A DNA stretch of 64,000 bases, taken from Gaiellales bacterium. GTDB lineage: Bacteria; Actinomycetota; Thermoleophilia; Gaiellales; JAICJC01. The stretch covers positions 2,680 through 66,679 of the forward strand of contig JBJMJD010000105.1 in the NCBI GenBank assembly GCA_045806525.1, written 5' to 3'. The notes under the pieces are model-generated. The model did not search any database, was not told the origin of the DNA, and saw only the letters and a program-made list of their open reading frames with translations. Made by a program: the position numbers and the translations under genes. Shown in pieces: positions 1 through 64,000 of the stretch (position 1 is its first letter; each line of letters opens with the position of its first letter).

Positions 1-516
1 GTGCGCAGGCTCGGTGGCACCGGGGCGAAGCTGCTGCTGCGGCTGCGGGCCGATCGCGAGGGTGCCGACGGCGAGAACGCGGCGGTGCTGCGGGAGGCGG
101 TCGCCGACTGCGCCGCGCACCACCTGCTGCTGGTGGTCGAGGTGCTGGTCTACCGGCTGGACGAGGAGGACGAAGCCGGGTACGAGGCTGCCCGGGCCGA
201 CCTGATCCGGGAGGCGGCGCTGCTGGCCGAGTCGTGCGGCGCCCGTTACCTGAAGCTCGAGTACCCGGGTGACGAGCAGGCCTGCCGGCGGGTGACCGAC
301 ACGCTGTCGGTGCCCTGGGCGCTGCTCTCGGCGGGCGTCGATCACGAGACGTTCGTGGTGCAGCTGCGCGCGGCGCTGGCGGCGGGCGCCGCCGGGTTCA
401 TCGCGGGCCGCTCGATCTGGAAGGAGTCGGTGGCGATGCGCGGCGAGGAGCGGCGCGCGTTCCTGGGCGGCAAGGCGCGGCGCCGGCTCGAACAGCTGCT
501 TGCGATCGCGGGGTAG
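1..516 (+). CDS. class I aldolase, LacD/tagatose-bisphosphate-aldolase-like (DUF2090-type); 5' end lies outside the window
   Basis: Only the C-terminal 171 aa is present. GAKLLLRLR...YLKLEYPGD...GFIAGRSIW parallels the full-length paralog at 35469-36413 (GAKLLLPYR...VLKLQYPGS...GFIVGRTLF). Family assigned from memory of LacD/YihT/IolC-C-terminal-domain proteins. Confidence 0.6.
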   Translation: MRRLGGTGAKLLLRLRADREGADGENAAVLREAVADCAAHHLLLVVEVLVYRLDEEDEAGYEAARADLIREAALLAESCGARYLKLEYPGDEQACRRVTDTLSVPWALLSAGVDHETFVVQLRAALAAGAAGFIAGRSIWKESVAMRGEERRAFLGGKARRRLEQLLAIAG

Positions 517-533
517 GGCTCGCTGGGAGATAC

Positions 534-1424
534 TTGCGGCCGGTGCTGGATCTGCTGGTGATCGGCGACTGCAACCCCGACCTGCTGGTGGCGGGAGCCG
601 ACGTGGTGCCCGAGTTCGGCCAGCGCGAGAAGCTGGTCGAGACCGGGCGGCTGCTGGTGGGCGGATCGGCCTCGATCTTCGCCTGCGGCGCCGCCCGGCT
701 GGGGCTGGCGGTGGCGCTGGTGGCGGCGGTCGGCGACGACGCGTTCGGCTCGTTCATGCTGGAGGCGGTCGGCGAGCGCGGCGTCGATGCGTCCAGCTGC
801 CCGGTCGTTGCCGGCGCTGACACCGGCCTCACGGTGGCGCTGGTTCGGGACGGCGACCGTGCCATGCTGACGGCGCCGGGAGCGATCCCGCTGTTGACGG
901 CCGAGATGGTGCCGCCGGCGCTGGTGGCCACCGCCCGGCACCTGCACGTCGCCTCCTACCACCTGCTGGACGGCCTCCGCCCGGGGCTGCCGGCGCTGGT
1001 GGCAGCGGCGCATGCGTCCGGTGCGACGGTGTCGGTGAATCCGCAGGGCGAGGTGGGCGGCGGCAGCGGGGAGCAGCTGCGCATGTTGGTGCCGTCGATC
1101 GATCTGCTGCTCCTGAACGACCGGGAGCGCGAGTCGCTGGGCAGGGTGGACGGCCCGCTGGTGGTGGTCAAACACGGCGCCGAGGGTGCGGCCGCGCACA
1201 GCCGGGACGGCGTGGTGCGCGTGGCCGGCCATCCCGTCGAGGTGGTCGACACGACCGGCGCCGGCGACAGCTTCGACGCGGGCTTCCTGGCGGCGTGGCT
1301 GGCGGGCGAGCCGCTGGAGCGGGCGCTGGCGCTGGGCAACGCCTGCGGCGCGCTCTCGACGCAGGCGCTGGGAGGGATCGCCGCGCAGGCGACGATGGCC
1401 GAGGCGAGGGCGGCGGCGGCATGA
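534..1424 (+). CDS. PfkB-family carbohydrate kinase (ribokinase-like)
   Basis: 296 aa. TTG start follows a GGGAGA Shine-Dalgarno. C-terminal DTTGAGDSFDAGF motif and overall layout are typical of PfkB sugar kinases. Confidence 0.85.
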   Translation: MRPVLDLLVIGDCNPDLLVAGADVVPEFGQREKLVETGRLLVGGSASIFACGAARLGLAVALVAAVGDDAFGSFMLEAVGERGVDASSCPVVAGADTGLTVALVRDGDRAMLTAPGAIPLLTAEMVPPALVATARHLHVASYHLLDGLRPGLPALVAAAHASGATVSVNPQGEVGGGSGEQLRMLVPSIDLLLLNDRERESLGRVDGPLVVVKHGAEGAAAHSRDGVVRVAGHPVEVVDTTGAGDSFDAGFLAAWLAGEPLERALALGNACGALSTQALGGIAAQATMAEARAAAA

Positions 1425-2308
1425 TCGTGTGCCTGGCGGCGAACCCGTCGATCGACCGGCTGTTCGGGGTCGACCGACTGACCCCGGGTGGCATCCACCG
1501 CCCTACCGAGTTCACCCAGGTGGCGGGCGGAAAGGGCCTGAACGTGGCCCGGGCGGCGTCCGCGCTGGGCGCCGAGGTGCAGGCGGTGGCGCTGCTGGGC
1601 GGCCACGCGGGGCGGTGGATCGCCGAGCAGTGTGAACGCGAGGGCGTCGAACTGGCGGCGGCCTGGGCGCAGCCGGAGACGCGCTCGTCGCTCTCGGTGG
1701 CCGGAGCCGACCAGGGGCTGACGGAGTTCTACGAGCACGGTGCGGCGGTCACGCTCGAGGAGTGGCGGGGCTTCGCGGAACTGGCCGCGCGGCACCTGCC
1801 CCGGGCTGGATGGGCGACGATCTCCGGGTCGCTGCCTCCGGGGGCGCCGGCCGACGGCTACGTGCCGCTGATCGGGGTGGCCCGAAGCGCGTTCGACAGC
1901 CGCGAGCAGGGCATCGCCGCCCGCCCGGCACTGGTGAAGGTGAACGCCGGTGAGGCCGCCCAGCTGACCGGCATGGCCGATGCGCTCGACGCGGCACGGA
2001 CGCTGCACGAGGCCGCCGGCGGCGCGGCGATCGTCACCCGCGGCCGCGACGGCGCGGTCATGGTCGCCCCGGATGGACGAGCGCTGTCAGGCGGTGCCGA
2101 CGCCGAGGGCCGCTACCCGGTGGGGAGCGGCGACGTCTTCCTGGCAGGGCTGGTGGTGGCGCTCGACGCCGGAGCCGGCTGGGACGATGCGCTGCGGGCG
2201 GCGATCGGCGCGGGTGCGGCCAACGCCGAGCAGCCCGGCGCGGGGCGGCTCGACCCCGAGCGAGCGCGAGCGATCGCAGACTCCGTGCGGCTCGCGCCCG
2301 CGGACTGA
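1421..2308 (+). CDS. FruK/LacC-type PfkB kinase (1-phosphofructokinase / tagatose-6-phosphate kinase family)
   Basis: ATG at 1421 overlaps the upstream stop (ATGA). MIVCLAANPSIDRL...GGKGLNVARA N-terminus and the GSGD region are FruK/LacC-like. The ORF-track start at 1295 is a GC-rich artefactual extension. Confidence 0.8.
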   Translation: MIVCLAANPSIDRLFGVDRLTPGGIHRPTEFTQVAGGKGLNVARAASALGAEVQAVALLGGHAGRWIAEQCEREGVELAAAWAQPETRSSLSVAGADQGLTEFYEHGAAVTLEEWRGFAELAARHLPRAGWATISGSLPPGAPADGYVPLIGVARSAFDSREQGIAARPALVKVNAGEAAQLTGMADALDAARTLHEAAGGAAIVTRGRDGAVMVAPDGRALSGGADAEGRYPVGSGDVFLAGLVVALDAGAGWDDALRAAIGAGAANAEQPGAGRLDPERARAIADSVRLAPAD

Positions 2309-2311
2309 CCC

Positions 2312-2395
2312 GTCACGCGACGGTCACGAGCCCGAAACGTCACAGAGTCCCGAGCCGACCCCCTGATCGCAACGATTCGGTCACGAGCGGTCACG
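2312..2395 (+). repeat. same-orientation GTCAC(G/A) direct-repeat array including two exact GGTCACGAGC 10-mers
   Basis: GTCACG at 2312, 2323, 2380 and 2390; GTCACA at 2339; a further GTCACG at 2557. GGTCACGAGC is exact at 2322-2331 and 2379-2388. Two pairs are spaced 11 and 10 bp. Confidence refers to the repeat being present, not to any function. Confidence 0.5.
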
Positions 2396-2477
2396 GCCTG
2401 CGCCGCGAGTGCGCACGACGGCCGGGTCGGGCTCTGAGCCCTTTACATCTCGATCGGCTCAACCGTGCGGGCGGCCT

Positions 2478-2492
2478 GTAACGGTCCGTTAC
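2478..2492. other. 15-bp perfect palindrome GTAACGG-T-CCGTTAC in the convergent spacer
   Basis: Read directly from the sequence. The 1-nt centre makes an RNA hairpin unlikely, so a dimeric protein site is more plausible. A second odd palindrome GGGCTC-T-GAGCCC lies at 2429-2441 and is followed by TTTACAT. Confidence 0.5.
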
Positions 2493-2602
2493 GGAGCTGC
2501 CACGAGCTATCAACGGCGGCCGAGGCGGTGTTTGACACCCCAGGGCGCGCGGGGGCGTCACGGCAGCGTCTCGGCGGCTGACACGAACGGCCACCGGGGC
2601 GG

Positions 2603-3421
2603 TTACTTGAGGCCGGTCGAGGCCAACGACTGCACGAACCAGCGCTGGCCGATGATGAACACCAGCAGCATCGGTGCCAGCGCCATCACGTTGCCCGCCA
2701 TCAGCAGCGTCCAGTTCGTCTGATGCGCACCCTGGAACTGCGCCAACCCCAGCTGCACCGTGCTCTGGTTTGTTGACGTGATCACGATCAGCGGCCACAG
2801 AAAGTCGTTCCACGTCCACAGGAACGTCACGATTCCAAGTGTTGCCAGGGCAGGCATCGATAGCGGCAGCACCACCCGCAGCAGCACACCCAGGCGCGAG
2901 CAGCCGTCCATCCGCGCCGCCTCCTCGAGCTCGATCGGCAGCGTCCGGAAGAACTGCCGCAGGAGGAAGATCCCGAACGGCGTCACCAGGTTGGGCACGA
3001 TCAGCGCGGGCAGCGAGTTCACCAGCCCCATCTTCTGGACGATCAGGAAGGTCGGGATCATCGTCACCTGGAACGGCACCATCAGCGTCGCCAGCAGCGC
3101 CACGAACAGCACGTCGCGGCCGAAGAACCGCATCCGCGCGAACGCGTATCCGGCCAGGCTGCAGAAGACGAGGTTGCCGGCCACGGCCGACAGCGTCACG
3201 ATCATGCTGTTCGCGAAGAAGCGCCCGAATGGCGCCGCGTTCCATGCGTCCGGGTAGTTCTCCCAGTGGATGCCGGACGGGATCAGCACGGGCGGGAAGT
3301 GCCGCGACTCGGGCAGCGTCTGGATCGACGTCAAGAGCATCCAGCCCAGCGGCAGCAGCATCAGGGCGGCGATCGGCATCAGCGCCAGATGGCGGGGGCT
3401 GAACGGCAGCGGCCACCTCAT
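2603..3421 (-). CDS. carbohydrate ABC transporter permease (MalG-like, CUT1)
   Basis: Multi-TM protein with EAA loop LEEAARMDGCSRLGVLLRVVLPLS. I prefer the ATG at 3421 (ATGA overlap with the upstream permease stop) over the ORF-track start at 3454. Confidence 0.85.
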   Translation of the reverse strand: MRWPLPFSPRHLALMPIAALMLLPLGWMLLTSIQTLPESRHFPPVLIPSGIHWENYPDAWNAAPFGRFFANSMIVTLSAVAGNLVFCSLAGYAFARMRFFGRDVLFVALLATLMVPFQVTMIPTFLIVQKMGLVNSLPALIVPNLVTPFGIFLLRQFFRTLPIELEEAARMDGCSRLGVLLRVVLPLSMPALATLGIVTFLWTWNDFLWPLIVITSTNQSTVQLGLAQFQGAHQTNWTLLMAGNVMALAPMLLVFIIGQRWFVQSLASTGLK

Positions 3422-4302
3422 GAGCCGTAGTGCACCCGGCGGTTGCCCAGCCACAGCTGCAGCAGCGAGAACACCAGCGTGATCGCGAACAGCACCTCGG
3501 CGATGGCCGCTGCGTACCCGGCGTGGAAGAACTCGAACGCCTGGCTATAGAGGTAATAGACCATCACGGTCGTCGCGTGCAGCGGCCCGCCCCGCGTGGT
3601 CACGTAGATCTCGTCGAACACCTGCAGCGCATTGATCGTCGACCACACGATCAGGAACAACGTGGCCGGCGACACCAGCGGGAACACCACGTGGCGGAAC
3701 GTCGCCCAGCGCCCGGCGCCGTCCAGCCGCGCCGCCTCGACCAGGCTCTCCGGCACCCCCTGCAGCGCCGCCAGGTACACGATCACGTCGAACCCCAGCC
3801 AACCCCAGACCGTCATCGCCACGATTGAGTACAGCGCCTGGTCGGGATCCTGGAAGAACCCGTAGGGGCCAAGGTGCACCTTTTCCAGCATGTAGTTGGC
3901 AACGCCGTAGGTGGGCTCCAGCAGCCAGTTGAAAATCAGTCCCGTTGCCACTGTGGACGTCGCCACCGGGATGAACACCGCCGTGCGGTAGAACCAGGAG
4001 AACCGGATCCGAGCGTTCAGCAGCATCGCCAGCGCCAGCGATCCGCCCACCGAGAGCGGTACGAACAGCAGCGTGTACACGATCGTGTGGTTGACCGACT
4101 GCCGGAACACCGGATCGTTCACGAGCGTGTGGTAGTTCTGGGTGCCGACCCAGGTGGGCGTCGTCAGCAGGTCGTTGTTCTGGAACGACAGCAGCGCCGC
4201 CCACCCGATCGGCAGGATCCCGAAGATGCCGATCAGCAAGGCGGCCGGGGCCACGAACAGCCAGCCGCTGACGTGTTCGGAGCGGGCCGCCCGCGAGATC
4301 AC
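3418..4302 (-). CDS. carbohydrate ABC transporter permease (MalF-like, CUT1)
   Basis: GTG at 4302 overlaps the SBP stop (GTGA). VISRAARSEHVSGWLFVAPAALLIGIF N-terminus and EAA loop VEAARLDGAGRWATFRHVVFPL. The 681-aa track ORF is a 5' over-extension. Confidence 0.85.
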   Translation of the reverse strand: MISRAARSEHVSGWLFVAPAALLIGIFGILPIGWAALLSFQNNDLLTTPTWVGTQNYHTLVNDPVFRQSVNHTIVYTLLFVPLSVGGSLALAMLLNARIRFSWFYRTAVFIPVATSTVATGLIFNWLLEPTYGVANYMLEKVHLGPYGFFQDPDQALYSIVAMTVWGWLGFDVIVYLAALQGVPESLVEAARLDGAGRWATFRHVVFPLVSPATLFLIVWSTINALQVFDEIYVTTRGGPLHATTVMVYYLYSQAFEFFHAGYAAAIAEVLFAITLVFSLLQLWLGNRRVHYGS

Positions 4303-5567
4303 TGGCCCGTCGCGAGCGTCTGGTCGACCTGCTGTGCCGCCTGGTCGAGCTCCTGCTGCGGCTGGCCCTTGCCGAGCAGCACCGCCTCGATCGCCTGGCC
4401 CATCGCCTGTGACACCTCGTTGTAGTTGGCGATCACCGGCCGCGCCTTCAGCGCGTTCGCCTCGTTCTGCACGAACACGGACACGCCCGGGTACTTCTTC
4501 ACGTAGGCGCCGTAGCCCGGCAGCTGCGTCTCGGAGGTGCGGATCGGCAGGTCGCCGGTCTGTGTCGACCAGATCAGCGCCTGCTGCGCCGACGTGAACC
4601 ACTTCAGGAACGTCCAGGCCGCCTCGGTGCGCTCGCTGCCGTTGTTGAACAGCACCCACTGGTCGGGACCGGAGATCGTCTGGTGGTTTGTGAGACCGGG
4701 CAGCACCTGCACGCCATAGTCGACGTCCGGGAAGCTGGACAGGTCCCACGGCCCCGTGAACAGCATCCCGATCTTGCCCGAGTTGAACAGGTTCGCGTAG
4801 TTGCCGTTGCCGTTGTCCAAGTAGACAGAGTGGTCGACCGTCGCCATCTGCTGGAGCAGCGTGGCCGCCTGCACCCCGGCCGGGGAGTTGAACTCCGCCT
4901 TCGTGTTGTCGGAGTTGAGGATGTCGCCCCCCGCCTGCCAGAGCAGCGCGTCGAAGCGCCAGACGGTGTCCTCGCTGCCGTCGGCCACGTAGGCCCAGCC
5001 GAACTGCTTGGCCGAGGGATCTGTCAGCTTCTGGGCCGCGGCCCGCAAGTCGTCCCACGTCCAGTTCGCGGTCGGGTAGGGGATGCCGGCTTGGTCGAAC
5101 AGCTTCTTGCTGTAGACCAGCGCCAGGTTGTCGACCAGCGCCGGCATGCCGATCACCTTGCCGCCGACCTGCACGGCCTGCCGCTCGGCCGGCCAGAAGT
5201 CGTTCCAGTTCACGCCCGGCTGCGTGATCCGCGAGGAGAGGTCGACCGCGGTCGGGCTGCGCGCGATGTTGGCCGCCCACGACCCGTACAGGTAGGCGAT
5301 GTCCGGGTAGGAGCCGCCGCGGATCGCGGTCAGCACCTTCTGCAGCGCGTAGTCCGCGTTCCCGTAGTTCTGGACGGTGACGTGGATCTTGGGATGGGTG
5401 GCGTTGAAGCGCGCTGCGGCGCTGGTCATGGCCTTGCCCTCGATGTCCTCGTAGCCGTGCCACACGGTCACGTTGACCACGCCGTTGGAGGACGAGCTGG
5501 AGCCGCCGCAGCCGGCGGACGCGACCAGCAGCAGGGCGGTCGCGGCGATCAGGAACAGGCGCCTCAT
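4299..5567 (-). CDS. ABC sugar-binding lipoprotein (extracellular solute-binding protein family 1)
   Basis: 422 aa. Signal peptide plus lipobox LLLVASAGCGGSSSSS. It sits first in line with two MalFG-type permeases. Confidence 0.9.
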   Translation of the reverse strand: MRRLFLIAATALLLVASAGCGGSSSSSNGVVNVTVWHGYEDIEGKAMTSAAARFNATHPKIHVTVQNYGNADYALQKVLTAIRGGSYPDIAYLYGSWAANIARSPTAVDLSSRITQPGVNWNDFWPAERQAVQVGGKVIGMPALVDNLALVYSKKLFDQAGIPYPTANWTWDDLRAAAQKLTDPSAKQFGWAYVADGSEDTVWRFDALLWQAGGDILNSDNTKAEFNSPAGVQAATLLQQMATVDHSVYLDNGNGNYANLFNSGKIGMLFTGPWDLSSFPDVDYGVQVLPGLTNHQTISGPDQWVLFNNGSERTEAAWTFLKWFTSAQQALIWSTQTGDLPIRTSETQLPGYGAYVKKYPGVSVFVQNEANALKARPVIANYNEVSQAMGQAIEAVLLGKGQPQQELDQAAQQVDQTLATGQ

Positions 5568-6433
5568 GGCAACACCACCGATCGGGTCAGGTTACGGGGC
5601 AGGTCGGGATCCAGGCCGCGGACGTCGGCCAGCCTGATCGCCAGCCGGTGCGCGAGCACCAGCGTGGCCAGGGGGGAGGGGTCGGGGTCGACCAGCGTTG
5701 CGCCGGTGGCGCGAATGTCTGCGCCCAGCGTTGCATCGATCGGGCCGATCGCGATCACCGCTGTGTCCGCGTCGCCCAGCGAGATCGGGCCGTGCCGGTA
5801 CTCCATCGCGGGATACGCCTCGGCCCAGGCCTGGGCGGCCTCGCGCAGCTTCAGCGCGGCCTCGCTGGCGAGGCCGTTCGTCCAGCCGCGCCCCAGGAAC
5901 TGGAACCGCCGGAAGTCGGCCGGGTCGATCGGCAGCGGGGCCTCCAGCACGCGCCGGGCGGCCTCGATCGACGGTGACAGGTCGAGCCCGGCGTGGGTCA
6001 GCAGCAGCACCAGCGCCGTGCTGGCGAACCGCGTCTGCACCACCGACCGTTCGTCGGCGAAGGGCAGCGAGATGGTCGTGTCCGCAAGCTCCGCGACCGG
6101 GCTGTCGGGCACCGCGGTCAGCGCCAGCGTGGGCGCGCCGCGGTGCGACCGCAGCAGCTCCAGCACCTCGCTGGTGGTGCCGGAGCGCGAGATCACGAGC
6201 AGCGCGTCGTAGCTGCGGCCGGTCGGAAACTCGGAGGCGGCGAACGCGTCGGTCTCGCCGGCCCCCGCCTGCTCACGCGCGACCGCGTAGGACTGGGCCA
6301 TGTACAGCGACGTGCCGCACCCGGCAACGGCGATCCGCAGGCCGCGGGCCGGCAGCGGCAGGTCGGGCGCGAGGTCGGCGGCCCGCCGCCAGATGTCGGG
6401 CTGGCTGGCCACCTCGTGAGCGATTGCGCTCAT
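5564..6433 (-). CDS. SIS-domain sugar-phosphate isomerase/deaminase (GlmS-isomerase / AgaS / FrlB-like)
   Basis: ATG at 6433 (MSAIAHEVASQPDIW). SIS motifs AVAGCGTSLY and ISRSGTTSEV. 4-nt overlap with the SBP gene. The track ORF start at 6664 is an extension across the promoter region. Confidence 0.8.
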   Translation of the reverse strand: MSAIAHEVASQPDIWRRAADLAPDLPLPARGLRIAVAGCGTSLYMAQSYAVAREQAGAGETDAFAASEFPTGRSYDALLVISRSGTTSEVLELLRSHRGAPTLALTAVPDSPVAELADTTISLPFADERSVVQTRFASTALVLLLTHAGLDLSPSIEAARRVLEAPLPIDPADFRRFQFLGRGWTNGLASEAALKLREAAQAWAEAYPAMEYRHGPISLGDADTAVIAIGPIDATLGADIRATGATLVDPDPSPLATLVLAHRLAIRLADVRGLDPDLPRNLTRSVVLP

Positions 6434-6441
6434 ATCGCGCC

Positions 6442-6470
6442 ACTTTATGCCGTAACTGCTCATAAGGCAA
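6442..6470 (-). promoter_or_regulatory. candidate promoter of the SIS-ABC operon (TTGCCT-17-TAAAGT), overlapping inverted repeat TTATG-N11-CATAA
   Basis: On the minus strand, TTGCCT (6470-6465), a 17-nt spacer, then TAAAGT (6447-6442). The -10 ends 8 nt before the ATG at 6433, implying a leaderless or near-leaderless mRNA. The inverted repeat 6445-6449 / 6461-6465 is a possible DeoR site. Confidence 0.3.
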
Positions 6471-6509
6471 CCAGCGCACGGAGGTACCACTCGATAGACT
6501 TGCGCAACA

Positions 6510-7268
6510 ATGCGCCAGTCCGAACGTCTCAGCCGCATCGTCGAGCAGCTGTCCACGAACGGGTCGGTCGGAGTCGGCGACCTGGCGGCGGATCTGGGCG
6601 TCTCCTCGGCCACCGTGCGGCGCGACCTGGTGCTGCTCGAACAGCAGCGGCTGCTGGCGCGCACTCACGGCGGCGCCATCGCAAACGGCGTCCTGTTCGA
6701 GCTGCCGCTGCGCTATCGCAGCGCTCGCCGCCAGGAGCAGAAGGCCCGGATCGCACAGGTGGCGGCCGAGCGCGTGCCCGAGGGCGCCGCCATCGGCATG
6801 ACCGGTGGAACCACCACCACTGAATGTGCCCGGGCGCTGTCCGACCGGCGGCGGCTGACGGTCGTCACCAACTCCCTGAACATCGCCTCTGAGCTGGCGG
6901 TGCGCCCCAACCTGAAGCTGGTCGTGACCGGCGGCGTGGCTCGTCCCGAGTCCTACGAGCTGGTGGGGCCGCTGGCCGAGGCGTCGCTGTCCGGCCTCTA
7001 TCTGGACATCGTGCTGGTGGGCGTCGACGGCATCGCCGCGGACGCCGGGCTCACAACCCACCACGAGGTCGAGGCCCACACCAACCGGGCGCTGATCGCG
7101 CGTGCCCGCCGCGTCGTGGTGGTGGCAGACAGCTCCAAGATCGGCCAGATCGCGTTCGCCCGCATCTGCGGCCTCGAGGCGGTGCACGAGGTGATCAGCG
7201 ACACGGGAGCCGACCGCTCCGAGGTGGCCGCCCTGCGCGCGGCCGGCGCCACCGTCACCCTGGTCTGA
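6510..7268 (+). CDS. DeoR-family transcriptional regulator
   Basis: 252 aa. N-terminal wHTH (RLSRIVEQLSTNGSVGVGDLAADLGVSSATVRRDLVLLEQQRLLARTHGGA) plus a DeoR C-terminal sensor domain. Divergent from the SIS-ABC operon. Confidence 0.9.
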   Translation: MRQSERLSRIVEQLSTNGSVGVGDLAADLGVSSATVRRDLVLLEQQRLLARTHGGAIANGVLFELPLRYRSARRQEQKARIAQVAAERVPEGAAIGMTGGTTTTECARALSDRRRLTVVTNSLNIASELAVRPNLKLVVTGGVARPESYELVGPLAEASLSGLYLDIVLVGVDGIAADAGLTTHHEVEAHTNRALIARARRVVVVADSSKIGQIAFARICGLEAVHEVISDTGADRSEVAALRAAGATVTLV

Positions 7269-7276
7269 GGTGGTCG

Positions 7277-8239
7277 CTACCCGGTCGCGTCGGGCGGTCC
7301 GGCGTCGGCTGTGACCGGCTCGGCCAGCGGGTCGATCTCGCCGTCCTCCTTCTTGCGCACGTGAATCAGCCCACGCGTCTGCTTCCACCCGATCTGTGCG
7401 GCCAGCATGGTCAGGCCGAACGCCACGCTCCACGCCGTCGTGATCAGCGCCTGGCCGACCGTGTAGGCCGTGATCACGCTCTGGGGCGCCACCCCGTTCA
7501 GCACCACCGATGCCAGCGCCGTCTGCGACCCGACCGCCCCCGGCGCGATCGCGATCGTCGAGGAGATCGAGGACGCCGCCACGATCAGGAAGATGTTCTC
7601 GACAGACACGGGGATGTGGTACGCGTACATGAAGGTGGCGTTCACGCCCATCCGCGCGGCGTACGACGCCGCTTCGACCAGCACCACCTGCGTCATGAAC
7701 TTGCCCGGCGTGGTGAGGATGCCGCCGCCGTCCTTGGCCTGCTCCCAGGTGTGGTGCAGCCGGTGCCAGAGGATCTTGCCGACCACGAAGATCAGGGCGG
7801 CGCCAACGACCAGGATGATCAGGGTCAGCCCGACGTGATCCGCGAACCAGCCGAACTTGACGTCGAATGAGCCGGCCACGCTCAGGAACAGCCACAGGTA
7901 GACGATGGCTGCGACCACAACGAAGAAGATGTTCTGCACGAGCGTCGCGCCCACCAGGCCGGCGACGGTCGACCCGGCGATGGCGCTGCGGTACAGGCCC
8001 AGCATCGCCACCGTGCCCGCCGAGGCCGGCAGGATCGAGTTGAGGCCGGCGCCGCCCGCGTAGTAGCTCAGCACCTCGCGGTAGGGCAGCACCGACTTGG
8101 GATAGGCGGCGCGCAGGATGTTGCGCCACGCCAGCGAGATGAACAGCGTCTGCAGCAGCTGGAAGCTCAAGCCCAGCACCACCAGCGGCAGCGAGACCGC
8201 TTTCAGAGTGTCCCAGAACTGGTTCAGCCAGTCAGCCAC
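7277..8239 (-). CDS. UPF0104 / lysyl-PG-synthase-TM-region (MprF flippase-like) family membrane protein
   Basis: 320 aa, polytopic. The N-terminal LVVLGLSFQLLQTLFISLAWRNILRAAYP pattern matches this family from memory. Confidence 0.7.
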   Translation of the reverse strand: MADWLNQFWDTLKAVSLPLVVLGLSFQLLQTLFISLAWRNILRAAYPKSVLPYREVLSYYAGGAGLNSILPASAGTVAMLGLYRSAIAGSTVAGLVGATLVQNIFFVVVAAIVYLWLFLSVAGSFDVKFGWFADHVGLTLIILVVGAALIFVVGKILWHRLHHTWEQAKDGGGILTTPGKFMTQVVLVEAASYAARMGVNATFMYAYHIPVSVENIFLIVAASSISSTIAIAPGAVGSQTALASVVLNGVAPQSVITAYTVGQALITTAWSVAFGLTMLAAQIGWKQTRGLIHVRKKEDGEIDPLAEPVTADAGPPDATG

Positions 8240-8293
8240 GAGGCAAGGCTACTCCGAGCACCTGTCGTCATCGCCTTCGGTCGCGTAGGGTTT

Positions 8294-10333
8294 GTGCTCA
8301 TGACCGCCTCACAGCCCGAAATGCGGTGGCACCCCGAGCGCCCGCAGCTGCGCCCGCTGCGGATGGTGGTGAGCTGGGTGATCTCGGCGCTCTCGCTGCT
8401 GTTCGCTGCGGTGGTCGTGCCGGAGGTGACGGTCTCCGGGTTCTGGGGCGCTCTTCTGATCGCCGCCCTGATCGCCATCCTGAACGCGATCGTGCCGCCC
8501 GTGATCGCGGCGCTGCGGCTGCCGTTCACCCTGATCTCGAGCTTCCTGCTGATCCTGTTCGCAGACGCTGCCCTGCTGCTCGTCGCGTCGGACGCGTTCC
8601 CGGGAGCGATGCATGTCCCGGGCCTCGGCCGGGCGCTGGCCGTGTCGCTGCTGGCGGCTGCCGCGGCGATGGTGATCACCATCCTGGCCGGGATGGACGA
8701 CGACGACGAGTACACGCTGCGCGTGACCCAGCGGATCGCGCGGCGCACCGGCAATGTCCAGCGCACCGACGTGCCGGGCGTGATCTACCTCGAGATCGAC
8801 GGGCTGGGGCTGCCGGTGCTGCAGCGGGCGATGCGCGACGGCAACGCGCCGGAGATGGCACGCTGGCTGGTCGACGGCTCGCACCACATGGTGGAATGGC
8901 AGACCGACCTGTCGTCGCAGACCGGAGCCAGCCAGGCCGGGATACTGCTGGGATCGAACGAGGACATCCCCGCCTTCCGCTGGGTCGACAAGCGCACCGG
9001 CCGCGTGATCGCCTGCTCGGGCCCGGACGACTGCGCGGAGATGGAGCAGCGCCTGGCCACGGGCGTCGGGCTGCTGGTGGGCGGCGGCGCCAGCCGCGGT
9101 AACCTGTTCTCGGGTGAGGCCGACGCAACGATCCTGACCGTCAGCCGGCTGAGCGCCGAGAAGAAGGCGAACCCTGGCTACCGCAGCTTCTTCGCGAACG
9201 GGTTCAACGTCACCCGGGTGCTGGTGCTGTTCTTCTTCGAGGTGGGCCTGGAGTGGGTGGCCGCCATCCGCGGTATCCGCCGCAACGTACAGCCGCGGGG
9301 GCACCGGGGCGGCAAGTACCCGTTCATCCGGGCCGGCATGTGCGTGGTCGTGCGCGACCTGATCGTGCACGGCGTGCTCTCGGACATGATGCAGGGACGC
9401 GCCGCCGTCTACGCCACGTTCTCGAGCTACGACGAGGTCGCGCACCACTCCGGCCTGGAGCGGGCCGACACGCTGGAGGCGCTGCGAAAGCTGGACGAGC
9501 AGTTCGGGCGGATTATGCGCGCGTGCCGCTACGCGCCCCGCCCCTACCGGATCGTGGTGCTGTCCGACCACGGCCAGACGCAGGGCGCCACCTTCCGGCA
9601 GCGCAACGGCTACGGGCTGGACGACCTCGTGCGCCGCTCGCTGGAGTCGGGCTCGGTCGGCGAGATCTCAGGTGCCGAAGAGGCCCAGGCGATGGTCGGC
9701 CACGCGCTGACCGAGGCCACCGGCGGCGATGCCAAGGACCCGGACGCCGACGAGAGCACGCCCGAGGGCGAGGACGTGATCGTGCTCGGGTCGGGCAACC
9801 TCGGGCTGCTGTACCTGATGAACCACCCCGAGCGGCTGACGCTGGAGCAGATCAACGCCGAACACCCGCGCCTGATCCCGGCCCTTCGCGCCCATCCTCA
9901 CGTTGGCTGGCTGCTGGTGCGGGCGGCCTCCGGGCCGGTGGTGCTGGGCGCGACCGGCAGCCGTGACCTGGTGTCGGGCGAGGTCGAGGGCGACGATCCG
10001 CTGGCACCGTTTGCGCCCGAGGCGGCGCAGCACCTGGCCCGCACCGACGGCTTCTCCAACGTGGCCGACATCATGATCGGCAGCTTCTACAGCCCCGACC
10101 TCGAGCAGGGTTGCGCGTTCGAGGAGCTGATCAGCTTCCACGGCGGGCTGGGCGGCCCGCAGACGCGGCCGTTCATCCTCTACCCGGTCGAGCTGGCCGC
10201 TCCCGAGCAGCCGATCCTGGGGGCCGCGCGGGTGCACGAGATCCTGTCCGGCTGGCGCCGGGACCTGCAGGGGGAGTTCGTGTCCCTGGCGGCGGTCACG
10301 CCGGCTCCGGCGCCCGATGCCGCCGCCACGTGA
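8294..10333 (+). CDS. membrane-anchored alkaline-phosphatase-superfamily protein (holin-4-like 4-TM N-domain + type I phosphodiesterase/nucleotide pyrophosphatase-like domain)
   Basis: 679 aa. The first ~130 aa are hydrophobic. The soluble part has VIYLEIDGLG and VVLSDHGQTQG motifs typical of the AlkP superfamily. Confidence 0.7.
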   Translation: MLMTASQPEMRWHPERPQLRPLRMVVSWVISALSLLFAAVVVPEVTVSGFWGALLIAALIAILNAIVPPVIAALRLPFTLISSFLLILFADAALLLVASDAFPGAMHVPGLGRALAVSLLAAAAAMVITILAGMDDDDEYTLRVTQRIARRTGNVQRTDVPGVIYLEIDGLGLPVLQRAMRDGNAPEMARWLVDGSHHMVEWQTDLSSQTGASQAGILLGSNEDIPAFRWVDKRTGRVIACSGPDDCAEMEQRLATGVGLLVGGGASRGNLFSGEADATILTVSRLSAEKKANPGYRSFFANGFNVTRVLVLFFFEVGLEWVAAIRGIRRNVQPRGHRGGKYPFIRAGMCVVVRDLIVHGVLSDMMQGRAAVYATFSSYDEVAHHSGLERADTLEALRKLDEQFGRIMRACRYAPRPYRIVVLSDHGQTQGATFRQRNGYGLDDLVRRSLESGSVGEISGAEEAQAMVGHALTEATGGDAKDPDADESTPEGEDVIVLGSGNLGLLYLMNHPERLTLEQINAEHPRLIPALRAHPHVGWLLVRAASGPVVLGATGSRDLVSGEVEGDDPLAPFAPEAAQHLARTDGFSNVADIMIGSFYSPDLEQGCAFEELISFHGGLGGPQTRPFILYPVELAAPEQPILGAARVHEILSGWRRDLQGEFVSLAAVTPAPAPDAAAT

Positions 10334-11363
10334 GCCCCAGCACCGCTCCTAGCACCAGCGTCGGCACGACCGTCAGCACCCGGTAGAGCAGCACCGCCGC
10401 CACCGCCTCCGCGTTGCCGGCGCCGAAGCCGACCAGCGCTGAGGACAGGCCGAGCTCGACGATGCCGACGCCCCCGGGCGTGATCGGGACGGCGGTCAGC
10501 AGGCGCACCAGGCCCCATGCCGCCATCGCCTCCACCCAGGTCACCTCGGATGAGGGAACGCCGGTCGCACGCAGGCACACCAGCAGCACGCCGAACACCG
10601 TCAGGTGCCCTGCGAATGCGGCCAGCGTGATGACGTGCCAGCGGCGGGACAGCAGGTGCACCGTCTCGCCGCGGAAGCGCACCATGGCGGCCCCCCAGCC
10701 CGAGCGCGGGTCGCGGCGTACCAGCCGCAGTGCCCAGTTGACGACGCGTTGCGCGCGGTCCCCCCATACCTGCGCTTGCTGATCGCTGCGGAACGCCATC
10801 ACCAGCGCCGTCGCCAAGAAGACGATCACGCCCATGCCGATCAATCCGGCCGTCAGCAGCAGCGTGCTGGTGCCGCCGGTGAGCAGCAGCAGCGCCAGGG
10901 CCACCATCGGCAGCGTCACGTTCACGATCTGGTTCCAGGCGCCGGTCACGACAACGGCCACGGCGATCGCGCTCGACCGGTATCTCCAGCTTCGCAGCAT
11001 CGCGTAGGACGCAGCCAGGCCGACGGCGTCGCCACCCGGCACCGCGATCGAGATCGCCGTCGAAGTCTGGGTCAGCACCATCGACTGGCGGTAGTTGAGC
11101 CCCGGCAGCGCCGCCATCCAGGGTGGTCCGTAGGTGGCAACGTTGATGGCCGTGGCAACCGCGAGTGCCACCAGCGCCTGGTTGCTGAGGCCGGTCACCA
11201 CATCCCACACGTCCGAGTAGTTGGCGATCCGGGGCAGCAGCACCAGGAACACCAGCAGGATCGCCGCGATGCCGACCACGGCGGGGCCGAACCTGCGCAC
11301 CAGCGACTTCTGCTCCGCCTCCGGCTCTTGCGGCTCGCCCACGACGGGCGGCTCGGCGGTCAC
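10296..11363 (-). CDS. UPF0104 / lysyl-PG-synthase-TM-region family membrane protein (second copy)
   Basis: 355 aa, polytopic, paralogous in layout to 7277-8239. 4-nt overlap with the upstream SHOCT gene. Its 3' end overlaps the convergent gene by 38 nt. Confidence 0.7.
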   Translation of the reverse strand: MTAEPPVVGEPQEPEAEQKSLVRRFGPAVVGIAAILLVFLVLLPRIANYSDVWDVVTGLSNQALVALAVATAINVATYGPPWMAALPGLNYRQSMVLTQTSTAISIAVPGGDAVGLAASYAMLRSWRYRSSAIAVAVVVTGAWNQIVNVTLPMVALALLLLTGGTSTLLLTAGLIGMGVIVFLATALVMAFRSDQQAQVWGDRAQRVVNWALRLVRRDPRSGWGAAMVRFRGETVHLLSRRWHVITLAAFAGHLTVFGVLLVCLRATGVPSSEVTWVEAMAAWGLVRLLTAVPITPGGVGIVELGLSSALVGFGAGNAEAVAAVLLYRVLTVVPTLVLGAVLGLTWRRHRAPEPA

Positions 11364-12706
11364 GGCAGCAGCGAGGATTTCATGGCCTGGAACTCCTGAT
11401 CAGTGAGCGCGCCCTGGTCGTGCAGCGCAGACAGGCGCTCCAGCTGGTCAACCGGTGTCTCGGCCGTCGCCGGTGCCGTCGTGACGGCGGCCTGCTGCGG
11501 CCGCGACAGCTTCGCCCTCGCAGCCGCAACCACGTCGCCGCTCTGCGCGTCGGGGAACTCCTTCACCGACTGCCGCCGCACGGCCTCCAGCCCGATGCCG
11601 GCCAGCACGATCATCACCAGCGCCGGCACCGGCCGGCGGAAGGCCTGCGTCGGCGCCCACCAGATCAGGAACAGGACGACCGCGGCGAAGGCAACCCAGA
11701 CCTGGCCGGCGTGGTCGCGCGCGTGCGGCGCGAACGCCCGCCTGATCGCGACCGGCCGCTCGCCCTCGCCCGAGACCCAGGCCCAGATCACGACGATGAA
11801 GCCGACCCCGATCACCGTGCGGGTGGTGTCCTTGAGTAGGGCCGTGATGACGTCCCAGGCGGCGTTCGCGGCCGGCCGGTTCTCCGGCAGCTTGACGAGG
11901 TTTTCGACCAGCAGGCTGCCGCCGACCGTGCGTCCGATCACGAGGATGACACCGGCCGCGATGATGCCGATCCCGCAGTTGCGCACGGCCCGGCGCCGGT
12001 AGCCGGTCGCCAGGTACACCGCCAGGGCGTACAGGGCCAGCGAGACGAACGGCAGCACCCAGGCCAGCACCTTCAGCCAGTGTGCCAGCGTCTGCACCAG
12101 CGACAGCTGGTCGGAGGTGAAGATCACGATCTTTCCGCCGGCGATGCTCGTGGTCGGGCTCAGCCCCAAGCGGCCGGCCAGGTTCTGCTCGAGGCCGCTG
12201 GTGTTGATGGCGACCTCTCCACCGCCCGTTTTCAGTCGGTCGCCGCCGCCGTCCAGCACCAGCACCAGCTGCGCGTGGGCAACCTCGTTCGCCTTGATCC
12301 ACGCGGCCTGGGCGCGGTCTGAGGCCAGCAGGCGCGCGGCCGCGCGGTCGGCGTAGTCGCGCAGCGCGGCCGCGGCGGGCGCGGCCAGCGGCTGCGCCTG
12401 CTCGGGCAGCAGCGGCTTGATCTGGGTGGCGACGTCGACGTTCGCGTAGAGCTGGTCGACCAGGTTCGAGGCCAGCGCCTGCTGGATCTCAGGCTGCTGC
12501 AGCAGCTGGGCGGTGGTGGTGTTGTACCCGTCCGAGTCGAGCACCACGCGCCGGATCCACAGCGCCAGCACCGACAGGATCAGCACCAGCGATGCCGCCG
12601 CGATCAGGCTGCCGACCATCCATCGCCGGCGACGGGATGCCCTCTGCGTTGCTGTCTGGTCGGCGTTCTCGGCCGCTTCACCCTCCACCGGCTGATTGCT
12701 GCTCAC
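11360..12706 (-). CDS. integral membrane protein with C-terminal SHOCT domain
   Basis: 448 aa. One N-terminal TM, a large extracytoplasmic segment, and several C-terminal TMs. The tail LERLSALHDQGALTDQEFQAMKSSLL is a SHOCT motif. Confidence 0.6.
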   Translation of the reverse strand: MSSNQPVEGEAAENADQTATQRASRRRRWMVGSLIAAASLVLILSVLALWIRRVVLDSDGYNTTTAQLLQQPEIQQALASNLVDQLYANVDVATQIKPLLPEQAQPLAAPAAAALRDYADRAAARLLASDRAQAAWIKANEVAHAQLVLVLDGGGDRLKTGGGEVAINTSGLEQNLAGRLGLSPTTSIAGGKIVIFTSDQLSLVQTLAHWLKVLAWVLPFVSLALYALAVYLATGYRRRAVRNCGIGIIAAGVILVIGRTVGGSLLVENLVKLPENRPAANAAWDVITALLKDTTRTVIGVGFIVVIWAWVSGEGERPVAIRRAFAPHARDHAGQVWVAFAAVVLFLIWWAPTQAFRRPVPALVMIVLAGIGLEAVRRQSVKEFPDAQSGDVVAAARAKLSRPQQAAVTTAPATAETPVDQLERLSALHDQGALTDQEFQAMKSSLLP

Positions 12707-12772
12707 GCTGTCCGCCCCGTCCTTTGTAGGTCGATTGCCACGGCCATGCTATCGGTTGGGGGCTTCGTGGCG

Positions 12773-12813
12773 CCGGGCGGCGTGACCGCATCCGAAAGCG
12801 GACGACCGCCCGG
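12773..12813. other. 41-nt GC-rich extended hairpin in a divergent intergenic region
   Basis: CCGGGCGG (12773-12780) pairs with CCGCCCGG (12806-12813). There are 3 further pairs (12781-12783 with 12802-12804) and an inner CCGC/GCGG stem with loop ATCCGAAA. Confidence refers to the structure being present in the sequence. Confidence 0.5.
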
Positions 12814-12894
12814 ATGTGAGCAGGCTCCCGTTGACAAAGGCTCTCTCATGTTCACGAGCTACGCTGCGGCTGGACACACTGGGAGGTAGCGGAG

Positions 12895-14058
12895 ATGCGG
12901 ATGGGCAAGCGATCATCGGTGCGGGTGCTGGGCTGGGCAGGTCTGGCGCTGGTGATGTTGGGAGCGGTGAGCGTGACGGCGATGGCGTTGACGGCCGGTC
13001 ACGGAAAGGTGCCGCCCCCAAAGCCGCTGGCCGTCGCGTTGCACGACGCGGCAACCGCCGCGCCGCCAGCAGGCGTGACCGCACACTTCGCCGTGCACCA
13101 GCACCTGATCCCCGGCAGCTCGAACCTGCTCTCGTCGGGGCCGCTGGCCGGCGCCACCGGCACCGTCTGGGCCGCAGGCAACGAGGTGCGCGTGTCGGTG
13201 CACTCGCAGCTGGGCTCGTCACAGCTTGCCTATGACGGCACGTCCGTCACGTTCTACAACCCGAAGAACCATGCCGCCTACCGCCTGGCGGTGCCGCCGC
13301 ACACGCGTGACAGTGAAACGAGCTCGTCGGCCCGACAGGCGCCTCCGTCGGTGGCCGATATCAGCAAGCTGCTCACCGGCATCGGCAAGGATGCAGTGCT
13401 TTCGGGAGCGATCCCCGGCAACGTGGCCGGACGACCGGCCTACACGGTGCAGGTGCGGTCGCGCCACGCCTCGGGCCTGGTCGGCTCGCTGGCGCTGGCC
13501 TGGGATGCGGCACGCGGCGTGCCGCTGCGCTTCGCCATCACCCCGCGCGGCTCGAGCACCCCAGCGCTGGAGCTGGTCGTCACCGACATCCACTTCGGCA
13601 AGCTCTCGGCCGGCGCCACCAGCCTGACCCTGCCCGCCGGCACGCACACGGAGGCGCTGCAGCTTCCCTCCAAGCACCAGGTGCAGGGAGCCGCCAAGCA
13701 CGTGCACTCGGTCTCCGGAGCGGGCGCGGTCGCGAGGGCCGTGCAGTTCCACCTTGCCGCCCCGGCCACGCTGGCCGACCGGCCCCGCGCCGAGGTGCGG
13801 TCGCTGGGCGACGGCGCGCTGATCGTCTACGGCAAGGGCCTCGATTCGCTGCTGGTGTACGAGAAGCGGGCCGGTGGCCATGCCGCCGCCGCCACGCTGC
13901 CGGTGATGTCGCCGGTATCTGTGAACGGCGCGCCCGGGCATGAGCTCGAGACGACGCTCGGCAGCGTCCTGCAGTTCAGCAAGGGCGGGGTTACCTACAC
14001 GGTCGCCGGGTTCCAGACGGCCGACACGATCCTCAGCGCAGCACAGTCGCTGCATTGA
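12895..14058 (+). CDS. secreted/anchored LolA-like + DUF4367-like protein
   Basis: 387 aa. GGGAGG Shine-Dalgarno and an N-terminal signal anchor. The C-terminal FSKGGVTYTVAG...TILSAAQSLH resembles DUF4367. Its stop overlaps the TTG start of the next ABC ATPase (TTGA). Confidence 0.5.
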   Translation: MRMGKRSSVRVLGWAGLALVMLGAVSVTAMALTAGHGKVPPPKPLAVALHDAATAAPPAGVTAHFAVHQHLIPGSSNLLSSGPLAGATGTVWAAGNEVRVSVHSQLGSSQLAYDGTSVTFYNPKNHAAYRLAVPPHTRDSETSSSARQAPPSVADISKLLTGIGKDAVLSGAIPGNVAGRPAYTVQVRSRHASGLVGSLALAWDAARGVPLRFAITPRGSSTPALELVVTDIHFGKLSAGATSLTLPAGTHTEALQLPSKHQVQGAAKHVHSVSGAGAVARAVQFHLAAPATLADRPRAEVRSLGDGALIVYGKGLDSLLVYEKRAGGHAAAATLPVMSPVSVNGAPGHELETTLGSVLQFSKGGVTYTVAGFQTADTILSAAQSLH

Positions 14059-14981
14059 GCGCCCCCGCCGCGGCGGGTGCCCTCGTCGAGATCGACGGTG
14101 TCAGCAAGCGCTACGGCGACGTGGTGGCGCTTGACGAGGTATCCGCAGCGGTGACCGAGCGGGCGGTCGGCCTGCTGGGCGCCAATGGTGCCGGCAAGTC
14201 GACGCTGATGCGTTCGATGCTGGGCCTGATCCGGCCCGACGAGGGCAGCATCAGGGTGATGGGCATGGGCATCGAGCACGCCTGGGACATCCGCCGGCGG
14301 CTCGGTTACATGCCGGAGCACAGCTCGCTGCCGATGGGTATGACCGCCCGTGACCTGGTCGTCCACATGGGCGAGCTGCGCGGCCTGCCGCGCCGGGTGG
14401 CGGTGCTGCGCGCCTCGGAGGTGCTGTTCCAGGTCGGCCTCGAGGAGGAGCGCTCGCGGCTGATCCGAACCTTCTCGGTGGGCATGCGACAGCGCACGAA
14501 CCTGGCCCAGGCGATCGTGCACTCACCCGCGATGGTGATCCTGGACGAGCCCACGAACGGCCTTGATCCGGCGGGCCGCGAGGAGATGCTGACCCTGGTG
14601 CGGCGGCTGTCCGCCGACCTCGGCATCGCCGTGATCATGTCGTCGCACGTGCTCGAGGACATCGTTCGCACCTGCGACTCGGTGCTGGTGCTGCGGGACG
14701 GGAAGATCGTTGCCAGCCAGCGCCTGGCGCAGGCCGACCGCGTCGACAACGGCGAGGTGCAGGTGCAGATCGTCGGCGACGCCGAAGCGTTCAGCACAGC
14801 CGCCGCGGCGCTGGGGCTGGCGGTGCGGCCGGACGGCGAGTGGCTGCTGGTGCGGGGCGACGACGCCGACACGGTGCTGCGCGGCGTGCGCGATGCCGCC
14901 ATCGCGAGCGGTGCCGGGCTGCACGAGCTGCGCCCGGCCGGCCCCACCATCGAGCAGTCGCTGATCGGAGCGATCGGATGA
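14055..14981 (+). CDS. ABC transporter ATP-binding protein (ABC-2 type)
   Basis: Walker A GANGAGKST, signature FSVGMRQR, Walker B ILDEPTNGLD. Confidence 0.9.
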   Translation: MSAPAAAGALVEIDGVSKRYGDVVALDEVSAAVTERAVGLLGANGAGKSTLMRSMLGLIRPDEGSIRVMGMGIEHAWDIRRRLGYMPEHSSLPMGMTARDLVVHMGELRGLPRRVAVLRASEVLFQVGLEEERSRLIRTFSVGMRQRTNLAQAIVHSPAMVILDEPTNGLDPAGREEMLTLVRRLSADLGIAVIMSSHVLEDIVRTCDSVLVLRDGKIVASQRLAQADRVDNGEVQVQIVGDAEAFSTAAAALGLAVRPDGEWLLVRGDDADTVLRGVRDAAIASGAGLHELRPAGPTIEQSLIGAIG

Positions 14982-15847
14982 GCAGCGAAGCGCGGCTGGT
15001 CGACACCGCGTTCACCACCTACCAGGGACCGCGCGCGGGACGGCTGGCCGCGATCTGGTCGCTCGCGCGCTGGAGCGCGCTGCGAGCGCTGGGCGCCCGC
15101 CGTGGCTGGAAGGCGAAGGTGATCCCGATCTCGCTGACGCTGCTGGCGTTCGCGCCGGCGCTGGTGGTTCTGGGCCTGCGCGCCATCCTCGGCTCGGGCA
15201 GCGTCAGCCGCAGCGTCGCCAACGCCGTCCCGTACTCCGATTACATCAGCACGATCGCGATCGTGGTCCTGGTGTTCAGCGTCGTGATCACCCCGGAGCT
15301 GGTCTGCCCCGACCGCCGCGACCGAACGCTGTCGCTCTACTTCTCCACCGCCATCGGGCGCCTCGACTACGTGCTTGGCAAGATCGCGGCCGCGCTGATG
15401 CCGCTGCTGCTGGTGACGCTGGCGCCGGTGCTGCTGCTCTTCGCCGGCACCGTGCTGTTCTCCGTCCATCCGGTCGGCTACCTGCAGGCGAACTGGCTGG
15501 ACCTGCCTCGCATCCTCGCCTCCAGCCTGATCGTCGCCATCTTCTATGGGCTGGTGGGGCTGGCGATCTCGTCGCTGACCAGCCGCCGCGCGTTCGCGGT
15601 CGGCGGGTACCTGGCGTTTCTGGCCATCTCGACGGTCATGGGTGGCGTCCTCAGCCATGCCCTGGACGCCCGCTACTTCCGGCTGCTGGCGGTGGCGGCG
15701 GCGCCGATCCGGGCCGGGCAGGGCCTGTTTCCGAAGTACTCCGACCCGGGGGACATCAGTCCCGCGGTGTGGGGCTCGACCGTCGTCGAGGTGTGCGTGG
15801 TGGCTGTCATCGTGCTGGCGGTGCGGTACGGGAGGGACGAGGAGTGA
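14978..15847 (+). CDS. ABC-2 type transporter permease
   Basis: ATG at 14978 (ATGA overlap). About 6 TM segments. The track ORF start at 14840 overlaps the ATPase gene and is rejected. Confidence 0.7.
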   Translation: MSSEARLVDTAFTTYQGPRAGRLAAIWSLARWSALRALGARRGWKAKVIPISLTLLAFAPALVVLGLRAILGSGSVSRSVANAVPYSDYISTIAIVVLVFSVVITPELVCPDRRDRTLSLYFSTAIGRLDYVLGKIAAALMPLLLVTLAPVLLLFAGTVLFSVHPVGYLQANWLDLPRILASSLIVAIFYGLVGLAISSLTSRRAFAVGGYLAFLAISTVMGGVLSHALDARYFRLLAVAAAPIRAGQGLFPKYSDPGDISPAVWGSTVVEVCVVAVIVLAVRYGRDEE

Positions 15848-16779
15848 GCGCGCCGGCGATCGAGTTCACCGGTGTGTCGCGCTGGTACGGGGACACCGTC
15901 TCGCTGGCCGACGTCTCGTTCACGGCAGACGCGGGGGTGGTGGGGTTGCTCGGCCACAACGGTGCCGGCAAGTCGACCACGTTGAAGCTGTGCGCCGGGT
16001 TCTCGACCCCCAGCACCGGCACCGTGCGCATCTACGGCGACAACCCGCGGCGCAACCCGGAGGTCTACCGGCGGGTCGGGATCGTGCCCGACCACAGCCC
16101 GCCATGGCCGTTCCTGACGGCGCGCGAGGTGGTCGAGCTATCGGCCCGCCTGCACAAGGTTCCCGACTACCGGGAAGCCGCCGCCCGCGCGATCGCGACC
16201 GTCGAGCTGGAAGCGGCCGCCGACCGGCGCGTGGCCGGGTTCTCGCACGGCATGCGCCAGCGGGTGAAGCTGGCCCAGGCGATCGCGCACGAGCCCGACC
16301 TGCTGCTGCTGGACGAGCCGCTGAACGGCCTCGACCCCACCCAGCGTGAGCACGTGATCTCGCTGCTGATCCGGCTCGGCGAGCAGGGCCGCACCGTGGT
16401 GGTGTCGTCCCACGTCCTGCACGAGGTGGAGCGGATGGCTCCGCGGGTGCTGGTGCTGGTGAACGGGCATCTGGTGGCCGAGGGTTCGACCGCGGGGATC
16501 CGTCAGCTGATCAGCGAGCGGCCGCGGCGCGTGCTGGTGACTGCCGACAACGCCCGCGCGCTGGCCCGCGAGCTGATGTCGAGCGCGGCGGTCGATGCCG
16601 TGCGGATCGCCGATGGCAGGATCGAGGTCGAGACCAGCGAGCCGTCGCAGCTGAGCCGCGAGCTACCGGCGGCCGCCGGGCGCACCCAGTCGCTGCTGCG
16701 CCTGATCCGGCCGGTCGGTGACGACCTGGAGAGCGTCTACACCTACCTGCACGAGCGAGCCAGGGGACAGGCGCGATGA
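15844..16779 (+). CDS. ABC transporter ATP-binding protein (second ABC-2 type ATPase)
   Basis: GTG at 15844 (GTGA overlap). Walker A GHNGAGKST, signature FSHGMRQR, Walker B LLLDEPLNGLD. Confidence 0.9.
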   Translation: MSAPAIEFTGVSRWYGDTVSLADVSFTADAGVVGLLGHNGAGKSTTLKLCAGFSTPSTGTVRIYGDNPRRNPEVYRRVGIVPDHSPPWPFLTAREVVELSARLHKVPDYREAAARAIATVELEAAADRRVAGFSHGMRQRVKLAQAIAHEPDLLLLDEPLNGLDPTQREHVISLLIRLGEQGRTVVVSSHVLHEVERMAPRVLVLVNGHLVAEGSTAGIRQLISERPRRVLVTADNARALARELMSSAAVDAVRIADGRIEVETSEPSQLSRELPAAAGRTQSLLRLIRPVGDDLESVYTYLHERARGQAR

Positions 16780-17495
16780 TCCTGCCCGTCTACCGGCTGA
16801 CGTTGCGCGCGCTGCTGCTGCAGCGGCGCACGATCATGCTGGCGGCCGTGGTGCTGGCGCCGGTCGCGACCTCGTTGATCTACGCGCTGGCGCGTCCCGG
16901 GGGTAGCGACACCGTGGACTTCTACTCCGGCATCGTGCAGAAGCTGTTCGTGCCGGCCGTGGCGGCGCTAGTGGCGCTGGTGTTCGGCGTCAGCGCGTTC
17001 GGCGACGAGCGGGAGGACGGCACCATCCTGTACCTGGTGGCGACGCCGCAGCCGCGGCTGGAGCTGGTGGTTGCGAAAGTGGCCGCGGCCTGGACGGCGT
17101 CGCTGGTGCTGCTCGTCCCCAGCCTGGTGCTGAGCGGTCTGCTGGGCCTGGGATCCGCCGCGTCGCTGCGCCTGATCGGCTGGCCGCTGCTGGGCGTGGT
17201 GCTGGCCAGCCTGGCCTACTGCGCCGCCTCGTCCTGGCTGTCACTGAAGACGCGGCGGCCGGTGGTGATCGGCGTCATCTACATCCTGCTCTGGGAAGGT
17301 TCGGTGGCGACCTATGCGGCGTCGGCCGCCAAGCTCTCGATCTCGGCCTACGGCAGCGCCTTCGTGGCGCATGCCCTGCCCCAGTCAGCGCCGCCGGTGG
17401 CCGGCCTGGTGCCATCGGCGCTCGTGCTGGCGGCCGTGGTGGTGCTGGCCGCATTGGGCGCCGCCCGCAGCCTGGCCCGCACGGAGCTCCCATGA
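16776..17495 (+). CDS. ABC-2 type transporter permease (second)
   Basis: 239 aa, ATGA overlap, about 6 TM segments. Confidence 0.7.
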   Translation: MILPVYRLTLRALLLQRRTIMLAAVVLAPVATSLIYALARPGGSDTVDFYSGIVQKLFVPAVAALVALVFGVSAFGDEREDGTILYLVATPQPRLELVVAKVAAAWTASLVLLVPSLVLSGLLGLGSAASLRLIGWPLLGVVLASLAYCAASSWLSLKTRRPVVIGVIYILLWEGSVATYAASAAKLSISAYGSAFVAHALPQSAPPVAGLVPSALVLAAVVVLAALGAARSLARTELP

Positions 17496-17511
17496 GGACG
17501 AGCGGTTCGCT

Positions 17512-17658
17512 CTAGCGGGTGGTGAACAGCGAGCGGCCGAGGAAGCCGGCCACGACGGCGACCAGCAGCGCGATCAGCAGCACCCAGAAGGCGAGCTTGA
17601 TCGCGCCGATCACGCCGAACACCAGGATCGCGAGAATCAGAAGCAGTAGCCAGATCAT
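17512..17658 (-). CDS. small hydrophobic protein, 48 aa (below the ORF-track cutoff)
   Basis: ATG preceded by GGGGGA at about 8 nt. The product is MIWLLLLILAILVFGVIGAIKLAFWVLLIALLVAVVAGFLGRSLFTTR, i.e. two predicted TM helices. It fills an otherwise empty 200-bp gap. Confidence 0.3.
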   Translation of the reverse strand: MIWLLLLILAILVFGVIGAIKLAFWVLLIALLVAVVAGFLGRSLFTTR

Positions 17659-17697
17659 GTTCCCCCGGATACCTCGGGACCGTGCCCGGTAAACGCC

Positions 17698-18261
17698 TCA
17701 GCGCAGGTCGGAGGGCAACAGCGACCAGCAGATCATGTCCTTGCGCACGCCCTGCACCGAACGCGATCCTCGCTCGAGCCCCTCGCGGGTGAAACCCGCA
17801 CGCTCGAGCGCACGCTGCGACGCGATGTTCTCGGGGTCGGTTCGCCCCTCGAGCCGTTCGGCGCCAAGCGCCTCGAATGCCCACGGCGACACCAGCCGGA
17901 TCGCCCGGGTCACGAGGCCCCGGCGGCGCGCCGCCGGGTGGATGCCGTAGGCCAGCTCGACGATGCCGGGCGGCCGTTCCGTGGAGAGCAGGATCACGCC
18001 GCGGTAGTGGTCGCTGCCGCTCTCGGTGATGGTGAACGCGAGCGGCGCGGTCGGATCGTCCCACGACTCCATCAGCTGCGTCAGCTCCTCGCGCGCATGC
18101 TTCTCGGTGTAGGGGATGGGGACGTTCACCCAGCGGCGGGTGGTCTCGTCGCGTCCCTCCTCCATCAGGCCCGGCAGGTCGCTCTCGCGCATCGGCCGCA
18201 GCGTGACGGTGCCGTCGCTGAGCGGAGGGCGGGGCGGGTCGACGTGGTCGGGGCGGGGCAT
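17698..18261 (-). CDS. GNAT-family N-acetyltransferase (RimJ/RimL-like)
   Basis: 187 aa. Acetyl-CoA motif region HPAARRRGLVTRAIRLV and the tail NIASQRALERAGFTREG are typical of GNAT enzymes. Confidence 0.85.
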   Translation of the reverse strand: MPRPDHVDPPRPPLSDGTVTLRPMRESDLPGLMEEGRDETTRRWVNVPIPYTEKHAREELTQLMESWDDPTAPLAFTITESGSDHYRGVILLSTERPPGIVELAYGIHPAARRRGLVTRAIRLVSPWAFEALGAERLEGRTDPENIASQRALERAGFTREGLERGSRSVQGVRKDMICWSLLPSDLR

Positions 18262-18282
18262 CAGATGGTTGGTTTCACGGGA

Positions 18283-19572
18283 CTAGGCGGGTGACGGGGT
18301 AGGGCGGAGCAAGCTGCCGCGACGGCCGACGCTGAGGCTGAGCGCGGCCGCCGTCACGCCCAGCGCGCCCGCCACCAGGAAGGCCGGCTCGTACGACCCG
18401 AACCAGGTGCGGCTGGCTCCGGCGCCCCACGCTGCGAAGGCGGCGCCGAACTGGTGGCACGCGAACACCCAGGCGAACACCACGCCCACCCGCTCGCGGC
18501 CGAACGCCTCACGTACCAGTGCCACGGTCGGCGGCACCGTCGCCACCCAGTCCAGCCCGTAGAAGACCACGAACGCGACCAGCCCCAGGCCCGCGTGCGA
18601 CAGCGCGGCGTTCAGCCCCAGCAGCGCCATGCCGCGCAGGCCGTAGTACCAGAACAGCAGCCAGCGCGGATCGAAGCGGTCGGTCAGCCAGCCGGAGCAG
18701 ACGGTGCCGACCACGTCGAACACGCCGATCGCGGCCAGCAGCCCGGCGCCGCGCACCTCGCTCAGCCCGTGGTCGGAGCAAGCCGCGATCAGGTGCGTCC
18801 CGATCAGGCCGTTGGTGGTCGCGCCGCAGATGAAGAATGCTCCCGCCAGCAGCCAGAAGTCGCGCACCAAAACGGCGTCGCGCAACGCGCCGACCGCGTT
18901 CCGGAACGGGTTCACGAGCTGTCGCGGCGGCTCCGGCTCAACGGCACCGTAGGGCATCAGCCCGACGTCGGCGGGGTCGGTGCGCAGGAACACGAGCGCA
19001 ATCGGCACCACCACCACGATCGCCGTCAGCGCGATCAGCGCGGCCGCGGCACGCCAGCTGTAGGCGGTCACCACCCAGGCCAGCAGCGGCAGGAACACCA
19101 GCTGGCCGCTGGCGTTGCTGGCGGTCAGCATGCCGGTGACCAGGCCCCGGCGGGTGCTGAACCAGCGGTTGGCCACGATCGCCGCCAGCGGCACGGCGAC
19201 CGCGCCGGTCGCGCCGCCCACCACCAGGCCCCACAGCAGATAGAGCTGCCACGGCGACGTCATCTGGGTGGTCAGCGCAGCGCCGAGCGCGACCGTCGAC
19301 AGCGCGATCACGGTCACCCGCCGCAGGCCGAACCGCTCCACCACGGCGGCCGCGAACGGCGCGCCCAGGCCGTACACGAGCAGGTTCACCGCCACGGCGC
19401 CGCCGATCAGCGCCGGCGACCAGCCGAACTCCTGCTGCAGCGGCAGCAGCAGCACCCCCGGCGTGGCGCGGAAGCCGGCCGCCGTCAGCAGCACCACGAA
19501 CGTGGCCGCGGCCACCACCCAGGCGTAGTGCACCCGTCCCCTGAAGATGCGGGCGATCATGATCGCCCGCAT
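18283..19572 (-). CDS. MFS transporter
   Basis: ATG at 19572 (MRAIMIARIFRGRVHYAWVVAAATFVV). About 12 TM segments. The track ORF extends artefactually to 19941. Confidence 0.85.
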   Translation of the reverse strand: MRAIMIARIFRGRVHYAWVVAAATFVVLLTAAGFRATPGVLLLPLQQEFGWSPALIGGAVAVNLLVYGLGAPFAAAVVERFGLRRVTVIALSTVALGAALTTQMTSPWQLYLLWGLVVGGATGAVAVPLAAIVANRWFSTRRGLVTGMLTASNASGQLVFLPLLAWVVTAYSWRAAAALIALTAIVVVVPIALVFLRTDPADVGLMPYGAVEPEPPRQLVNPFRNAVGALRDAVLVRDFWLLAGAFFICGATTNGLIGTHLIAACSDHGLSEVRGAGLLAAIGVFDVVGTVCSGWLTDRFDPRWLLFWYYGLRGMALLGLNAALSHAGLGLVAFVVFYGLDWVATVPPTVALVREAFGRERVGVVFAWVFACHQFGAAFAAWGAGASRTWFGSYEPAFLVAGALGVTAAALSLSVGRRGSLLRPTPSPA

Positions 19573-19620
19573 CGTACGCAACGATACGATGGGCGCTGTA
19601 CCAGTACCGAGGGAGGGGCG

Positions 19621-20085
19621 ATGGCGGATACCGACACACCGACGATCGACGCCGCCGTGCATCGGCAGCTGGCGGTCGATCTCTTCAACCACGTGTGGAC
19701 GCTGATGGGGACGCCCGACCGCACGCGCGAGCAGGACACCGAGATGATCCACGCCGCCCACGCCTCGCGGCACCACTGGGGCGAGGTGGGTACGCCGGTC
19801 AACGTCGCGCGGGGCGAGTGGCAGGTGTCGCGCGTCTACAGCGTGCTCGGCCGCGGAGAGCCTGCGCTGGTGCACGCACGCCTGTGCCTGGACACGTGCC
19901 TTGAGCACGGTATCGGCGACTTCGACATCGCCTACGCGCACGAGGCGATGGCGCGCGCCTACCGTGTGCTCGGAGATCAGTCGGAGTCAGCCGCGCACGC
20001 CGAGCAGGCCCGCCGGGCCACCGCCGGCATCGCCGACCCCGAGGACCGCGAGCACGCGATGGAAGACATCGCGGAGCTCCTCTAG
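19621..20085 (+). CDS. conserved hypothetical protein (154 aa)
   Basis: ATG at 19621 preceded by GAGGGAGGGG. Balanced amino-acid composition, unlike the upstream antisense part of track ORF 18454-20085. I recognise no family. Confidence 0.5.
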   Translation: MADTDTPTIDAAVHRQLAVDLFNHVWTLMGTPDRTREQDTEMIHAAHASRHHWGEVGTPVNVARGEWQVSRVYSVLGRGEPALVHARLCLDTCLEHGIGDFDIAYAHEAMARAYRVLGDQSESAAHAEQARRATAGIADPEDREHAMEDIAELL

Positions 20086-20115
20086 CAGCGGCGCATACAC
20101 GGAGCCCCGGCCTGC

Positions 20116-21111
20116 CTAGCCGGTCGCCGTCCGCAGGAAGCCGCGCAGCCGCTCCAGCACCGGATCGACGTGCGACGTGTCGCCCCAGCGGCCCAGCACC
20201 TGCATGTCGCCGGTTCGCCGGTCGAAGCGCGGCTCGATCCGGCCGACGATGCGGTCGCCGCGAAGCACCGGCAGCACGTAGTAGCCGTACTCGCGCTTGG
20301 CGGGCGGCACGTACATCTCCAGCCGGTAGCGAAAGCCGAACAGCGCCTCGGCCCGTCTGCGGTCGTGGATCAGCCGGTCGAATGGCGACAGCACCGTGAC
20401 GCGGTCGCCGACCGGCTCGTCCGAGATGTCGGGATGCGCCTGCCACTCGCCCTTCACCAGGCGCACACCCAGCGCCCGGAAACGCTGCTTCGCGAACAGC
20501 CGGTCGGCGTCACGGCGGGTGAGCGGTTGGTCGTCCGGCGCCTGCCAGCGATCCGCCACGTCCCACAGCCGCTGGCCGCCGCTGCGGCCGACGATCCCGA
20601 TCTCGCCGCGCAGCTGCAGGATCTCGAGCATGCGCCCGACGTGGCGTGTGCCGTGCCAGCGGTGTCTGCGGCCGCGCTCGGCCGCGCGGTCCTCGAGGTC
20701 GCGCGACAGCAGCGGCCCGCGGCGCTCCAGCTCGCGCAGCACGTAGCGGCGAAAACCCTGGTTTTGCTCGAGGAACTGCCGCCACCAGCGTTCGCGGGCG
20801 CTGGTGTTGGCACGGCGGTACGCGCGCATCCAGGCCCGTACCATCGGCAGCGACTCGATCGGCCAGATCAACGCGTTCCACTCGAACAGCTGCCGGTCAG
20901 ACCACAGCAGGCGGTCGAGCTCTCCCCGGTCGAACGCTCCCAGCCGGCTCCACAGCACCAGCTCCTGCGGCGTTGCGACGGTCGCGATCGGGTCGATCTG
21001 GAGGAAGCCGAGCCGCCGCACCGTTTCAAGGACGCCGGTCGCAGATCCGTCCAGGAGCTGGGCGCGAACGGCGATCCGCCGGGCGCGGTCATGGTCGACC
21101 GTCCGTACCAT
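20116..21111 (-). CDS. winged-helix DNA-binding protein, YcaQ/AlkZ-like (DUF1006; interstrand-crosslink DNA glycosylase family)
   Basis: 331 aa. ARRIAVRAQLLDG...VRRLGFLQIDPIATV and KREYGYYVLPVLRGDRIVGRIEP match my memory of this family. Confidence 0.7.
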   Translation of the reverse strand: MVRTVDHDRARRIAVRAQLLDGSATGVLETVRRLGFLQIDPIATVATPQELVLWSRLGAFDRGELDRLLWSDRQLFEWNALIWPIESLPMVRAWMRAYRRANTSARERWWRQFLEQNQGFRRYVLRELERRGPLLSRDLEDRAAERGRRHRWHGTRHVGRMLEILQLRGEIGIVGRSGGQRLWDVADRWQAPDDQPLTRRDADRLFAKQRFRALGVRLVKGEWQAHPDISDEPVGDRVTVLSPFDRLIHDRRRAEALFGFRYRLEMYVPPAKREYGYYVLPVLRGDRIVGRIEPRFDRRTGDMQVLGRWGDTSHVDPVLERLRGFLRTATG

Positions 21112-21130
21112 GGGCCAACCCTAGCCAGGT

Positions 21131-23491
21131 CTAGCTGATGGCGACGTGCCGGGAGGGCGACACCGCGCTCATCCAGGCGTGCGACGCGCCACCGGCGTAG
21201 CTCCAGCGCAGGTACGCCGCGCCCGGGCTGGTGAAGTGCACCTTGCGCGAGTAGCCGCCGCGCCGGTTGACGGCGACGGAGGCGACGGTGCGCCAGGCGC
21301 CGCTGGCCTTTCTCCGCACCTGCAGCCGCACCCGGGCGCCGTGCATGTTCGGCGTCGACTTGCCGCCGAAGGTGAACGAGGTGCCGCGGCGGACGCTGGC
21401 GCGCGACGCCTTCGAGCCCAGGCGCGGGATCACGTGGATGGTCGTGCCCGCCGCCGTCAGGCCCTGCTGCGTGTCCGAGCCTGGGAAGACCGCCTGCCAG
21501 GTGAGGTTACGCCGCAGCTGGGTGGTGAGCGCGAAGCTCCAGATGCCGCTCGAGTCGGTCTGGTCGCGGTACCAGAAGATCCTGTTGCCCTCGCGGAGCT
21601 CGACGTAGACGCGCCGGTTCGCGATCGGTGCGTCGCCCGAGTCCGTGAGCGTGCCGGTAAGTGTGACCTGCTGCCCGTACTTGATTGTCCTGGTGGTGGT
21701 GGGGCTGGTGACGACCAGATTGGTCGCGTCCGGGCCGACCGGCGAGGGCTTGAACGCCGCCAGAGCGAGCGCCAGCGCGTCGGCCTTGGGGGAGCCCAGC
21801 CCCGTCGCGGGGTCATAGCCCACGGCGGCCTGGTAGAGGCCCGAGCCGTTGATGCTGTTGTTGCCCACGGTGACGTCCCAGAACATGCTCGGGTCGCTGT
21901 AGAGGAAGGGGTTCGCGAAACCCATGCGATGACCCCCGTTCTGGAGCGAGGAGCTGTTCGCGTCGGCCGTGATGGCGGCCATCAGCGGCGCGCCGGCGCT
22001 GGTGCCGCCGACCGGGAACCAGGGGACGCCGCTCGGGCAGCCCGAGGCTGTCGAGGTGCACTCGATGATGTAGCCGGTGTTGGGCTGGGCGTCGAGTGCG
22101 ATGTCTGGCACCTGCCGGCAGAAGCCGGTGGGGTTGCCGCACTTGGTGCCATTGTCGTAGCTGCGATGCGGGTTGCCGCTCTGGTAGGAGGGTTGCGACC
22201 AGTTCCGGGAGATGCCGCCGCCGCCGTGACTCCAGGCGGTGCTGTCGGCGCCGTTGGCCGAGTGCAGTGCGGTGCCGCCGACGCCGGTCACGAACGGCTG
22301 AGATGCGGGGTCGTCGACGACCAGCTGCTTGTCGCTGGGCAGCAGCGGCTCGCAGTCGCTGGACCCGGAGTCGCCGGATGCGGCGAAGAAGGAAAGGCCG
22401 GCGGCGGCGGCCAGCTGCAGCTGGTCCGATTCTGCCTGCAGGAACGACGGTGGCAGGGCGTCCTCGCAGAGGCCCCAGCTATCGCTGACGATGAAGGTGT
22501 TGGTGGTGTCTTTCGTGCTGATCATGCGGTCGACCATGGGCAGGATCTGGGCGATGCTGTTGGGCGCCGTGTAGACCTCGACGCTGCTGAGATGGGGCGC
22601 ATTGGACAGCGCCACCTCGATGTCGAGCTCGGCCTCGATCGCCCCGCTCATCGTGCTGCTGCCGCCGTTGATGGGCCGGGTGTGCACAGGGGTGGTCAGG
22701 CCGAAGCAGGACTTGAACGCTGAGATGTCCGAGGCCTTGAAGTTGGTGAACTCGACCAGCGCGATCGACTCACCGGTGCCGTCGTAGCCGTTCTGGATCA
22801 GGGAGCGGTGGCCGTAGGCGGTGGCCAGGTCGCCGGGCAGGTAGCCGCCGTAGAAGTGCTTGGCTCGGGACGCGGCGGTGCAGGGCGCGGGGACAGTGGT
22901 CTGCGGTGTGAGCTCCGGCCCGGTGGCCAGGCTGTGCAGCTTGGTGGCGGTGTCGAGGCCGGTGACCGAGGACACCAGCGGCGTGATCGCTGCCGGCAGC
23001 CGCACGGCGGCGTCCGGGGCGCGGAAGAGGTGGCCGTCGGCTGCGCGGTAAGTGGACAGGCCGACGTGGAAGGCGCGCGAGGCGGCGGCCGCGCTGCCGT
23101 GGAAGCTGAGCGTGAGCAGGCCGTTGCGTTCCAGCTGCAGCCCCTGTCCGCGCATGTAGGCCAGGACCGCGGCCCGGCCGGCCGGGCTGGGCGCGAACAG
23201 CGACCGCAGCTCGGCCGTGGTCATCGGCTTCGAGCCGCTGGAGGTGCGCGCGCTGTAGGCCAGCAGCGAGGCGTTTCGGGGCTTCAGCGACACGGTCACG
23301 TCGATCGGCCGGGCGGCTGCGGTCGGCGCGAGGCGGGCGGCTCCGCGCAGGGCCGGCAGGGCGCTGCCGGGGACGGCTCGCAGGGTTGGCGCGACCGGGG
23401 GTCGGGTGTTGGCCGCGGCGGCCCCGGAGCCGGAAACGAGCGCGAGCATCGAGAGCGCGACGACCAGCGGCCGCGAAAGGGGAGTCCGCAT
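21131..23491 (-). CDS. secreted S53 (sedolisin/kumamolisin-type) serine peptidase with pro-domain and C-terminal beta-rich extension
   Basis: ATG at 23491 gives the signal peptide MRTPLSRPLVVALSMLALVSGSGAAAA. A pro-kumamolisin-like activation domain is followed by the catalytic Ser context GGTSAGAPLMAAI. About 230 extra C-terminal residues contain two Ig/CarboxypepD_reg-like segments. Confidence 0.85.
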   Translation of the reverse strand: MRTPLSRPLVVALSMLALVSGSGAAAANTRPPVAPTLRAVPGSALPALRGAARLAPTAAARPIDVTVSLKPRNASLLAYSARTSSGSKPMTTAELRSLFAPSPAGRAAVLAYMRGQGLQLERNGLLTLSFHGSAAAASRAFHVGLSTYRAADGHLFRAPDAAVRLPAAITPLVSSVTGLDTATKLHSLATGPELTPQTTVPAPCTAASRAKHFYGGYLPGDLATAYGHRSLIQNGYDGTGESIALVEFTNFKASDISAFKSCFGLTTPVHTRPINGGSSTMSGAIEAELDIEVALSNAPHLSSVEVYTAPNSIAQILPMVDRMISTKDTTNTFIVSDSWGLCEDALPPSFLQAESDQLQLAAAAGLSFFAASGDSGSSDCEPLLPSDKQLVVDDPASQPFVTGVGGTALHSANGADSTAWSHGGGGISRNWSQPSYQSGNPHRSYDNGTKCGNPTGFCRQVPDIALDAQPNTGYIIECTSTASGCPSGVPWFPVGGTSAGAPLMAAITADANSSSLQNGGHRMGFANPFLYSDPSMFWDVTVGNNSINGSGLYQAAVGYDPATGLGSPKADALALALAAFKPSPVGPDATNLVVTSPTTTRTIKYGQQVTLTGTLTDSGDAPIANRRVYVELREGNRIFWYRDQTDSSGIWSFALTTQLRRNLTWQAVFPGSDTQQGLTAAGTTIHVIPRLGSKASRASVRRGTSFTFGGKSTPNMHGARVRLQVRRKASGAWRTVASVAVNRRGGYSRKVHFTSPGAAYLRWSYAGGASHAWMSAVSPSRHVAIS

Positions 23492-23578
23492 CACCTCATT
23501 CTGCGTGCAGCGGCTCGGATTGTCCAATGTTCGCTCTGTGGCTTCAACGGCCGTCCAACACAGGTATCTCGAGCGAAC

Positions 23579-24496
23579 CTATACGCCGAGCTCTCGCAGC
23601 AGCGCCCGGTTGTGTGCCTGGTCGTCGGCCAGCATCTCGACCGTCTGGCCGGGTTGAATAAGGCGGTCCTGCTCGACCACCAGCCACGAGTCATAGCCGC
23701 TGCCACGCAGCCGCTCGAGCACCGCCGGCATATCCACGCTGCCCTCGCCGAAGCGGCAGAAGACGCCGCGCCGCCACGCCTCGCGCAGGCCCAGACCGCT
23801 GGTGCGGATCTGTTCCATCACCGCGCCGTCGACGTCCTTCAGGTGCACGTGGCTGACCAGCTCGCCGTAGGTGTCCAGGAACGCGAGTGGGTCGCCGCCG
23901 CCGAATGAGGAGTGCCCGCTGTCGAAGCACAAGCCGATCAGCGATGTGTCCATCCGCTCGGCGAAGCGGTCGATCTCGCGCGGCGTCTCCACGTAGGTGC
24001 CACCGTGGTAATGGAAGGCGGCGGCGTACCCGCGCGCGTGGCAGAGCTCGGCGGCGCGGTGCGCGTTCGCCACCAGCAGGTCGAACCGGGCCTCGCCCAG
24101 CCATGTCGCGGGCAGCTCCTCGATACGCCCGGCGCCGGCCAGCCGGTCGGGCTCGCTGAACGAGTCGGACACCAGCACGACCGGACGCTCATCCCCGTTC
24201 GGGCTGGTCTCTTCGAGGATGCTGAGCGCCTCGTCGAGGAACGCGAAGTCCTCGTCCATGTGCTCGCGGCGGGACAGCCGCATCGGCAGGAACGACCCCA
24301 CCAAGCTGACGCCGCGTTCCCTCAGCGCCGCCGCGGTTCCCGCCGGGTCGCCGAAGTAGCCGGGCGGGCCCAACTCGGTGCCCACGTACCCGGCGTCCAC
24401 CATGGCGTCCAGCACGGCCACCGGGTCGGGCAAGCCGTCGTCCTCGGCGGTCAGTTCGAAGATGCCGAATGAGACCGGCGCAGACGCAACCCTCAT
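23579..24496 (-). CDS. iolE: inosose dehydratase-like TIM-barrel protein (xylose-isomerase-like fold)
   Basis: ATG at 24496 (ATGA-type overlap with iolB). FHYHGGT, DSGH, HVHLKDVD and WLVVEQD line up with B. subtilis IolE motifs YHHHMGT, DTGH, HVHFKDVR and WIVVEAEQD (from memory). Confidence 0.7.
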   Translation of the reverse strand: MRVASAPVSFGIFELTAEDDGLPDPVAVLDAMVDAGYVGTELGPPGYFGDPAGTAAALRERGVSLVGSFLPMRLSRREHMDEDFAFLDEALSILEETSPNGDERPVVLVSDSFSEPDRLAGAGRIEELPATWLGEARFDLLVANAHRAAELCHARGYAAAFHYHGGTYVETPREIDRFAERMDTSLIGLCFDSGHSSFGGGDPLAFLDTYGELVSHVHLKDVDGAVMEQIRTSGLGLREAWRRGVFCRFGEGSVDMPAVLERLRGSGYDSWLVVEQDRLIQPGQTVEMLADDQAHNRALLRELGV

Positions 24497-25320
24497 GGTG
24501 TTTCCTTTCCTGTTAACGGCGCCCGGGGGTCCCGTTCCATGTTGGCCCAGGTGCCGCGCGTCCAGGCCAGCTCGGGGTCGTCCTCCGCGGCCATCGATCG
24601 CCGCTCCGCGGCCAGTGCGTTCAGGTAGTAGCCGTGATAGCCATGGGCGGCGCAGAACGGGTGGTAGCCGCGCGGCACCAGCACCACGTCTCCGTCGCGC
24701 ACGGTCCACGTCTCGTCGAGGCTGCCGTCGCGGGTGTAGAGGCGCTGGACACCGAACCCCTCGGGTGCGGCGAAGCGGTAGGCGTACACCTCCTCGAGGT
24801 CGTTCTCGATCGGCAGCCTCTCCACCTCATGCTTGTGCGGTGGGTAGGAGGACCAGTTTCCGGCCGGCGTCGACACCTCGACCACCAGTAGCCTGTGTGC
24901 GGCGAACTCCGGCGGGATGATGTGCGTGATCTGGCGCGTCGCATTCCCCGACCCGCGCACCTCGACCCGCATCGACGAGCCCGCGATCGGCTGCACCGCG
25001 CCGGCCTGGTCGCGATCGGCGCGTGCCGCGCAGCGGGCCAGCCAGCCCTCGCCCTCGACCGTGCAGGTGGTGCCGGGCGGCAGGTACAGCGCGTCGGGCA
25101 GCCCGTCGAGCGGGGTCTCCCGCGTCCCCAGGTCGAACCGCTCGCCCGCCACCGTTGCCGAGAGCCGGCCGCCCAGGTTGACCAGGCAGACCTCGTCCGG
25201 GCCGGTGTCGACGCCGGCCGAGCCGGCGACCGTGGTGGAGCTGTAGGACAGCCACCTCCATCCCGCCGTACCGGGCGTCACCGGCGGAGCGGGGTTTCGC
25301 AGCAGTAGGTCGAGCGTCAC
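24493..25320 (-). CDS. iolB: 5-deoxy-glucuronate isomerase
   Basis: 275 aa. NWSSYPPHKH, EEVYAYRF and VPRGYHP are IolB cupin hallmarks. It sits between iolC and iolE. Confidence 0.9.
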   Translation of the reverse strand: MTLDLLLRNPAPPVTPGTAGWRWLSYSSTTVAGSAGVDTGPDEVCLVNLGGRLSATVAGERFDLGTRETPLDGLPDALYLPPGTTCTVEGEGWLARCAARADRDQAGAVQPIAGSSMRVEVRGSGNATRQITHIIPPEFAAHRLLVVEVSTPAGNWSSYPPHKHEVERLPIENDLEEVYAYRFAAPEGFGVQRLYTRDGSLDETWTVRDGDVVLVPRGYHPFCAAHGYHGYYLNALAAERRSMAAEDDPELAWTRGTWANMERDPRAPLTGKETP

Positions 25321-26240
25321 GACACGTCTCCCTCGGTTGGCATTGCGATCGAGCAGCCCAGGCGCGCGGCCACGTGCGCACCGGCCCGGTTGGCCACGAC
25401 GGCAGCCGCCGCGGGCTGATCGCCGCGCAGCAGACGCCAGCCGAAGGCGGCGGCGAACGCGTCACCGGCGCCGAGGCCGTTCACCACGTCGACCGGGTGG
25501 GGCGGCACCACGGCCGGCTCCTGCCCGGCGACGTACACCGTCACACCGCGGCCACCGTGCTTGTTGGCGACGACGCCGACGCCCATATCAAGCAGCCGGG
25601 AGGCGTCGGCCGTGCCCACGGCCGCGGTCAGCTCTTCGTCGGAGCCGAGCGCCACGCCGGCATGGCGTGCGGCGTCGCGCATGCAGGCGGCGTACTCGAC
25701 CGGGTCGTCCCACAGCACTGGCCGCCAGTCGAGGTCGAGCACCGTGGTGCCGGCGCCTCCGGCCCGCGCCTCAAGCAGCGACTGGGTGGCCAGGCGGGAC
25801 GGCTCGATGGCGAAGCCCGTGCCGCTGACGTAGGCCAGCGGCGCCGCGGCCAGGGCCTCCAGATCGAGCGACCCGACCGCCAGCTCCCAGTCGGGACAGG
25901 TGGGCGTGCGGTAGAAGGTGATCGGGAAGTTGTCCGGCGGCCATGCCTCGCAGAAGGCAAGTGCTGTGCGCAGCGTGGGGTGGGTGCCCAGCCAGCGGCA
26001 ATCCACTCCCTGCGCGGTCAGCCAGTCGCGCACGTAGCGGCCGTGGCCGTCGTCTCCCACGGCCGAGACGATCGCGGTGCGCACACCCAGGCGGGCAAGC
26101 CCGGTGGCGACGTTGCCGGCGAACCCGCCGACGTACTTGTGGAAGCCTTCGACCTGCTCGAGCGGCACCCGCAGCTGCATCGGGTAGAGGTCGACGCAGA
26201 CGCGGCCCATCACCACCGCCTCCAGCTCCGTGGCGCGCAT
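25317..26240 (-). CDS. iolC: 5-dehydro-2-deoxygluconokinase (PfkB family)
   Basis: ATG at 26240. GRVCVDLYP...FHKYVGGFAGNVA...ITFYR...LDLDWRP...GAGDAFAAAF parallels B. subtilis IolC. It lacks the DUF2090 C-terminal domain. Confidence 0.8.
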   Translation of the reverse strand: MRATELEAVVMGRVCVDLYPMQLRVPLEQVEGFHKYVGGFAGNVATGLARLGVRTAIVSAVGDDGHGRYVRDWLTAQGVDCRWLGTHPTLRTALAFCEAWPPDNFPITFYRTPTCPDWELAVGSLDLEALAAAPLAYVSGTGFAIEPSRLATQSLLEARAGGAGTTVLDLDWRPVLWDDPVEYAACMRDAARHAGVALGSDEELTAAVGTADASRLLDMGVGVVANKHGGRGVTVYVAGQEPAVVPPHPVDVVNGLGAGDAFAAAFGWRLLRGDQPAAAAVVANRAGAHVAARLGCSIAMPTEGDVS

Positions 26241-26246
26241 GGGCGC

Positions 26247-26275
26247 ACCATACGTCAATGGTTGAAACGTTTCAA
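26247..26275 (-). promoter_or_regulatory. candidate iolCBE promoter TTGAAA-17-TATGGT embedded in operator site 1
   Basis: On the minus strand, TTGAAA (26275-26270), a 17-nt spacer, then TATGGT (26252-26247). The A of the iolC ATG (26240) lies 7 nt after the -10 and there is no Shine-Dalgarno, which predicts a leaderless mRNA. Confidence 0.3.
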
Positions 26276-26278
26276 CCA
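26259..26278. promoter_or_regulatory. LacI-family operator candidate, site 1: 20-bp perfect palindrome TGGTTGAAACGTTTCAACCA
   Basis: Perfect dyad with a central CG, matching the generic LacI/GalR half-site pattern TGnAAnCG. Its centre is 28 bp upstream of the iolC ATG. Confidence 0.65.
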
Positions 26279-26380
26279 CGGTCGACAAACGCATCTCATG
26301 CCGGGCAGAGTCCTGTCGCGGGATGGTGGGCGACCTGGCGGCAGGGCCGGGGCGCGGCTGGAGGGGCTCGGGGCGGCGAC

Positions 26381-26409
26381 TTGACAACCTCGACCTCGAG
26401 GCAGAAGAT
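26381..26409 (+). promoter_or_regulatory. candidate promoter of the + strand iol operon, TTGACA-17-GAAGAT
   Basis: Perfect -35 TTGACA at 26381-26386 and a weak -10 at 26404-26409. Operator site 2 begins about 10 nt downstream. Confidence 0.3.
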
Positions 26410-26418
26410 ACGCGACCA

Positions 26419-26434
26419 GTTGAAACGTTTCAAC
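26419..26434. promoter_or_regulatory. LacI-family operator candidate, site 2: 16-bp perfect palindrome GTTGAAACGTTTCAAC
   Basis: Its 16-bp core is identical to site 1. Its centre is 41 bp upstream of the GTG at 26468 and 158 bp from the site 1 centre. Confidence 0.65.
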
Positions 26435-26467
26435 AGCGACCGTTCGGAGCTCTAACTGCGGATCGGC

Positions 26468-27409
26468 GTGTTCAACGACGGGTTGGCCCACCTCTCGCGC
26501 GCGGATGCCTTCGCCTGGTGTGCCGAACAGCAGCTGGCCGCGATCGAGATGGGCGTCGGCGGTTGGGCCAAGGCCGCCCACCAGCTGCCGCTCGACCAGC
26601 TGCTGCGCGAGCCCGGTGAGCGCGACCGGCTGGCCGGCGAGCTGACCGAGCACGGGCTGGCGCTGTCATGCGTGAACGCAGCCGGCAACCCGCTGCACCC
26701 CGATCCGGCCGTTGGCCCGCACCACGCGGCGCTGCTGCGGGGGGCGGTCGAGCTGGCCGCACTGCTGGGCGTCGACCGGGTGGTGACGATGAGCGGCTGT
26801 CCAGGCGGCCGCGACGGCGGCACCAGTCCCGTGTTCGCCCCCTGGGCCCTGACCCCGGACGACGAGCCGCTCTGGAATTGGCAGTACGAGCAGCGGCTGG
26901 CGCCGTTCTGGAGAGAGTTGGGCGCGTGGGCGCGCGAGTCCGCGCCGTCGGTGCTGATCTGCCTCGAATTACACGCCGGCGCCTCCGCCTACAGCCCCGG
27001 CGGCTACGTGCGGATTGCCGAGGCAGGGGGCGACAACATCCGCGTCAACTTCGACCCCAGCCACTTCTGGTGGCAGGGCATCGACCCGCTTCGGGTGCTC
27101 GACCAGGTTGGCGACCGGGTCGGGTTCAGCCACGGCAAGGACACGCTGCTGCACCCTGACCGGATCGCCGACCACGGCGTCTTCGACTTCCGCTTTCCGG
27201 TCGATCCGGACATCGCTCCCTGGCACTTCGCTTCGGTCGGCGGCGGCCGTGGGGTAGACGAGTGGTCGCGGCTGCTTGCTGCGCTGCACTCTGCCGGCTA
27301 CCGCGGCGACGTCTCCATCGAGCACGAGGATCCCCGGGTCGACGCCGAGCAGGGCATCCGCGAGTCGCACGCGGTGCTGCGGACGGCGCTGGCCGGGGTG
27401 CCCGCGTGA
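26468..27409 (+). CDS. sugar phosphate isomerase/epimerase (xylose-isomerase-like TIM barrel; IolH/IolI-like)
   Basis: 313 aa. VVTMSGCPGG, ELHAGASAY, FDPSHFWWQG and VSIEHED are typical of the AP-endonuclease-2/xylose-isomerase-like fold. Confidence 0.8.
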   Translation: MFNDGLAHLSRADAFAWCAEQQLAAIEMGVGGWAKAAHQLPLDQLLREPGERDRLAGELTEHGLALSCVNAAGNPLHPDPAVGPHHAALLRGAVELAALLGVDRVVTMSGCPGGRDGGTSPVFAPWALTPDDEPLWNWQYEQRLAPFWRELGAWARESAPSVLICLELHAGASAYSPGGYVRIAEAGGDNIRVNFDPSHFWWQGIDPLRVLDQVGDRVGFSHGKDTLLHPDRIADHGVFDFRFPVDPDIAPWHFASVGGGRGVDEWSRLLAALHSAGYRGDVSIEHEDPRVDAEQGIRESHAVLRTALAGVPA

Positions 27410-28353
27410 GCGCCACCATGCGCGACGTGGCACGCCGCTCCGGCGTGTCGGTGGCGACGGTCTCCAACGTGCTGCACAACACCGCGCCCGTGGCCGAGCG
27501 CACGCGGTTGCGCGTGCTGGAGGCGATCGAGCAACTCGGCTACCGGCAGAACGAGGTGGCGCGATCGCTGAAGCGCCAGACGACTCACACGCTGGGCGTC
27601 TCGATCCCAGATGCGCTCAACCCCTTCCACGCCACGCTGGCGCTCGAGGTCGAGCGGCGCGCGCACCGCGACGGGTTCGCTGTGCTGGTGGCCGAGACCG
27701 AGAACGATCCCGAGACCGAGATGGCGCAGGTGCAGGCCCTGGTGGGCCGGCGCGTGGACGGGGTCATCTTCCCGGCCGTGACAGCAGGCTCGGCAATCCC
27801 CAGCGAACTGCTCGACCGCAGTATCCCGGTGGTCGTGGTGTCGTTCGAGGGCGACGACGAGCGGCTGGGCGTCATCGCGGTGGACGAGTTCGCCGCCATG
27901 GACGAGGTGGTGGAGCACCTGCTCTCGCTCGGCCATCGCCGCATCGCCTTCGCCCACTCCGGCCAGCACGAGGAGCAGGTGGACATCCGTCCTGAGGCGC
28001 TGCGGGCGGCCCTGGCGCGGCGGGGTCTGGAGCCGGTCGCCGGAGTGGCCGCTGCCACCGCCGTCTGCTGCACCAACGACGTGGTCGCGATCGCGCTGCT
28101 CGACGAGCTGGAGCGGGGCGGCCGGCGCGTGCCGCAGGACGTCTCCGTTGTCGGGTTCGACGACATCCCGCTTGCGGCACATGGCCGCATCGACCTCACC
28201 ACCGTGCGGCAGCCGGCTCGCGAGATGGGACGGCTGGCCGCGGAGATGGTGCTGAGCGCGATTGCCGACCGGCGCCACGCCGCCGAGCGCGTGGTGATCG
28301 CGACCGAGCTGATCGTGCGCGGTTCCACAGGCCCCGTGGCGGACGCGGCCTGA
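27406..28353 (+). CDS. LacI-family transcriptional regulator
   Basis: GTG at 27406 (GTGA overlap; alternative ATG at 27418). N-terminal HTH TMRDVARRSGVSVATVSNVLHN followed by a periplasmic-binding-protein-like sugar-binding core. Confidence 0.9.
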   Translation: MSATMRDVARRSGVSVATVSNVLHNTAPVAERTRLRVLEAIEQLGYRQNEVARSLKRQTTHTLGVSIPDALNPFHATLALEVERRAHRDGFAVLVAETENDPETEMAQVQALVGRRVDGVIFPAVTAGSAIPSELLDRSIPVVVVSFEGDDERLGVIAVDEFAAMDEVVEHLLSLGHRRIAFAHSGQHEEQVDIRPEALRAALARRGLEPVAGVAAATAVCCTNDVVAIALLDELERGGRRVPQDVSVVGFDDIPLAAHGRIDLTTVRQPAREMGRLAAEMVLSAIADRRHAAERVVIATELIVRGSTGPVADAA

Positions 28354-29438
28354 TGGACGTCCGCTACCAGGGCGTGGGCAAGATGTTCAGCGGCGTTCCG
28401 GCGCTGATCGACCTCGACCTGGAGGTGCCGGACGGGAAGTTCCTGGCGCTGCTGGGGCCGAGCGGCTGCGGCAAGACCACAGCCCTGCGGATCCTGGCCG
28501 GGCTGGAGGAGCCGACGTCCGGGCAGGTGTTCATCGGCGGGGACGACGTCACCAAGCTGCAGCCGCGCGAACGCGACGTGGCGATGGTGTTCCAGAGCTA
28601 TGCGCTCTACCCGCACAAGAATGTGGCCGAAAACATCGCCTATCCGCTACGGGTGCGCAAGATCGACAAGCGGGAGCGCGAGTTGCGAGTCGCAAAGGTG
28701 GCCGAGCTGCTGTCGATCATGCCGCTGCTGGGCCGGATGCCACGACAGCTATCCGGCGGCCAGCGACAGCGGGTGGCACTGGCACGCGCGATCGTGCGCG
28801 AGCCTCGGGCGTTCCTGATGGACGAGCCGCTGTCGAACCTGGACGCGCAGCTGCGGCTGCAGATGCGGATCGAGATCAAGCGGCTGCAACGCGAACTGGC
28901 CACCACCACGCTCTACGTGACCCACGACCAGGTCGAGGCGATGACCATGGCCGACATGGTGGCAGTGATGCACGAGGGCCGGCTGCAACAGCTGGCGGCC
29001 CCAGCCGATCTCTACGCCCACCCGGCCAACCTGTTCGTGGCCCGCTTCTGCGGCTCGCCGCCCATGAACGTGCTCTCGGGCGATGTGACGGACGGTGTCT
29101 TCGCGCACCCGGCCGGGCGGGTGCCGCTCGACCGCAGCGACCACAGCGGCCCGGTCAAGCTGGGCTTCAGGCCAGAGCATGCGACCATGGTGCAGCCGGG
29201 CACGGCCGGCGCCCTCGCCGCCGAGGTCTACGTGGTGGAGCCGCTCGGCAACGAGACGCTGTTGGCGCTGCAGATCGGCGATGACCTCATCAACCTGCGC
29301 GCGGCCGCCGGAGTCGATCCGGCGGTCGGCAGCTCGTGCGGCGTCCTGCCGGCCACGCCAAACCTCCGCTTGTTCGACGCCGTCACAGGCTCCGCCATCA
29401 CCAACGACCGACCCGCAACCGAAGGAGCGAAAGCATGA
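28353..29438 (+). CDS. ABC sugar transporter ATP-binding protein (MalK/UgpC/MsiK-like)
   Basis: GPSGCGKTT, LSGGQRQRVALARA and FLMDEPLSNLDA, plus a C-terminal TOBE-like regulatory domain. Confidence 0.9.
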   Translation: MDVRYQGVGKMFSGVPALIDLDLEVPDGKFLALLGPSGCGKTTALRILAGLEEPTSGQVFIGGDDVTKLQPRERDVAMVFQSYALYPHKNVAENIAYPLRVRKIDKRERELRVAKVAELLSIMPLLGRMPRQLSGGQRQRVALARAIVREPRAFLMDEPLSNLDAQLRLQMRIEIKRLQRELATTTLYVTHDQVEAMTMADMVAVMHEGRLQQLAAPADLYAHPANLFVARFCGSPPMNVLSGDVTDGVFAHPAGRVPLDRSDHSGPVKLGFRPEHATMVQPGTAGALAAEVYVVEPLGNETLLALQIGDDLINLRAAAGVDPAVGSSCGVLPATPNLRLFDAVTGSAITNDRPATEGAKA

Positions 29439-30808
29439 GCGACCACAGCAGTGAGCGCACCAGGCGCTCGTACACCCGCAGGGAGGTGCTCCGGGGCGCG
29501 GCTGGAACCGGCGCGGCGCTCGGCCTGGCGCCCATCCTTGCGGCCTGCGGAGGCGGCAGCAGCAGCTCCTCCGGCGGCGGCGCGTCCGGAGGCTCGGGTC
29601 CGATCACCATCGGCAGCTTCTCCGATCCGGCCATGGTGCCTTTCCGCGACGATTTCCTGAAGAAGTACACGCAGGAGACCGGCAACGTCGCCCACTACAA
29701 CGAGACCAACTACGACGCCTGGTACCAGAACTCCAAGAACGACGGACTCCAGAAGACCGGCGCCTACGACATCTACGTGATGGACGACAACTGGGTGCCC
29801 GAGTTCGCCGCCTCCGGAATCGTCCAGAGCCTGGATAAGCTGGGCCTCAAGGTGAACCCCGACATCCTGCAGAAGGGCCTCGAGCAGGGCTACTGGCCGC
29901 CCAAGTCGGGGCCGCGGCTGAAGGCGTTCGCGAGCGACACGCCCCAGCTGTACTCGCTGGTGATCATCGACGACGTCGAGATGCTGTATTACAACAGCGA
30001 CTACTTCAAGTCGGCCCCGCAGACGTGGGACGATATCTACGCGGTCGCCAAGACCACCAAGCCGCCGCTCTACGGCTGGACGGCGCGAGGCGTGGCCGGC
30101 AACCCGATCGTGCAGACCTACCTGCCACTGCTCAACTCCTACGGCGGCAACTTCGTGAACGACGACTGGTCGCCGGGGTTCGCCGGGCCGGAGGGCGTGG
30201 GCGCGCTGGAGCGCCTGTTCTCGTTCATCCCGTACATGCCGTCCGGTGTTGCCGCATTCGACACCGACCAGGAGACGGCAGCGTTCCTGCAGGGCCACGC
30301 GACGGCCATGACCGAGTACACGGGCACGGCCCACGGAGTGGACGACCCCACGGTGTCCAAGGTCGTGGGGAAGGTCGACTTCGCGGCCACGCCGTCTCAG
30401 GAGAAGAGTGGACCGGCCATCGGCACGTTCATCTGCGGCATCGCTTCGGGCGCTCCCAACCCGGCCGGCGCGGTCGCATTCCTGGAGTGGTTCACGTCCA
30501 GCAAGGTGCAGCAGGAGTTCGCGGGCGGCGGCAGCGCGGCCGTCACCGGCAGCGCTCTGCGTGATCCGGCACTGTCGAAGAAGTACCGCTGGCTGCCGGC
30601 CATCGCCGACGCAGTCGATAACTCGGTGCCCAAGCCGAAGACCCCCGACGAGCCGAAGATGGAGGATCTACTGGGAACGGCCCTGAACCAGGCGCTGGTG
30701 CAGGCGATCTCGCAGAAGTCCGGGTACCAGCAGATCGCGCAGTCGCACCTCACCACAGCAGCCAATCAGATCACCGCATACCTGAAGCAGCAGGGCACCT
30801 ACTTCTAG
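29435..30808 (+). CDS. ABC sugar-binding lipoprotein (family 1) with Tat-type signal
   Basis: ATG at 29435 (ATGA overlap). RRSYTRREVLRGAAGTGAALGLAPILAACGG combines a twin-arginine motif and a lipobox. Confidence 0.85.
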   Translation: MSDHSSERTRRSYTRREVLRGAAGTGAALGLAPILAACGGGSSSSSGGGASGGSGPITIGSFSDPAMVPFRDDFLKKYTQETGNVAHYNETNYDAWYQNSKNDGLQKTGAYDIYVMDDNWVPEFAASGIVQSLDKLGLKVNPDILQKGLEQGYWPPKSGPRLKAFASDTPQLYSLVIIDDVEMLYYNSDYFKSAPQTWDDIYAVAKTTKPPLYGWTARGVAGNPIVQTYLPLLNSYGGNFVNDDWSPGFAGPEGVGALERLFSFIPYMPSGVAAFDTDQETAAFLQGHATAMTEYTGTAHGVDDPTVSKVVGKVDFAATPSQEKSGPAIGTFICGIASGAPNPAGAVAFLEWFTSSKVQQEFAGGGSAAVTGSALRDPALSKKYRWLPAIADAVDNSVPKPKTPDEPKMEDLLGTALNQALVQAISQKSGYQQIAQSHLTTAANQITAYLKQQGTYF

Positions 30809-30813
30809 GCCCT

Positions 30814-31719
30814 GTGAGGAGAACGTACGCAGCATCCGGCGGACCGGTACGGGCTCGGCGAGGACGGTTCCTCGCCAGCCCGTATCTGATGCTGCTGCCG
30901 GCCGGCATCGCGCTGGCCCTCGTGTCGATCTACCCGCTCTTCTACGGCGTTCGCGCGAGCTTCACGCACTATCTGTACGGCCGTGACCTGGGCTTCAACG
31001 GCCTCACGAACTACCGCATCATCTGGAACGACACGTTCTTCCGCAGCGCCATGCTCACCACGCTCAAGTATGTGGTGTGCACCGTCTCGATCGAGACCGT
31101 GCTGGGGCTAGGCCTGGCGCTGCTGGTGTCACGCGAGATCAAGTTCGCCGGCCCGATCCGGGTCGGCCTGATCCTGCCGATGACGATCGCACCCGTGGTG
31201 GTGGGTGTGATGTGGCGGCTGCTGTACGACAGCGGCGTCGGCGTCGTCAACCCGATCTACGAGTTCTTCGGCCTCGGTCCGCCCGACCTGCTGGCCCACA
31301 ACAACAGCGCCTTTGCGGCGGTGGTGCTGGTCGACATCTGGGAGTGGACGCCGCTGATATTTCTGATCATCCTGGCCGGCCTGCAGTCGTTGCCCGAGGA
31401 GCCGCTGGAGGCCGCGCGAGTGGACGGCGCCGGGCGGCTGCGGCTGTTCTTCGACCACACGCTGCCGCAGCTGCGCTCGGTGCTGCTGGTGGCGGTGGTT
31501 CTGCGCACGATCGATGCGGTCGGCACCTTCGACCAGATCTACGTGCTGACCAAGGGCGGGCCGGGCGACGCCACCCGGGTGATCTCGATCTATGCGTACA
31601 ACACCGCCTTTCTGTTCACCCAGTTTGGCCAGGCTGCCGCCATGCTGGTGTGCCTGCTGGTGATGCTGATGCTTCTCATGATCGTGGCTGTGCGGCTGCT
31701 GAGGAGGGTGTCGGCATGA
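30814..31719 (+). CDS. carbohydrate ABC transporter permease (MalF-like)
   Basis: 301 aa, 6 TM, EAA loop LEAARVDGAGRLRLFFDHTLPQL. Confidence 0.9.
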   Translation: MRRTYAASGGPVRARRGRFLASPYLMLLPAGIALALVSIYPLFYGVRASFTHYLYGRDLGFNGLTNYRIIWNDTFFRSAMLTTLKYVVCTVSIETVLGLGLALLVSREIKFAGPIRVGLILPMTIAPVVVGVMWRLLYDSGVGVVNPIYEFFGLGPPDLLAHNNSAFAAVVLVDIWEWTPLIFLIILAGLQSLPEEPLEAARVDGAGRLRLFFDHTLPQLRSVLLVAVVLRTIDAVGTFDQIYVLTKGGPGDATRVISIYAYNTAFLFTQFGQAAAMLVCLLVMLMLLMIVAVRLLRRVSA

Positions 31720-32546
31720 CCCGCCGCGTGTGGGCCCGCATCGGCCTCTACCTGACGCTTGGCCTGATCCTGCTGATCGCCATGTTCCCGTTCTGGTGGA
31801 TGATCAACACCTCGCTCAAGCAGCAGGCCGACATCTTCGGCGGCGTCACGCTGTACCCGCACAACCCCACGACCGCCAACTACTCGCGGCTGTTCAACAC
31901 CTACCACTTCGCGGAGTACCTGCAGAACAGCATCCTGATCGTGACCGTCTCGGTGGCCGTCAGCCTGGTGCTGGGCACGCTCGCCGCCTATCCTCTGGCG
32001 CGCTTCCACCTGCGGTTCGGGCTCAACCAGTCGGCGCTGGTGGTGGCGCTCCTGGTGCGGATGCTGCCACCGATCCTGCTGGTGATCCCCTTCTACATCA
32101 TGCTCGGCAGGTGGGGTCTTCTGAATACGCGCATGGGTCTGATCCTGATCTACTCCTGCCTCAACACCAGCTTCGTGATCTGGATGATGCAGAGCTTCCT
32201 CGCCGAGATCCCGCGTGACATCGAGGAGGCGGCGATGGTGGACGGCGACAGTCGGCTGACCGCGCTGAGGCGCGTGGTGCTGCCGCTGGCGGCGCCGGGC
32301 CTCGCGGCCACCGCCATCTTCAGCGTGATCGCCACCTACAACGACTTCCTGCTGGCGCTGTCGCTGACCTCGACGCCGACCGCTCAGACGGTGCCCGTGG
32401 GTGTCTCCACCCTGATCGGCAAGATCCAGATCGAGTACGGGCCGATGGCCGCAGCGGGCGTGGTGGGTGCAGTGCCGATCGTGATCTTCGCGCTGCTGGT
32501 GCAGCGCCACTTCGTGCGCGGGCTGACGCTGGGCGCGGTCAAGTGA
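31716..32546 (+). CDS. carbohydrate ABC transporter permease (MalG-like)
   Basis: ATG at 31716 (ATGA overlap). IEEAAMVDGDSRLTALRRVVLPLAAP. Confidence 0.9.
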   Translation: MTRRVWARIGLYLTLGLILLIAMFPFWWMINTSLKQQADIFGGVTLYPHNPTTANYSRLFNTYHFAEYLQNSILIVTVSVAVSLVLGTLAAYPLARFHLRFGLNQSALVVALLVRMLPPILLVIPFYIMLGRWGLLNTRMGLILIYSCLNTSFVIWMMQSFLAEIPRDIEEAAMVDGDSRLTALRRVVLPLAAPGLAATAIFSVIATYNDFLLALSLTSTPTAQTVPVGVSTLIGKIQIEYGPMAAAGVVGAVPIVIFALLVQRHFVRGLTLGAVK

Positions 32547-34372
32547 GCGTCAGGCGGCTGACCACCGCCCAGGCGCTGGTGGCGTTCCTGGCGGCGCAGC
32601 AGGTGGAGCGGGACGGCGTCACGGCGCCGCTGTTCGCGGGCGTGCTCGGCATCTTCGGCCATGGCAACGTGGCCGGCATCGGTCAGGCGCTGCAGCAGGA
32701 CGGGCGGCTGCGCTACGTGCTGCCGCGAAACGAACAGGCGATGGTGCACACGGCCGTGGCCTATGCCAAGCAGCGGCACCGCCTGCAGACGTGGGCCTGC
32801 ACGTCGTCGATCGGGCCGGGCGCGACCAACATGGTGACGGGCGCCGCGCTGGCGACGATCAACCGGCTGCCGGTGCTGCTGCTGCCGGGTGACGTGTTCT
32901 CGTCGCGGCGGCCCAACCCCGTGTTGCAGCAGCTGGAGCTGCCCGGCCGCCCCGAGGCCTCGGTCAACGACACGCTGGCGCCGGTGTCGCGCTTCTTCGA
33001 CCGGGTCAACCGGCCCGACCAGCTGCCCTCGTCGCTGCTGGAGGCGATGCGCGTGCTGACCGACCAGGCCGAGACCGGCGCCGTCACGATCGCGCTACCG
33101 CAGGACGTGCAGGTCGAGGCCGCCGACTTTCCCGATCAGCTGTTCGACCCGCGCGTCTGGCGCATCGACCGAATCGGCGTCGCCGCGCAGCCGCTGGCGG
33201 CCGCGGTGGCGCTGCTGCGGGAGGCGCGACGCCCGTTGATCGTGGCCGGCGGAGGCCTGCGTTACTCCCAGGCCGGCGATGCGCTGCGGGCGCTGGTCGA
33301 TGCCACCGGCATGCCGGTGGCCGAGACGCAGGCCGGCAAGGGCGCCCTCCCCTTCGACCACCGCTCGGCGCTGGGTGCGCTGGGCGCCACCGGCACGCCG
33401 GGCGCCAACCTGGCCGCCCGCGAGGCGGACGTGGTGCTGGCGGTTGGCACCAGGTTGAGTGACTTCACCACCGCCTCGCACACGGCCTTCCAGGATCCCG
33501 GGCTGCGGCTGATCGCGCTCAACGTGTCGGGCTTCGACGCACACAAGCTGGGCGCGCTGCCGCTGGTGGCAGACGCCCGCGCCGGGCTCGAGCAGTTGGC
33601 GGCGGCGCTGACCGGGCATCGGGTGCCCGCGGGCCATGCCGAACTGGCCGCGCGACGCAACTGCGAGTGGGACGCCGAGGTGGAGCGGCTGATGGCGCCG
33701 GCGGCCGGCCCACCCACGCAGGCGCAGGTGATCGGCGCGGTCAATGCCGGCCGGGCTGACGACGTGGTGGTGTGCGCAGCGGGGAGCCTGCCCGGCGACC
33801 TGCACAAGCTCTGGCGCACCCGTGACCCCGACGGCTACCACCTCGAGTACGGCTACTCGTGTATGGGATACGAGGTGGCCGGCGGCCTTGGCGTGAAGCT
33901 GGCGGCGCCCGACCGCGAGGTGATCGTGATGGTCGGCGACGGCTCGTGGCTGATGATGTCGTCCGAGATCGCAACATCCATCCAGGAGGGTGTCCGGATG
34001 ACCGTCGTCCTAATAGACAACAAGGGGTTCGGATCGATCGGAGGGCTGTCACGCTCGCTCGGCTCGGAGGGGTTCGGCACCGGGTACACGGTCTCGGTCG
34101 ACCTCGTCCAGAACGCGGCCAGCCTGGGCGCGATCGCGACGCGGGCCGCGACCCTGGACGAGCTGGCCGCCTCGCTCGATGCCGCGCGCAAGGCAGACCG
34201 CACCAGCGTGATCGTGATCGCCTGCGATCCGGGGCGGCCGGTCGGATCGTACGAGTCGTGGTGGGACGTGCCGGTGGCGGAGGTCTCGGAGATGCCCGCG
34301 GTGCGGCAGGCCCGCGCGAACTACGAGCGGTCGCGCGTGAAACAGCGGCCGTTCCTGGGCGGTTCTGCGTGA
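32543..34372 (+). CDS. iolD: 3D-(3,5/4)-trihydroxycyclohexane-1,2-dione acylhydrolase (TPP-dependent)
   Basis: 609 aa. LTTAQALVAFLAAQ...IFGHGNVAGIGQAL...SSIGPGATNMVTGAALA and the TPP motif GDGSWLMMSSEI...NKGFGSI fit IolD. Confidence 0.9.
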   Translation: MSVRRLTTAQALVAFLAAQQVERDGVTAPLFAGVLGIFGHGNVAGIGQALQQDGRLRYVLPRNEQAMVHTAVAYAKQRHRLQTWACTSSIGPGATNMVTGAALATINRLPVLLLPGDVFSSRRPNPVLQQLELPGRPEASVNDTLAPVSRFFDRVNRPDQLPSSLLEAMRVLTDQAETGAVTIALPQDVQVEAADFPDQLFDPRVWRIDRIGVAAQPLAAAVALLREARRPLIVAGGGLRYSQAGDALRALVDATGMPVAETQAGKGALPFDHRSALGALGATGTPGANLAAREADVVLAVGTRLSDFTTASHTAFQDPGLRLIALNVSGFDAHKLGALPLVADARAGLEQLAAALTGHRVPAGHAELAARRNCEWDAEVERLMAPAAGPPTQAQVIGAVNAGRADDVVVCAAGSLPGDLHKLWRTRDPDGYHLEYGYSCMGYEVAGGLGVKLAAPDREVIVMVGDGSWLMMSSEIATSIQEGVRMTVVLIDNKGFGSIGGLSRSLGSEGFGTGYTVSVDLVQNAASLGAIATRAATLDELAASLDAARKADRTSVIVIACDPGRPVGSYESWWDVPVAEVSEMPAVRQARANYERSRVKQRPFLGGSA

Positions 34373-35472
34373 GCGGGGGCGTGCGGATCGGCGTGGTTGG
34401 GGCGGGAATGATCGCGCAGGTCGAGCATCTGCCAAACCTCGTATCGCTGGGCGACCGGTTCCAGCTGGTGGGCGTGGCCGATCCGTCGGCGCACGTTCGC
34501 GAAGCGGTGGCCGAGCGTCACGGGATCATCGCCGTGGAGGCGTTGCCCGACCTGCTCGAGCTGGGCCTGGACGCGCTGCTCGTGTCCACGCCTGACCCGC
34601 TGCACGCCGGCACGGTGGTGGCGGGGCTGGACGCCGGCCTGCATGTGTTCTGCGAGAAGCCGCTCTGCTACTCCGAGCGCGAGGCGGCCGAGATCATCGA
34701 GCGCCGCGACCGCGAGGGACTCGTCGTCCAGGTTGGTTACATGAAGCGATTCGACCCAAACTACGAGGCGGCGCTGGACCTACTGCCGGAGGGCGGGGAG
34801 GGGCTCCGCTACATCTCGGTCGAGGTCAGCGACCCCGACTCGTGGCCGTTCGTCGCCCACCGGCCGCTGCTTCGCGCCGACGACGTGCCCGCGGCGCTGG
34901 TCGAGGACGCCCGCGCCCTGCAGCGCGCTGAGGTGGCCGAGGTGCTGGGCGTGACCGTAGACGGTGCGCACCTGCGCGGCTATGCCGACCCGCTCATGTC
35001 TGGCGTCATCCACACGGTCAACGCCGTGCACGGCATGCTCGAGCGAATGGGCATCGAGGACGGCGACGTGGTCGGCGGTCACATCTGGTCGGGCGGCGAG
35101 TCCGCCTCCGGCACGGTGTCGCTGCTGGACGGCGCCGCGGCGTGGCATTTCGCCCAGGTGCTGGTACCGGGTATCGCGTGGTACCGGGAGCGCTACGTGC
35201 TGCACTTCGAGCAGACTGTGATCGAGATGCAGTTTCCGGCGCCCTACCTGAACAACCAGCAGACCGACCTGTGGGTGCGGCGCTCCCAGGGGCTGCGGCT
35301 GGACACCACGCACGTGCAGGCGGGGTACGGCGAGGCGTTTGTGCGGGAACTGGAAGGGTTTCACGCCGCCGTCACCGGGGCCGAGCCGGTGCGAAACACG
35401 GTCGAACAGGCGATGCGCGACGCACGGTTGCTTTCGGCCGTGGCACGCTGCGCGATTGAAACGGACGGATGA
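34369..35472 (+). CDS. Gfo/Idh/MocA-family oxidoreductase (inositol dehydrogenase-like)
   Basis: GTG at 34369 (GTGA overlap). Rossmann IGVVGAGMIAQ, VFCEKPL and QVGYMKRFDP. Confidence 0.85.
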   Translation: MSGGVRIGVVGAGMIAQVEHLPNLVSLGDRFQLVGVADPSAHVREAVAERHGIIAVEALPDLLELGLDALLVSTPDPLHAGTVVAGLDAGLHVFCEKPLCYSEREAAEIIERRDREGLVVQVGYMKRFDPNYEAALDLLPEGGEGLRYISVEVSDPDSWPFVAHRPLLRADDVPAALVEDARALQRAEVAEVLGVTVDGAHLRGYADPLMSGVIHTVNAVHGMLERMGIEDGDVVGGHIWSGGESASGTVSLLDGAAAWHFAQVLVPGIAWYRERYVLHFEQTVIEMQFPAPYLNNQQTDLWVRRSQGLRLDTTHVQAGYGEAFVRELEGFHAAVTGAEPVRNTVEQAMRDARLLSAVARCAIETDG

Positions 35473-36413
35473 GCGACCACCTTCACTCGGCCCAGCGCGC
35501 TCGCGCGCTCGACCAGCTCAGCTCGGCTCGGGGCGTGATCGCGGGGGCGGCGATCGACCACCGTGACTCCCTGCAGGCGGTGCTCGCGAAGCGCGGGCTC
35601 GAGCTCGATCATGCCGGCATCACGCGGCTGAAGGTGCGGGTGGCGTCCGTGCTGGCGCCGGCCGCGACGATGGTGCTGCTCGACGCCGAATATGCCGCGG
35701 CGCAGGCCCTGGCGGCCGGTGCCGTGCCTGGCAGCACCGGCGTGGCCGTACCGCTTGAGGGAATGGGATACGGTGACGTTGCCAAGCTGGACGTGACCAC
35801 CTTCCTCGAGGGCTGGTCGCCGGAGAAGGGCCGGCGGTTGGGCGCGTCCGGGGCGAAACTGCTGCTGCCCTACCGGGTCGACGTGGCCGACCAGGCGGAA
35901 CGCCAGGAACGGGTCGTCGCCGAGGCGGTCGCGGGCTGCCGGGCGGCCGGCCTGGCGTTGATCCTCGAGCCGATCGTCTACAAACGGGAGAACGAGGAGC
36001 GGGCCGGAGGCGACCGTTTCGGGGAGCTGGTGGTCGAGGGAGCGCGGCGGCTGGCCACGCTCGAACCGGATGTGCTTAAGCTGCAGTATCCCGGGTCGGC
36101 CGAGGCCTGCGCGGACGTCGATGACGCCTGCGGATCGCTGATCCCGTGGGTGCTCCTGGGTGGAGGTGCCGACCCCGCCGTGCTCGAGGGCCAGATCGAA
36201 GACGCCTGCCGGGCAGGGGCCAGTGGCTTCATCGTCGGGCGCACGCTGTTCGACGCGGCGCTGGTGGAGGACGAGGCCGAGTCCGAACGGGCGCTTCACG
36301 AGCAGTGCCGGCCGCTGCTGGAGCGGCTGGCCGGGATCGCCGAGCGTCTGGCTCAGCCCTGGCGCGAGCGGCTGGGGGCGCTGCCGACCCCGGGTGACGG
36401 CTGGTACCGGTGA
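35469..36413 (+). CDS. class I aldolase, LacD/DUF2090-like; candidate 5-dehydro-2-deoxyphosphogluconate aldolase (IolJ substitute)
   Basis: 314 aa, ATGA overlap with the upstream gene. DHRDSL, LLDAEY, GAKLLLPYR, VLKLQYPGS (putative Schiff-base Lys) and GFIVGRTLF. It occupies the last position of the iol operon, where an aldolase is the missing step. Confidence 0.6.
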   Translation: MSDHLHSAQRARALDQLSSARGVIAGAAIDHRDSLQAVLAKRGLELDHAGITRLKVRVASVLAPAATMVLLDAEYAAAQALAAGAVPGSTGVAVPLEGMGYGDVAKLDVTTFLEGWSPEKGRRLGASGAKLLLPYRVDVADQAERQERVVAEAVAGCRAAGLALILEPIVYKRENEERAGGDRFGELVVEGARRLATLEPDVLKLQYPGSAEACADVDDACGSLIPWVLLGGGADPAVLEGQIEDACRAGASGFIVGRTLFDAALVEDEAESERALHEQCRPLLERLAGIAERLAQPWRERLGALPTPGDGWYR

Positions 36414-36415
36414 GT

Positions 36416-37576
36416 TCAGCCGGCCCCGTTCGGGGCCACCACCACCTTCATCGCCGCGCCGGTCTGGGCCAGCGCCAGCGCGTCTTCAACCTGCTCGAGA
36501 CCGACCTCGTGCGTGATCGCCCGCGCGAACGGCAGCCGATCTTGGTGGCGCGCGAGCATGGCCAGGCTGGGGCCGTACTGCTCGAGCGTCTCTCCGCCGA
36601 CGCCCAGCACCGACACGCCCTTGGCGCAGATGTGGCGGTTGGGGTTGATCTCGACCGGTCCCATGTCGACGAACGCGCCGGCCTCGATCACGGTGCCGCC
36701 GGCACGCACCAGCTCCAGCGACTCGAGGAACGTCACGGAGACGCCAGAGCAGTCGACCACGACATCGGCGCCGAGGCCACCAGTGTGGTCGCGCAGCGCG
36801 CCCACCCGTTCGTCCACGGTCGTGGCGGCGCTGTTCAGGCACAGGTCGGCGCCGAAGGCGCGCGCGTGCTCGAGCCGCTCGTCCATCAGGTCGACAGCGA
36901 CCAGGCGGCCGGCACCCAGCATCTCGGCCTTGGCAAGGTGCATCAGGCCGAGCGGGCCGAGGCCGACCACTGCGACCGTGTCGCCAAGCCGGAAGCCGCC
37001 GCCCAGCGCCTGCATCGAGCGGGCGGCGTCCAAGCCGTGGGTGACGGCCAGCACCTCGGTCAGCGCCGCCAGCTTGGAGGGCAGCTCGTCGGGCACGCGA
37101 AACAGGCGCGTGCCCGGCAGCAGGTACATGCGCTCGGCCCATCCTCCGAACAGATGCGGAGGCTCGGCGCAGGTGAGCGAGTTGCCGTAGTCGTCGAGAG
37201 CGGTGCAAAGGTAGTACGGGTAGCCCTCGCCCAGGCAGAACCGGCAGCGGCCGCAGGTCACGTTGGGCGCGGGCACCACCCTGTCGCCGACTCCGAGAGG
37301 CAGGCCCAGCGCGTCCACGGGCGGCGGTCCGTCGCCGATCGCCTCGATCACGCCCACGTTCTCGTGGCCGCAGATGATCGGGTACGGAACCGGACGCTCG
37401 TGGTCGGTGCCGGCATACTGCAGGCTCTCACCTCGCCAGGTGTGCTTGTCGGTACCGCAGATGCCGCTGTAGAGCATGCGCAGCAAGGCTGCCCCGGGCG
37501 CGGGGTCGGGCTCCGGGAACCGCTCGACGGTCAGGCTGCCGGGACCGTGCATGACCGCTGCGCGGACGTCGCTCAT
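36416..37576 (-). CDS. zinc-dependent medium-chain alcohol/polyol dehydrogenase (MDR family)
   Basis: 386 aa. CGTDKH, GHENVG and a structural-zinc Cys cluster CGRCRFC...C. Confidence 0.85.
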   Translation of the reverse strand: MSDVRAAVMHGPGSLTVERFPEPDPAPGAALLRMLYSGICGTDKHTWRGESLQYAGTDHERPVPYPIICGHENVGVIEAIGDGPPPVDALGLPLGVGDRVVPAPNVTCGRCRFCLGEGYPYYLCTALDDYGNSLTCAEPPHLFGGWAERMYLLPGTRLFRVPDELPSKLAALTEVLAVTHGLDAARSMQALGGGFRLGDTVAVVGLGPLGLMHLAKAEMLGAGRLVAVDLMDERLEHARAFGADLCLNSAATTVDERVGALRDHTGGLGADVVVDCSGVSVTFLESLELVRAGGTVIEAGAFVDMGPVEINPNRHICAKGVSVLGVGGETLEQYGPSLAMLARHQDRLPFARAITHEVGLEQVEDALALAQTGAAMKVVVAPNGAG

Positions 37577-37593
37577 GAGGGTGCAGCTTACCG

Positions 37594-38496
37594 GTGAGCG
37601 AGCCGGCGATGATCGCGGTGGTGGGCGCCGGGCGGATGGGCAGCGTGCACATGCGGGCGCTGGGCGAGACGCGTCTGGCCCGGCTGGCGGCGGTGGTCGA
37701 GCCGCTGGCGAAGCCGCGCGAGCGGGCGGCGCGGCTGTACGGCGTGCCCCCGTTCGCGGCGCTCGATGAGCTGTTCGCGAGCGGACTGGCGGAGGGAGTG
37801 GTGATCACGGCGCCGACCGATCTGCATCTGCGCCTGGTCGGAGACTGTGTGAGGGCCGGCGTGCCGGTGTTCTGCGAGAAGCCGTGCGGTCTCAGTGCGG
37901 ATCAGGCGGGGCAGGCGGCGGCCGTGGCAAGCGCGGCGGGGCTTCCGCTACAGGTCGGGTACTACCGCCGGTTTCTGCCGGAGCTGGTGGCGCTGCGTCA
38001 GCGGATCGCCGCAGGGCGGCTTGGCGAGCTGTCGCTGGTCGTCCTCAACCAGTGGGACGAGCACCCGCCGTCGGCCGAGTTCGAGCGGCGCAGCGGCGGC
38101 ATCGTGGTCGACATGGGCGTGCATGAGATCGATCAGCTGCGCTGGCTGACCGGGCAGGAGGTCGAGCAGGTGGCGGCGCTGACGCCAGCTCCCGGAGACC
38201 AGTCGAGCGCGGTGATCTCGCTGCGTCTGTCGGGCGGCACGCTTGGAGCCATCACGCTCGGGCGGCGGTTCCCGCATCCGGACTCGTGCTGGATGGAGGT
38301 GGTCGGGACGGCCGGGTACGAGCGGCTGCCGTTCGTCTGGGCCGAGCAGGGCGAGAAGGTGGTGCTGGCGGGGATCGCCACCGAGCTGGATGCGTTCGCG
38401 GCGACGGTGCGCGGGGCGCCCATGGCCGGACCGGGCGGCGCCGATGCGGTGGCGGCGCTGGAGGTCGCGGAGCAGATCGACCGGTGCCTGAGGTGA
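37594..38496 (+). CDS. iolG: Gfo/Idh/MocA oxidoreductase, inositol 2-dehydrogenase-like
   Basis: IAVVGAGRMG, VFCEKPC, QVGYYRRF and DMGVHEIDQLRWL resemble IolG. The alternative ATG at 37609 gives a more typical N-terminus. Confidence 0.7.
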   Translation: MSEPAMIAVVGAGRMGSVHMRALGETRLARLAAVVEPLAKPRERAARLYGVPPFAALDELFASGLAEGVVITAPTDLHLRLVGDCVRAGVPVFCEKPCGLSADQAGQAAAVASAAGLPLQVGYYRRFLPELVALRQRIAAGRLGELSLVVLNQWDEHPPSAEFERRSGGIVVDMGVHEIDQLRWLTGQEVEQVAALTPAPGDQSSAVISLRLSGGTLGAITLGRRFPHPDSCWMEVVGTAGYERLPFVWAEQGEKVVLAGIATELDAFAATVRGAPMAGPGGADAVAALEVAEQIDRCLR

Positions 38497-38870
38497 CCGG
38501 CCGCGGACCGCGGGCCGGTGCCGATGCGCTGGTGCAGAACCAGCGAGGCGAGGTGCTGCTGGTGCGACGGGCCGATGACGGGCGCTGGGCGATGCCGGGC
38601 GGCTGGGTCGATCCGGGCGAGACGCCGGAGCAGGCCGTCGTGCGCGAGGTTGTGGAGGAGACGGGGCTAGAGGTCTCGGCGCCCCGTCTCGTGCACACGG
38701 AGCAGCGCCCGCAGAGCATCCATTACACCTTCCGGTGCCGGCTCGACGGCGGCCGGCTGCGGGCATCCGAGGAGTCGCTTGAGGTTGCGTTTCGTACGCC
38801 GGACCAGGTCGGCCAGTGGCACACGGACCACCACGAGCGTCTGCTGGCCGCGATGGGGGTGGACGAGTGA
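38493..38870 (+). CDS. NUDIX hydrolase
   Basis: GTG at 38493 (GTGA overlap). Nudix box GGWVDPGETPEQAVVREVVEETG. Confidence 0.85.
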   Translation: MTGRGPRAGADALVQNQRGEVLLVRRADDGRWAMPGGWVDPGETPEQAVVREVVEETGLEVSAPRLVHTEQRPQSIHYTFRCRLDGGRLRASEESLEVAFRTPDQVGQWHTDHHERLLAAMGVDE

Positions 38871-38946
38871 AGTCTCGGAGCCGGACCGCCTCGGCGCCCC
38901 TGCGGCGGCACCGCTTGTGACCGCAGTCCCTTGGATGGTCGACTGT

Positions 38947-39423
38947 TCAGTGGCCCGATATCCGGGTCACGTCGACCCGGATCGGAACCGCGTAGTCGGC
39001 GGCGAACGACGCCGGCGTCCAACCGTTCCTGCTGATTCGCTCACCGTACTTCGCGATGTAGGCATCGACCCCGTCCGCCCCCGGATCATCGCTGACCCGT
39101 GCCCGGCCGGATACCACCACCACGTCGCCGCCGGCGCCGTCTCCGTCCAGGTGCACGGACACGCGCGGGTTGGCCGCGATGTTGCGGAGCTTGGGCGCGC
39201 CGGGTCTGCTGTAGATCAGGAGGCTGCCGGCGCCGTCCCACAGAAACCAGACCGGCACCGGCACCGGAGCGCCGGCCGGGTTGACCGTAACCAGCCAGCC
39301 GATCAACTCCTCGCGCAGGCGCCGATTGGCGCGAGCGCCGAACTCCGTGGTCAGGTCGAGCAGCTGCGGTTCAGCCGACGTTCGTGGCCGCCCCGTCCGG
39401 CGCTGCCAGGCCAGCCCGCGCAC
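38947..39423 (-). CDS. pyridoxamine 5'-phosphate oxidase-family (probable F420/FMN-binding split-barrel) protein
   Basis: WLVTVNPAGAPVPVPVWFLWDG...LLIYS...KLRNIAANPRVSVHL is a PPOX-like pattern. The start is uncertain: the GTG at 39423 overlaps the upstream gene by 53 nt. Confidence 0.65.
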   Translation of the reverse strand: MRGLAWQRRTGRPRTSAEPQLLDLTTEFGARANRRLREELIGWLVTVNPAGAPVPVPVWFLWDGAGSLLIYSRPGAPKLRNIAANPRVSVHLDGDGAGGDVVVVSGRARVSDDPGADGVDAYIAKYGERISRNGWTPASFAADYAVPIRVDVTRISGH

Positions 39424-40279
39424 CTTCCTCGAGCAGCCGCTGCAGCGAGACCGCCCCGGCCACGGCGGTGGGCGTCGCGACCGACAGCGTCGCGTAGATC
39501 ACGGCCCACCGCAACCGGTCGGAGGGTGTGACTCCCAGCTGATCGGCCCAGATGTACGCGGCCACCAGCAGGTCGCCGGCGCCGGTGGCGTCCACCACCG
39601 GCACGTGATCGAATGGCGCTGTTCCGGCATCCACGCGCTCGCCCTCGACCGACGCCACCGCGCCCCTGGCTCCCAGCGTCACGACAACCGTCGGGACGAC
39701 AGCGCCGAGCACCCTGATGGCGGCGTCGAGATCGTCGGCACCGGACAGCACCATCGCTTCGCCCTCGCTCAGGAACAGCGCCCGCGCCACCGACAGCTTG
39801 GCCGGCGGCCGTCCGGCGAATGCGCGCGCGTCGTCATCGCCGCAGGTGACGTAGGCGGCCGCCCCCTCGGGTACCACGTACAGCAGGTCGAGGTTGACCG
39901 ATACCGCCCGGGGCGACAGGGCGGCCACGTCGGCCGCGCTCGAGCGCACCCCCGGATCGACGGTCACCATCGCGCGGTCGTCGCCGACCGGCAACACCAC
40001 CGTGGTGGGCGTGCGTGGCGCCTTTCGAGAGACGATCTCGATCCCGTCGCCGCGGAGCACCTCGATCACCAGGTCGCCGGCCACGTCGTCGCCCAGCGGC
40101 GACGCCAGCGCCGTCGCCAGGCCGAGCCTGGCGGCCCCGACCGCGGTGATCGCTCCGCCGCCGGGAGATCGCAGCAGGTCGCTGCCGAATCGCTCCTCGC
40201 CCAGCGCCGGCAGTGCCTCCAGCCCCGTGAACGTGAGGTCGAGGAAGGCCGGAGTGGCAACCGCTAGATCGTATCCCAT
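39371..40279 (-). CDS. PfkB-family carbohydrate kinase (paralog A of a pair)
   Basis: ATG at 40279. PAFLDLTFTGLEALPALGEER, SPGGGAITAV, PTVVVTLGARG and DATGAGDL. By eye, roughly 40% identical to 42474-43364. Confidence 0.8.
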   Translation of the reverse strand: MGYDLAVATPAFLDLTFTGLEALPALGEERFGSDLLRSPGGGAITAVGAARLGLATALASPLGDDVAGDLVIEVLRGDGIEIVSRKAPRTPTTVVLPVGDDRAMVTVDPGVRSSAADVAALSPRAVSVNLDLLYVVPEGAAAYVTCGDDDARAFAGRPPAKLSVARALFLSEGEAMVLSGADDLDAAIRVLGAVVPTVVVTLGARGAVASVEGERVDAGTAPFDHVPVVDATGAGDLLVAAYIWADQLGVTPSDRLRWAVIYATLSVATPTAVAGAVSLQRLLEEGARAGLAAPDGAATNVG

Positions 40280-40319
40280 CGGCGGCGAGGATAGCGCACC
40301 GGTCGGCGCCCGGGTTTGC

Positions 40320-41114
40320 CTACGGGCGACCCTCGCGGGCGGCTGCGCGCAGGCCCTCGACCTCCGGCGCAAGCTGGGTCGTTCGGTACCGCCAGCGATC
40401 GCCGCGGTTGGCCAGCAGGGCGTGCTCGAGCGGGTCGCCGTGCTGGTCGAGGACGGTCTCCTGGACGACGAGCAGCGGCGCGCCGGTGGGCACGTCCAGC
40501 AGCCGGGCGGTGCGGGCGTCGGCCGTGACCGCTCGCAGCGTGCAGTCGCGGTCACCCGGGACCAGGCCGCACCCCTGTGCCAGCGCCCCGTACAACGACG
40601 CGGTCTCGAACTGGACATCCTGCAGAGCGTGGGCCAGCCGTCCGGGCATGCATGACCGGTCGAGCGAGAGCGCCACCCCGTCCACCAGCCGCACCCGCTC
40701 CAGCTCGAAAACGTCGTCGCCAGGCGGCAGCCGCAGGGCCTCAGCCTCGGCCGCCGACGCGGCCCGCAGCCGCTGGTTCAGCACCTGCGACGCCAGCGTC
40801 ACCCCCGACTCGTGGGCCCACTCGGTCAGGCTGCGAGGGCCGTGCGCAAGCTCAACCACCTGCGCCGCCGCAACGTACCAGCCGTGGCGCCCGGCCGCTG
40901 TCAGCAGGCCTTTCGCCTCCAGGTCGAGCAGCGCTCGTCGCAGCGTGTTTCGGGAGACGCCGAGCCGCGCGCACAGCTCGCGCTCCGGCGCCAGCCGCTG
41001 TCCTGCCGGCAGCCGTCCGCCGGCCATGTCGGCGCGCAGCGAGCGTGCGACGCGCCGGAACAGCGGCTCGCTGCCGCGGGCGTCGTTGGGCGGGCCGGTG
41101 AGAGCGCTTGACAC
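40320..41114 (-). CDS. GntR-family transcriptional regulator (HutC/UTRA subfamily)
   Basis: GTG at 41114. wHTH LPAGQRLAPERELCARLGVSRNTLRRALLDLEAKGLL plus a UTRA-like C-terminal half. Confidence 0.85.
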   Translation of the reverse strand: MSSALTGPPNDARGSEPLFRRVARSLRADMAGGRLPAGQRLAPERELCARLGVSRNTLRRALLDLEAKGLLTAAGRHGWYVAAAQVVELAHGPRSLTEWAHESGVTLASQVLNQRLRAASAAEAEALRLPPGDDVFELERVRLVDGVALSLDRSCMPGRLAHALQDVQFETASLYGALAQGCGLVPGDRDCTLRAVTADARTARLLDVPTGAPLLVVQETVLDQHGDPLEHALLANRGDRWRYRTTQLAPEVEGLRAAAREGRP

Positions 41115-41137
41115 TGGTGGTACCTCTTTGGTACTAC
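41108..41137 (+). promoter_or_regulatory. candidate promoter/operator in the 31-bp gntR-GH4 spacer: TTGACA-18-TACTAC plus two TGGTAC repeats 11 bp apart
   Basis: TTGACA at 41108-41113. TGGTAC at 41118-41123 and 41129-41134. There is an imperfect dyad ACTGGTGGTACC/GGTACTACTGG. The GH4 GTG at 41146 lies 9 nt after the putative -10. Confidence 0.25.
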
Positions 41138-41145
41138 TGGCGGTC

Positions 41146-42477
41146 GTGAAGCTAACCCTAGTCGGAGCCGGCGGATTTCGCACGCCGGCGATCTATCGCG
41201 CGTTGGTCGCCGGAGCCGGCACGACCCGCTTCGATGAGGTCGTGCTGTTCGACCCCAACGCGGAGCGGCTGGAGCAGATCGGCGCCGTGCTGGCCGGGAT
41301 CGACGCCGAGCTGGGCGACCGAGTCGCCTACCGCAGCTCCGGCGATCTGCGCGACGCCCTGGAGGGCGCCGACGTCGTCTACTGCGCCATCCGCGTTGGG
41401 GGACTCGAGGGCCGACTGCTGGACGAGCGGATCGCCGTGGACGCCGGCGCGATCGGCCAGGAGACGACCGGCGCCGGCGGCATCGCGTTCGCCCTGCGTA
41501 CGGTGCCCGCCGCCACCGCCATCGCAGAGCAGGTCGCCCAGCACGCCCCGGATGCCCTGTTCATCAACTTCACCAACCCCGCCGGCCTGGTCACCGAGGC
41601 GCTGCAGCGGGTGCTCGGAGATCGCGTGGTCGGCATCTGCGACGCTCCTCCCGACATGTGCCAGCGGGTGGCAACCGCGCTCGGCATGCCGCTCGACCAG
41701 CTGTGGTTCGACTACTTCGGCATCAACCACCTGGGCTGGCTGCGCGCGGTGCGACACCGCGAGCGCGACCTGCTGCCCGGGCTGCTGGCCGACGACGATC
41801 GGCTGGCCGGGTTCGAGGAGGGCCGCCTGTTCGGCGGCGAGTGGCTGCGAGCCGTCGGGATGCTGCCAAACGAGTACCTCTACTACTACTACTTTGAGCA
41901 CGAGGCGCTCGCATCGATGCAGGGCGGCAACCTCCGCGCCTCGGTGCTGCTCTCCCAGCAGAGCATCTTCTATGAAGGCAACGGTGACGCCCTGGCGCGC
42001 TGGAAAGCCGCGAACTCGGCCCGCGAGGCGTCCTACATGGCCGAGGCCTGGTCGTCGCGGGGCGTCGAGATGGCGGAGGTGAGCGCCGCCCGGGAGCCCG
42101 GTGGCTACGGCGGCGTTGCCCTGCAGATCGTGGACGCCATGGTCAACGCGCGGCCGCAGGTGATGATCCTGAACACGGCCAACCGCTCCAGCATGCCATT
42201 CCTGGACGAACAGGCGGTGGTGGAAGTGCCGTGCTTGGTGGGGCCCGGCGGTGTCATCCCGGTCGCCGTCGGGGACGTCCCGATGGAGGCCAAGGGCCTG
42301 ATCCTGCAGGTGCGCGCGTCCGAGCGGGCCGCGATCGACGCCGCCCTCAGCGGCTCGCGGCGCGAGGCCCTGCGGTCGCTGGCGCTGCATCCATTGGTTC
42401 CCTCGGTCGAGGTGGCCGAGCGGATCCTGGACGGCTACCTGGCCGAGCACCCGGCGCTGGCGGGGCGGTTCGCGTGA
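41146..42477 (+). CDS. glycoside hydrolase family 4 (NAD+/Mn2+-dependent), 6-phospho-beta-glucosidase (CelF/LicH)-like
   Basis: VKLTLVGAGGFRTP Rossmann, GICDAP (metal Cys), GINHLGW, and PNEYLYYYYFE, which I recall from CelF/LicH-type enzymes. The subfamily call is unverified. Confidence 0.8.
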   Translation: MKLTLVGAGGFRTPAIYRALVAGAGTTRFDEVVLFDPNAERLEQIGAVLAGIDAELGDRVAYRSSGDLRDALEGADVVYCAIRVGGLEGRLLDERIAVDAGAIGQETTGAGGIAFALRTVPAATAIAEQVAQHAPDALFINFTNPAGLVTEALQRVLGDRVVGICDAPPDMCQRVATALGMPLDQLWFDYFGINHLGWLRAVRHRERDLLPGLLADDDRLAGFEEGRLFGGEWLRAVGMLPNEYLYYYYFEHEALASMQGGNLRASVLLSQQSIFYEGNGDALARWKAANSAREASYMAEAWSSRGVEMAEVSAAREPGGYGGVALQIVDAMVNARPQVMILNTANRSSMPFLDEQAVVEVPCLVGPGGVIPVAVGDVPMEAKGLILQVRASERAAIDAALSGSRREALRSLALHPLVPSVEVAERILDGYLAEHPALAGRFA

Positions 42478-43364
42478 GTGTCGATGTGGTGTGCGCGGGA
42501 GCGCCGTTCCTGGACATCACGTTCAGCGGCATGGGTGCGATGCCGGCCCTGGGCGAGGAGCGCATGGCCGAGCGGGTTCAGTTCACGCCGGGCGGGCTTG
42601 CCAACGTGGCGCTGGGTCTGACCAGGTTGGATCTGGAAGCGGTCGTGATGTCGCCGGTGGGAGACGATCTGTGCGGCCGAATTCTCTCCGGCCTCCTGGC
42701 CGAGCAGGGGATCGGCTGGGTCGGCCCGCGTGCCGATGCGACAGCCGTCTCGGCCATTCTGCCGCTGGACGGCGACCGCGCCTTCGTCACGGTCGCACCT
42801 GACCTGCCGCGCGACGGCGAGGCGATCGCCGCGCTGGAGCCGCGAGCGGTCGTGATCGACCTGCCGGAGGTGGCCGTGGCGCCGGCCGGCTGCGCCGTCT
42901 ACGCGGTGGTGGGCGACTTCGACGCGCGCGCCCTGGCCGGACGGCTGCCGGCGGCGCTGGCCTCGGCCAGGACGCTCGTGGCGAACCACTCCGAGGCGTC
43001 GTTCCTGACCGGCCTCGGTGACCCCGAGCAGGCCGCCGAGGCGCTGACCCGGCACTGCCCAACGGTGGTTGTCACCCTGGCGGATGAGGGCGCCGTTTGC
43101 GCCGGTCAGCACGGGCTGCTGCGCGCGTCCGCGCCATCGGTGACGGCCGTGGATACGAATGGGGCCGGCGACCTTTTCACCGCGGCCTGGGTGTGGGCCG
43201 ATCTGGCCGGGCTGCCGGTCGGGGAGCGCCTGCGGCTGGCCGTCACCTACGCCGCGATGTCGGTACGCGTCCCCACCACGCTGGCCGGCGCCCTCACGAT
43301 CGACGAGTTCCGCGACATCGCGGGGCCCTTTGATGCAAGCATTCCACCGAACGGAGCGAGATGA
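42474..43364 (+). CDS. PfkB-family carbohydrate kinase (paralog B)
   Basis: GTG at 42474 (GTGA overlap). PFLDITFSGMGAMPALGEER, TPGGLANVA, PTVVVTLADEG and DTNGAGDL. Confidence 0.8.
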   Translation: MSVDVVCAGAPFLDITFSGMGAMPALGEERMAERVQFTPGGLANVALGLTRLDLEAVVMSPVGDDLCGRILSGLLAEQGIGWVGPRADATAVSAILPLDGDRAFVTVAPDLPRDGEAIAALEPRAVVIDLPEVAVAPAGCAVYAVVGDFDARALAGRLPAALASARTLVANHSEASFLTGLGDPEQAAEALTRHCPTVVVTLADEGAVCAGQHGLLRASAPSVTAVDTNGAGDLFTAAWVWADLAGLPVGERLRLAVTYAAMSVRVPTTLAGALTIDEFRDIAGPFDASIPPNGAR

Positions 43365-44722
43365 TGACCCACATGCGTCCACGCCTGTCTGTGTCGCTTG
43401 CCTGCCTGACGGCGGTGCTGGCTCTGTCCGCGTGCGGCACCCCGGGATCCAGCGGCGATTCCGTGTCGCAGCCCAGCGGTGCCGTGTCCACCGGCTTCGA
43501 CACGTCCAAGAAGGTGACGCTGACGATGTGGGACACGGAGAACGCGGCCGGCCCCTCGAAGGCCGAGGACGAGCTGATCCAGCAGTTCGAGCAGAAGTAC
43601 CCGAACGTGACCGTCAAGCGCGTCGTCAAGAACTTCGACGACTACATGGCCACGATCAAGCTGGCGGCCTCGTCCAGCGACGCCCCTGACGTCTTCCAGG
43701 GCAACGAGGGCGCGGTCGACCGGGCGCTGGTGAAGGCGCACCTGATCACCCCGCTGGACGGCTACGCCAAGGCCTACGGCTGGGACACCCGGTTCGGCAG
43801 CTCGGCCGCGCTGAACCCGCTGCGGTGGTCGTCCGACGGCAGCCAGTGGGGCGTGGGCCAGCTGTGGGGCATCGCCCAGAAGGCGGAGGTGGTGGGAGCC
43901 TTCTACAACAAGGCCACCCTGAGGCGGCTGGGTCTGCAGGTGCCGACCACGTTCGACCAGTTCCAGCAGAGCCTGGCCGTGGCCAAGTCCAGGGGCGTGC
44001 CGCCGATCATGGTCGGTAACCTCGACCGCTGGCCGATGGGGCACGTGTTCATGGTGCTGCAGGCGCGGTTCGACCAGGCCGCGTCGATCTCGAACTGGAC
44101 GTACGGCCACGCCGGCGCCACCTTCGACACCGCGGGCACCCGCAAGGCGGCCACGGTGCTGCAGCAGTGGAGCGACAAGGGCTACTTCGAGGACGGCTTC
44201 AACGGCGTCAGCCAGGAGAACGCAGCCGCCCGCTTCGGCAAGGGCGAGGGGCTCTACTTCATCACCGGCCCATGGGAGAACCAGACGTTCGCCGGGCCGC
44301 TCGGCGACGGCGTCGGCTTCTTCCCGCTGCCGTCCCTGGACGGGACGCCGGGAGCGCCCACCACCGGTGCGCTGTCGCTGCCGTTCCACATCAGCTCGCA
44401 CTCCCAAAACCAGGCCGTGGCGGCGGCATTCATCAACTTCATCACCGACCAGAACGCGGCCAAGATCGTGATCGGCAACGGCGACCTGCCGGCCGCGAAC
44501 CCGGGGGCGGCGGCGGTCGACCCGAAGTCGTCGCTGGCCGCGATATCGGCCGCCTGGAGCGAGAAGGCCAAGGCCGGCACGCTCACGCCCTACCTGGACT
44601 GGGCCACCCCCACGATGGGCGACACCCTGTTCGGCGGGCTGCAGCAGCTGAGCGAGAACCGCGAGACGCCGGCCGACTTCGCGGCGGCCGTCCAGCAGGA
44701 CTGGGTGAAGACACATTCGTGA
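43361..44722 (+). CDS. ABC sugar-binding lipoprotein (family 1)
   Basis: 453 aa. Lipobox LALSACGTPGSSG. ATGA overlap with the kinase gene. Confidence 0.9.
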   Translation: MMTHMRPRLSVSLACLTAVLALSACGTPGSSGDSVSQPSGAVSTGFDTSKKVTLTMWDTENAAGPSKAEDELIQQFEQKYPNVTVKRVVKNFDDYMATIKLAASSSDAPDVFQGNEGAVDRALVKAHLITPLDGYAKAYGWDTRFGSSAALNPLRWSSDGSQWGVGQLWGIAQKAEVVGAFYNKATLRRLGLQVPTTFDQFQQSLAVAKSRGVPPIMVGNLDRWPMGHVFMVLQARFDQAASISNWTYGHAGATFDTAGTRKAATVLQQWSDKGYFEDGFNGVSQENAAARFGKGEGLYFITGPWENQTFAGPLGDGVGFFPLPSLDGTPGAPTTGALSLPFHISSHSQNQAVAAAFINFITDQNAAKIVIGNGDLPAANPGAAAVDPKSSLAAISAAWSEKAKAGTLTPYLDWATPTMGDTLFGGLQQLSENRETPADFAAAVQQDWVKTHS

Positions 44723-44822
44723 GGCCGGCCTGCCGGGTGTCGAGGGGAACGGTCGGCGCTGGCGGCGCCGGCCGCGCCCCCAGCCCGCCCCCGGCGAGCC
44801 GCGGCTGATCGGCTACCTGTAC

Positions 44823-45653
44823 GTGCTGCCGGCGCTGGTGGTGTTCGGCGTGTTCGTCGTCGCGCCCATGATCGACGGCGCCTGGATCTCGCTGTTTGCC
44901 TGGGACGGCGTCACGGTCGGGCACTGGGTGGGCCTGTCCAACTACCGCGAGGCGCTGGTCGACCCGCTGGTGCGGGAGGCGTTTCGCCACTCGCTGGTGC
45001 TGGTGGGGTTCTACGCGGTGCTGCCGATCACGATCGGGCTGTTCCTGACGGCGCTGATGTCGCATGCCCGGGTGCGGGGCAGCGCCGCCGTTCGCACCAT
45101 CATCTTCCTGCCCCAGGTGCTGGCGGCGGTGGTGATCGGCGTTGCCTGGAAGTGGCTGTACGACCCGTCGGGGCCGATCAACTCGCTGCTCGGCGCGGTG
45201 GGGCTGAGCAGGCTCGAGCACTCGTGGCTGGGCGACTTCTCGACGGCGCTCCCGGCCGTCGGCGTGATCGGCACCTGGGTCACCACCGGCCTGTGCCTGG
45301 TGCTGTTCGTGGCCGGCGTGCAGCGGATCCCGCTGTCGCGCTACGAGGCGGCGCGGGTCGACGGCGCCGGCCCGGTGCGCGAGTTCTTCGCGGTCACGCT
45401 GCCGGGCCTGCGCAACGAGCTGGCGGTGGCGATGTCGCTGAGCGTGATCACCGCGCTGCGCGCCTTCGACATCATCTTCGTCACCACCAAGGGCGGCCCC
45501 GGCACCGCCACGACGGTGCCCTCGCTGCTGATCTACCAGCGGGCGTTCATCACCGGCGAGGTGGGATCCGCGGCCGCGATCGGGGCGATCATGGGTGCCA
45601 TCATCCTGCTGCTGTCGGTCGTGATCACCCGGGTGGTGGAGGAGCGGCGGTGA
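44823..45653 (+). CDS. carbohydrate ABC transporter permease (MalF-like); 5' end unresolved
   Basis: EAA loop YEAARVDGAGPVREFFAVTLPGL. The first canonical start (GTG 44823) falls inside TM1. The in-frame upstream region 44709-44822 encodes a typical basic N-terminus but has no ATG/GTG/TTG. Confidence 0.8.
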   Translation: MLPALVVFGVFVVAPMIDGAWISLFAWDGVTVGHWVGLSNYREALVDPLVREAFRHSLVLVGFYAVLPITIGLFLTALMSHARVRGSAAVRTIIFLPQVLAAVVIGVAWKWLYDPSGPINSLLGAVGLSRLEHSWLGDFSTALPAVGVIGTWVTTGLCLVLFVAGVQRIPLSRYEAARVDGAGPVREFFAVTLPGLRNELAVAMSLSVITALRAFDIIFVTTKGGPGTATTVPSLLIYQRAFITGEVGSAAAIGAIMGAIILLLSVVITRVVEERR

Positions 45654-46474
45654 ACACCGGCAGCTTCGAGCGCACCGCGACCCACGCGATGCTGGCCCTG
45701 TTCGCGGTGCTGGCGCTAGCACCGCTGGTGGTCGTGGTGCTGGCGGCGATGCATCCCTCGGGAGCGCTCCTGTCCGGCGCCGGGCTGCCCGACTCGCTCA
45801 GCCTGTCCACCTTCCGCACGGCGTGGGACGAGGGCGGCTTCAGCCGCCTGATGACGTCGAGCGCGATCGTGGCGGTGACGGTGGTGGCCCTGACGACGGT
45901 GCTCTCGATCCCGGCCGGGTATGCGTTCGGGACGATGCGCTTCCCGTTCGCGGATCTGCTGTTCTACGTGATCCTGACCGGCATCGTGGTGCCGTTCGAG
46001 TCGCTGATCGTGCCGCTCTACTACAGCTTCCGGAACGTCGGCCTGACCGACTCCTACTGGGGCCTGATCCTGCCCCAGACCGGCCTTTCGATCTCGTTCG
46101 GCGTGTTCTGGATGCGCGCGTTCTTCCGCTCGCTCCCGCCGGAGCTGTCGGACGCGGCGCGCGTGGACGGCGCCACCTCGTGGCGGATCCTGTGGCGGGT
46201 GCTGGTGCCGATCGGGCGTCCCGCCATCGTCACCATGGTGTTGCTGGTGTTCATGTGGACGTGGAACGAGTTCCTGCTGGCGCTGGTGATGATCTCCGAC
46301 CAGACGCACCGCACCGCGCCGCTGGGCCTGTCTGCATTCCAGAGCCGCTACGGCGTGGACGTGCCCGGCGTGTCGGCGGCCGCCGTGTTCGTGGCGGCAC
46401 CTGTCGTGATCCTGTACGTGCTGACGCAGCGCCAGTTCCTGCGCGGCATGCTGGCCGGATCGATCAAGGGCTGA
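45650..46474 (+). CDS. carbohydrate ABC transporter permease (MalG-like)
   Basis: GTG at 45650 (GTGA overlap). LSDAARVDGATSWRILWRVLVPIGRP. Confidence 0.9.
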   Translation: MNTGSFERTATHAMLALFAVLALAPLVVVVLAAMHPSGALLSGAGLPDSLSLSTFRTAWDEGGFSRLMTSSAIVAVTVVALTTVLSIPAGYAFGTMRFPFADLLFYVILTGIVVPFESLIVPLYYSFRNVGLTDSYWGLILPQTGLSISFGVFWMRAFFRSLPPELSDAARVDGATSWRILWRVLVPIGRPAIVTMVLLVFMWTWNEFLLALVMISDQTHRTAPLGLSAFQSRYGVDVPGVSAAAVFVAAPVVILYVLTQRQFLRGMLAGSIKG

Positions 46475-46475
46475 C

Positions 46476-47564
46476 GTGCCGGGCATCGCCTTCGACCAGG
46501 TCGTGAAGCGGTTCGGTGAGGTGACCGCCGTGCGCGAGCTGACCCTCGACGTGGCCGACGGCGAGTTCGTGGTGCTGGTCGGCCCGTCCGGGTGCGGCAA
46601 GACGACGGCGCTGAGGACGCTGGCCGGGTTGGAGGCGGTCAGCTCGGGCCGGATCCTGATCGGTGATCGCGAGGTGCAGCAGCTGCCGCCTCGCCAGCGC
46701 GACGTGGCGATGGTGTTCCAGGACTATGCGCTGTACCCGCAGATGAGCGTCTACCGCAACCTCGCGTTCGGGCTGCAGACCCGCAAGGTGCCGCGCGAGC
46801 AGGTGCGGCGACTGGTGACCGAGGCGGCGGAGAGGCTGGGCCTGAGCGAACTGCTCGACCGCAAGCCGCGGCAGCTGTCCGGCGGCCAGCGCCAGCGGGT
46901 GGCGCTGGGCCGGGCGCTGGTGCGAAAGCCGCAGGCGTTCCTGATGGACGAGCCGCTGTCCAACCTCGACGCCAAGCTGCGGGTGGACATGCGGGCCGAG
47001 ATCAAGGCGCTGCAGCGCGAGACCGAGGTGACGACGGTGTTCGTCACCCACGACCAGGTCGAGGCGATGACGATGGGAGACCGGATCGCCGTGATGCGTG
47101 ACGGCGTGCTCGAGCAGGTGGGGAGGCCTGAGGTGGTCTACAACCTGCCGGCCAACGTGTTCGTCGCCGGGTTCATCGGCAGCCCGGCGATGACGTTCGG
47201 GCGCGTCGGCGTGGAGCGCGCGGGCGGGGCGCTGCGGTTGAACCACCCGGCGCTTTGCCTGGAGTGCGCGCCGGTCGCCGAGGCGGGGGACGAGGCGGTC
47301 GTCGGCATCCGTCCCGAGCACATGCGCCCGTGGCAGGACGGTGCCGGTCTGGCCGGGCCGTTCCAGGGCACGATCGAGTCGGTCGAGGCGCTGGGCCGCG
47401 AGACGTTCCTGGGCGTGCGTGTGGCCGACGACCTGCGGCTGGTGGTGCGCGCCGACGGGGCTCCCGACCACCGGCTGGGTGACCGGTTCCAGTTCGGCGT
47501 CGAGCGCGGCCGGCTTCACCTGTTCGACACGGGCTCCCAGAGGGCGATCGCGCACGGCGTTTGA
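46476..47564 (+). CDS. ABC sugar transporter ATP-binding protein (MalK/MsiK-like)
   Basis: GPSGCGKTT, LSGGQRQRVALGRA and FLMDEPLSNLDA. Confidence 0.9.
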   Translation: MPGIAFDQVVKRFGEVTAVRELTLDVADGEFVVLVGPSGCGKTTALRTLAGLEAVSSGRILIGDREVQQLPPRQRDVAMVFQDYALYPQMSVYRNLAFGLQTRKVPREQVRRLVTEAAERLGLSELLDRKPRQLSGGQRQRVALGRALVRKPQAFLMDEPLSNLDAKLRVDMRAEIKALQRETEVTTVFVTHDQVEAMTMGDRIAVMRDGVLEQVGRPEVVYNLPANVFVAGFIGSPAMTFGRVGVERAGGALRLNHPALCLECAPVAEAGDEAVVGIRPEHMRPWQDGAGLAGPFQGTIESVEALGRETFLGVRVADDLRLVVRADGAPDHRLGDRFQFGVERGRLHLFDTGSQRAIAHGV

Positions 47565-47570
47565 CGGATT

Positions 47571-47603
47571 CTTATGAGCGTGTTGCGACACGCGCAAAAT
47601 AAG
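47571..47603 (+). terminator. stem-loop after the ABC ATPase gene (possible terminator or processing hairpin; no U-tract)
   Basis: Inner stem GCGTGT (47578-47583) / ACACGC (47588-47593) with loop TGCG. Outer stem CTTAT (47571-47575) / ATAAG (47599-47603). It starts 7 nt after the stop codon and ends 20 nt before the next start. Confidence 0.25.
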
Positions 47604-47622
47604 GTCTGTACTCTTCGCCGCT

Positions 47623-48162
47623 GTGAAACGAGCTCTGCTCACGATCGTGGCCGCGTCACTGCTGTCACCTCTCACTGCGCGCGCCGCCGCTACCGGCCCC
47701 GCCTTCCACCGTCACCATCCGGCTGCGGGCCGGCCGCGGACGCTGGGCGCGCGTGCGGCCAGGTTCTCGCTGCGCTTCCGCGGCACGCCGTACGTGTGGG
47801 CGGGCACGACGCCGCGCGGCTTCGACTGCTCGGGCTTCACGCGGTTCGTCTACGCCCACATGGGCATCGAGCTGCCGCACTCGAGCTACGCCCAGTGGGC
47901 GATGGGACGTCACGTCGGCCGCCACGCGCTGCGCCCCGGCGACCTGGTCTTCTTCGACGGGCTCGGCCACGTCGGCCTGTGGATCGGCCGCGGCCGGTTC
48001 ATCCACGCTCCCCAGACCGGCGACGTGGTGTCGGTGGCCAGCCTCAGCCACGGCTGGTACGCCGCGGCCTACAGCGGTGCCGTACGGCTGCGCGGCACCC
48101 AGCGCAGCCACCGGGCGCGGCGACACCAGCAGCACGCCGTGCACCTGGTCGCGCACGCCTGA
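47623..48162 (+). CDS. NlpC/P60 (C40) cell-wall peptidase, secreted
   Basis: Signal peptide VKRALLTIVAASLLSPLTARA. Catalytic Cys context PRGFDCSGFTRFVY, and HVGLWIG...FIHAP. Confidence 0.85.
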   Translation: MKRALLTIVAASLLSPLTARAAATGPAFHRHHPAAGRPRTLGARAARFSLRFRGTPYVWAGTTPRGFDCSGFTRFVYAHMGIELPHSSYAQWAMGRHVGRHALRPGDLVFFDGLGHVGLWIGRGRFIHAPQTGDVVSVASLSHGWYAAAYSGAVRLRGTQRSHRARRHQQHAVHLVAHA

Positions 48163-48190
48163 GCCGGCGCGCCCGGCATGATTCATTCCA

Positions 48191-48466
48191 GTGGCGAAGC
48201 TCGACCAGGCGCGATGGTGGACGATCCGGCCGGTGCGAAGCCGTAAGCCGGCCACGTATCGCTGTCCGCTCTGCGGGCTTCGGTTGCACGCGATGAGCGA
48301 TCACATGCTGATCGCCCCGGAGGGCGACGGCGACCGGCGCCGCCATGCCCATCGCGAGTGCGTGCTGGCCGCGCGTGAGGCCGGCCGGCTGCCGCTGGAG
48401 AGCGAGTGGCGGGCCACCCAGCCACGGCCGCCATCGCTCTGGCGACGACTGACGGGCGGGGCGTGA
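48191..48466 (+). CDS. small conserved zinc-ribbon-like protein (91 aa), function unknown
   Basis: CPLCG...H(x3)C putative metal site (YRCPLCGLRLHAMSDHMLIAPEGDGDRRRHAHRECV). I recall near-identical small proteins across actinobacteria, but this is unverified. Confidence 0.5.
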   Translation: MAKLDQARWWTIRPVRSRKPATYRCPLCGLRLHAMSDHMLIAPEGDGDRRRHAHRECVLAAREAGRLPLESEWRATQPRPPSLWRRLTGGA

Positions 48467-48486
48467 TCCTCTAGGGTGTCGCGCTG

Positions 48487-51462
48487 ATGCTGCGCCACCC
48501 CGGCTACACCCGCGAGCGCATCGCCCAGGTCGGGGACCGGATCCGCGCGGTGATCCACGCCGACGCCGTCGCCCCCGAGCGGCTGGCGGTGGCCGGGCCG
48601 GTCGACCGCATCGAGCCGGCCGAGGCCGAGCTGCTCGAGTACCGCGACTGCCGGCTCGGTGAGACGTTTGGGCCGCTCTGGGCGACCTTCTGGTTCAAGG
48701 TCGAGGCGACCGTGCCGGAGCCGTGGCAGGGGGAGCGCGTCGATCTGCTCTGGGTCAGCCACAGCGAGGCCACCTTGTGGGATGGCGGCCGGGCGCTCCA
48801 GGGCCTGAACACCAGCCCCGACGGCGCCCGCGTGGACGCCATGGTGCGCGAGACCGCGGCCGCGGGGGAGCGGCTCGACCTGCGCGTCGAGCTCGCATGT
48901 AACGGCCTCTTCGGTGAGCTGTCGCGGCCGTACGCCAGCCGCGAGCCGGTGGTGCTCGACCGCTGCCAGATCGCCCGTTTCGACGCGCGAGCCTGGCGGC
49001 TGCATCACGACTTCGACGTCCTGCGCCGGCTCGAGGCGGACCACGCTGAGGGGCTCGACCCGACCTGGGGAGGCGAGCTGCTGCACGAGCTGAACCGCGT
49101 CTGCAACGTCTGGTCGGAGCATGATCCGGCCACGTGGGACGAGGCCGAGGGGATCCTTGCGCCCCTGCTGGAGCGCCGTAACGCCACCGTCACGCACGAG
49201 CTGTCGGCGATCGGCCACGCGCACCTCGACACCGCCTGGCTATGGCCGCTGGCGGAGAGCTACCGCAAGGCGGTGCGCAGCTTCAGCTCGCAGGTCGCGT
49301 ACATGGACCGCTATCCCGAGTTCCGGTTTGCGTGCTCGCAGGCCCAGCACTACGACTGGATCCGGCGCCGTGACCCAGAGCTGTACGGACGCATCTGCGC
49401 TCGCGTCGACTCCGGCCAGTGGCTGCCGGTTGGCGGCACCTGGGTGGAGCCAGACTGCAACCTGCCGTCGGGCGAGTCGCTCGTGCGCCAGTTCCTGCAC
49501 GGCCAGCGCTACTTCGAGCGCGAGTTCGGCCGCCGCTGTGCCGAGTTCTGGAACCCGGATGTGTTCGGCTACAACGGCCAGCTGCCCCAGATCATGCGCG
49601 GCGCCGGGATCGGCCGGTTCCTCACCCAGAAACTGTCCTGGAACCGGTTCAACCCGCCCGCACACCACACGTTCACCTGGCAGGGCATCGACGGGTCGCA
49701 GGTGCTCGCGCACTTCCCGCCGGCCGACACCTACAACGCCACGGCCGAGGTGGCCGAGCTGCGCCGCAGCGCTCGCGACTACAAGGACCACGACCGGTCG
49801 CACCGCAGCCTGCTGGTGTTCGGCCACGGCGACGGCGGCGGTGGGCCGACGCCCGACATGCTGGAGACGCTGCGCCGGGCTCGCGACCTGCAGGGCCTTC
49901 CCCGCACCACCATCACCACCAGCGATGCGTTCTTCACCGCCCTGGAGGCCGACGCCCGCGACCTGCCGGCGATCGTGGGCGAGCTCTACTTCGAGTACCA
50001 CCGGGGCACCTACACATCGCAGGCCGCTGTCAAATTAGGCAACGCACGCGGCGAGCGGGCGCTGCACGATGCCGAGTTCCTGGCCGCGGCCGCCATGCGC
50101 GAGGCCGGTGCGGACTACCCCTCCGAGCGGCTGGACGAGCTCTGGAAGCTGCTGCTGTTGAACCAGTTCCACGACATCCTGCCTGGGTCCAGCATCGGCC
50201 TGGTCTATGAGGATGCCGCCCGCGACCACGCCGTCGTGCTGGCGGGCGCTGAGGCGCTGGCGGTTGGCGCGCTGGCGGCGATCGCCGGCGGCGGCCCGTC
50301 GGCGCCGGTGAACACGATGGGAGCGGCCCGCGCCGAGGTGGCGGAGCGGCCGGACGGTGAGCTGGCCTGGGTGGAGGCGCCCAGCTACGGCATCGGCAGC
50401 GCGGCGGAGGCCGGGCCAACCGTCGCACGTGCGACCGAGCGGGGCGACCTCGTGGTGCTCGAGAACGGCCTGCTGCGGGCTGAGCTCGCCCGCGACGGAC
50501 GCCTCGCCTCGCTGGTGCACCTGGCATCTGATCGCGAGGCGCTGGAGCAGCCGGGGAACGTCCTCCAGCTCTACGACGACCGGCCCACGGCCCACGAAGC
50601 CTGGGACGTCGACCCCTTCCACCTCGAGACGGTTCGGGACGCCGGACCGGCCGAGTCCTGCGCCGTCACCCAGCCTGGCGGTCTGCGGGCGCAGGTGGAG
50701 CTGCGATACCGGATCGGGTCGGCCAGCACGTTGCGCCAGCTGGTGCGCCTGGACGCCGGTGCCTCCCGGCTCGAGTTCCACTGCGAGGTCGACTGGCGGG
50801 AGCGCCGGACGATGCTGAAGGTGCTGTTCCCGGTCGCCGTGCACGGCCCCTCCGCCACCTACCAGATGCAGTTCGGCCATGCCGAGCGGCCCACCCACTT
50901 CTCCACCAGCCACGACCTGGCTCGCTACGAGGTGCCCGGGCACCGCTTCGCCGATCTATCCGAGCACGGCTTCGGCGTGGCGCTCCTGACCGACTGCAAG
51001 TACGGCTACTCGACGCTGGGCGGCGAGATGCGGATCAGCCTGCTGCGCTCGACCTCCGTGCCCGACCCCGACGCCGACGCGGGCAACCACGCGTTCGCCT
51101 ATGCGGTGCTGCCGCATCCGGGCGGCTGGCGGGAGGCGGGAGTGGTGGCCGAGGCGGCCCGGTTCGCGACCCCGCTGCGGTGGGCTTCGGTCGCCGGTGA
51201 GCCGCGGTCCTGGCTGTCGGTCGACGACCCCAACCTGGTGCTCGACACGGTCAAGCGGGCCGAGGACTCCGACGCCCTGCTGCTCCGGCTGTACGAGGCC
51301 CACGGCGCGCGGGGCAGGGCGCGCCTGCGCGTCGGCTGGCCGGTCACCGAAGCCGTGTCGTGCAACCTGCTCGAGGATGCCGGTGAGGCGCTGCCGCTGG
51401 ACGGCGGCGTGATCGAGCTCGGCTACCGCCCCCACCAGATCATCAGCCTGCTCGTCAGCTGA
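48487..51462 (+). CDS. glycoside hydrolase family 38 alpha-mannosidase
   Basis: 991 aa. IGHAHLDTAWLWP metal-binding motif, with size and domain order typical of cytosolic bacterial GH38 enzymes. Confidence 0.9.
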   Translation: MLRHPGYTRERIAQVGDRIRAVIHADAVAPERLAVAGPVDRIEPAEAELLEYRDCRLGETFGPLWATFWFKVEATVPEPWQGERVDLLWVSHSEATLWDGGRALQGLNTSPDGARVDAMVRETAAAGERLDLRVELACNGLFGELSRPYASREPVVLDRCQIARFDARAWRLHHDFDVLRRLEADHAEGLDPTWGGELLHELNRVCNVWSEHDPATWDEAEGILAPLLERRNATVTHELSAIGHAHLDTAWLWPLAESYRKAVRSFSSQVAYMDRYPEFRFACSQAQHYDWIRRRDPELYGRICARVDSGQWLPVGGTWVEPDCNLPSGESLVRQFLHGQRYFEREFGRRCAEFWNPDVFGYNGQLPQIMRGAGIGRFLTQKLSWNRFNPPAHHTFTWQGIDGSQVLAHFPPADTYNATAEVAELRRSARDYKDHDRSHRSLLVFGHGDGGGGPTPDMLETLRRARDLQGLPRTTITTSDAFFTALEADARDLPAIVGELYFEYHRGTYTSQAAVKLGNARGERALHDAEFLAAAAMREAGADYPSERLDELWKLLLLNQFHDILPGSSIGLVYEDAARDHAVVLAGAEALAVGALAAIAGGGPSAPVNTMGAARAEVAERPDGELAWVEAPSYGIGSAAEAGPTVARATERGDLVVLENGLLRAELARDGRLASLVHLASDREALEQPGNVLQLYDDRPTAHEAWDVDPFHLETVRDAGPAESCAVTQPGGLRAQVELRYRIGSASTLRQLVRLDAGASRLEFHCEVDWRERRTMLKVLFPVAVHGPSATYQMQFGHAERPTHFSTSHDLARYEVPGHRFADLSEHGFGVALLTDCKYGYSTLGGEMRISLLRSTSVPDPDADAGNHAFAYAVLPHPGGWREAGVVAEAARFATPLRWASVAGEPRSWLSVDDPNLVLDTVKRAEDSDALLLRLYEAHGARGRARLRVGWPVTEAVSCNLLEDAGEALPLDGGVIELGYRPHQIISLLVS

Positions 51463-52573
51463 GGGCGGCGCCGCTGTCCGGGTCGAAGAAGTAGAGGCGG
51501 TCGACGTCGACGCTCACCCGCGTCGCGCCGCCCTCTGTCAGCGACGCGCGCCGCTCCAGCCGCGCGGTCAGCAGCGTGTCCGCCGCCATGCCCGCGGGGG
51601 CGAGGTAGGCGACCAGCTCCGAGCCCAGCGATTCCAGCCGCGACACCGTCACGTCGATCTGGCCGCCGCCGTCGCCTTCGGTGGCGAAGTCCTCGGGCCG
51701 GATGCCCAGCGTGACCGGCTTTCCCAGATAGCCGCGCAGCGCCGGTCGCTGCTCCAGCAGCGTCGGCGCCGCCAGCCGCGCGCCGCCCACGCTGACGGCG
51801 CAGCCGTCACCCTCTGGCTCCAGCCCGGCCGGCAGCAGGTTCATCGAGGGCGAGCCGATGAACCCGGCCACGAACGCGTTCACCGGCCGGTCGTAGACCT
51901 GGTCGGGCGTGCCCAGCTGCTGCAGCAGCCCGTCGCGCAGGATCGCCACGCGGTCGCCCATCGTCATCGCCTCGGTCTGGTCGTGGGTGACGTACAGGGT
52001 AGGAGCGGCGATCCGGCGCTGCACGCGGATGATCTCGCCGCGCATCTCCACCCGCAGCTTGGCGTCCAGGTTGGAGAGCGGCTCGTCCATCAGGAACGCC
52101 GAGGGCTCACGCACGATCGCGCGGCCCATCGCCACCCGCTGGCGCTGGCCGCCCGAGAGCTGCCGCGGCTTGCGGTTGAGCAGCTCGGTCAGGCCCAGCA
52201 TCACCGCCGCCTCGTCGACCCGCCGGCGGATCTCGTCCTTCGGCATCCGCGCCATCTTGAGGCCGAACGCCATGTTGTTGCGCACCGTCATGTGCGCGTA
52301 GAGCGCGTAGTTCTGAAACACCATCGCGATGTCGCGGTCGCGCGGCGGCAGCCTGGTCACCACCCGGTCGTTGATCCGGATCTGGCCCTCGGTGACCGGC
52401 TCGAGGCCGGCCACCATCCGCAGGGCGGTGGTCTTGCCGCATCCGGACGGGCCGACCAGCACCAGGAACTCCCCCGGCTGCACCTCCAGGCTCAGGTTGT
52501 CGACCGCGACAACGCCGCCGGGGAAGTGCTTGGTGACCGACTCCAGCGTGATCGTGCCGGTGGCGGCGGTCAT
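51455..52573 (-). CDS. ABC sugar transporter ATP-binding protein (MalK/MsiK-like)
   Basis: ATG at 52573. GPSGCGKTT, LSGGQRQRVAMGRA and FLMDEPLSNLDA. Its 3' end overlaps the GH38 3' end by 8 nt. Confidence 0.9.
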   Translation of the reverse strand: MTAATGTITLESVTKHFPGGVVAVDNLSLEVQPGEFLVLVGPSGCGKTTALRMVAGLEPVTEGQIRINDRVVTRLPPRDRDIAMVFQNYALYAHMTVRNNMAFGLKMARMPKDEIRRRVDEAAVMLGLTELLNRKPRQLSGGQRQRVAMGRAIVREPSAFLMDEPLSNLDAKLRVEMRGEIIRVQRRIAAPTLYVTHDQTEAMTMGDRVAILRDGLLQQLGTPDQVYDRPVNAFVAGFIGSPSMNLLPAGLEPEGDGCAVSVGGARLAAPTLLEQRPALRGYLGKPVTLGIRPEDFATEGDGGGQIDVTVSRLESLGSELVAYLAPAGMAADTLLTARLERRASLTEGGATRVSVDVDRLYFFDPDSGAALS

Positions 52574-53430
52574 CACGAGCCCGCCAGCATGCCGGTGATG
52601 CGCTTGTTCAGGATCAGCGCCAGCAGCGCCGGCGGGATCAGCGCCAGCACGCCGCCCGCGGCCAGGATCGGGTAGTTGGTCGTGTACTTTCCGACGTACT
52701 CGGTGATCAGCACCGTCACCGGTTTCGCGTTCTGGGTCTGGGTGAGCAGCAGCGGGATCAGGAACTCGCCCCAGACCGAGAGCGCCAGGATCGCCGCCAC
52801 CGCCGCGATGCCGGAGCTCATCTGCGGGATCACCACCCGCACGAATGCCTGCCAGCGCCGGCAGCCGTCGATCAGCGCCGCCTCCTCCGGCTCGGCCGGC
52901 ATCTCTCGCACCTGCGTGTACAGCAACCAGGTGGCGAGCGGCGTCAGCGTGGCCACGAACACCAGCACCAGGCCCTTCTTGGTGTCGATCAGGTGGGCGT
53001 TCGCCATCAGCTTGAACAGCGCGATCACGACCACGAAGATGGGTACCACCATCGTGCCGACCAGCACCGCCAGCAGGAACCCGCCGAACCGGAATCGCAG
53101 CCGGCCGAAGGCATAGGCAGCCATCGTGGCCACCACCAGCGTCAGCCCTGCGGACAGCAGCGCCAGCTCGGCGCTGACCCACATCGACTGCACGAACTCG
53201 CCCTCCTGGGTGACGGTGCCGCCTGAGTGCTGGCCGGTGGTGCCGCCGATCAGCGCGCGGTAGGCCTGGGTGGTGGGATTGTGCGGCAGCCAGTGGCTGG
53301 GCCCCTCGTTCACCTCGCGCTGGGTGGACAGGCTGGTGGTGACGCCCAGCACGATCGGGGCCAGCGACCAGACCACGATCAGCGTCACGGCCAGCGCCTT
53401 CAGCACGCGCATGCCCAGCGTCGTGGTCAT
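52573..53430 (-). CDS. carbohydrate ABC transporter permease (MalG-like)
   Basis: 285 aa. EEAALIDGCRRWQAFVRVVIPQM. Confidence 0.9.
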   Translation of the reverse strand: MTTTLGMRVLKALAVTLIVVWSLAPIVLGVTTSLSTQREVNEGPSHWLPHNPTTQAYRALIGGTTGQHSGGTVTQEGEFVQSMWVSAELALLSAGLTLVVATMAAYAFGRLRFRFGGFLLAVLVGTMVVPIFVVVIALFKLMANAHLIDTKKGLVLVFVATLTPLATWLLYTQVREMPAEPEEAALIDGCRRWQAFVRVVIPQMSSGIAAVAAILALSVWGEFLIPLLLTQTQNAKPVTVLITEYVGKYTTNYPILAAGGVLALIPPALLALILNKRITGMLAGS

Positions 53431-54329
53431 ACGGTCGACCTCCGCAGCGCCAGCGCGTAGAACCCGCCGAGGACGGCGGTGACCGCGGCCAGCACGAACG
53501 CGAGGGCGGTGCCGTGCGCGAAGTCGGCCTCGACGAACGTGGTGTTGTAGACCTGGATCAGGATCGAGCGCGTGTTCAGGGCAGTGCCGTTCAGCACGTA
53601 GATCTCATCGAAGATGCTGATCGCAAGCAGCGTGCCGACGGTCAGCGCGATCGCCATGGACGGTCGCAGCAGGGGCAGGGTGATGTAACGGAACTGGCGC
53701 CACGGGCCGGCTCCGTCGACGGCGGAGGCGCTGTAGACCTCGTCGGGCACGCTCTGCAGCCCGGCCAGGAAGATCAGGCTGATCAGCGGCAGCACCCCCC
53801 ACACGTGCACGAGCGTGATGTAGACGATCGCGCCGCGGCCGCTGGCCAGCCACACGTGCGGCTGGTGGATGATGTGCAGATGCAGCAGCACGCTGTTCAG
53901 GAGGCCGTTGTCCGGGTCGAACACCCTGCGCCAGAGCACGCCCGAGACCACCGACGGAAGCGCCCAGGGTAGGACCAGCACGGCCAGCACGAAGCCGCGC
54001 CCGCGGAACACCCTGTGCAGGGTGACGGCCACGAAGATGCCCAGCACCAGCTCCAGCGAGACCGCCAGCAGCACGTACTCCACCGTGTGGCGCATCGCGT
54101 CGCGCGAGGTCGGGTCGTTCAGCACGTCGCGGTAGTTGCGCGTGCCGACGTAGCCCGGCAGCTCGCCGAACAGGATGCCGCCTGACTGGATGCTCTGCTG
54201 GAAGCCCTTGACGAGCGGATAGAGGATCAGCCCGCCGACGGCGACCATCGCGGGGACGACCAGGATCCACCCAAGGATCTGGGTCTCGCGGGCGCTGCGA
54301 TCGCCCTCCCGGTTCCAGCGGCCCGGCAC
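53427..54329 (-). CDS. carbohydrate ABC transporter permease (MalF-like)
   Basis: 300 aa. YSASAVDGAGPWRQFRYITLPLL. Confidence 0.9.
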   Translation of the reverse strand: MPGRWNREGDRSARETQILGWILVVPAMVAVGGLILYPLVKGFQQSIQSGGILFGELPGYVGTRNYRDVLNDPTSRDAMRHTVEYVLLAVSLELVLGIFVAVTLHRVFRGRGFVLAVLVLPWALPSVVSGVLWRRVFDPDNGLLNSVLLHLHIIHQPHVWLASGRGAIVYITLVHVWGVLPLISLIFLAGLQSVPDEVYSASAVDGAGPWRQFRYITLPLLRPSMAIALTVGTLLAISIFDEIYVLNGTALNTRSILIQVYNTTFVEADFAHGTALAFVLAAVTAVLGGFYALALRRSTV

Positions 54330-55618
54330 TACTGGGTGCGCGCGGACGCCTTGTCAGCGAGCTGGGTGAGCGCGTCCTGCACGCTCATCTGGCCCTTGAC
54401 AGCCGCGTTGGCCAGCCCCTGCGCGTCGGCGCTGAACTGGGAGTACCAGATTGGCGCCCCGGCCTGGAACAGCGGGCCGACGTGGGCCAGCTCCTGGTTG
54501 AGGACGTCGCCACCCTGCAGCTGGCCCGTCGCCACCATCTCCTTGATGGTCGACGTCCCGCAGGGCAGGCTGCCCTGGGTCTTGTAGATCGCGATCGCGT
54601 TCTTGGGCTGCTCCCACCAGTTGATGAAGGCCGCGGCGGCAGCCTTGTGCTTGGCCGTGACCGGGATCGAGAGCCCCTCCGGCAGGCCGAACGAGGCGCC
54701 CGGGCCGTCGACGCCAGGCACCAGGCCCAGGGCCGCCTTGCCGACGATGCTGGACTGGCTGGGGTCGTTGGCGGTGGGCAGGTTGCCGGGGCCGGTCGCG
54801 AACAGGATCGCGCTCTGGCCCGCCAGGAAGTCGTTCAGGGCGACGTCGTCGTTCAACGCCACCGAGCCCGGGGACACCCAGCCGTTCTTGACCGCGTCCG
54901 CCTCCCACTGCAGCGCCTTGTAGCCCGCCGAATCGGGTGTCTGGAAGACAGGCTTCAGGTTCTGGTCGAACAGCTGCCCACCCATCGCCAGCGTCAGCAG
55001 GTACCACGGGGTGATGCCGCCCTCGGTGGCCGCCATCGGGATCTGCAGCGGGTACTTGACGCCCGATGCCTGCAGCTTCTGGACGTCCGTCGCCAGCTCG
55101 TCGAACGTGGCCGGGAACGAGGTGATGCCCGCCTTGGCGAACATCTGCTTGTTGTACATGGACAGCCGGAAGTCGTTCGAGTAGCAGGCCGCGTAGGTCT
55201 TGCCGCCGGACACGAACGCGGCGTCGGTGCTCTTGAGGTCGGCCAGCGTCTTCGCCGGCAGCAGGTTGTCGAGGGGCTCGACCCAGCCCGCGCCGGCGAA
55301 CTGGCCGGTGAACGACCAGTCGAACTCGGCCACGTCGGCGATGTAGGTCTTGGCCGTGTTCGCGACGATCAGCTTGTTGTGGGTGGCATCCCATCCGGTG
55401 CGGACGTAGTTGACCTTGACGCCCGTCTCCTTGGTGAACTGGTTGAGCAGCGACTGGGGCATCACGTAGGGCACGAGCACGGTGATCGTCTGGCCGCTGA
55501 TCGACTCGCTCGAGGCGCTGGAACCGCTCGAGCTGGAGCTGCCGCCGCACGACGCCGCGAACAGCGCGGCCGCGATCGCCATCGCCGAGGTCAGTGTCCA
55601 CCGCAGTCGTCGGTTCAC
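54329..55618 (-). CDS. ABC sugar-binding lipoprotein (family 1)
   Basis: GTG at 55618 preceded by AGGGAGA. Lipobox AAALFAASCGGSSSSS. The track ORF start at 55714 is an extension. Confidence 0.85.
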   Translation of the reverse strand: MNRRLRWTLTSAMAIAAALFAASCGGSSSSSGSSASSESISGQTITVLVPYVMPQSLLNQFTKETGVKVNYVRTGWDATHNKLIVANTAKTYIADVAEFDWSFTGQFAGAGWVEPLDNLLPAKTLADLKSTDAAFVSGGKTYAACYSNDFRLSMYNKQMFAKAGITSFPATFDELATDVQKLQASGVKYPLQIPMAATEGGITPWYLLTLAMGGQLFDQNLKPVFQTPDSAGYKALQWEADAVKNGWVSPGSVALNDDVALNDFLAGQSAILFATGPGNLPTANDPSQSSIVGKAALGLVPGVDGPGASFGLPEGLSIPVTAKHKAAAAAFINWWEQPKNAIAIYKTQGSLPCGTSTIKEMVATGQLQGGDVLNQELAHVGPLFQAGAPIWYSQFSADAQGLANAAVKGQMSVQDALTQLADKASARTQ

Positions 55619-55683
55619 AACGTCTCCCTCGTTGCAGGTTGGGCGCTCATCGGAGCGAGCGGAGCGCCATACTACGAGACCGT

Positions 55684-57603
55684 ATGGGCGGATTACAAGA
55701 GCGCGCTGTGACACACCCGCTGGATCCGCTGGATGCGGCCGAGATCGAATCGGCGGCCGGCGCGTGCCGCAGCCGCGACCTGGGTGAGGACAGCCGCTTC
55801 GTCACGATCGCGCTGGCGGAGCCCGAAAAGCGGGTGCTGCTGGAGTGGGAACAGGGTGGCGCCGAGCCCCACAGGGAAGCGGAGGTCGTGATCCTCGACC
55901 GTTCCGCGCGTGAGACGGTGGAGGCGACCGTGGCGGTGGGCGCGGGTGAGGTCACCCGCTGGGTGCGGCGTGCTGACATCCAGCCGATGGCGGTCGTGTC
56001 AGAGCTGGTCGAGGCGGAGCAGGCGGTGCTGCTCGACCCGGACTTCCAGGCAGCGATGGCGCGGCGCGGCGTCACCGACATGGGCACCGTGCAGGTGGAC
56101 GCGTGGCCCGCCGGCCACTTCGGCCCCGACGAGGAGACGGGCCAGCGGCTGTGCCGGGCCGTGGCCTTCCTGAAGCCGGCGCCGGGTGACAGCGAGTGGG
56201 CGCATCCCGTCGACGGGGTGATCGTGCTGCTCGACCTGAACACGCTCGAGGTGCTGCGGGTGGACGACCACGGGCTGGTGCCGATCCCGCCCGAGAGCGG
56301 CAACTTCGACGTCGCCGCCGGGGCGCCGCTGCGCGACGACATCGCGCCGCTTCTGATCACGCAGCCCCACGGCCCCGGCTTCACCCTGGAGGGACACCTG
56401 CTGCGCTGGCAGCGCTGGCAGCTGCACGTCGGGTTCACCCCGCGCGAGGGACTGGTGCTGAACCGCGTGGGCTACGAGGACGGCGGCCGACTGCGGCCGA
56501 TCCTGTACCGGGCCTCGCTCTCGGAGATGGTGGTGCCCTACGGCGATCCCGGTCCCATGCACTACTTCAAGAACGCCTTCGACGGCGGCGAGAACGGCGT
56601 GGGCCTGGCGGCGTCGCCGCTCACGCGCGGCTGCGACTGCCTGGGCGAGATCGCCTACCTGGACGCCGTCGTGTCCGACCCATCCGGCGCGCCGGTGCTG
56701 ATACCGAACGCGATCTGCATCCACGAGGAGGACGTGGGCGTGCTGTGGCGGCACATCGAGTGGCGCGACGGCTCGGGCGAGGTGCGGCGCTCGCGGCGGC
56801 TGGTGGTTTCGTCGTTCTCGGCGATCGGCAACTACGACTACGGGTTCTTCTGGTACCTGTACCAGGACGGCACGATCGAGTTCGAGGTGAAGCTGACCGG
56901 GGTGCTCTCGACCGGCGCCGTGGCCCCTGGCGTCCAGCCCGAGCACGGCACCCTTGTGGCGCCGGGGCTGAACGCGATGGTGCACCAGCACTTCTTCAAC
57001 ATGCGGCTCGACCTGGACGTCGACGGGCAGCGAAACGGTGTCGACGAGGTCTGGACGGAGTCGCTTCCGCCGGGCGCCGGAAACCCCCACGGCAACGGCT
57101 TCCGGCCCCGGCGGCAGCGCCTGGCCACCGAGCACGCCGCCCGGCGCACCGTCGACACGCGCTCGGCTCGGTGGTGGGAGATCGTCAATCCGGAGCGGCT
57201 GCATCGCCTGGGGCAGCCGGTCGCCTACCGGTTGGTGCCTGGAGAGACAACGTTCCCGTTCGCGCAGCCCGACGCTCCCGTCAGCAAGCGCGCCGGCTTC
57301 ATCCGCCATCACCTGTGGGTGACGCCGTACCGCCGCGACGAGCGCTACGCGGCCGGGGAGTACCCCAACCTGCACGCGGGCGGTGCCGGCCTGCCGGAGT
57401 GGACGAGCGGCGACCGGCCGATCGACGGCGAGGACATCGTGGTCTGGTATACGTTCGGCCACCACCACGTTCCCCGGCCCGAGGACTGGCCGGTGATGCC
57501 GGTGGCGACGGCGGGGTTCAAGCTGAAGCCGGTCGGGTTCTTCGAGCGGAACCCGGCGCTCGACGTCCCGCCGTCCCAGCCGGACTCTGACCACCACTGC
57601 TGA
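55684..57603 (+). CDS. copper-containing primary-amine oxidase (topaquinone enzyme)
   Basis: NYDYGFFWYLYQDG carries the TPQ precursor Tyr in N-Y-D/E-Y. Copper histidines are in VHQHFF and FGHHHVPRPEDWPVMP. No signal peptide is seen. Alternative GTG start at 55711. Confidence 0.9.
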   Translation: MGGLQERAVTHPLDPLDAAEIESAAGACRSRDLGEDSRFVTIALAEPEKRVLLEWEQGGAEPHREAEVVILDRSARETVEATVAVGAGEVTRWVRRADIQPMAVVSELVEAEQAVLLDPDFQAAMARRGVTDMGTVQVDAWPAGHFGPDEETGQRLCRAVAFLKPAPGDSEWAHPVDGVIVLLDLNTLEVLRVDDHGLVPIPPESGNFDVAAGAPLRDDIAPLLITQPHGPGFTLEGHLLRWQRWQLHVGFTPREGLVLNRVGYEDGGRLRPILYRASLSEMVVPYGDPGPMHYFKNAFDGGENGVGLAASPLTRGCDCLGEIAYLDAVVSDPSGAPVLIPNAICIHEEDVGVLWRHIEWRDGSGEVRRSRRLVVSSFSAIGNYDYGFFWYLYQDGTIEFEVKLTGVLSTGAVAPGVQPEHGTLVAPGLNAMVHQHFFNMRLDLDVDGQRNGVDEVWTESLPPGAGNPHGNGFRPRRQRLATEHAARRTVDTRSARWWEIVNPERLHRLGQPVAYRLVPGETTFPFAQPDAPVSKRAGFIRHHLWVTPYRRDERYAAGEYPNLHAGGAGLPEWTSGDRPIDGEDIVVWYTFGHHHVPRPEDWPVMPVATAGFKLKPVGFFERNPALDVPPSQPDSDHHC

Positions 57604-57604
57604 G

Positions 57605-58324
57605 ATGGGAGCCGCCGTGAGCACACTCGAGGGGCGCGTGGCGCTGGTGACCGGAGCCAGCAGCGGCATCGGCACGGCAACGGCGCAGGCGCTGGCCGCC
57701 GGCGGGGCGAGGCTGGCGCTGGCATCACGCCGCGCCGACGACCTCGGCATCGACGGCGCCCTGGCACGACCCTGCGACGTGCGCCGGCCCGAGCAGATCG
57801 AGGCGCTGGTGGCGGAGGCGGTCGAGCGCTTCGGCGGGATCGACATCGTGGTCGCGAACGCGGGGGTTGGTGCCTACGGCGACTTCCTCGAGCTCGAACC
57901 GGAGCACCTCGAGGAGATGATCGACACCAACGTCAAGGGGCTGCTGTACACGGTGCGGGCCGCCCTGCCCCACCTGCTGGGCTCAGACAGCGCCGACCTC
58001 GTGGTGGTCGCGTCGGTGGCGGGGCAGCGCGGGCCGGAGGGCGAGGCCGTGTACTCGGCGTCGAAGTTCGCCCAGGTCGGGTTCATGCGCTCGCTCGACC
58101 ACGAGCTGTACCGTCGCGGCGTGCGCTGCTCCACGATCGCGCCGGGCGGGGTGCACACCGAGTTCGCCATGGGCCGCGGCCGCACGCCGCAGGATCCCGA
58201 CCTGGCGGACATGATGCGGCCGCAAGAGGTCGCCGACGCCGTGCTGCATGCGGTCACGCGGCCGCGCACGTACCGCGTGCTGGAGGCGACGATCCTGCCC
58301 ATGAGCGACGACTCGATGAACTGA
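57605..58324 (+). CDS. short-chain dehydrogenase/reductase (classical SDR)
   Basis: TGASSGIG cofactor motif and the YSASK catalytic pair. It starts 1 nt after the amine oxidase stop. Confidence 0.9.
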   Translation: MGAAVSTLEGRVALVTGASSGIGTATAQALAAGGARLALASRRADDLGIDGALARPCDVRRPEQIEALVAEAVERFGGIDIVVANAGVGAYGDFLELEPEHLEEMIDTNVKGLLYTVRAALPHLLGSDSADLVVVASVAGQRGPEGEAVYSASKFAQVGFMRSLDHELYRRGVRCSTIAPGGVHTEFAMGRGRTPQDPDLADMMRPQEVADAVLHAVTRPRTYRVLEATILPMSDDSMN

Positions 58325-58346
58325 CCCCAGCGAAAGGACCCGGCAG

Positions 58347-59678
58347 ATGGCAACCAAGGTCACGATCATCGGCGGAGGCAGCAGCAGCTTCGTCCCGCTG
58401 CTGGTGCGGCGGCTGATGCAGTCGCCCGTCCTGGGCTCCTCGCAGGTGACGCTGATGGACGTCGACGAGAGCCGGCTGTCGGTCATGCAGTCGCTGGCGG
58501 ACAAGCTGATCGCCAACGAGAACAGCGAGCTGCGGGTCACCAGCACCACCGACCAGCGCGAGTCGCTGGCCGGCGCCGACTTCGTGATCGCCGCCATCTC
58601 GGTCGGCGGCATGGACGCCTGGGCCAACGACCTCGAGATCCCCGGCCGCCACGGCATCGTCATGCACGTCGGCGACTCGGTCGGGCCGGGCGGGATCATG
58701 CGCGCCTTCCGAAACGCGCCGGTGCTGGCCGACGTGGCCCGCAACGCCGCCGAGGTGGCGCCGGACGCGTGGGTGTTCAACTACACCAACCCGGCCCCGA
58801 TCGAGGCGCTGGCGATGCGGGCGGCGGCGCCGCAGGTTCGCTCCTACGCGCTCTGCTCCTGCACCGGACATCCCAGCAGCCGGGAGTGGCTGGCCCACCA
58901 GGCAGGCGTCGAGCCCGACCGGATCGCGATGCCGCCGGTGGTGGCGGGGATCAACCACTGCGCATCGATTCAGCAGCTGCGGCTGACCGACGGCACCGAC
59001 GCGATGCCGCTGGTGCGCGAGCGCGCAACCGAGCCGATCGTGAAGTGGGTGCTCGACCGCTACGGGGTGCTGCCCTACTGCTGGTCGCACTGGACCGAGT
59101 TCTTCCCGCAGATGCAGCGGCTGGAGGCGCCCTACGCCGGCACCGCCCAGGGGGTGTCCATGCGCTACGGCATCACCACCCACGACATGGCGTATGAGCG
59201 GTCGCGCGTGCGCGGCCTCGAGCAGCTGGCCGAGACCTGGACCGCGGAGGGCGCCGCACCGGTGACGCTGGCCGACCTGCCGAAGGGAGACGAGGACGAG
59301 GGCATCGAGGTGATCGACCTGATCGAGGCGATCGTCGACAACGGCAACATCACGCTGGTCGTGAACGCGCCCAACCAGGGCACGATTCCCAACCTGCCTG
59401 ACGAGGCGATCGTCGAGGTGAACGCGCAGATCAACGCCTACGGCATCCGGCCGATCCAGACCGGCCCCCTGCCCGAGACGCTGGCGGCGCACCTGCGCCG
59501 CTTCTTCGACTTCCAGCAGCAGGTGGTGCTGGCGGCGCTGAGCGGCGATCGGGAGCATGCGCTGCACGCCTTCATGCTCGACCCCAACACCGCATCCCGG
59601 CTTGATCTCGACCAGACCCGCACCATGATGGACGAGATGCTGGAGGCGAACGCACAGCACCTGCCGCTGTTTGCCTGA
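58347..59678 (+). CDS. glycoside hydrolase family 4, AglA/alpha-glycosidase-like
   Basis: KVTIIGGGSSSF Rossmann, VTLMDVDESRL (compare T. maritima AglA VTLMDIDEERL, from memory), a CSC/GINH metal region, and a GAAAGGA Shine-Dalgarno. Confidence 0.85.
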   Translation: MATKVTIIGGGSSSFVPLLVRRLMQSPVLGSSQVTLMDVDESRLSVMQSLADKLIANENSELRVTSTTDQRESLAGADFVIAAISVGGMDAWANDLEIPGRHGIVMHVGDSVGPGGIMRAFRNAPVLADVARNAAEVAPDAWVFNYTNPAPIEALAMRAAAPQVRSYALCSCTGHPSSREWLAHQAGVEPDRIAMPPVVAGINHCASIQQLRLTDGTDAMPLVRERATEPIVKWVLDRYGVLPYCWSHWTEFFPQMQRLEAPYAGTAQGVSMRYGITTHDMAYERSRVRGLEQLAETWTAEGAAPVTLADLPKGDEDEGIEVIDLIEAIVDNGNITLVVNAPNQGTIPNLPDEAIVEVNAQINAYGIRPIQTGPLPETLAAHLRRFFDFQQQVVLAALSGDREHALHAFMLDPNTASRLDLDQTRTMMDEMLEANAQHLPLFA

Positions 59679-59736
59679 GCTCCCCTGAATTGCCTTCGCG
59701 CGTGCGGGCTGGCACCATGCATGCGAGGAACGACAC

Positions 59737-60879
59737 ATGGCCGGGCGACCTCACGGCTCCACCGGCACCGCCCCAGCGACTGGCGGCGACGTCGTCGCGC
59801 CCGGGGGCGGCAAGGCTGAGCAAGCATCGTCCGGGGACGTCGGCCGGCTCTACCGGGCGCTGGTCGAGCACGCCCGCGAGGCGGTCACGATCGTGGATGC
59901 GAGCGGCGTCGTCGTCTACCACAACCCCTCGATGGGCCGCGTGGTGGGGCGTCCGCCGGAGTGGTTCGAGGGCCGCTCGCCGCTCGAGCTGATGCCGCCC
60001 GAGGACGCCGCCCGCGCCCTGCGCGTGCTCCAGCAGCTGGCCGGCAAGCCGGGTGCCCAGCTACCGGGCGAGTTCCGGCTGCGGCACAGCGACGGATCGT
60101 GGCGCCGGGTCGAGGGCGTCGCCACGAACCTGTTGCACGATCCGGCCGTGCGCGGCATCGTGCTCAACTACCGCGACGTCACCGACGAGCGCAAGCACTC
60201 ACAGACGCTGCGCGACATCGAGCGGCGCCGGCAATCGCTGCTCGAGGAGATCATCAACGCCGAGAGCGAGCAGCGGTCGCGGATCGCGGGCGAGCTGCAC
60301 GACGACACGATCCAGGTGATGATCGCGTCGCTGTTCGAGCTGGACCGCAGCGACCGGCACCTGCGAAGCGGCGACGTGGAGGCGGCGCGTGGTGCCATCG
60401 CGAAGGCCCGCGCGACGCTGGCGGAAGCCACGGAGCGCACCCGCCGGCTCACCTTCGATCTGCGGCCGCAGCTGCTCGAGGCGGCCGGTCTGGGGCCGGC
60501 GATCCGTGACCTGGCCGACGCGCTGCACCGCGACACCGGGGCCGAGGTGACCGTGCGCACGCGGCTCGGCCGCTACCCGGTCGACATCGAGACGCTCGCC
60601 TACCGCACGATCCGGGAGGCGCTGATCAACGTGCGGCGGCACGCTCGCGCCGCCAACGTGGCGATCAGCGTCTCCGAGCGCCGGGGTGGATTGCACGCCA
60701 CCGTGCGCGACGACGGGCGCGGGTTTGCCGGCCAGCGGCGGCGGCCACGCACGTCCAAGAGCATGGGTATCGCCACAGCCCGCGAGCGCGTCCGCGCCCA
60801 TGGCGGCAGCTTCGACGTGACCTCCGCCCCCGGCGAGGGCACCACCGTGGAGTTCTCGCTGCCGCTGCCATCGGGGTAG
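59737..60879 (+). CDS. soluble PAS-domain sensor histidine kinase (HisKA_3 / NarL-partner type)
   Basis: A PAS region, the H-box SRIAGELHDDTIQ, and an HATPase_c tail (GGSFDVTSAPGEGTTVEFSLP). No TM segments. No response regulator is adjacent. Confidence 0.85.
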   Translation: MAGRPHGSTGTAPATGGDVVAPGGGKAEQASSGDVGRLYRALVEHAREAVTIVDASGVVVYHNPSMGRVVGRPPEWFEGRSPLELMPPEDAARALRVLQQLAGKPGAQLPGEFRLRHSDGSWRRVEGVATNLLHDPAVRGIVLNYRDVTDERKHSQTLRDIERRRQSLLEEIINAESEQRSRIAGELHDDTIQVMIASLFELDRSDRHLRSGDVEAARGAIAKARATLAEATERTRRLTFDLRPQLLEAAGLGPAIRDLADALHRDTGAEVTVRTRLGRYPVDIETLAYRTIREALINVRRHARAANVAISVSERRGGLHATVRDDGRGFAGQRRRPRTSKSMGIATARERVRAHGGSFDVTSAPGEGTTVEFSLPLPSG

Positions 60880-60935
60880 TGGGACGCCACCATCAGGCGC
60901 AGTCTCCAGGCGCATCAGTCCGCGGATTGTGCTAA

Positions 60936-62630
60936 ATGAGTCGGGTGGATCAGCCGACCGATTCTGCGCTGCTGAGGGAGGTGCGCCACTGGCTCGCGCT
61001 GGCGGTCGAGGATCTGGGCTTTGGCGTGGCGGTCGCCGAGGCCGGGTCCGAGCGGATCCTTTTCGCCAACCGGTACGCGAAGCAGGTCTGGCAGCGCCTG
61101 GCGCAGAGCGACGGCGTGGCAGAAGGCTACCGCGGGTTTACCCGTGACGGGCGGCCGTACAGTCCGGAGGAGTGGCCGCTGCGACGTGCGCTGAGGCTGG
61201 GCGAGACGGTGAGCCACGAGGAGATCTCGGTGGAGTTCGCCTCCGGTACCAGGGGAGTGCTGGCATTGAGCGCCGGCCCGATCCGGAACGACCACGATCA
61301 ACTGGTCGGCGCGGTGGTGACGATGTATGACCTGACCGATCATCGCCGAGCCGAGGAGACGCTGGCGTTCATGGCAGAGGCGAGCGCGGTTCTGACCGAA
61401 TCCGAACGCGACTATGAGCATATGTTGCGGCGACTGGCGCATCTTGCCGTTCCGCGGTTGGCGGACTGGTGTGCGATCGACCTCTGGGAGAACGGAATGA
61501 TCCGAAACGTCGGGGTTGCACACGTCGATCCGGCCAAGATCGAGCTTGCACACGAGCTCCAAAAGCGGTTCCCGCCGGATCCTGATAGCGCGCGAGGCGT
61601 GGCGAACGTGCTTCGTACCGGTCGTTCGGAGCTGACGTCGGAGATCCCGGATGCGTTGATCGACGAAGCCACTCCCGACCCGGATGTGCGACAGATTCTT
61701 CGTGACCTCGGGCTCCATTCGGCCATGGTGGCGCCGCTCTCGGCTCACGGTGAGACGCTCGGCGCCCTGACGTTGATTTCCGCTGAACAGCGGAGGACAT
61801 ACACCGCGGACGACCTCATCCTCGCCGAGGACCTGGGGCACCGAGCGGCGCTTTCGATCAGCAACGCGCGCCTGTTTCGCGAGCAGATCGAGATCAACAG
61901 CGCGCTGCAGCAGAGCCTGATTCCCGACACGCTGCCCAGCCTGGACGGCCTCGAGGTCGGTGCCGTCTACATGCCGGCCGGCGAGGGCAGCCAGGTCGGA
62001 GGAGACTTCTACGATGCGTGGAAGCTCGAGAACGGCGCGTTCGGTGTCGCGATCGGCGATGTTCAGGGCAAGGGACCGCGGGCGGCGGCGTTGACCAGCC
62101 TGGCACGACACACCATGCGCGCGGCCGCCCTCCACGCCGCCTCTCCGGCGGACGTGCTTCGGCTTCTCAACGACGCCGCCATTCGAAGCGACTTCAAGCA
62201 GTTCTGCACCGCCATCTACCTGACGTTGACACCAGCCGCCGACGGATTTACCACGACCGTGGCTGTAGCAGGGCACATGCCGGGAATGATCCGCCGTGCC
62301 AACGGGATGATCGACCGAGCGGGCCGCCCCGGGACGCTGTTGGGTATGTACGAGGACGTCAGGATCATCGATCACACCCTTCACCTGTATCCCGGCGACG
62401 CGCTGCTGCTGTTCACCGACGGCGTGACCGAGCGACGCGACGGTCCCAGGCAGTTCGGTGAGGGACGGCTGCGCGCGATCTTCAGCGCTGCGGCAGATCA
62501 GGAGGCGGATGCCGCTGCGCGGGCGGTCGCCGATGCGGTCGGTGCATTCTCTTCCTCACCGGCCCAGGACGACATAGCGATTCTGGTGATCAGAATCCTG
62601 GAAACCGATCGTGTCGAGCGCGTCGCATGA
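60936..62630 (+). CDS. PAS-GAF-PP2C (SpoIIE/RsbU-type) serine phosphatase
   Basis: 564 aa. PP2C motifs GGDFYD, GDVQGKG and FTDGVTE, with PAS and GAF-like N-terminal halves. Confidence 0.85.
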   Translation: MSRVDQPTDSALLREVRHWLALAVEDLGFGVAVAEAGSERILFANRYAKQVWQRLAQSDGVAEGYRGFTRDGRPYSPEEWPLRRALRLGETVSHEEISVEFASGTRGVLALSAGPIRNDHDQLVGAVVTMYDLTDHRRAEETLAFMAEASAVLTESERDYEHMLRRLAHLAVPRLADWCAIDLWENGMIRNVGVAHVDPAKIELAHELQKRFPPDPDSARGVANVLRTGRSELTSEIPDALIDEATPDPDVRQILRDLGLHSAMVAPLSAHGETLGALTLISAEQRRTYTADDLILAEDLGHRAALSISNARLFREQIEINSALQQSLIPDTLPSLDGLEVGAVYMPAGEGSQVGGDFYDAWKLENGAFGVAIGDVQGKGPRAAALTSLARHTMRAAALHAASPADVLRLLNDAAIRSDFKQFCTAIYLTLTPAADGFTTTVAVAGHMPGMIRRANGMIDRAGRPGTLLGMYEDVRIIDHTLHLYPGDALLLFTDGVTERRDGPRQFGEGRLRAIFSAAADQEADAAARAVADAVGAFSSSPAQDDIAILVIRILETDRVERVA

Positions 62631-62944
62631 GCAAGCTCGAGACCGCGACGACAACGTCCGACGGCCGGGCCACCGTGGTTCTGACAGGCACGCTGGACAT
62701 CTCCACCATCGACCAGGCTCTGCGTGAGCTGGCCGGAGCGAGAGCGGAAGCGCCGGCGGTGGTCATCGACATGCGCCAGATCGACTTCATCGACTCCAGC
62801 GGTCTCAGCGTCATTGCGCAGACGGCACGGCAGGCGACCGAGACCGGCTTCACGCTCAGCGTCGTCCCCAATCAGCAGGCGCGCCGGCTGATGGAGATAA
62901 CCGGCATCGCGTCGCACGTGCATATCGAGGATCGCGATGCTTGA
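62627..62944 (+). CDS. STAS-domain anti-sigma-factor antagonist (RsbV/SpoIIAA-like)
   Basis: 105 aa. Phosphorylatable Ser context FIDSSGLSV. ATGA overlap with the phosphatase gene. Confidence 0.9.
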   Translation: MSKLETATTTSDGRATVVLTGTLDISTIDQALRELAGARAEAPAVVIDMRQIDFIDSSGLSVIAQTARQATETGFTLSVVPNQQARRLMEITGIASHVHIEDRDA

Positions 62945-63353
62945 CGGCCGCGTCGAACTGGTACTGCCCGCCGAGCCGAGCTCTCCACAGATCGCGCGTG
63001 AGGCCATTGCACGCCTCGGCGCGTTGCCAGCCGACCTGCTGGACAGGGCGCAGCTGATCACGAGCGAGCTGGTGACCAACGGCGTACGGCACGGCAACGC
63101 CGGTGCCGGCGCGCAGATCCGGCTCTCGGCCGAGCTGCATCCGAGCTTCCTGCGCATCGAGGTGACAAGTCCCGCCGCACTCAGCCGCCCGATCATGCAG
63201 GCACGCGGAGAACTGCGAAGCTCGGGATACGGGCTGATCATCGTCGACGCGCTCGCGGATCGGTGGGGCAGCAGCGTCGACGGCGCCGTCCGCGTCTGGT
63301 GCGAACTGGGACTCAAGGCGGAGCCGGCGGTCGGTCGACCACCAGTGATCTAG
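62937..63353 (+). CDS. RsbW/SpoIIAB-like anti-sigma factor / serine kinase (HATPase_c_2)
   Basis: 138 aa. N-box SELVTNGVRHG and G-box SGYGLIIVDALADRWG. 8-nt overlap with the STAS gene. Confidence 0.8.
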   Translation: MLDGRVELVLPAEPSSPQIAREAIARLGALPADLLDRAQLITSELVTNGVRHGNAGAGAQIRLSAELHPSFLRIEVTSPAALSRPIMQARGELRSSGYGLIIVDALADRWGSSVDGAVRVWCELGLKAEPAVGRPPVI

Positions 63354-63366
63354 CAGGTCTGCCGCG

Positions 63367-63948
63367 TTAGCCGGCCCGGTCGGAGCCAGCGGTCTCGAGT
63401 GCGCTAGGCACAGTCCCCCCAGCGGTGGGCACCCGTGAAGCGGCATCCGCCCGCTCCACGATCTCGAGCATGACGCCGTCCGGATCACGGACGTAGAAGA
63501 CGATGCTGCCCGACCAGCCGGAGCCGTCGTCGGGGAGCGTGCGCGGAGGCGACAGCGGCACGAACCCGGCCGCGGTCAGGCGGCCGTGAACCGCCGCCGC
63601 GTCATCCACCCGCAGGCCGATGTGCACCGATCCCGGGCGCTCCTGCCGGGACGTGATCGGCCGGCGCGCCGCGGCCGTGCGGTGGTGCAGCAGCTCCAGG
63701 ATCCGCGACCCCAGGTCGACGTCGGCGTAGTCCACCTGGGCACCCGGCATGCCGGTCATCTGCTCGATCAGCTCTGGCTCGAGCCGGCCCCGGTCGTGCA
63801 GGGTGAGGCCCAGCAGGCCGCAGTAGAACGCGACCGAGCTGTCGAGATCGTCGACCGTGAGCGAGACATGGTCGACGCCCACCACGCGGGGCACCGCTCC
63901 CCGCAGCCGCCGCGGAAGGCGGTCGCGGCGGGTCACGTCGGACAGCAT
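63367..63948 (-). CDS. VOC-family (glyoxalase/bleomycin-resistance/dioxygenase) protein
   Basis: VDHVSLTVDDLDSSVAFYCGLLGL and HIGLRVDD...FYVRDPDGVMLEIVE are VOC motifs. ATG at 63948 is chosen, but the frame stays open to the window edge (GTG at 63993), so the 5' end is uncertain. Confidence 0.7.
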   Translation of the reverse strand: MLSDVTRRDRLPRRLRGAVPRVVGVDHVSLTVDDLDSSVAFYCGLLGLTLHDRGRLEPELIEQMTGMPGAQVDYADVDLGSRILELLHHRTAAARRPITSRQERPGSVHIGLRVDDAAAVHGRLTAAGFVPLSPPRTLPDDGSGWSGSIVFYVRDPDGVMLEIVERADAASRVPTAGGTVPSALETAGSDRAG

Positions 63949-64000
63949 CTCGGCCCGGCGCACCAGCTCGGCGCCGTCGCCCGAGACCAGCACCGACGCC

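Follow-up and report, generated by a model that had tools for sequence, protein, structure and literature searches.

A predicted phospho-type GH4 glycosidase encoded with a PfkB kinase and an ABC importer in a Gaiellales genome without a detected PTS

How might a GH4 glycosidase that carries the residue signature of 6-phospho-glycoside hydrolases be supplied with phosphorylated substrate if its genome encodes no PTS? The question is posed by an operon of a soil actinobacterium of the Gaiellales (GCA_045806525.1), for which we analyzed a window of 64,000 nt (contig JBJMJD010000105.1, positions 2,680 to 66,679 of the forward strand). A preliminary description of this DNA proposed that ABC uptake is followed by PfkB-dependent phosphorylation of the intact glycoside and then by GH4 cleavage. 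The eight genes that it named were recovered at the same positions and in the same families when coordinates and Pfam matches were checked (Table 1). The 4-nt overlaps said to link most of the genes are present at the GH4/kinase B, kinase B/SBP, and permease 1/permease 2 junctions, and short gaps occur at the other two. The operon lies in a carbohydrate island, with an iol cluster upstream, a GH38 gene downstream, and a second GH4 gene at 58 kb.

Table 1. Features of the GH4-PfkB-ABC locus (positions within the window)
Feature	Position	Strand	Evidence and remarks
PfkB kinase A	39371..40279	-	Pfam PfkB 70 bits; 302 aa
GntR/HutC-family repressor, HTH and UTRA effector domain	40320..41114	-	Pfam GntR 64.5 bits, UTRA 119 bits
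Divergent control region, 31 bp, between gntR and GH4 start codons	41115..41145	.	TGGTAC repeats
GH4 NAD+/Mn2+-dependent glycosidase, phospho-type signature, first operon gene	41146..42477	+	Pfam Glyco_hydro_4, Glyco_hydro_4C
PfkB kinase B	42474..43364	+	Pfam PfkB 95 bits; 296 aa
SBP_bac_1 lipoprotein, CUT1-type ABC importer	43361..44722	+	Pfam SBP_bac_1, SBP_bac_8
ABC permease 1, UgpA/MalF-like	44739..45653	+	Pfam BPD_transp_1; NCBIfam UgpA, GlcT similarity
ABC permease 2, UgpE/MalG-like	45650..46474	+	Pfam BPD_transp_1; NCBIfam GlcU, UgpE, MalG similarity
MalK/UgpC-type ABC ATPase with TOBE domain	46476..47564	+	Pfam ABC_tran, OB_MalK, TOBE_2

The GH4 protein belongs to its family by both Pfam profiles (Glyco_hydro_4, 122.6 bits; Glyco_hydro_4C, 145.8 bits; each above the gathering score). 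The Rossmann glycines for NAD+ (G7, G9, and G10) and residues C165, H195, and Y244 are invariant across its clade, and the latter three align with the Cys/His metal ligands and catalytic Tyr of ChbF (C172, H203, and Y258). Against solved 6-phospho-alpha/beta-glucosidases, its scores range from 150 to 203 bits (Geobacillus 6-phospho-beta-glucosidase, 203; GlvA, 159; BglT, 152), compared to 36 to 72 bits against structures of non-phospho GH4 enzymes (LplD, 72; AglA, 48; Agu4B, 36). A modelling paper assigns C172, N150, H203, Y258, T113, E112, R96, R282, and N173 to the glucose-6-phosphate (-1) subsite of ChbF/BglT (PMC13197890). Eight of these nine residues are kept (C165, N144, H195, Y244, T107, E106, R90, and R264), with R90, E106, T107, N144, and R264 equivalent to ChbF R96, E112, T113, N150, and R282; only N173 differs, being replaced by Asp as in PTS-linked 6-phospho-alpha enzymes.

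In our alignment, the protein displays the whole phospho-type signature (R83, R90, E94, Q105, E106, C165, H195, Y244, and R264). Five of these positions (R90, E94, Q105, E106, and R264) are shared with all four PTS-linked or ChbF-type sequences. They are substituted or gapped in every comparator that lacks the signature, namely, two other GH4 proteins of the host genome, MelA of E. coli, and an alpha-galactosidase-type enzyme of Rhizobium. Among the reference sequences, only E. coli ChbF and MelA have been characterized by experiment, and the plasmid comparators carry labels taken from annotation. The inspection of phosphate-binding residues advised in the preliminary description thus turned up a complete signature with both subsite arginines retained. 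We read R90 and R264 as putative phosphate ligands on the basis of the published subsite list and this small labelled alignment, although the pair might in principle hold a different anionic group. The residue signature places the protein among the phospho-type enzymes, with a predicted 6-phospho-alpha/beta-glucosidase specificity.

The enzyme fits neither of the familiar PTS-linked subtypes. An association with CelF/LicH-type enzymes, suggested earlier from motifs, does not hold: the protein has CDAP, whereas the motif is CNIP/CNVP in ChbF/CelF and a Klebsiella homologue, which belong to another clade, and we reject a CelF/ChbF/LicH-type 6-phospho-beta-glucosidase. A GlvA/AglB-type 6-phospho-alpha-glucosidase was rejected as well, given CDAP rather than CDMP, a separate clade, and no PTS at the locus or in the genome. 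CDAP is nearer to the CDMP of PTS-linked 6-phospho-alpha enzymes than to CNIP, and its Asp weakly favors an alpha-linked substrate. In the phylogeny, a step that the preliminary description had also recommended, the protein sits inside a single clade of kinase-linked GH4s (SH-aLRT 97), distinct from both the ChbF group and the PTS-linked alpha group. Literature searches found no assayed enzyme from this clade. The host genome holds two further GH4 genes without the phospho signature and, in a cluster on contig C9, two more with it, together with ROK-family and BadF-type kinase-family proteins.

The pairing with a kinase is conserved well beyond this genome. Across 79 loci from GTDB genomes, a kinase-B-type PfkB gene adjoins the GH4 gene in nearly all of those that extend far enough and have a GH4 with 58% identity or more. 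More distant GH4s of the CDxP type likewise have such a neighbor in Nocardiopsis, Streptosporangiaceae, Bacillota, Terriglobia, and Sinorhizobium meliloti pSymB; the CNVA-type GH4s of Microbacteriaceae have no PfkB neighbor. The pairing, almost always one of adjacent genes whose codons often overlap, spans Actinomycetota, Chloroflexota, Bacillota, Acidobacteriota, and the S. meliloti plasmid, and the operon gene set recurs amid unrelated genomic surroundings in several phyla. The operon is widely conserved and apparently unstudied. In many Limnocylindrales operons, a PHP-type putative phosphoesterase gene directly follows the GH4 gene.

As first described, the two PfkB kinases are paralogous (44% identity over 279 residues, E 4e-63), and both belong to the PfkB/ribokinase superfamily, each scoring over the Pfam PfkB cutoff. 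The sequence motifs quoted for the pair are present, except that kinase A reads AFLDLTFTG, not PFLD. Kinase B conserves the GG, NxxE, and DTNGAGD motifs; kinase A keeps the catalytic DATGAGD but deviates with SxxE where the family has NxxE. The notion of a two-kinase module stands for kinase B, which is part of the conserved core, and fails for kinase A, a lineage-specific paralogue with orthologues only at loci of close Gaiellales relatives (L008-L011, L013, L045, and L056). Kinase A is probably cotranscribed with the repressor gene, and its substrate may be either the aglycone or another glycoside related to the first. Neither kinase comes near any monosaccharide-kinase equivalog cutoff in NCBIfam: kinase B matches ribokinase best, with 65 bits where the cutoff is 300, and no cutoff was reached for ribokinase, fructokinase, 1-PFK, KDG kinase, IolC, FrlD, or tagatose kinase, with all nonribokinase matches below 65 bits. 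The predicted structure of kinase B has a ribokinase fold (pLDDT 92; TM about 0.8 to ribokinase and YihV). It lies no nearer to ribokinase than to sulfofructose kinase or pseudouridine kinase and is therefore uninformative on acceptor size.

The absence of a PTS, first noted for the locus, extends to the genome. Profile searches of the 3.02-Mb assembly (99.3% complete) yielded no PTS_EIIC, PTS-HPr, or Enzyme I N-domain match, and the same searches gave matches in control genomes. HPr was not found in three of the five other carrier genomes checked; it is present in the remaining two, G004 and Nocardiopsis, a point against the reading that a kinase stands in for the PTS. Within the order, HPr was not found in 52 of 61 sampled genomes (the sample includes the unpublished G038, which has HPr and on which the claim does not depend).

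The transporter has the full composition of a CUT1 carbohydrate importer: an SBP_bac_1 lipoprotein with the lipobox LSAC, two BPD_transp_1 permeases, and a MalK-like ATPase with a regulatory TOBE domain that exceeds the NCBIfam UgpC subfamily cutoff (439 versus 432 bits). The solved structures nearest to the SBP are oligosaccharide binders. The repressor is closest to NagR/YvoA and DasR among solved structures, and in an alignment to 2wv0 it retains all phosphate ligands of NagR, with T, R, R, S, L, and Y opposite T90, R133, R135, S165, (I166), and Y167. With its GntR HTH domain, UTRA domain, and phosphate-coordinating residues, it is of the NagR/DasR type, and a phosphosugar effector is predicted. 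A simple scan of the 31-bp gap between gntR and GH4 gave no match to a sigma-70-like promoter, and we regard this region as a candidate operator.

We consider it reasonably probable that these genes form a catabolic module, controlled by a repressor, that breaks down an imported glycoside with a cytoplasmic kinase acting where other bacteria use a PTS. The sequence of ABC uptake, PfkB phosphorylation of the intact glycoside, and GH4 cleavage put forward in the preliminary description is, with three details corrected, the reading best supported by comparative evidence, because of the GH4 signature, the GH4-PfkB pairing across phyla, the missing PTS, and the phosphate pocket of the repressor. 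We infer the order of steps, the phosphorylated position, and the substrate as follows. The CUT1 system would bring in, in intact form, a glycoside resembling a di- or oligosaccharide. Kinase B, whose translation is coupled to that of GH4, would then use ATP to phosphorylate the glycone at a primary hydroxyl, with O6 the likeliest position. GH4 would oxidize C3 with NAD+, eliminate the aglycone with the aid of Mn2+ and the conserved Tyr, and rehydrate the product, yielding hexose 6-phosphate and free aglycone. Release of the HutC-type repressor from the divergent region would be triggered by the phosphorylated intermediate or by a phosphosugar specific to the pathway.

A hint of a glycosyl-inositol substrate comes from inositol-catabolism genes that adjoin the module in several lineages. 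In the window, the iol cluster directly upstream is complete. Genes of the iol type also occur less than 10 kb from GH4 in a Gaiellales relative with 76% identity, at two loci from Chloroflexota, and at one from Terriglobia. Genes for alpha-mannosidases of GH38 or GH125 lie close by in three contexts. True IolD is encoded in 7 of 10 other carrier genomes, versus 3 of 14 control genomes. Against this, most loci showed no iol neighbor, and IolD was not found in at least one carrier, Nocardiopsis. It is a tentative and rather doubtful proposal that the module degrades sugar-inositol head groups freed from lipids or thiols. Candidates would be GlcN-inositol (mycothiol and GPI anchors) and mannosyl-inositol (phosphatidylinositol mannosides and fungal or plant inositol-phosphoceramides). 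In such a case, the sugar would be phosphorylated, and GH4 would yield hexose 6-phosphate and free myo-inositol, the latter entering the adjacent iol pathway.

Characterized PfkB kinases mostly take monosaccharides or other small molecules, a point against phosphorylation of an intact glycoside. It favors the alternative that GH4, like AglA and MelA, hydrolyzes the glycoside in unphosphorylated form after import and that the kinases phosphorylate the released monosaccharides. The ribokinase-like fold of kinase B agrees with this, two kinases could suit two monosaccharide products, and free-glycoside GH4s exist, with two genes lacking the phospho signature in the host genome itself. This alternative is weakened, and we judge it unlikely, since the GH4 of the operon falls outside the nonphospho group and shows every position of the phospho-type signature, only one kinase belongs to the conserved core, both kinases score far under the monosaccharide-kinase cutoffs, and the phosphate pocket of the repressor is a better match for a phospho-intermediate specific to the pathway than for a central metabolite.

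Very improbable, in our view, is a substrate already anionic at import (a uronic-acid, sulfated, or phosphorylated glycoside), whose charged group the arginines would bind while the kinase acts downstream. GH4 does include alpha-glucuronidases and alpha-galacturonidases, with LplD and Agu4B among the structural matches, and the putative phosphoesterase of Limnocylindrales operons would be compatible. However, the scores of LplD and Agu4B are far below those of the phospho enzymes, profile annotation found no uronate isomerase, dehydrogenase, or KDG aldolase within the operon, and the CUT1 SBP relatives bind neutral oligosaccharides. The surrounding carbohydrate island also allows for mere coregulation, with the GH4-kinase pair and the importer serving different substrates. 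That seems most improbable of all, as overlapping stop and start codons join GH4, kinase B, and SBP, and the same gene set repeats in unrelated surroundings.

If the phospho-glycoside reading is correct, the operon represents a PTS-independent route in which a PfkB kinase takes the place of the PTS, and it can be compared with several known systems. In the E. coli chb system (ChbBCA PTS, ChbG deacetylase, and the GH4 6-phospho-beta-glucosidase ChbF/CelF), the glycoside is cleaved only after 6-phosphorylation. ChbF shares with the window GH4 the -1 subsite residues, including both arginines, the Cys/His metal ligands, and the Tyr base. It differs in its CNIP motif, its clade, and its overall sequence (29% identity), and the phosphate in E. 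coli comes from the PTS, whereas the window encodes an ABC importer and a PfkB kinase. B. subtilis GlvA and Klebsiella AglB share the phospho signature and the Asp after the metal-binding Cys (CDMP versus CDAP), but they adjoin PTS EIICB genes, form a separate long-branched clade, and are only about 25 to 28% identical to the window enzyme.

The fructoselysine system FrlABCD/FrlR follows a similar logic with some of the same parts: import, a PfkB kinase acting on O6 of a sugar conjugate, cleavage of the 6-phosphate only, and a HutC-type GntR repressor. There, cleavage is by a SIS-domain deglycase on an Amadori compound, instead of a GH4 glycosidase, and the similarity of FrlD to the window kinase is weak (39 bits versus an NCBIfam cutoff of 247). 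Thermotoga maritima BglT was reportedly shown by Varrot et al. in 2005 to be a phospho-specific GH4 6-phospho-beta-glucosidase of an organism without a PTS, which implies a kinase as the source of its substrate. It is, as in the window, a phospho-type GH4 in a PTS-less bacterium, presumably of the beta (Asn) type like ChbF; to our knowledge, neither an operon nor a PfkB partner of its own has been reported for BglT. Klebsiella pneumoniae BglK is said to be a ROK-family beta-glucoside kinase (work of Thompson et al. in 2002), whereas the window kinase is a PfkB protein, and we know of no case in which BglK is encoded with a GH4 enzyme and an ABC importer in one operon. BglK makes 6-phospho-beta-glucosides with ATP, which are then used by GH4 enzymes (PMC10628242). 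With the Thermotoga phospho-GH4 and this ROK kinase as precedents, the route proposed here is not new in principle.

We consider it reasonably probable that the GH4 module studied here encodes a phosphoglycoside pathway in which a kinase stands at the point of entry. A glycoside would be imported by the ABC system and phosphorylated at O6 by kinase B, one of two PfkB paralogs. GH4 would then carry out NAD+- and Mn2+-dependent oxidation, elimination, and hydration, yielding a hexose 6-phosphate and the aglycone, and induction would proceed via a phosphosugar-binding repressor. The absence of a PTS, noted in the preliminary description from the window, extends to the whole genome: PTS EIIC, HPr, and the Enzyme I N-domain had no match in this 3.02-Mb, 99.3% complete genome, and control genomes were positive. 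HPr was likewise unmatched in three of five other genomes carrying the module. Among 61 genomes sampled from the order, HPr occurs in 9 (including the unpublished G038, on which none of our claims depends) and GH4 orthologs in 5, 4 of which are without HPr. The module is thus patchy in its distribution and probably moves between soil-dwelling members of the Actinomycetota and the Chloroflexota.

Every gene of the module is present where it had been placed (see the table), and the publicly available sequences most closely related to the locus come from Gaiellales MAGs. The 4-nt overlaps described for most of the operon occur at three junctions. The G+C content of the window is about 71%. The 31-bp spacer between the minus-strand pair and the six plus-strand genes contains two TGGTAC repeats separated by 11 bp and has hardly any space for leaders. 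This points to transcripts with very short leaders or none, and to an operator that overlaps them. A simple promoter scan found no sigma-70-like site in the spacer. The operon is followed by genes for an NlpC/P60 peptidase and a 991-amino-acid GH38 alpha-mannosidase, the latter keeping this position in close relatives (loci L008 to L010). Between the inositol cluster and kinase A lie NUDIX hydrolase and PNPOx-like flavoprotein genes, neither with an evident tie to the iol or GH4 pathway.

Coordinates of the GH4 module and neighboring features in the window
Feature	Position	Strand	Basis or remark
DeoC/LacD-type aldolase	1-516		
Canonical PfkB kinase	534-1424		160 bits
myo-Inositol cluster	24493-38496		immediately upstream of GH4 module
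IolB	24493-25461		
IolC	25317-26429		full-length PfkB
IolE	26456-27409		
LacI/ABC block of iol cluster	29336-30808		position of SBP
IolD	32219-34372		
DUF2090/DeoC aldolase	35469-36413		
395-aa protein	36410-37597		iol cluster; no Pfam match
IolG-like Gfo/Idh/MocA dehydrogenase	37594-38496		
NUDIX hydrolase	38286-38870		
PNPOx-like flavoprotein	38947-39423		
PfkB kinase A	39371-40279	minus	40 nt downstream of regulator gene; translation, Pfam, NCBIfam
GntR+UTRA (HutC-type) regulator	40320-41114	minus	translation, Pfam, NCBIfam
Divergent spacer	41115-41145		31 bp
GH4	41146-42477	plus	translation, Pfam, NCBIfam
PfkB kinase B	42474-43364	plus	translation, Pfam, NCBIfam
SBP lipoprotein	43361-44722	plus	translation, Pfam, NCBIfam
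ABC permeases (two)	44739-45653, 45650-46474	plus	translation, Pfam, NCBIfam
MalK/UgpC-type ATPase	46476-47564	plus	translation, Pfam, NCBIfam
NlpC/P60 peptidase	47623-48162		
GH38 alpha-mannosidase	48487-51462		
ABC system	52573-55801	minus	
Copper amine oxidase	55501-57603		
Divergent GH4	58320-59678	plus	CSCT motif

Phosphate-binding residues of GH4 were assigned from a 2026 ChbF micropublication (PMC13197890) and our own alignment. According to that modeling study, the glucose-6-phosphate subsite of Salmonella ChbF consists of C172, N150, H203, Y258, T113, E112, R96, R282, and N173 and is identical in BglT (PMC13197890). The window GH4 aligns C165, N144, H195, Y244, T107, E106, R90, R264, and D166 in the same order, i.e., eight of the nine are identical and D166 replaces N173. 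Comparators in the labeled alignment were E. coli ChbF and MelA as characterized enzymes, two plasmid 6-phospho-alpha-glucosidases encoded beside PTS EIICB genes, a Klebsiella ChbF-like enzyme, and a Rhizobium alpha-galactosidase-type enzyme. Phospho-type and non-phospho GH4s differ cleanly at R90, E94, Q105, E106, and R264, and at each of these positions the window enzyme agrees with the phospho group. The four-residue metal-Cys motif is CDMP in the PTS-linked alpha enzymes and CH(S/G)V in MelA, the Rhizobium enzyme, and a MelA-like GH4 of the window's own genome. The ChbF group has CN(I/V)P and the window enzyme CDAP, so the motif does not bear out the proposed association with CelF/LicH-type enzymes; its Asp is a weak pointer to an alpha-linked substrate. 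Phylogenetic placement also departs from that association: maximum-likelihood analysis puts the kinase-linked GH4s in a single clade (SH-aLRT, 97) apart from both the PTS-linked alpha clade and the ChbF clade, with MelA-type GH4s beyond a long branch.

The genome has five GH4 genes, three with the phospho signature and two without. One of the three is the operon gene, which adjoins the PfkB kinases; the other two, of CNIP and CDQH type, form the two ends of a cluster on contig C9 (L097:5757-19144). Further products of this cluster are a ROK-family protein, an SBP, a Gfo/Idh/MocA oxidoreductase, and a BadF/BcrAD-type kinase-family protein. All three phospho-type GH4s of this PTS-less genome are in loci encoding ATP-dependent sugar-kinase families, as a model with kinases in place of the PTS predicts. 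The two GH4s without the signature are the MelA-like one (CHSV motif), just beyond the window start, and a divergent one within the window with an unusual CSCT motif at the metal Cys. On contig C105 (L096:971-4103), the former is divergent from an aldolase gene and a canonical PfkB kinase gene; near the latter are a copper amine oxidase and an ABC system.

The kinases are indeed paralogous (44% identical), and both have the GG dipeptide and the DTxGAGD catalytic motif, with NxxE in kinase B and SxxE in kinase A. Both score far below all NCBIfam equivalog cutoffs (the best, ribokinase, at 65 bits versus 300). Kinase A orthologs were found among the searched GTDB loci only in close Gaiellales relatives, and thus the conserved unit has one kinase. 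Neither kinase was accepted as IolC, as a separate full-length PfkB gene is situated beside IolB. A sulfoquinovose pathway was also rejected, since the sulfofructose kinase YihV, a top structural match, is only 23% identical and there is no sulfo-EMP isomerase or aldolase.

A mundane alternative, which we regard as unlikely, is that GH4 hydrolyzes a free glycoside and the kinases act on monosaccharides. The AlphaFold model of kinase B (pLDDT, 92) confirms the fold, and Foldseek places it equally near ribokinase, YihV, pseudouridine kinase, and KDG kinase (TM of ~0.8 and ~23% identity each), so the modeled structure gives no pointer to the acceptor. For GH4, solved phospho-glycosidases are much nearer in sequence (Geobacillus 6-P-beta-glucosidase, 203 bits; GlvA, 159; BglT, 152; AglB, 150) than free-glycoside enzymes (LplD, 72; AglA, 48; Agu4B, 36). 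We think it quite improbable that the substrate is anionic already. Among solved structures, those nearest to the SBP score low and have xylo-, arabino-, manno-, and chito-oligosaccharides as ligands; they do not fix the substrate, and they fit uptake of an intact glycoside. The repressor is nearest to NagR/YvoA and DasR. In NagR, the phosphate of GlcN-6-P or GlcNAc-6-P is held by T90, R133, R135, and S165-I166-Y167, and the aligned residues here are T, R, R, and S-L-Y, which makes a phosphorylated effector likely.

That the genes are merely co-located is very improbable in our judgment. Three distant homologs (61 to 76% identity) keep the core of GH4, PfkB, SBP, and two permeases in unrelated surroundings. 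In a scan of GTDB species genomes that gave 79 loci, with ORFs called and searched with the window's proteins, nearly all GH4s at least 58% identical on sufficiently long loci adjoin a kinase-B-type PfkB. Besides the window arrangement, a second layout, common in Limnocylindrales, has the kinase and ABC genes on one strand and gntR, GH4, and a PHP-domain protein on the other. This protein of ~475 amino acids, with a weak PHP (phosphoesterase) domain, directly follows GH4 at L087:11381-12814, L088:11406-12830, and many Limnocylindrales loci and might dephosphorylate a product or a phospho-inositol moiety. More distant CDxP-type GH4s (33 to 50% identity) also have a PfkB neighbor, in Nocardiopsis, Streptosporangiaceae, Lachnospiraceae, other Bacillota, and a Terriglobia MAG. 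In the GTDB loci from Microbacteriaceae, GH4s of the CNVA type lack a kinase neighbor. The clade has thousands of close homologs in metagenomes. Sinorhizobium meliloti encodes GntR and, divided from it, GH4-PfkB-SBP-ATPase-permease-permease on pSymB (L089:8014-15588; 1,388,649-1,390,960 and downstream in strain 1021), kept at ≥99% in dozens of strains. Since this is a genetically tractable model, the kinase-first route is directly testable; pSymB deletion phenotypes have been tabulated without coordinates (PMC4961836), so that none can be assigned to the site at 1.389 Mb.

A lead to the substrate comes from the complete-looking myo-inositol cluster upstream. Genes for inositol catabolism are likewise found no more than 10 kb from GH4 in a relative with 76% identity, two Chloroflexota loci, and one Terriglobia locus. 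Of 10 further genomes with the module, 7 have true IolD, versus 3 of 14 controls. GH38 or GH125 alpha-mannosidase genes are close by in three contexts. Such associations would suit a glycosyl-inositol as the substrate. An iol neighbor is absent at most GH4 loci, however, and we hold a glycosyl-inositol substrate to be an unlikely candidate, though one worth noting. If correct, this would be, to our knowledge, the first bacterial catabolic route for such head groups.

GH4 "6-phospho-glucosidase" annotations are abundant in soil metagenomes, many of them in organisms without a PTS; they would be accounted for if GH4 were coupled with a PfkB glycoside kinase of its own. The phospho-type GH4s would then have a third, kinase-linked branch, and glycoside 6-kinases would be new to the PfkB repertoire. 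In the full-text literature, we found no description of a GH4-PfkB-ABC route or of the S. meliloti operon, though the arrangement is widespread. Parts of the scheme have precedents: Thermotoga BglT is a phospho-specific GH4 in an organism without a PTS, and BglK is an ATP-dependent beta-glucoside kinase of the ROK family. The fructoselysine system shares import, PfkB phosphorylation, cleavage, and a HutC repressor with the window module. What is new is a GH4 branch that is monophyletic and distinct, a PfkB partner dedicated to it, and the joining of both to an ABC importer in one operon.

Follow-up and report, generated by a model that had tools for sequence, protein, structure and literature searches.

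In the genome of a Gaiellales bacterium, genes for a copper amine oxidase (CuAO), an SDR and a GH4 glycosidase lie in a tight row and diverge from a CUT1 sugar importer. We propose, with a probability of roughly 45%, that they form a unit, specific to the clade, that breaks down an imported carbohydrate with a free primary amine. In uncultured soil Thermoleophilia, a CuAO is thus found in close linkage with genes for a reductase, an NAD-dependent glycosidase and sugar import, which suggests that amine-bearing sugars are used by a route not yet described; we found no publication on such a pathway. The identities of the genes, their catalytic motifs, their operon-like spacing and the conservation of the unit are read directly from the genomes. 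Coordinates refer to the window, that is, the whole stretch of 64,000 nucleotides that was analysed.

Organization and conservation of the gene unit

Sequence analysis of the window bore out the CuAO, SDR and GH4 ORFs as genuine genes whose catalytic motifs are intact. An earlier note on this DNA had reported gaps of 1 and 22 nt between them, and both were recovered: the CuAO/SDR junction reads TGA-G-ATG, the SDR beginning 1 nt past the CuAO stop, and the SDR/GH4 gap holds the ribosome-binding-like sequence GAAAGGA. The divergence from the importer claimed in the same note was also found, the start of the substrate-binding protein (SBP) gene at 55618 and the oxidase ATG at 55684 being 65 bp apart. 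In the intergenic region (55619–55683), a conserved -10-like CATACT lies at 55668–55673 with the oxidase ATG 10 nt further on, and about 25 loci keep the motif gcCATACTACGa ahead of the oxidase start; a sigma-70 consensus scan of this region gave no match. The leader of the oxidase transcript may be short or absent.

The unit was compared among related loci, all 45 of which come from MAGs; 43 species-level loci, all in Thermoleophilia MAGs, had enough sequence and a CuAO at least 62% identical to that of the window. Adjacency of the three genes had been named beforehand as a test, with lack of conservation as the refutation, and the refutation fails because CuAO, SDR and GH4 are contiguous in 38 of the 43 loci. 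The median gap in these 38 is 1 nt from CuAO to SDR (often a 4-nt overlap) and 22 nt from SDR to GH4, and on the basis of such short gaps the single transcript assumed previously is likely. The other five loci are rearranged, yet in them the CuAO is still accompanied by a related SDR and by a binding protein of the same subfamily. In three of them GH4 directly follows CuAO and an SDR paralogue lies after the permeases; two (L021 and L040) have no GH4 and keep the importer, SDR, CuAO, SIS, ROK, PfkB and DeoR genes. The triad stays adjacent in three Thermoleophilia orders amid changing flanks: the first gene past GH4 belongs to 24 families in 33 loci. These widely different flanks suggest that the unit itself is retained. 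Since conservation is confined to one class, shared ancestry contributes as well. More distant CuAO genes had SDR, GH4 or CUT1 genes beside them in 0 of 35 outgroup loci, where the neighbours were amino-acid permeases, penicillin amidase and Amt. Contiguity of the triad in 38 of 43 loci against 0 of 35 exceeds what chance would give.

The same comparison bears on the idea that the genes have no common substrate: the oxidase and SDR would scavenge a simple amine for its nitrogen, the GH4 and importer would use an ordinary alpha-galactoside or alpha-glucoside, and the linkage would be a matter of inheritance. The limitation to one class fits this idea, as do an oxidase that scores as a canonical primary-amine oxidase and a window that is a sugar-utilisation island, in which a chance sugar-gene neighbour is likely. 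However, the unit persists where the flanks do not, the spacing within it is short, four functions and one SBP subfamily are kept in two gene orders, and no amine or amino-acid transporter lies nearby, unlike in the outgroup loci. We regard separate substrates as unlikely.

The amine oxidase

The oxidase gene (55684–57603, + strand) encodes a predicted cytosolic copper/topaquinone primary-amine oxidase of 639 aa. The protein contains Cu_amine_oxid (E 1.8e-156; 521.6 bits against PF01179) together with the N2 and N3 domains, and it passes the NCBIfam model PRK11504 (NF008559) with 895.1 bits against a cutoff of 651. The NYDY topaquinone motif and all three copper-histidines noted earlier are indeed there, with equivalents of Tyr284, Asp298, His431, His433 and His592 of AGAO, the phenylethylamine oxidase of Arthrobacter globiformis, and NYDY and these five residues are invariant across the clade. 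Domain architecture, score and residues thus all place the protein in the copper/topaquinone amine oxidase family. Its N-terminus has neither a hydrophobic nor a twin-arginine signal, in agreement with the claimed absence of a signal peptide.

AGAO is 46% identical to the window oxidase and shares with it the fold, the domain order, NYDY, the catalytic Asp, the three copper-binding His residues and the cytosolic location, but the two differ in the substrate channel (Y296A, Y302N, Y307A/S, F407S and T378A). Four of these changes from AGAO (Y302N, Y307A/S, F407S and T378A) are clade-specific, and the channel residues of the clade are smaller and more polar than those of AGAO and the outgroup. 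The gate change Y296A is common to the clade and to outgroup oxidases whose loci have no sugar genes, so the channel argument rests on a few positions. Aminoglycosides inhibit the E. coli enzyme ECAO with IC50 values of 0.8–3.8 mM (PMC4640556), a sign that the amines of amino sugars have access to the active sites of CuAOs.

In the tynA-feaB pathway of E. coli, the oxidase goes with an ALDH and an AraC regulator; the window oxidase has the SDR, the GH4 and the sugar importer as partners in their place, and the 48–64 kb part of the window contains no ALDH or AraC-type gene that would make it an arylamine unit of the tynA/feaB type. The statement in the earlier note that the oxidase is paired with these genes rather than with an ALDH holds for this window but not for all relatives, because an ALDH gene lies inside the cluster in L019/L082, L020, L022, L039/L081, L042, L033 and L085; ALDH is found only in some of the Solirubrobacterales relatives.

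The SDR

The second gene (57605–58324, + strand) encodes a classical SDR of 239 aa (adh_short, E 9.5e-51). The TGASSGIG and YSASK motifs pointed out previously are both present, along with NAG, giving the TGxxxGxG, NAG and Ser-Tyr-Lys catalytic residues of classical SDRs. Basic residues after beta-2 are conserved in the clade (SRR, or SRS with TGASRGIG), and by the motif rule they may point to a preference for NADP(H). The best PDB match is clavaldehyde dehydrogenase (CAD; 2jah, 137 bits), the nearest solved relative, an NADPH-dependent aldehyde-to-alcohol reductase. The SDR is thus probably an NADPH-dependent aldehyde reductase, and its kinship to CAD fits the proposed reduction following the oxidase. 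Clavulanic acid formation likewise takes an amine to an aldehyde, which is then reduced with NADPH to an alcohol. The chemical logic is that of the proposed oxidase-SDR steps, but the pathway is biosynthetic, its deamination is not carried out by a copper oxidase, and the likeness of the SDR to CAD is at the family level only.

The GH4 glycosidase

The third gene (58347–59678, + strand) encodes a predicted NAD+/Mn2+-dependent GH4 glycosidase of 443 aa with Glyco_hydro_4 (E 8e-47) and Glyco_hydro_4C (E 2e-38) domains and the conserved family 4 motifs GGGSS, NYTNP, ALCSC (xLCSC) and GINH (G[IL]NH). The earlier description of this protein as AglA-like did not stand, since the AglA equivalog gave 124.6 bits where its cutoff is 650. 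The highest-scoring model, that of the MelA-type alpha-galactosidases (PRK15076), gave 299.7 bits, under its cutoff of 486, and membership of either group was rejected as both scores fall under the curated NCBIfam cutoffs. MelA and Thermotoga AglA share both domains, the NAD-binding GGGSS and the Cys/His metal-ligand motifs with the window GH4, but annotated genes of these types are only about 31–34% identical to it. Among 1.84 billion representatives, no sequence outside the clade is more than 45% identical, and by sequence GH4 is a compact, distinct subfamily restricted to this clade. As the importer is not a PTS, the GH4 substrate would be non-phosphorylated, another likeness to MelA and AglA. 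The nearest GH4 relatives adjoin SIS/NagB-like genes, kinases, DeoR or N-methyl-transferase genes.

These neighbours are relevant to an alternative in which the genes would still work as one unit but the amine belongs to the aglycone: GH4 would first free an amino alcohol or aminoalkyl aglycone (e.g. of the ethanolamine type) from an imported glycoside, the oxidase would deaminate it, and the SDR or an ALDH would dispose of the aldehyde. The methyltransferases concerned, MTTB and URO-D, act on methylated amines and hint at nitrogen-containing aglycones; several relatives have the ALDH inside the cluster, as in classical amine catabolism, and ethanolamine is a known substrate of actinobacterial copper oxidases. 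However, L021 and L040, though without GH4, retain the importer and sugar kinases together with SDR, CuAO and SIS, which suggests that it is a sugar that bears the amine. A small amine would not need the enlarged, more polar channel, and the translational coupling of oxidase and SDR upstream of GH4 points to no order. An aglycone amine seems to us rather doubtful.

The importer and GH38

On the opposite strand lies a complete four-gene CUT1 importer with overlapping stop and start codons. It consists of the substrate-binding lipoprotein SBP-C (54329–55618; SBP_bac_1, lipobox LFAASC), permease 1 (53427–54329; BPD_transp_1), whose start overlaps the SBP stop, permease 2 (52573–53430; BPD_transp_1), with a 4-nt overlap with permease 1, and a MalK/UgpC-type ATPase (51455–52573; ABC_tran, OB_MalK and TOBE_2; 451.6 bits against the NCBIfam UgpC subfamily, cutoff 432), whose ATG at 52573 overlaps the permease stop. 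The best PDB relatives of SBP-C (5ci5, 5ysb, 4rya and 1eu8) are small-sugar and polyol binders, the nearest, 5ci5, being a tagatose complex. SBP-C is 37% identical (E 6e-73) to the SBP of the rearranged CuAO loci, so that the same SBP subfamily goes with CuAO in both architectures; the other two CUT1 SBPs of the window are unrelated to it. Three CUT1 importers and an inositol cluster make the window as a whole a sugar-utilisation island.

A GH38 alpha-mannosidase gene (48487–51462, + strand; five Pfam GH38 domains) is the final gene of the neighbouring + strand importer operon (42231–51462). GH38 adjoins the importer ATPase gene in most Gaiellales loci and directly follows GH4 on the same strand in L029, L031, L034, L036, L037 and L038; it is a probable accessory enzyme.

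A wider system

The GH38, SIS, DeoR and PfkB genes belong to a wider system. Solirubrobacterales insert genes for a GlmD-like SIS deaminase, DeoR and two PfkB kinases. In the window, a candidate downstream pathway is found 50 kb from the oxidase (1–7268); homologues of its SIS, DeoR and both PfkB genes lie between SBP and oxidase in L023, L024, L026, L028, L037 and L047. It comprises a DeoC/LacD aldolase (1–516), a PfkB kinase (about 543–1424), a second PfkB of the 1-PFK/tagatose-6-P-kinase type (1421–2287), two permeases (2603–4302, - strand), SBP_A (4299–5591, - strand), a GlmD/GlmS-like SIS protein (5570–6433, - strand) and DeoR (6498–7268, + strand), and we infer from the relatives that these genes may be linked to the CuAO unit in this genome also. 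A homologous module, GH4-DeoR-SBP-permease-permease-SIS-GatZ-UgpC, is found on Rhizobium chromids and has neither CuAO nor SDR. The aga-type pathways (AgaR/AgaS/AgaZ) and the Rhizobium leguminosarum module are like the window in their DeoR, GlmS/GlmD-like SIS, PfkB ketose-phosphate kinase, LacD/DeoC aldolase and SBP-C homologue (43% identity for the chromid SBP), but they have no amine oxidase or SDR, and in the window SIS, DeoR and PfkB are 50 kb from the oxidase.

Part of this gene set would suit a 1-amino-1-deoxy-ketose of the fructosamine or tagatosamine type, or its glycoside, which the oxidase would convert to an osone and the SDR to a ketose; the PfkB kinases, SIS and aldolase would complete a pathway parallel to the kinase/deglycase route. 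The PfkB kinase gives partial matches to tagatose kinase, fructokinase and fructoselysine 6-kinase, 5ci5, the nearest solved SBP, is a tagatose complex, the Rhizobium module has a GatZ/KbaZ-like gene, and the set of CUT1, SIS and PfkB resembles the frl operon of B. subtilis. The match to FrlD is only partial (77.7 bits, cutoff 247), and neither this gene nor that for SIS is adjacent to the oxidase in the window. Against such a substrate, the SIS protein fits the GlmS, GlmD and NagB-II models and gave no match to FrlB at E below 1e-5, GH4 and GH38 have no clear place, and free ammonia-derived Amadori compounds are not known to be major nutrients. We consider this substrate very improbable.

Proposed pathway

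Under the favoured reading of an imported amine-bearing glycoside, the CH2NH2 group would be converted through CHO to CH2OH before the glycoside is cleaved. The compound would be taken up by the lipoprotein SBP and the CUT1 transporter, and the cytosolic topaquinone oxidase would convert C-NH2 (most likely CH2-NH2) to a carbonyl, freeing NH3 as usable nitrogen and H2O2. The translationally coupled NADPH-type SDR would then reduce the aldehyde to an alcohol, for a net replacement of NH2 by OH; in some relatives, an ALDH could instead oxidise it to an acid. By its NAD+/Mn2+ mechanism of redox elimination, GH4 would cut the alpha-glycoside, by then an ordinary one, and mannosyl units, where present, would be removed by GH38. 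The sugars would enter metabolism via PfkB/ROK kinases, the GlmD-like SIS deaminase/isomerase and the ketose-phosphate kinase, the genes for which Solirubrobacterales have within the cluster and this genome has at another place. An older module, the importer-GH4-SIS-DeoR core, which also occurs without the oxidase, would have gained oxidase and SDR in Thermoleophilia. The shared substrate, the position of its amine, the order of the steps and the direction and cofactor of the SDR reaction are all predictions.

Several points count against this scheme. The order of the steps could be the reverse, and the ALDH of some relatives fits ordinary amine catabolism. We know of no widespread natural glycoside with both a CH2NH2 group and mannose. 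The GlmD-like SIS suggests 2-amino sugars, whose amine sits on a secondary carbon, and topaquinone oxidases are not known to oxidise such an amine. A known parallel comes from neomycin and kanamycin biosynthesis, where the 6'-OH is converted to 6'-NH2 via the aldehyde by an FAD oxidase and an aminotransferase. The proposed pathway would be the reverse of this CH2OH/CH2NH2 interconversion, but the biosynthetic enzymes belong to other families than the copper oxidase and SDR, and aminoglycosides as the substrate are unsupported here.

In its boldest form, which we think improbable, the oxidase would be specialised on the amines of carbohydrates, as the first topaquinone enzyme of this kind, and would, with the SDR, turn an amino-deoxy sugar residue into an ordinary one cleavable by GH4. 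The substrate could possibly be a hexoside like those of neamine/kanamycin, with a 6-amino-6-deoxy or 2,6-diamino pattern; possibly, and in that case without precedent, it could be the amine at ring C2 in residues of alpha-GalN or alpha-GlcN. If true, either version would mean a new, deamination-first catabolism of amino-glycosides or amino-polysaccharides in the abundant uncultured Thermoleophilia of soil.

Organization of the gene unit

The window has a G + C content of ~70%, and its three plus-strand ORFs lie where the earlier note had placed them. Pfam and NCBIfam models identified a copper amine oxidase (CuAO, 55684-57603), full-length with N2, N3, and catalytic domains; a classical SDR (57605-58324); and a GH4 enzyme (58347-59678) with both family domains. 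CuAO scored 895 bits on the NCBIfam primary-amine oxidase subfamily model (cutoff, 651). The close spacing described in the earlier note was also confirmed, since the CuAO/SDR junction reads TGA-G-ATG, a 1-nt gap, and the spacer between SDR and GH4 is 22 nt and contains GAAAGGA. The CUT1 importer reported as divergent from this unit is complete on the minus strand, with a lipoprotein substrate-binding protein (SBP-C, 54329-55618, lipobox LFAASC), two permeases, and a MalK/UgpC-type ATPase, the ATG of which (52573) overlaps the stop of the preceding gene. Alignment of CuAO with the phenylethylamine oxidase of Arthrobacter globiformis (AGAO, 46% identity) bore out the motif assignment, as NYDY, the catalytic Asp, the conserved Tyr, and the three copper-binding His residues were all present; CuAO likewise proved to have no signal sequence.

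A conserved element, gcCATACTACGa, is located at 55660-55686 in the window and at equivalent positions in ~25 loci, and ends ~10 nt upstream of the CuAO start codon. Its position suggests a -10 box with a very short or absent leader, and we rejected it as an operator in favor of this -10-like box. A shared DeoR operator was rejected as well, because the SIS/DeoR (6434-6497) and SBP/oxidase intergenic regions, compared by eye, have only dissimilar short inverted repeats. A scan of 51-61.2 kb with sigma-70 and terminator consensus sequences gave no useful match.

Conservation of the unit and its rearranged forms

We scanned one genome per species of the GTDB set with the oxidase, and the 80 loci corresponding to the best 80 of 554 hits were then searched with the window's proteins. 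Among these best 80, 46 loci including the window encode an oxidase with at least 62% identity. The 45 loci outside the window (L001-L043, L047, and L061, where L numbers denote loci in other genomes) are all from MAGs of Gaiellales, Solirubrobacterales, Thermoleophilales, and unclassified Thermoleophilia/Actinomycetota; genomes of cultured Gaiella, Solirubrobacter, Conexibacter, and Thermoleophilum were absent from the best 80 of 554 hits. Genes split by frameshifts were seen in several long-read MAG loci (e.g., L002, L005, L034, L035, and L085).

The three-gene adjacency, on which the earlier note had staked its proposal, was conserved among these best 80 hits: CuAO, SDR, and GH4 are contiguous in 38 of the 43 clade loci with at least 2.2 kb of downstream sequence, CuAO is followed directly by GH4 in three (L022, L039, and L042), and GH4 is absent from two (L021 and L040). 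None of the 35 outgroup loci in the same set (oxidase, at most 56% identity) had the SDR, GH4, or SBP; these oxidases occur in cyanobacteria, Dehalococcoidia, Bacilli, and others, next to genes for amino-acid permeases (APC), penicillin amidase, and ammonium transporters (Amt). In Dehalococcoidia (L064, L065, L069, L071, and L072), a penicillin-amidase-family gene of ~780 aa directly follows CuAO. Over the 38 contiguous loci, the median gap is 1 nt between CuAO and SDR, frequently with a 4-nt overlap, and 22 nt between SDR and GH4, whereas the gene directly after GH4 belongs to 24 families among 33 loci; therefore, the unit is kept and its surroundings are not. In the window, GH4 is followed at 59737-62630 by genes for a histidine kinase (PAS-HisKA_3) and a PP2C protein (PAS-GAF-SpoIIE). 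The kinase gene probably lies outside the unit because it was matched solely in the 95%-identical relatives L001, L002, L017, and L061.

A second architecture was found in L021, L022, L039/L081, L040, and L042, in which DeoR is followed by SBP2-permease-permease-SDR2, an opposite-strand ATPase with or without ALDH, and CuAO with or without GH4. SDR2 and the window's SDR share 46% identity, and SBP2 and SBP-C share 37% (E = 6e-73); by contrast, the two remaining CUT1 SBPs of the window gave either no match to SBP-C or just 23% identity. The genes might be co-located without any common substrate. However, all four functions and a single SBP subfamily are preserved in two different gene orders, and this retention is our strongest argument for a shared substrate.

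Features of the three enzymes

Among solved structures, the best match of the SDR was clavaldehyde dehydrogenase, an NADPH-dependent aldehyde reductase. Basic residues diagnostic for NADP(H) binding are kept throughout the clade, and loss of the second Arg after beta-2 is accompanied by an Arg in the Gly motif; by this motif rule, we infer that the SDR uses NADP(H). In the oxidase channel, Y296A, Y302N, Y307A/S, F407S, and T378A replace the AGAO residues. Because outgroup oxidases also carry Y296A, this gate residue was dropped as a clade marker, and the other four changes are clade-specific. With these changes, the channel is lined by smaller side chains and is more polar, which is consistent with, though no proof of, a bulkier hydrophilic substrate.

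The GH4 enzyme had been described as AglA-like, an assignment that is rejected on its score (124.6 bits on the AglA model; cutoff, 650). The best model was the MelA-type subfamily at 299.7 bits, below its cutoff of 486, and the NAD and metal-ligand motifs are retained. The enzyme belongs to a compact subfamily; just two full-length clusters among 1.84 billion representative proteins were at least 57% identical, followed by relatives at 45%, 41%, and 40%; one of the two clusters (L085) also adjoins a CuAO. Annotated plasmids gave no match above 34% identity, and the proteins found carry generic MelA/AglA annotation.

The GH4 enzymes nearest outside the clade (38-45% identity) adjoin genes of the MTTB family, which is trimethylamine-methyltransferase-like, or of URO-D-family methyltransferases. 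They are found in L083 (CUT1 importer, GH4, 2-hydroxyacid dehydrogenase, a faintly matching NagB-like gene, and PFK, with MTTB genes near), L086 (GH4, GntR, two MTTB, GH4, a Gfo/Idh/MocA gene, and URO-D), and L087 (URO-D, GH4, ROK, and FGGY). This neighborhood suggests that this GH4 branch may generally handle N-substituted glycosides. Two further loci of the nearest GH4 relatives have SIS, PfkB, GH4, DeoR, and PfkB (L089) or SIS, ROK, and DeoR followed by an importer and GH4 (L090).

Associated sugar-metabolism genes

The earlier note had stated that the oxidase lacks an ALDH partner. This is valid for the window's lineage only, because ALDH genes are present within the cluster in L019/L082, L020, L022, L039/L081, L042, L033, and L085. 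A GH38 alpha-mannosidase gene adjoins the importer in most Gaiellales loci and lies immediately 3' of GH4 on the same strand in six Solirubrobacterales/Thermoleophilales loci. In L023, L024, L026, L028, L037, and L047, genes for SIS, DeoR, and two PfkB proteins, one ribokinase-like and the other of the 1-PFK/tagatose-6-phosphate-kinase type, are inserted between SBP and CuAO. The second PfkB of L024 scored 258.8 bits on TIGR03168 (cutoff, 216.4), and a PDB search with the PfkB kinase gave no match at an E-value of 1e-20 or better. The SIS protein matches GlmS, GlmD, and NagB-II models, and its closest solved structures are archaeal and Thermotoga glucosamine-6-phosphate deaminases. Homologues of the SIS, DeoR, and two PfkB genes are located at 1-7.3 kb of the window, together with a DeoC/LacD aldolase and a third CUT1 importer. 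This region (1-7268) resembles an aga/tagatose-phosphate cluster, and its importer has no ATPase gene; in Solirubrobacterales, homologues of its genes are merged into the oxidase cluster.

Other neighboring regions of the window were also annotated. A separate plus-strand operon at 40320-51462 carries GH38 together with genes for a PfkB kinase, the binding protein SBP_B, two permeases, and a dedicated MalK-type ATPase, and it also encodes a 240-aa protein (47574-48296) that matched no Pfam or NCBIfam model; a GntR/UTRA regulator (40320-41183) is divergent from it. A myo-inositol catabolic cluster (24493-38496) immediately precedes the mannosidase and oxidase clusters. It encodes IolB (KduI/IolB), an IolC-like PfkB, an IolE-like TIM-barrel protein, a LacI regulator, and a CUT1 SBP, along with an IolD-like TPP enzyme, a DUF2090/DeoC aldolase, a Zn-ADH, and a Gfo/Idh/MocA dehydrogenase. 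The regions 7277-10333 and 21131-23578 host an LPG_synthase_TM protein, a sedolisin-type (pro-kumamolisin) protease, and a long ORF, which translates to at most 820 aa and combines holin-like 4-TMS and phosphodiesterase domains; the 5' part of this ORF overlaps a minus-strand ORF at 7277-8248.

SBP-C homologues with 43% identity are encoded on Rhizobium leguminosarum chromids. On pRL1 (L091, CP090116.1 433780-458925), GH4, DeoR, SBP, two permeases, SIS, a GatZ/KbaZ-like protein, and UgpC form a module that, unlike the Thermoleophilia unit, has neither oxidase nor SDR. Because this locus has importer, GH4, SIS, and DeoR, we take this core to be an older module of the aga/tagatose-phosphate type, to which the oxidase and SDR are a Thermoleophilia-specific addition. 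The Rhizobium module occurs in a culturable bacterium and is apparently uncharacterised.

Proposed pathway and significance

The evidence is comparative throughout, and its best-supported reading is a five-step catabolism of an amine-bearing carbohydrate. The importer would take up the compound, and the oxidase would convert C-NH2 to a carbonyl with release of NH3 and H2O2. The SDR would then reduce the aldehyde to the alcohol, or ALDH would oxidize it in some genomes. The resulting ordinary glycoside would be cut by GH4, plus GH38 where present, and the sugars would enter glycolysis via kinases, SIS, and a ketose-phosphate kinase. Alternatively, the amine could be on the aglycone with GH4 acting first. 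However, sugar kinases and SIS are still retained in the two GH4-less loci, L021 and L040, which suggests a sugar, and not a non-sugar aglycone, as the bearer of the amine.

Known topaquinone enzymes require the amine on a primary carbon, a constraint suggestive of 6-amino-6-deoxy sugars, 1-amino-1-deoxy-ketoses, or aminoalkyl aglycones. An Amadori-type amino-ketose is a rival substrate. The GlmD-like SIS protein points instead to 2-amino sugars. The candidates weighed were GPI or GIPC head groups, mycothiol-derived GlcN-inositol, oligomers of galactosaminogalactan or Pel, aminoglycosides of the neamine type, and glycosides of hydroxylysine; each accounts for some of the genes, and no single one accounts for them all. 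Aminoglycosides inhibit ECAO, a bacterial copper oxidase, with IC50 values of 0.8-3.8 mM (PMC4640556), and thus can at least enter the active site of such an enzyme.

In agreement with the earlier note, which knew of no pathway of this composition, full-text literature searches gave no description of a copper amine oxidase coupled to GH4 or a sugar importer, nor did those in amino sugar, 6-amino-6-deoxy, aminoglycoside, Thermoleophilia, csnH, or tagatose/SIS/GH4 contexts. The component families are all already known. Bacterial copper amine oxidases are known for the use of simple aryl- and alkylamines. If confirmed, their conserved, translationally coupled tie to an NAD-dependent glycosidase and an importer would extend these oxidases into carbohydrate metabolism, provide a role for a distinct GH4 subfamily, and offer a possible enzyme source for modifying aminoglycoside-like molecules. 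Amino sugars are a large pool of soil nitrogen, and Gaiellales and Solirubrobacterales are abundant soil bacteria that have hardly been studied; the unit, if confirmed, would represent a new way of removing nitrogen from amino sugars or amino-glycosides ahead of hydrolysis.
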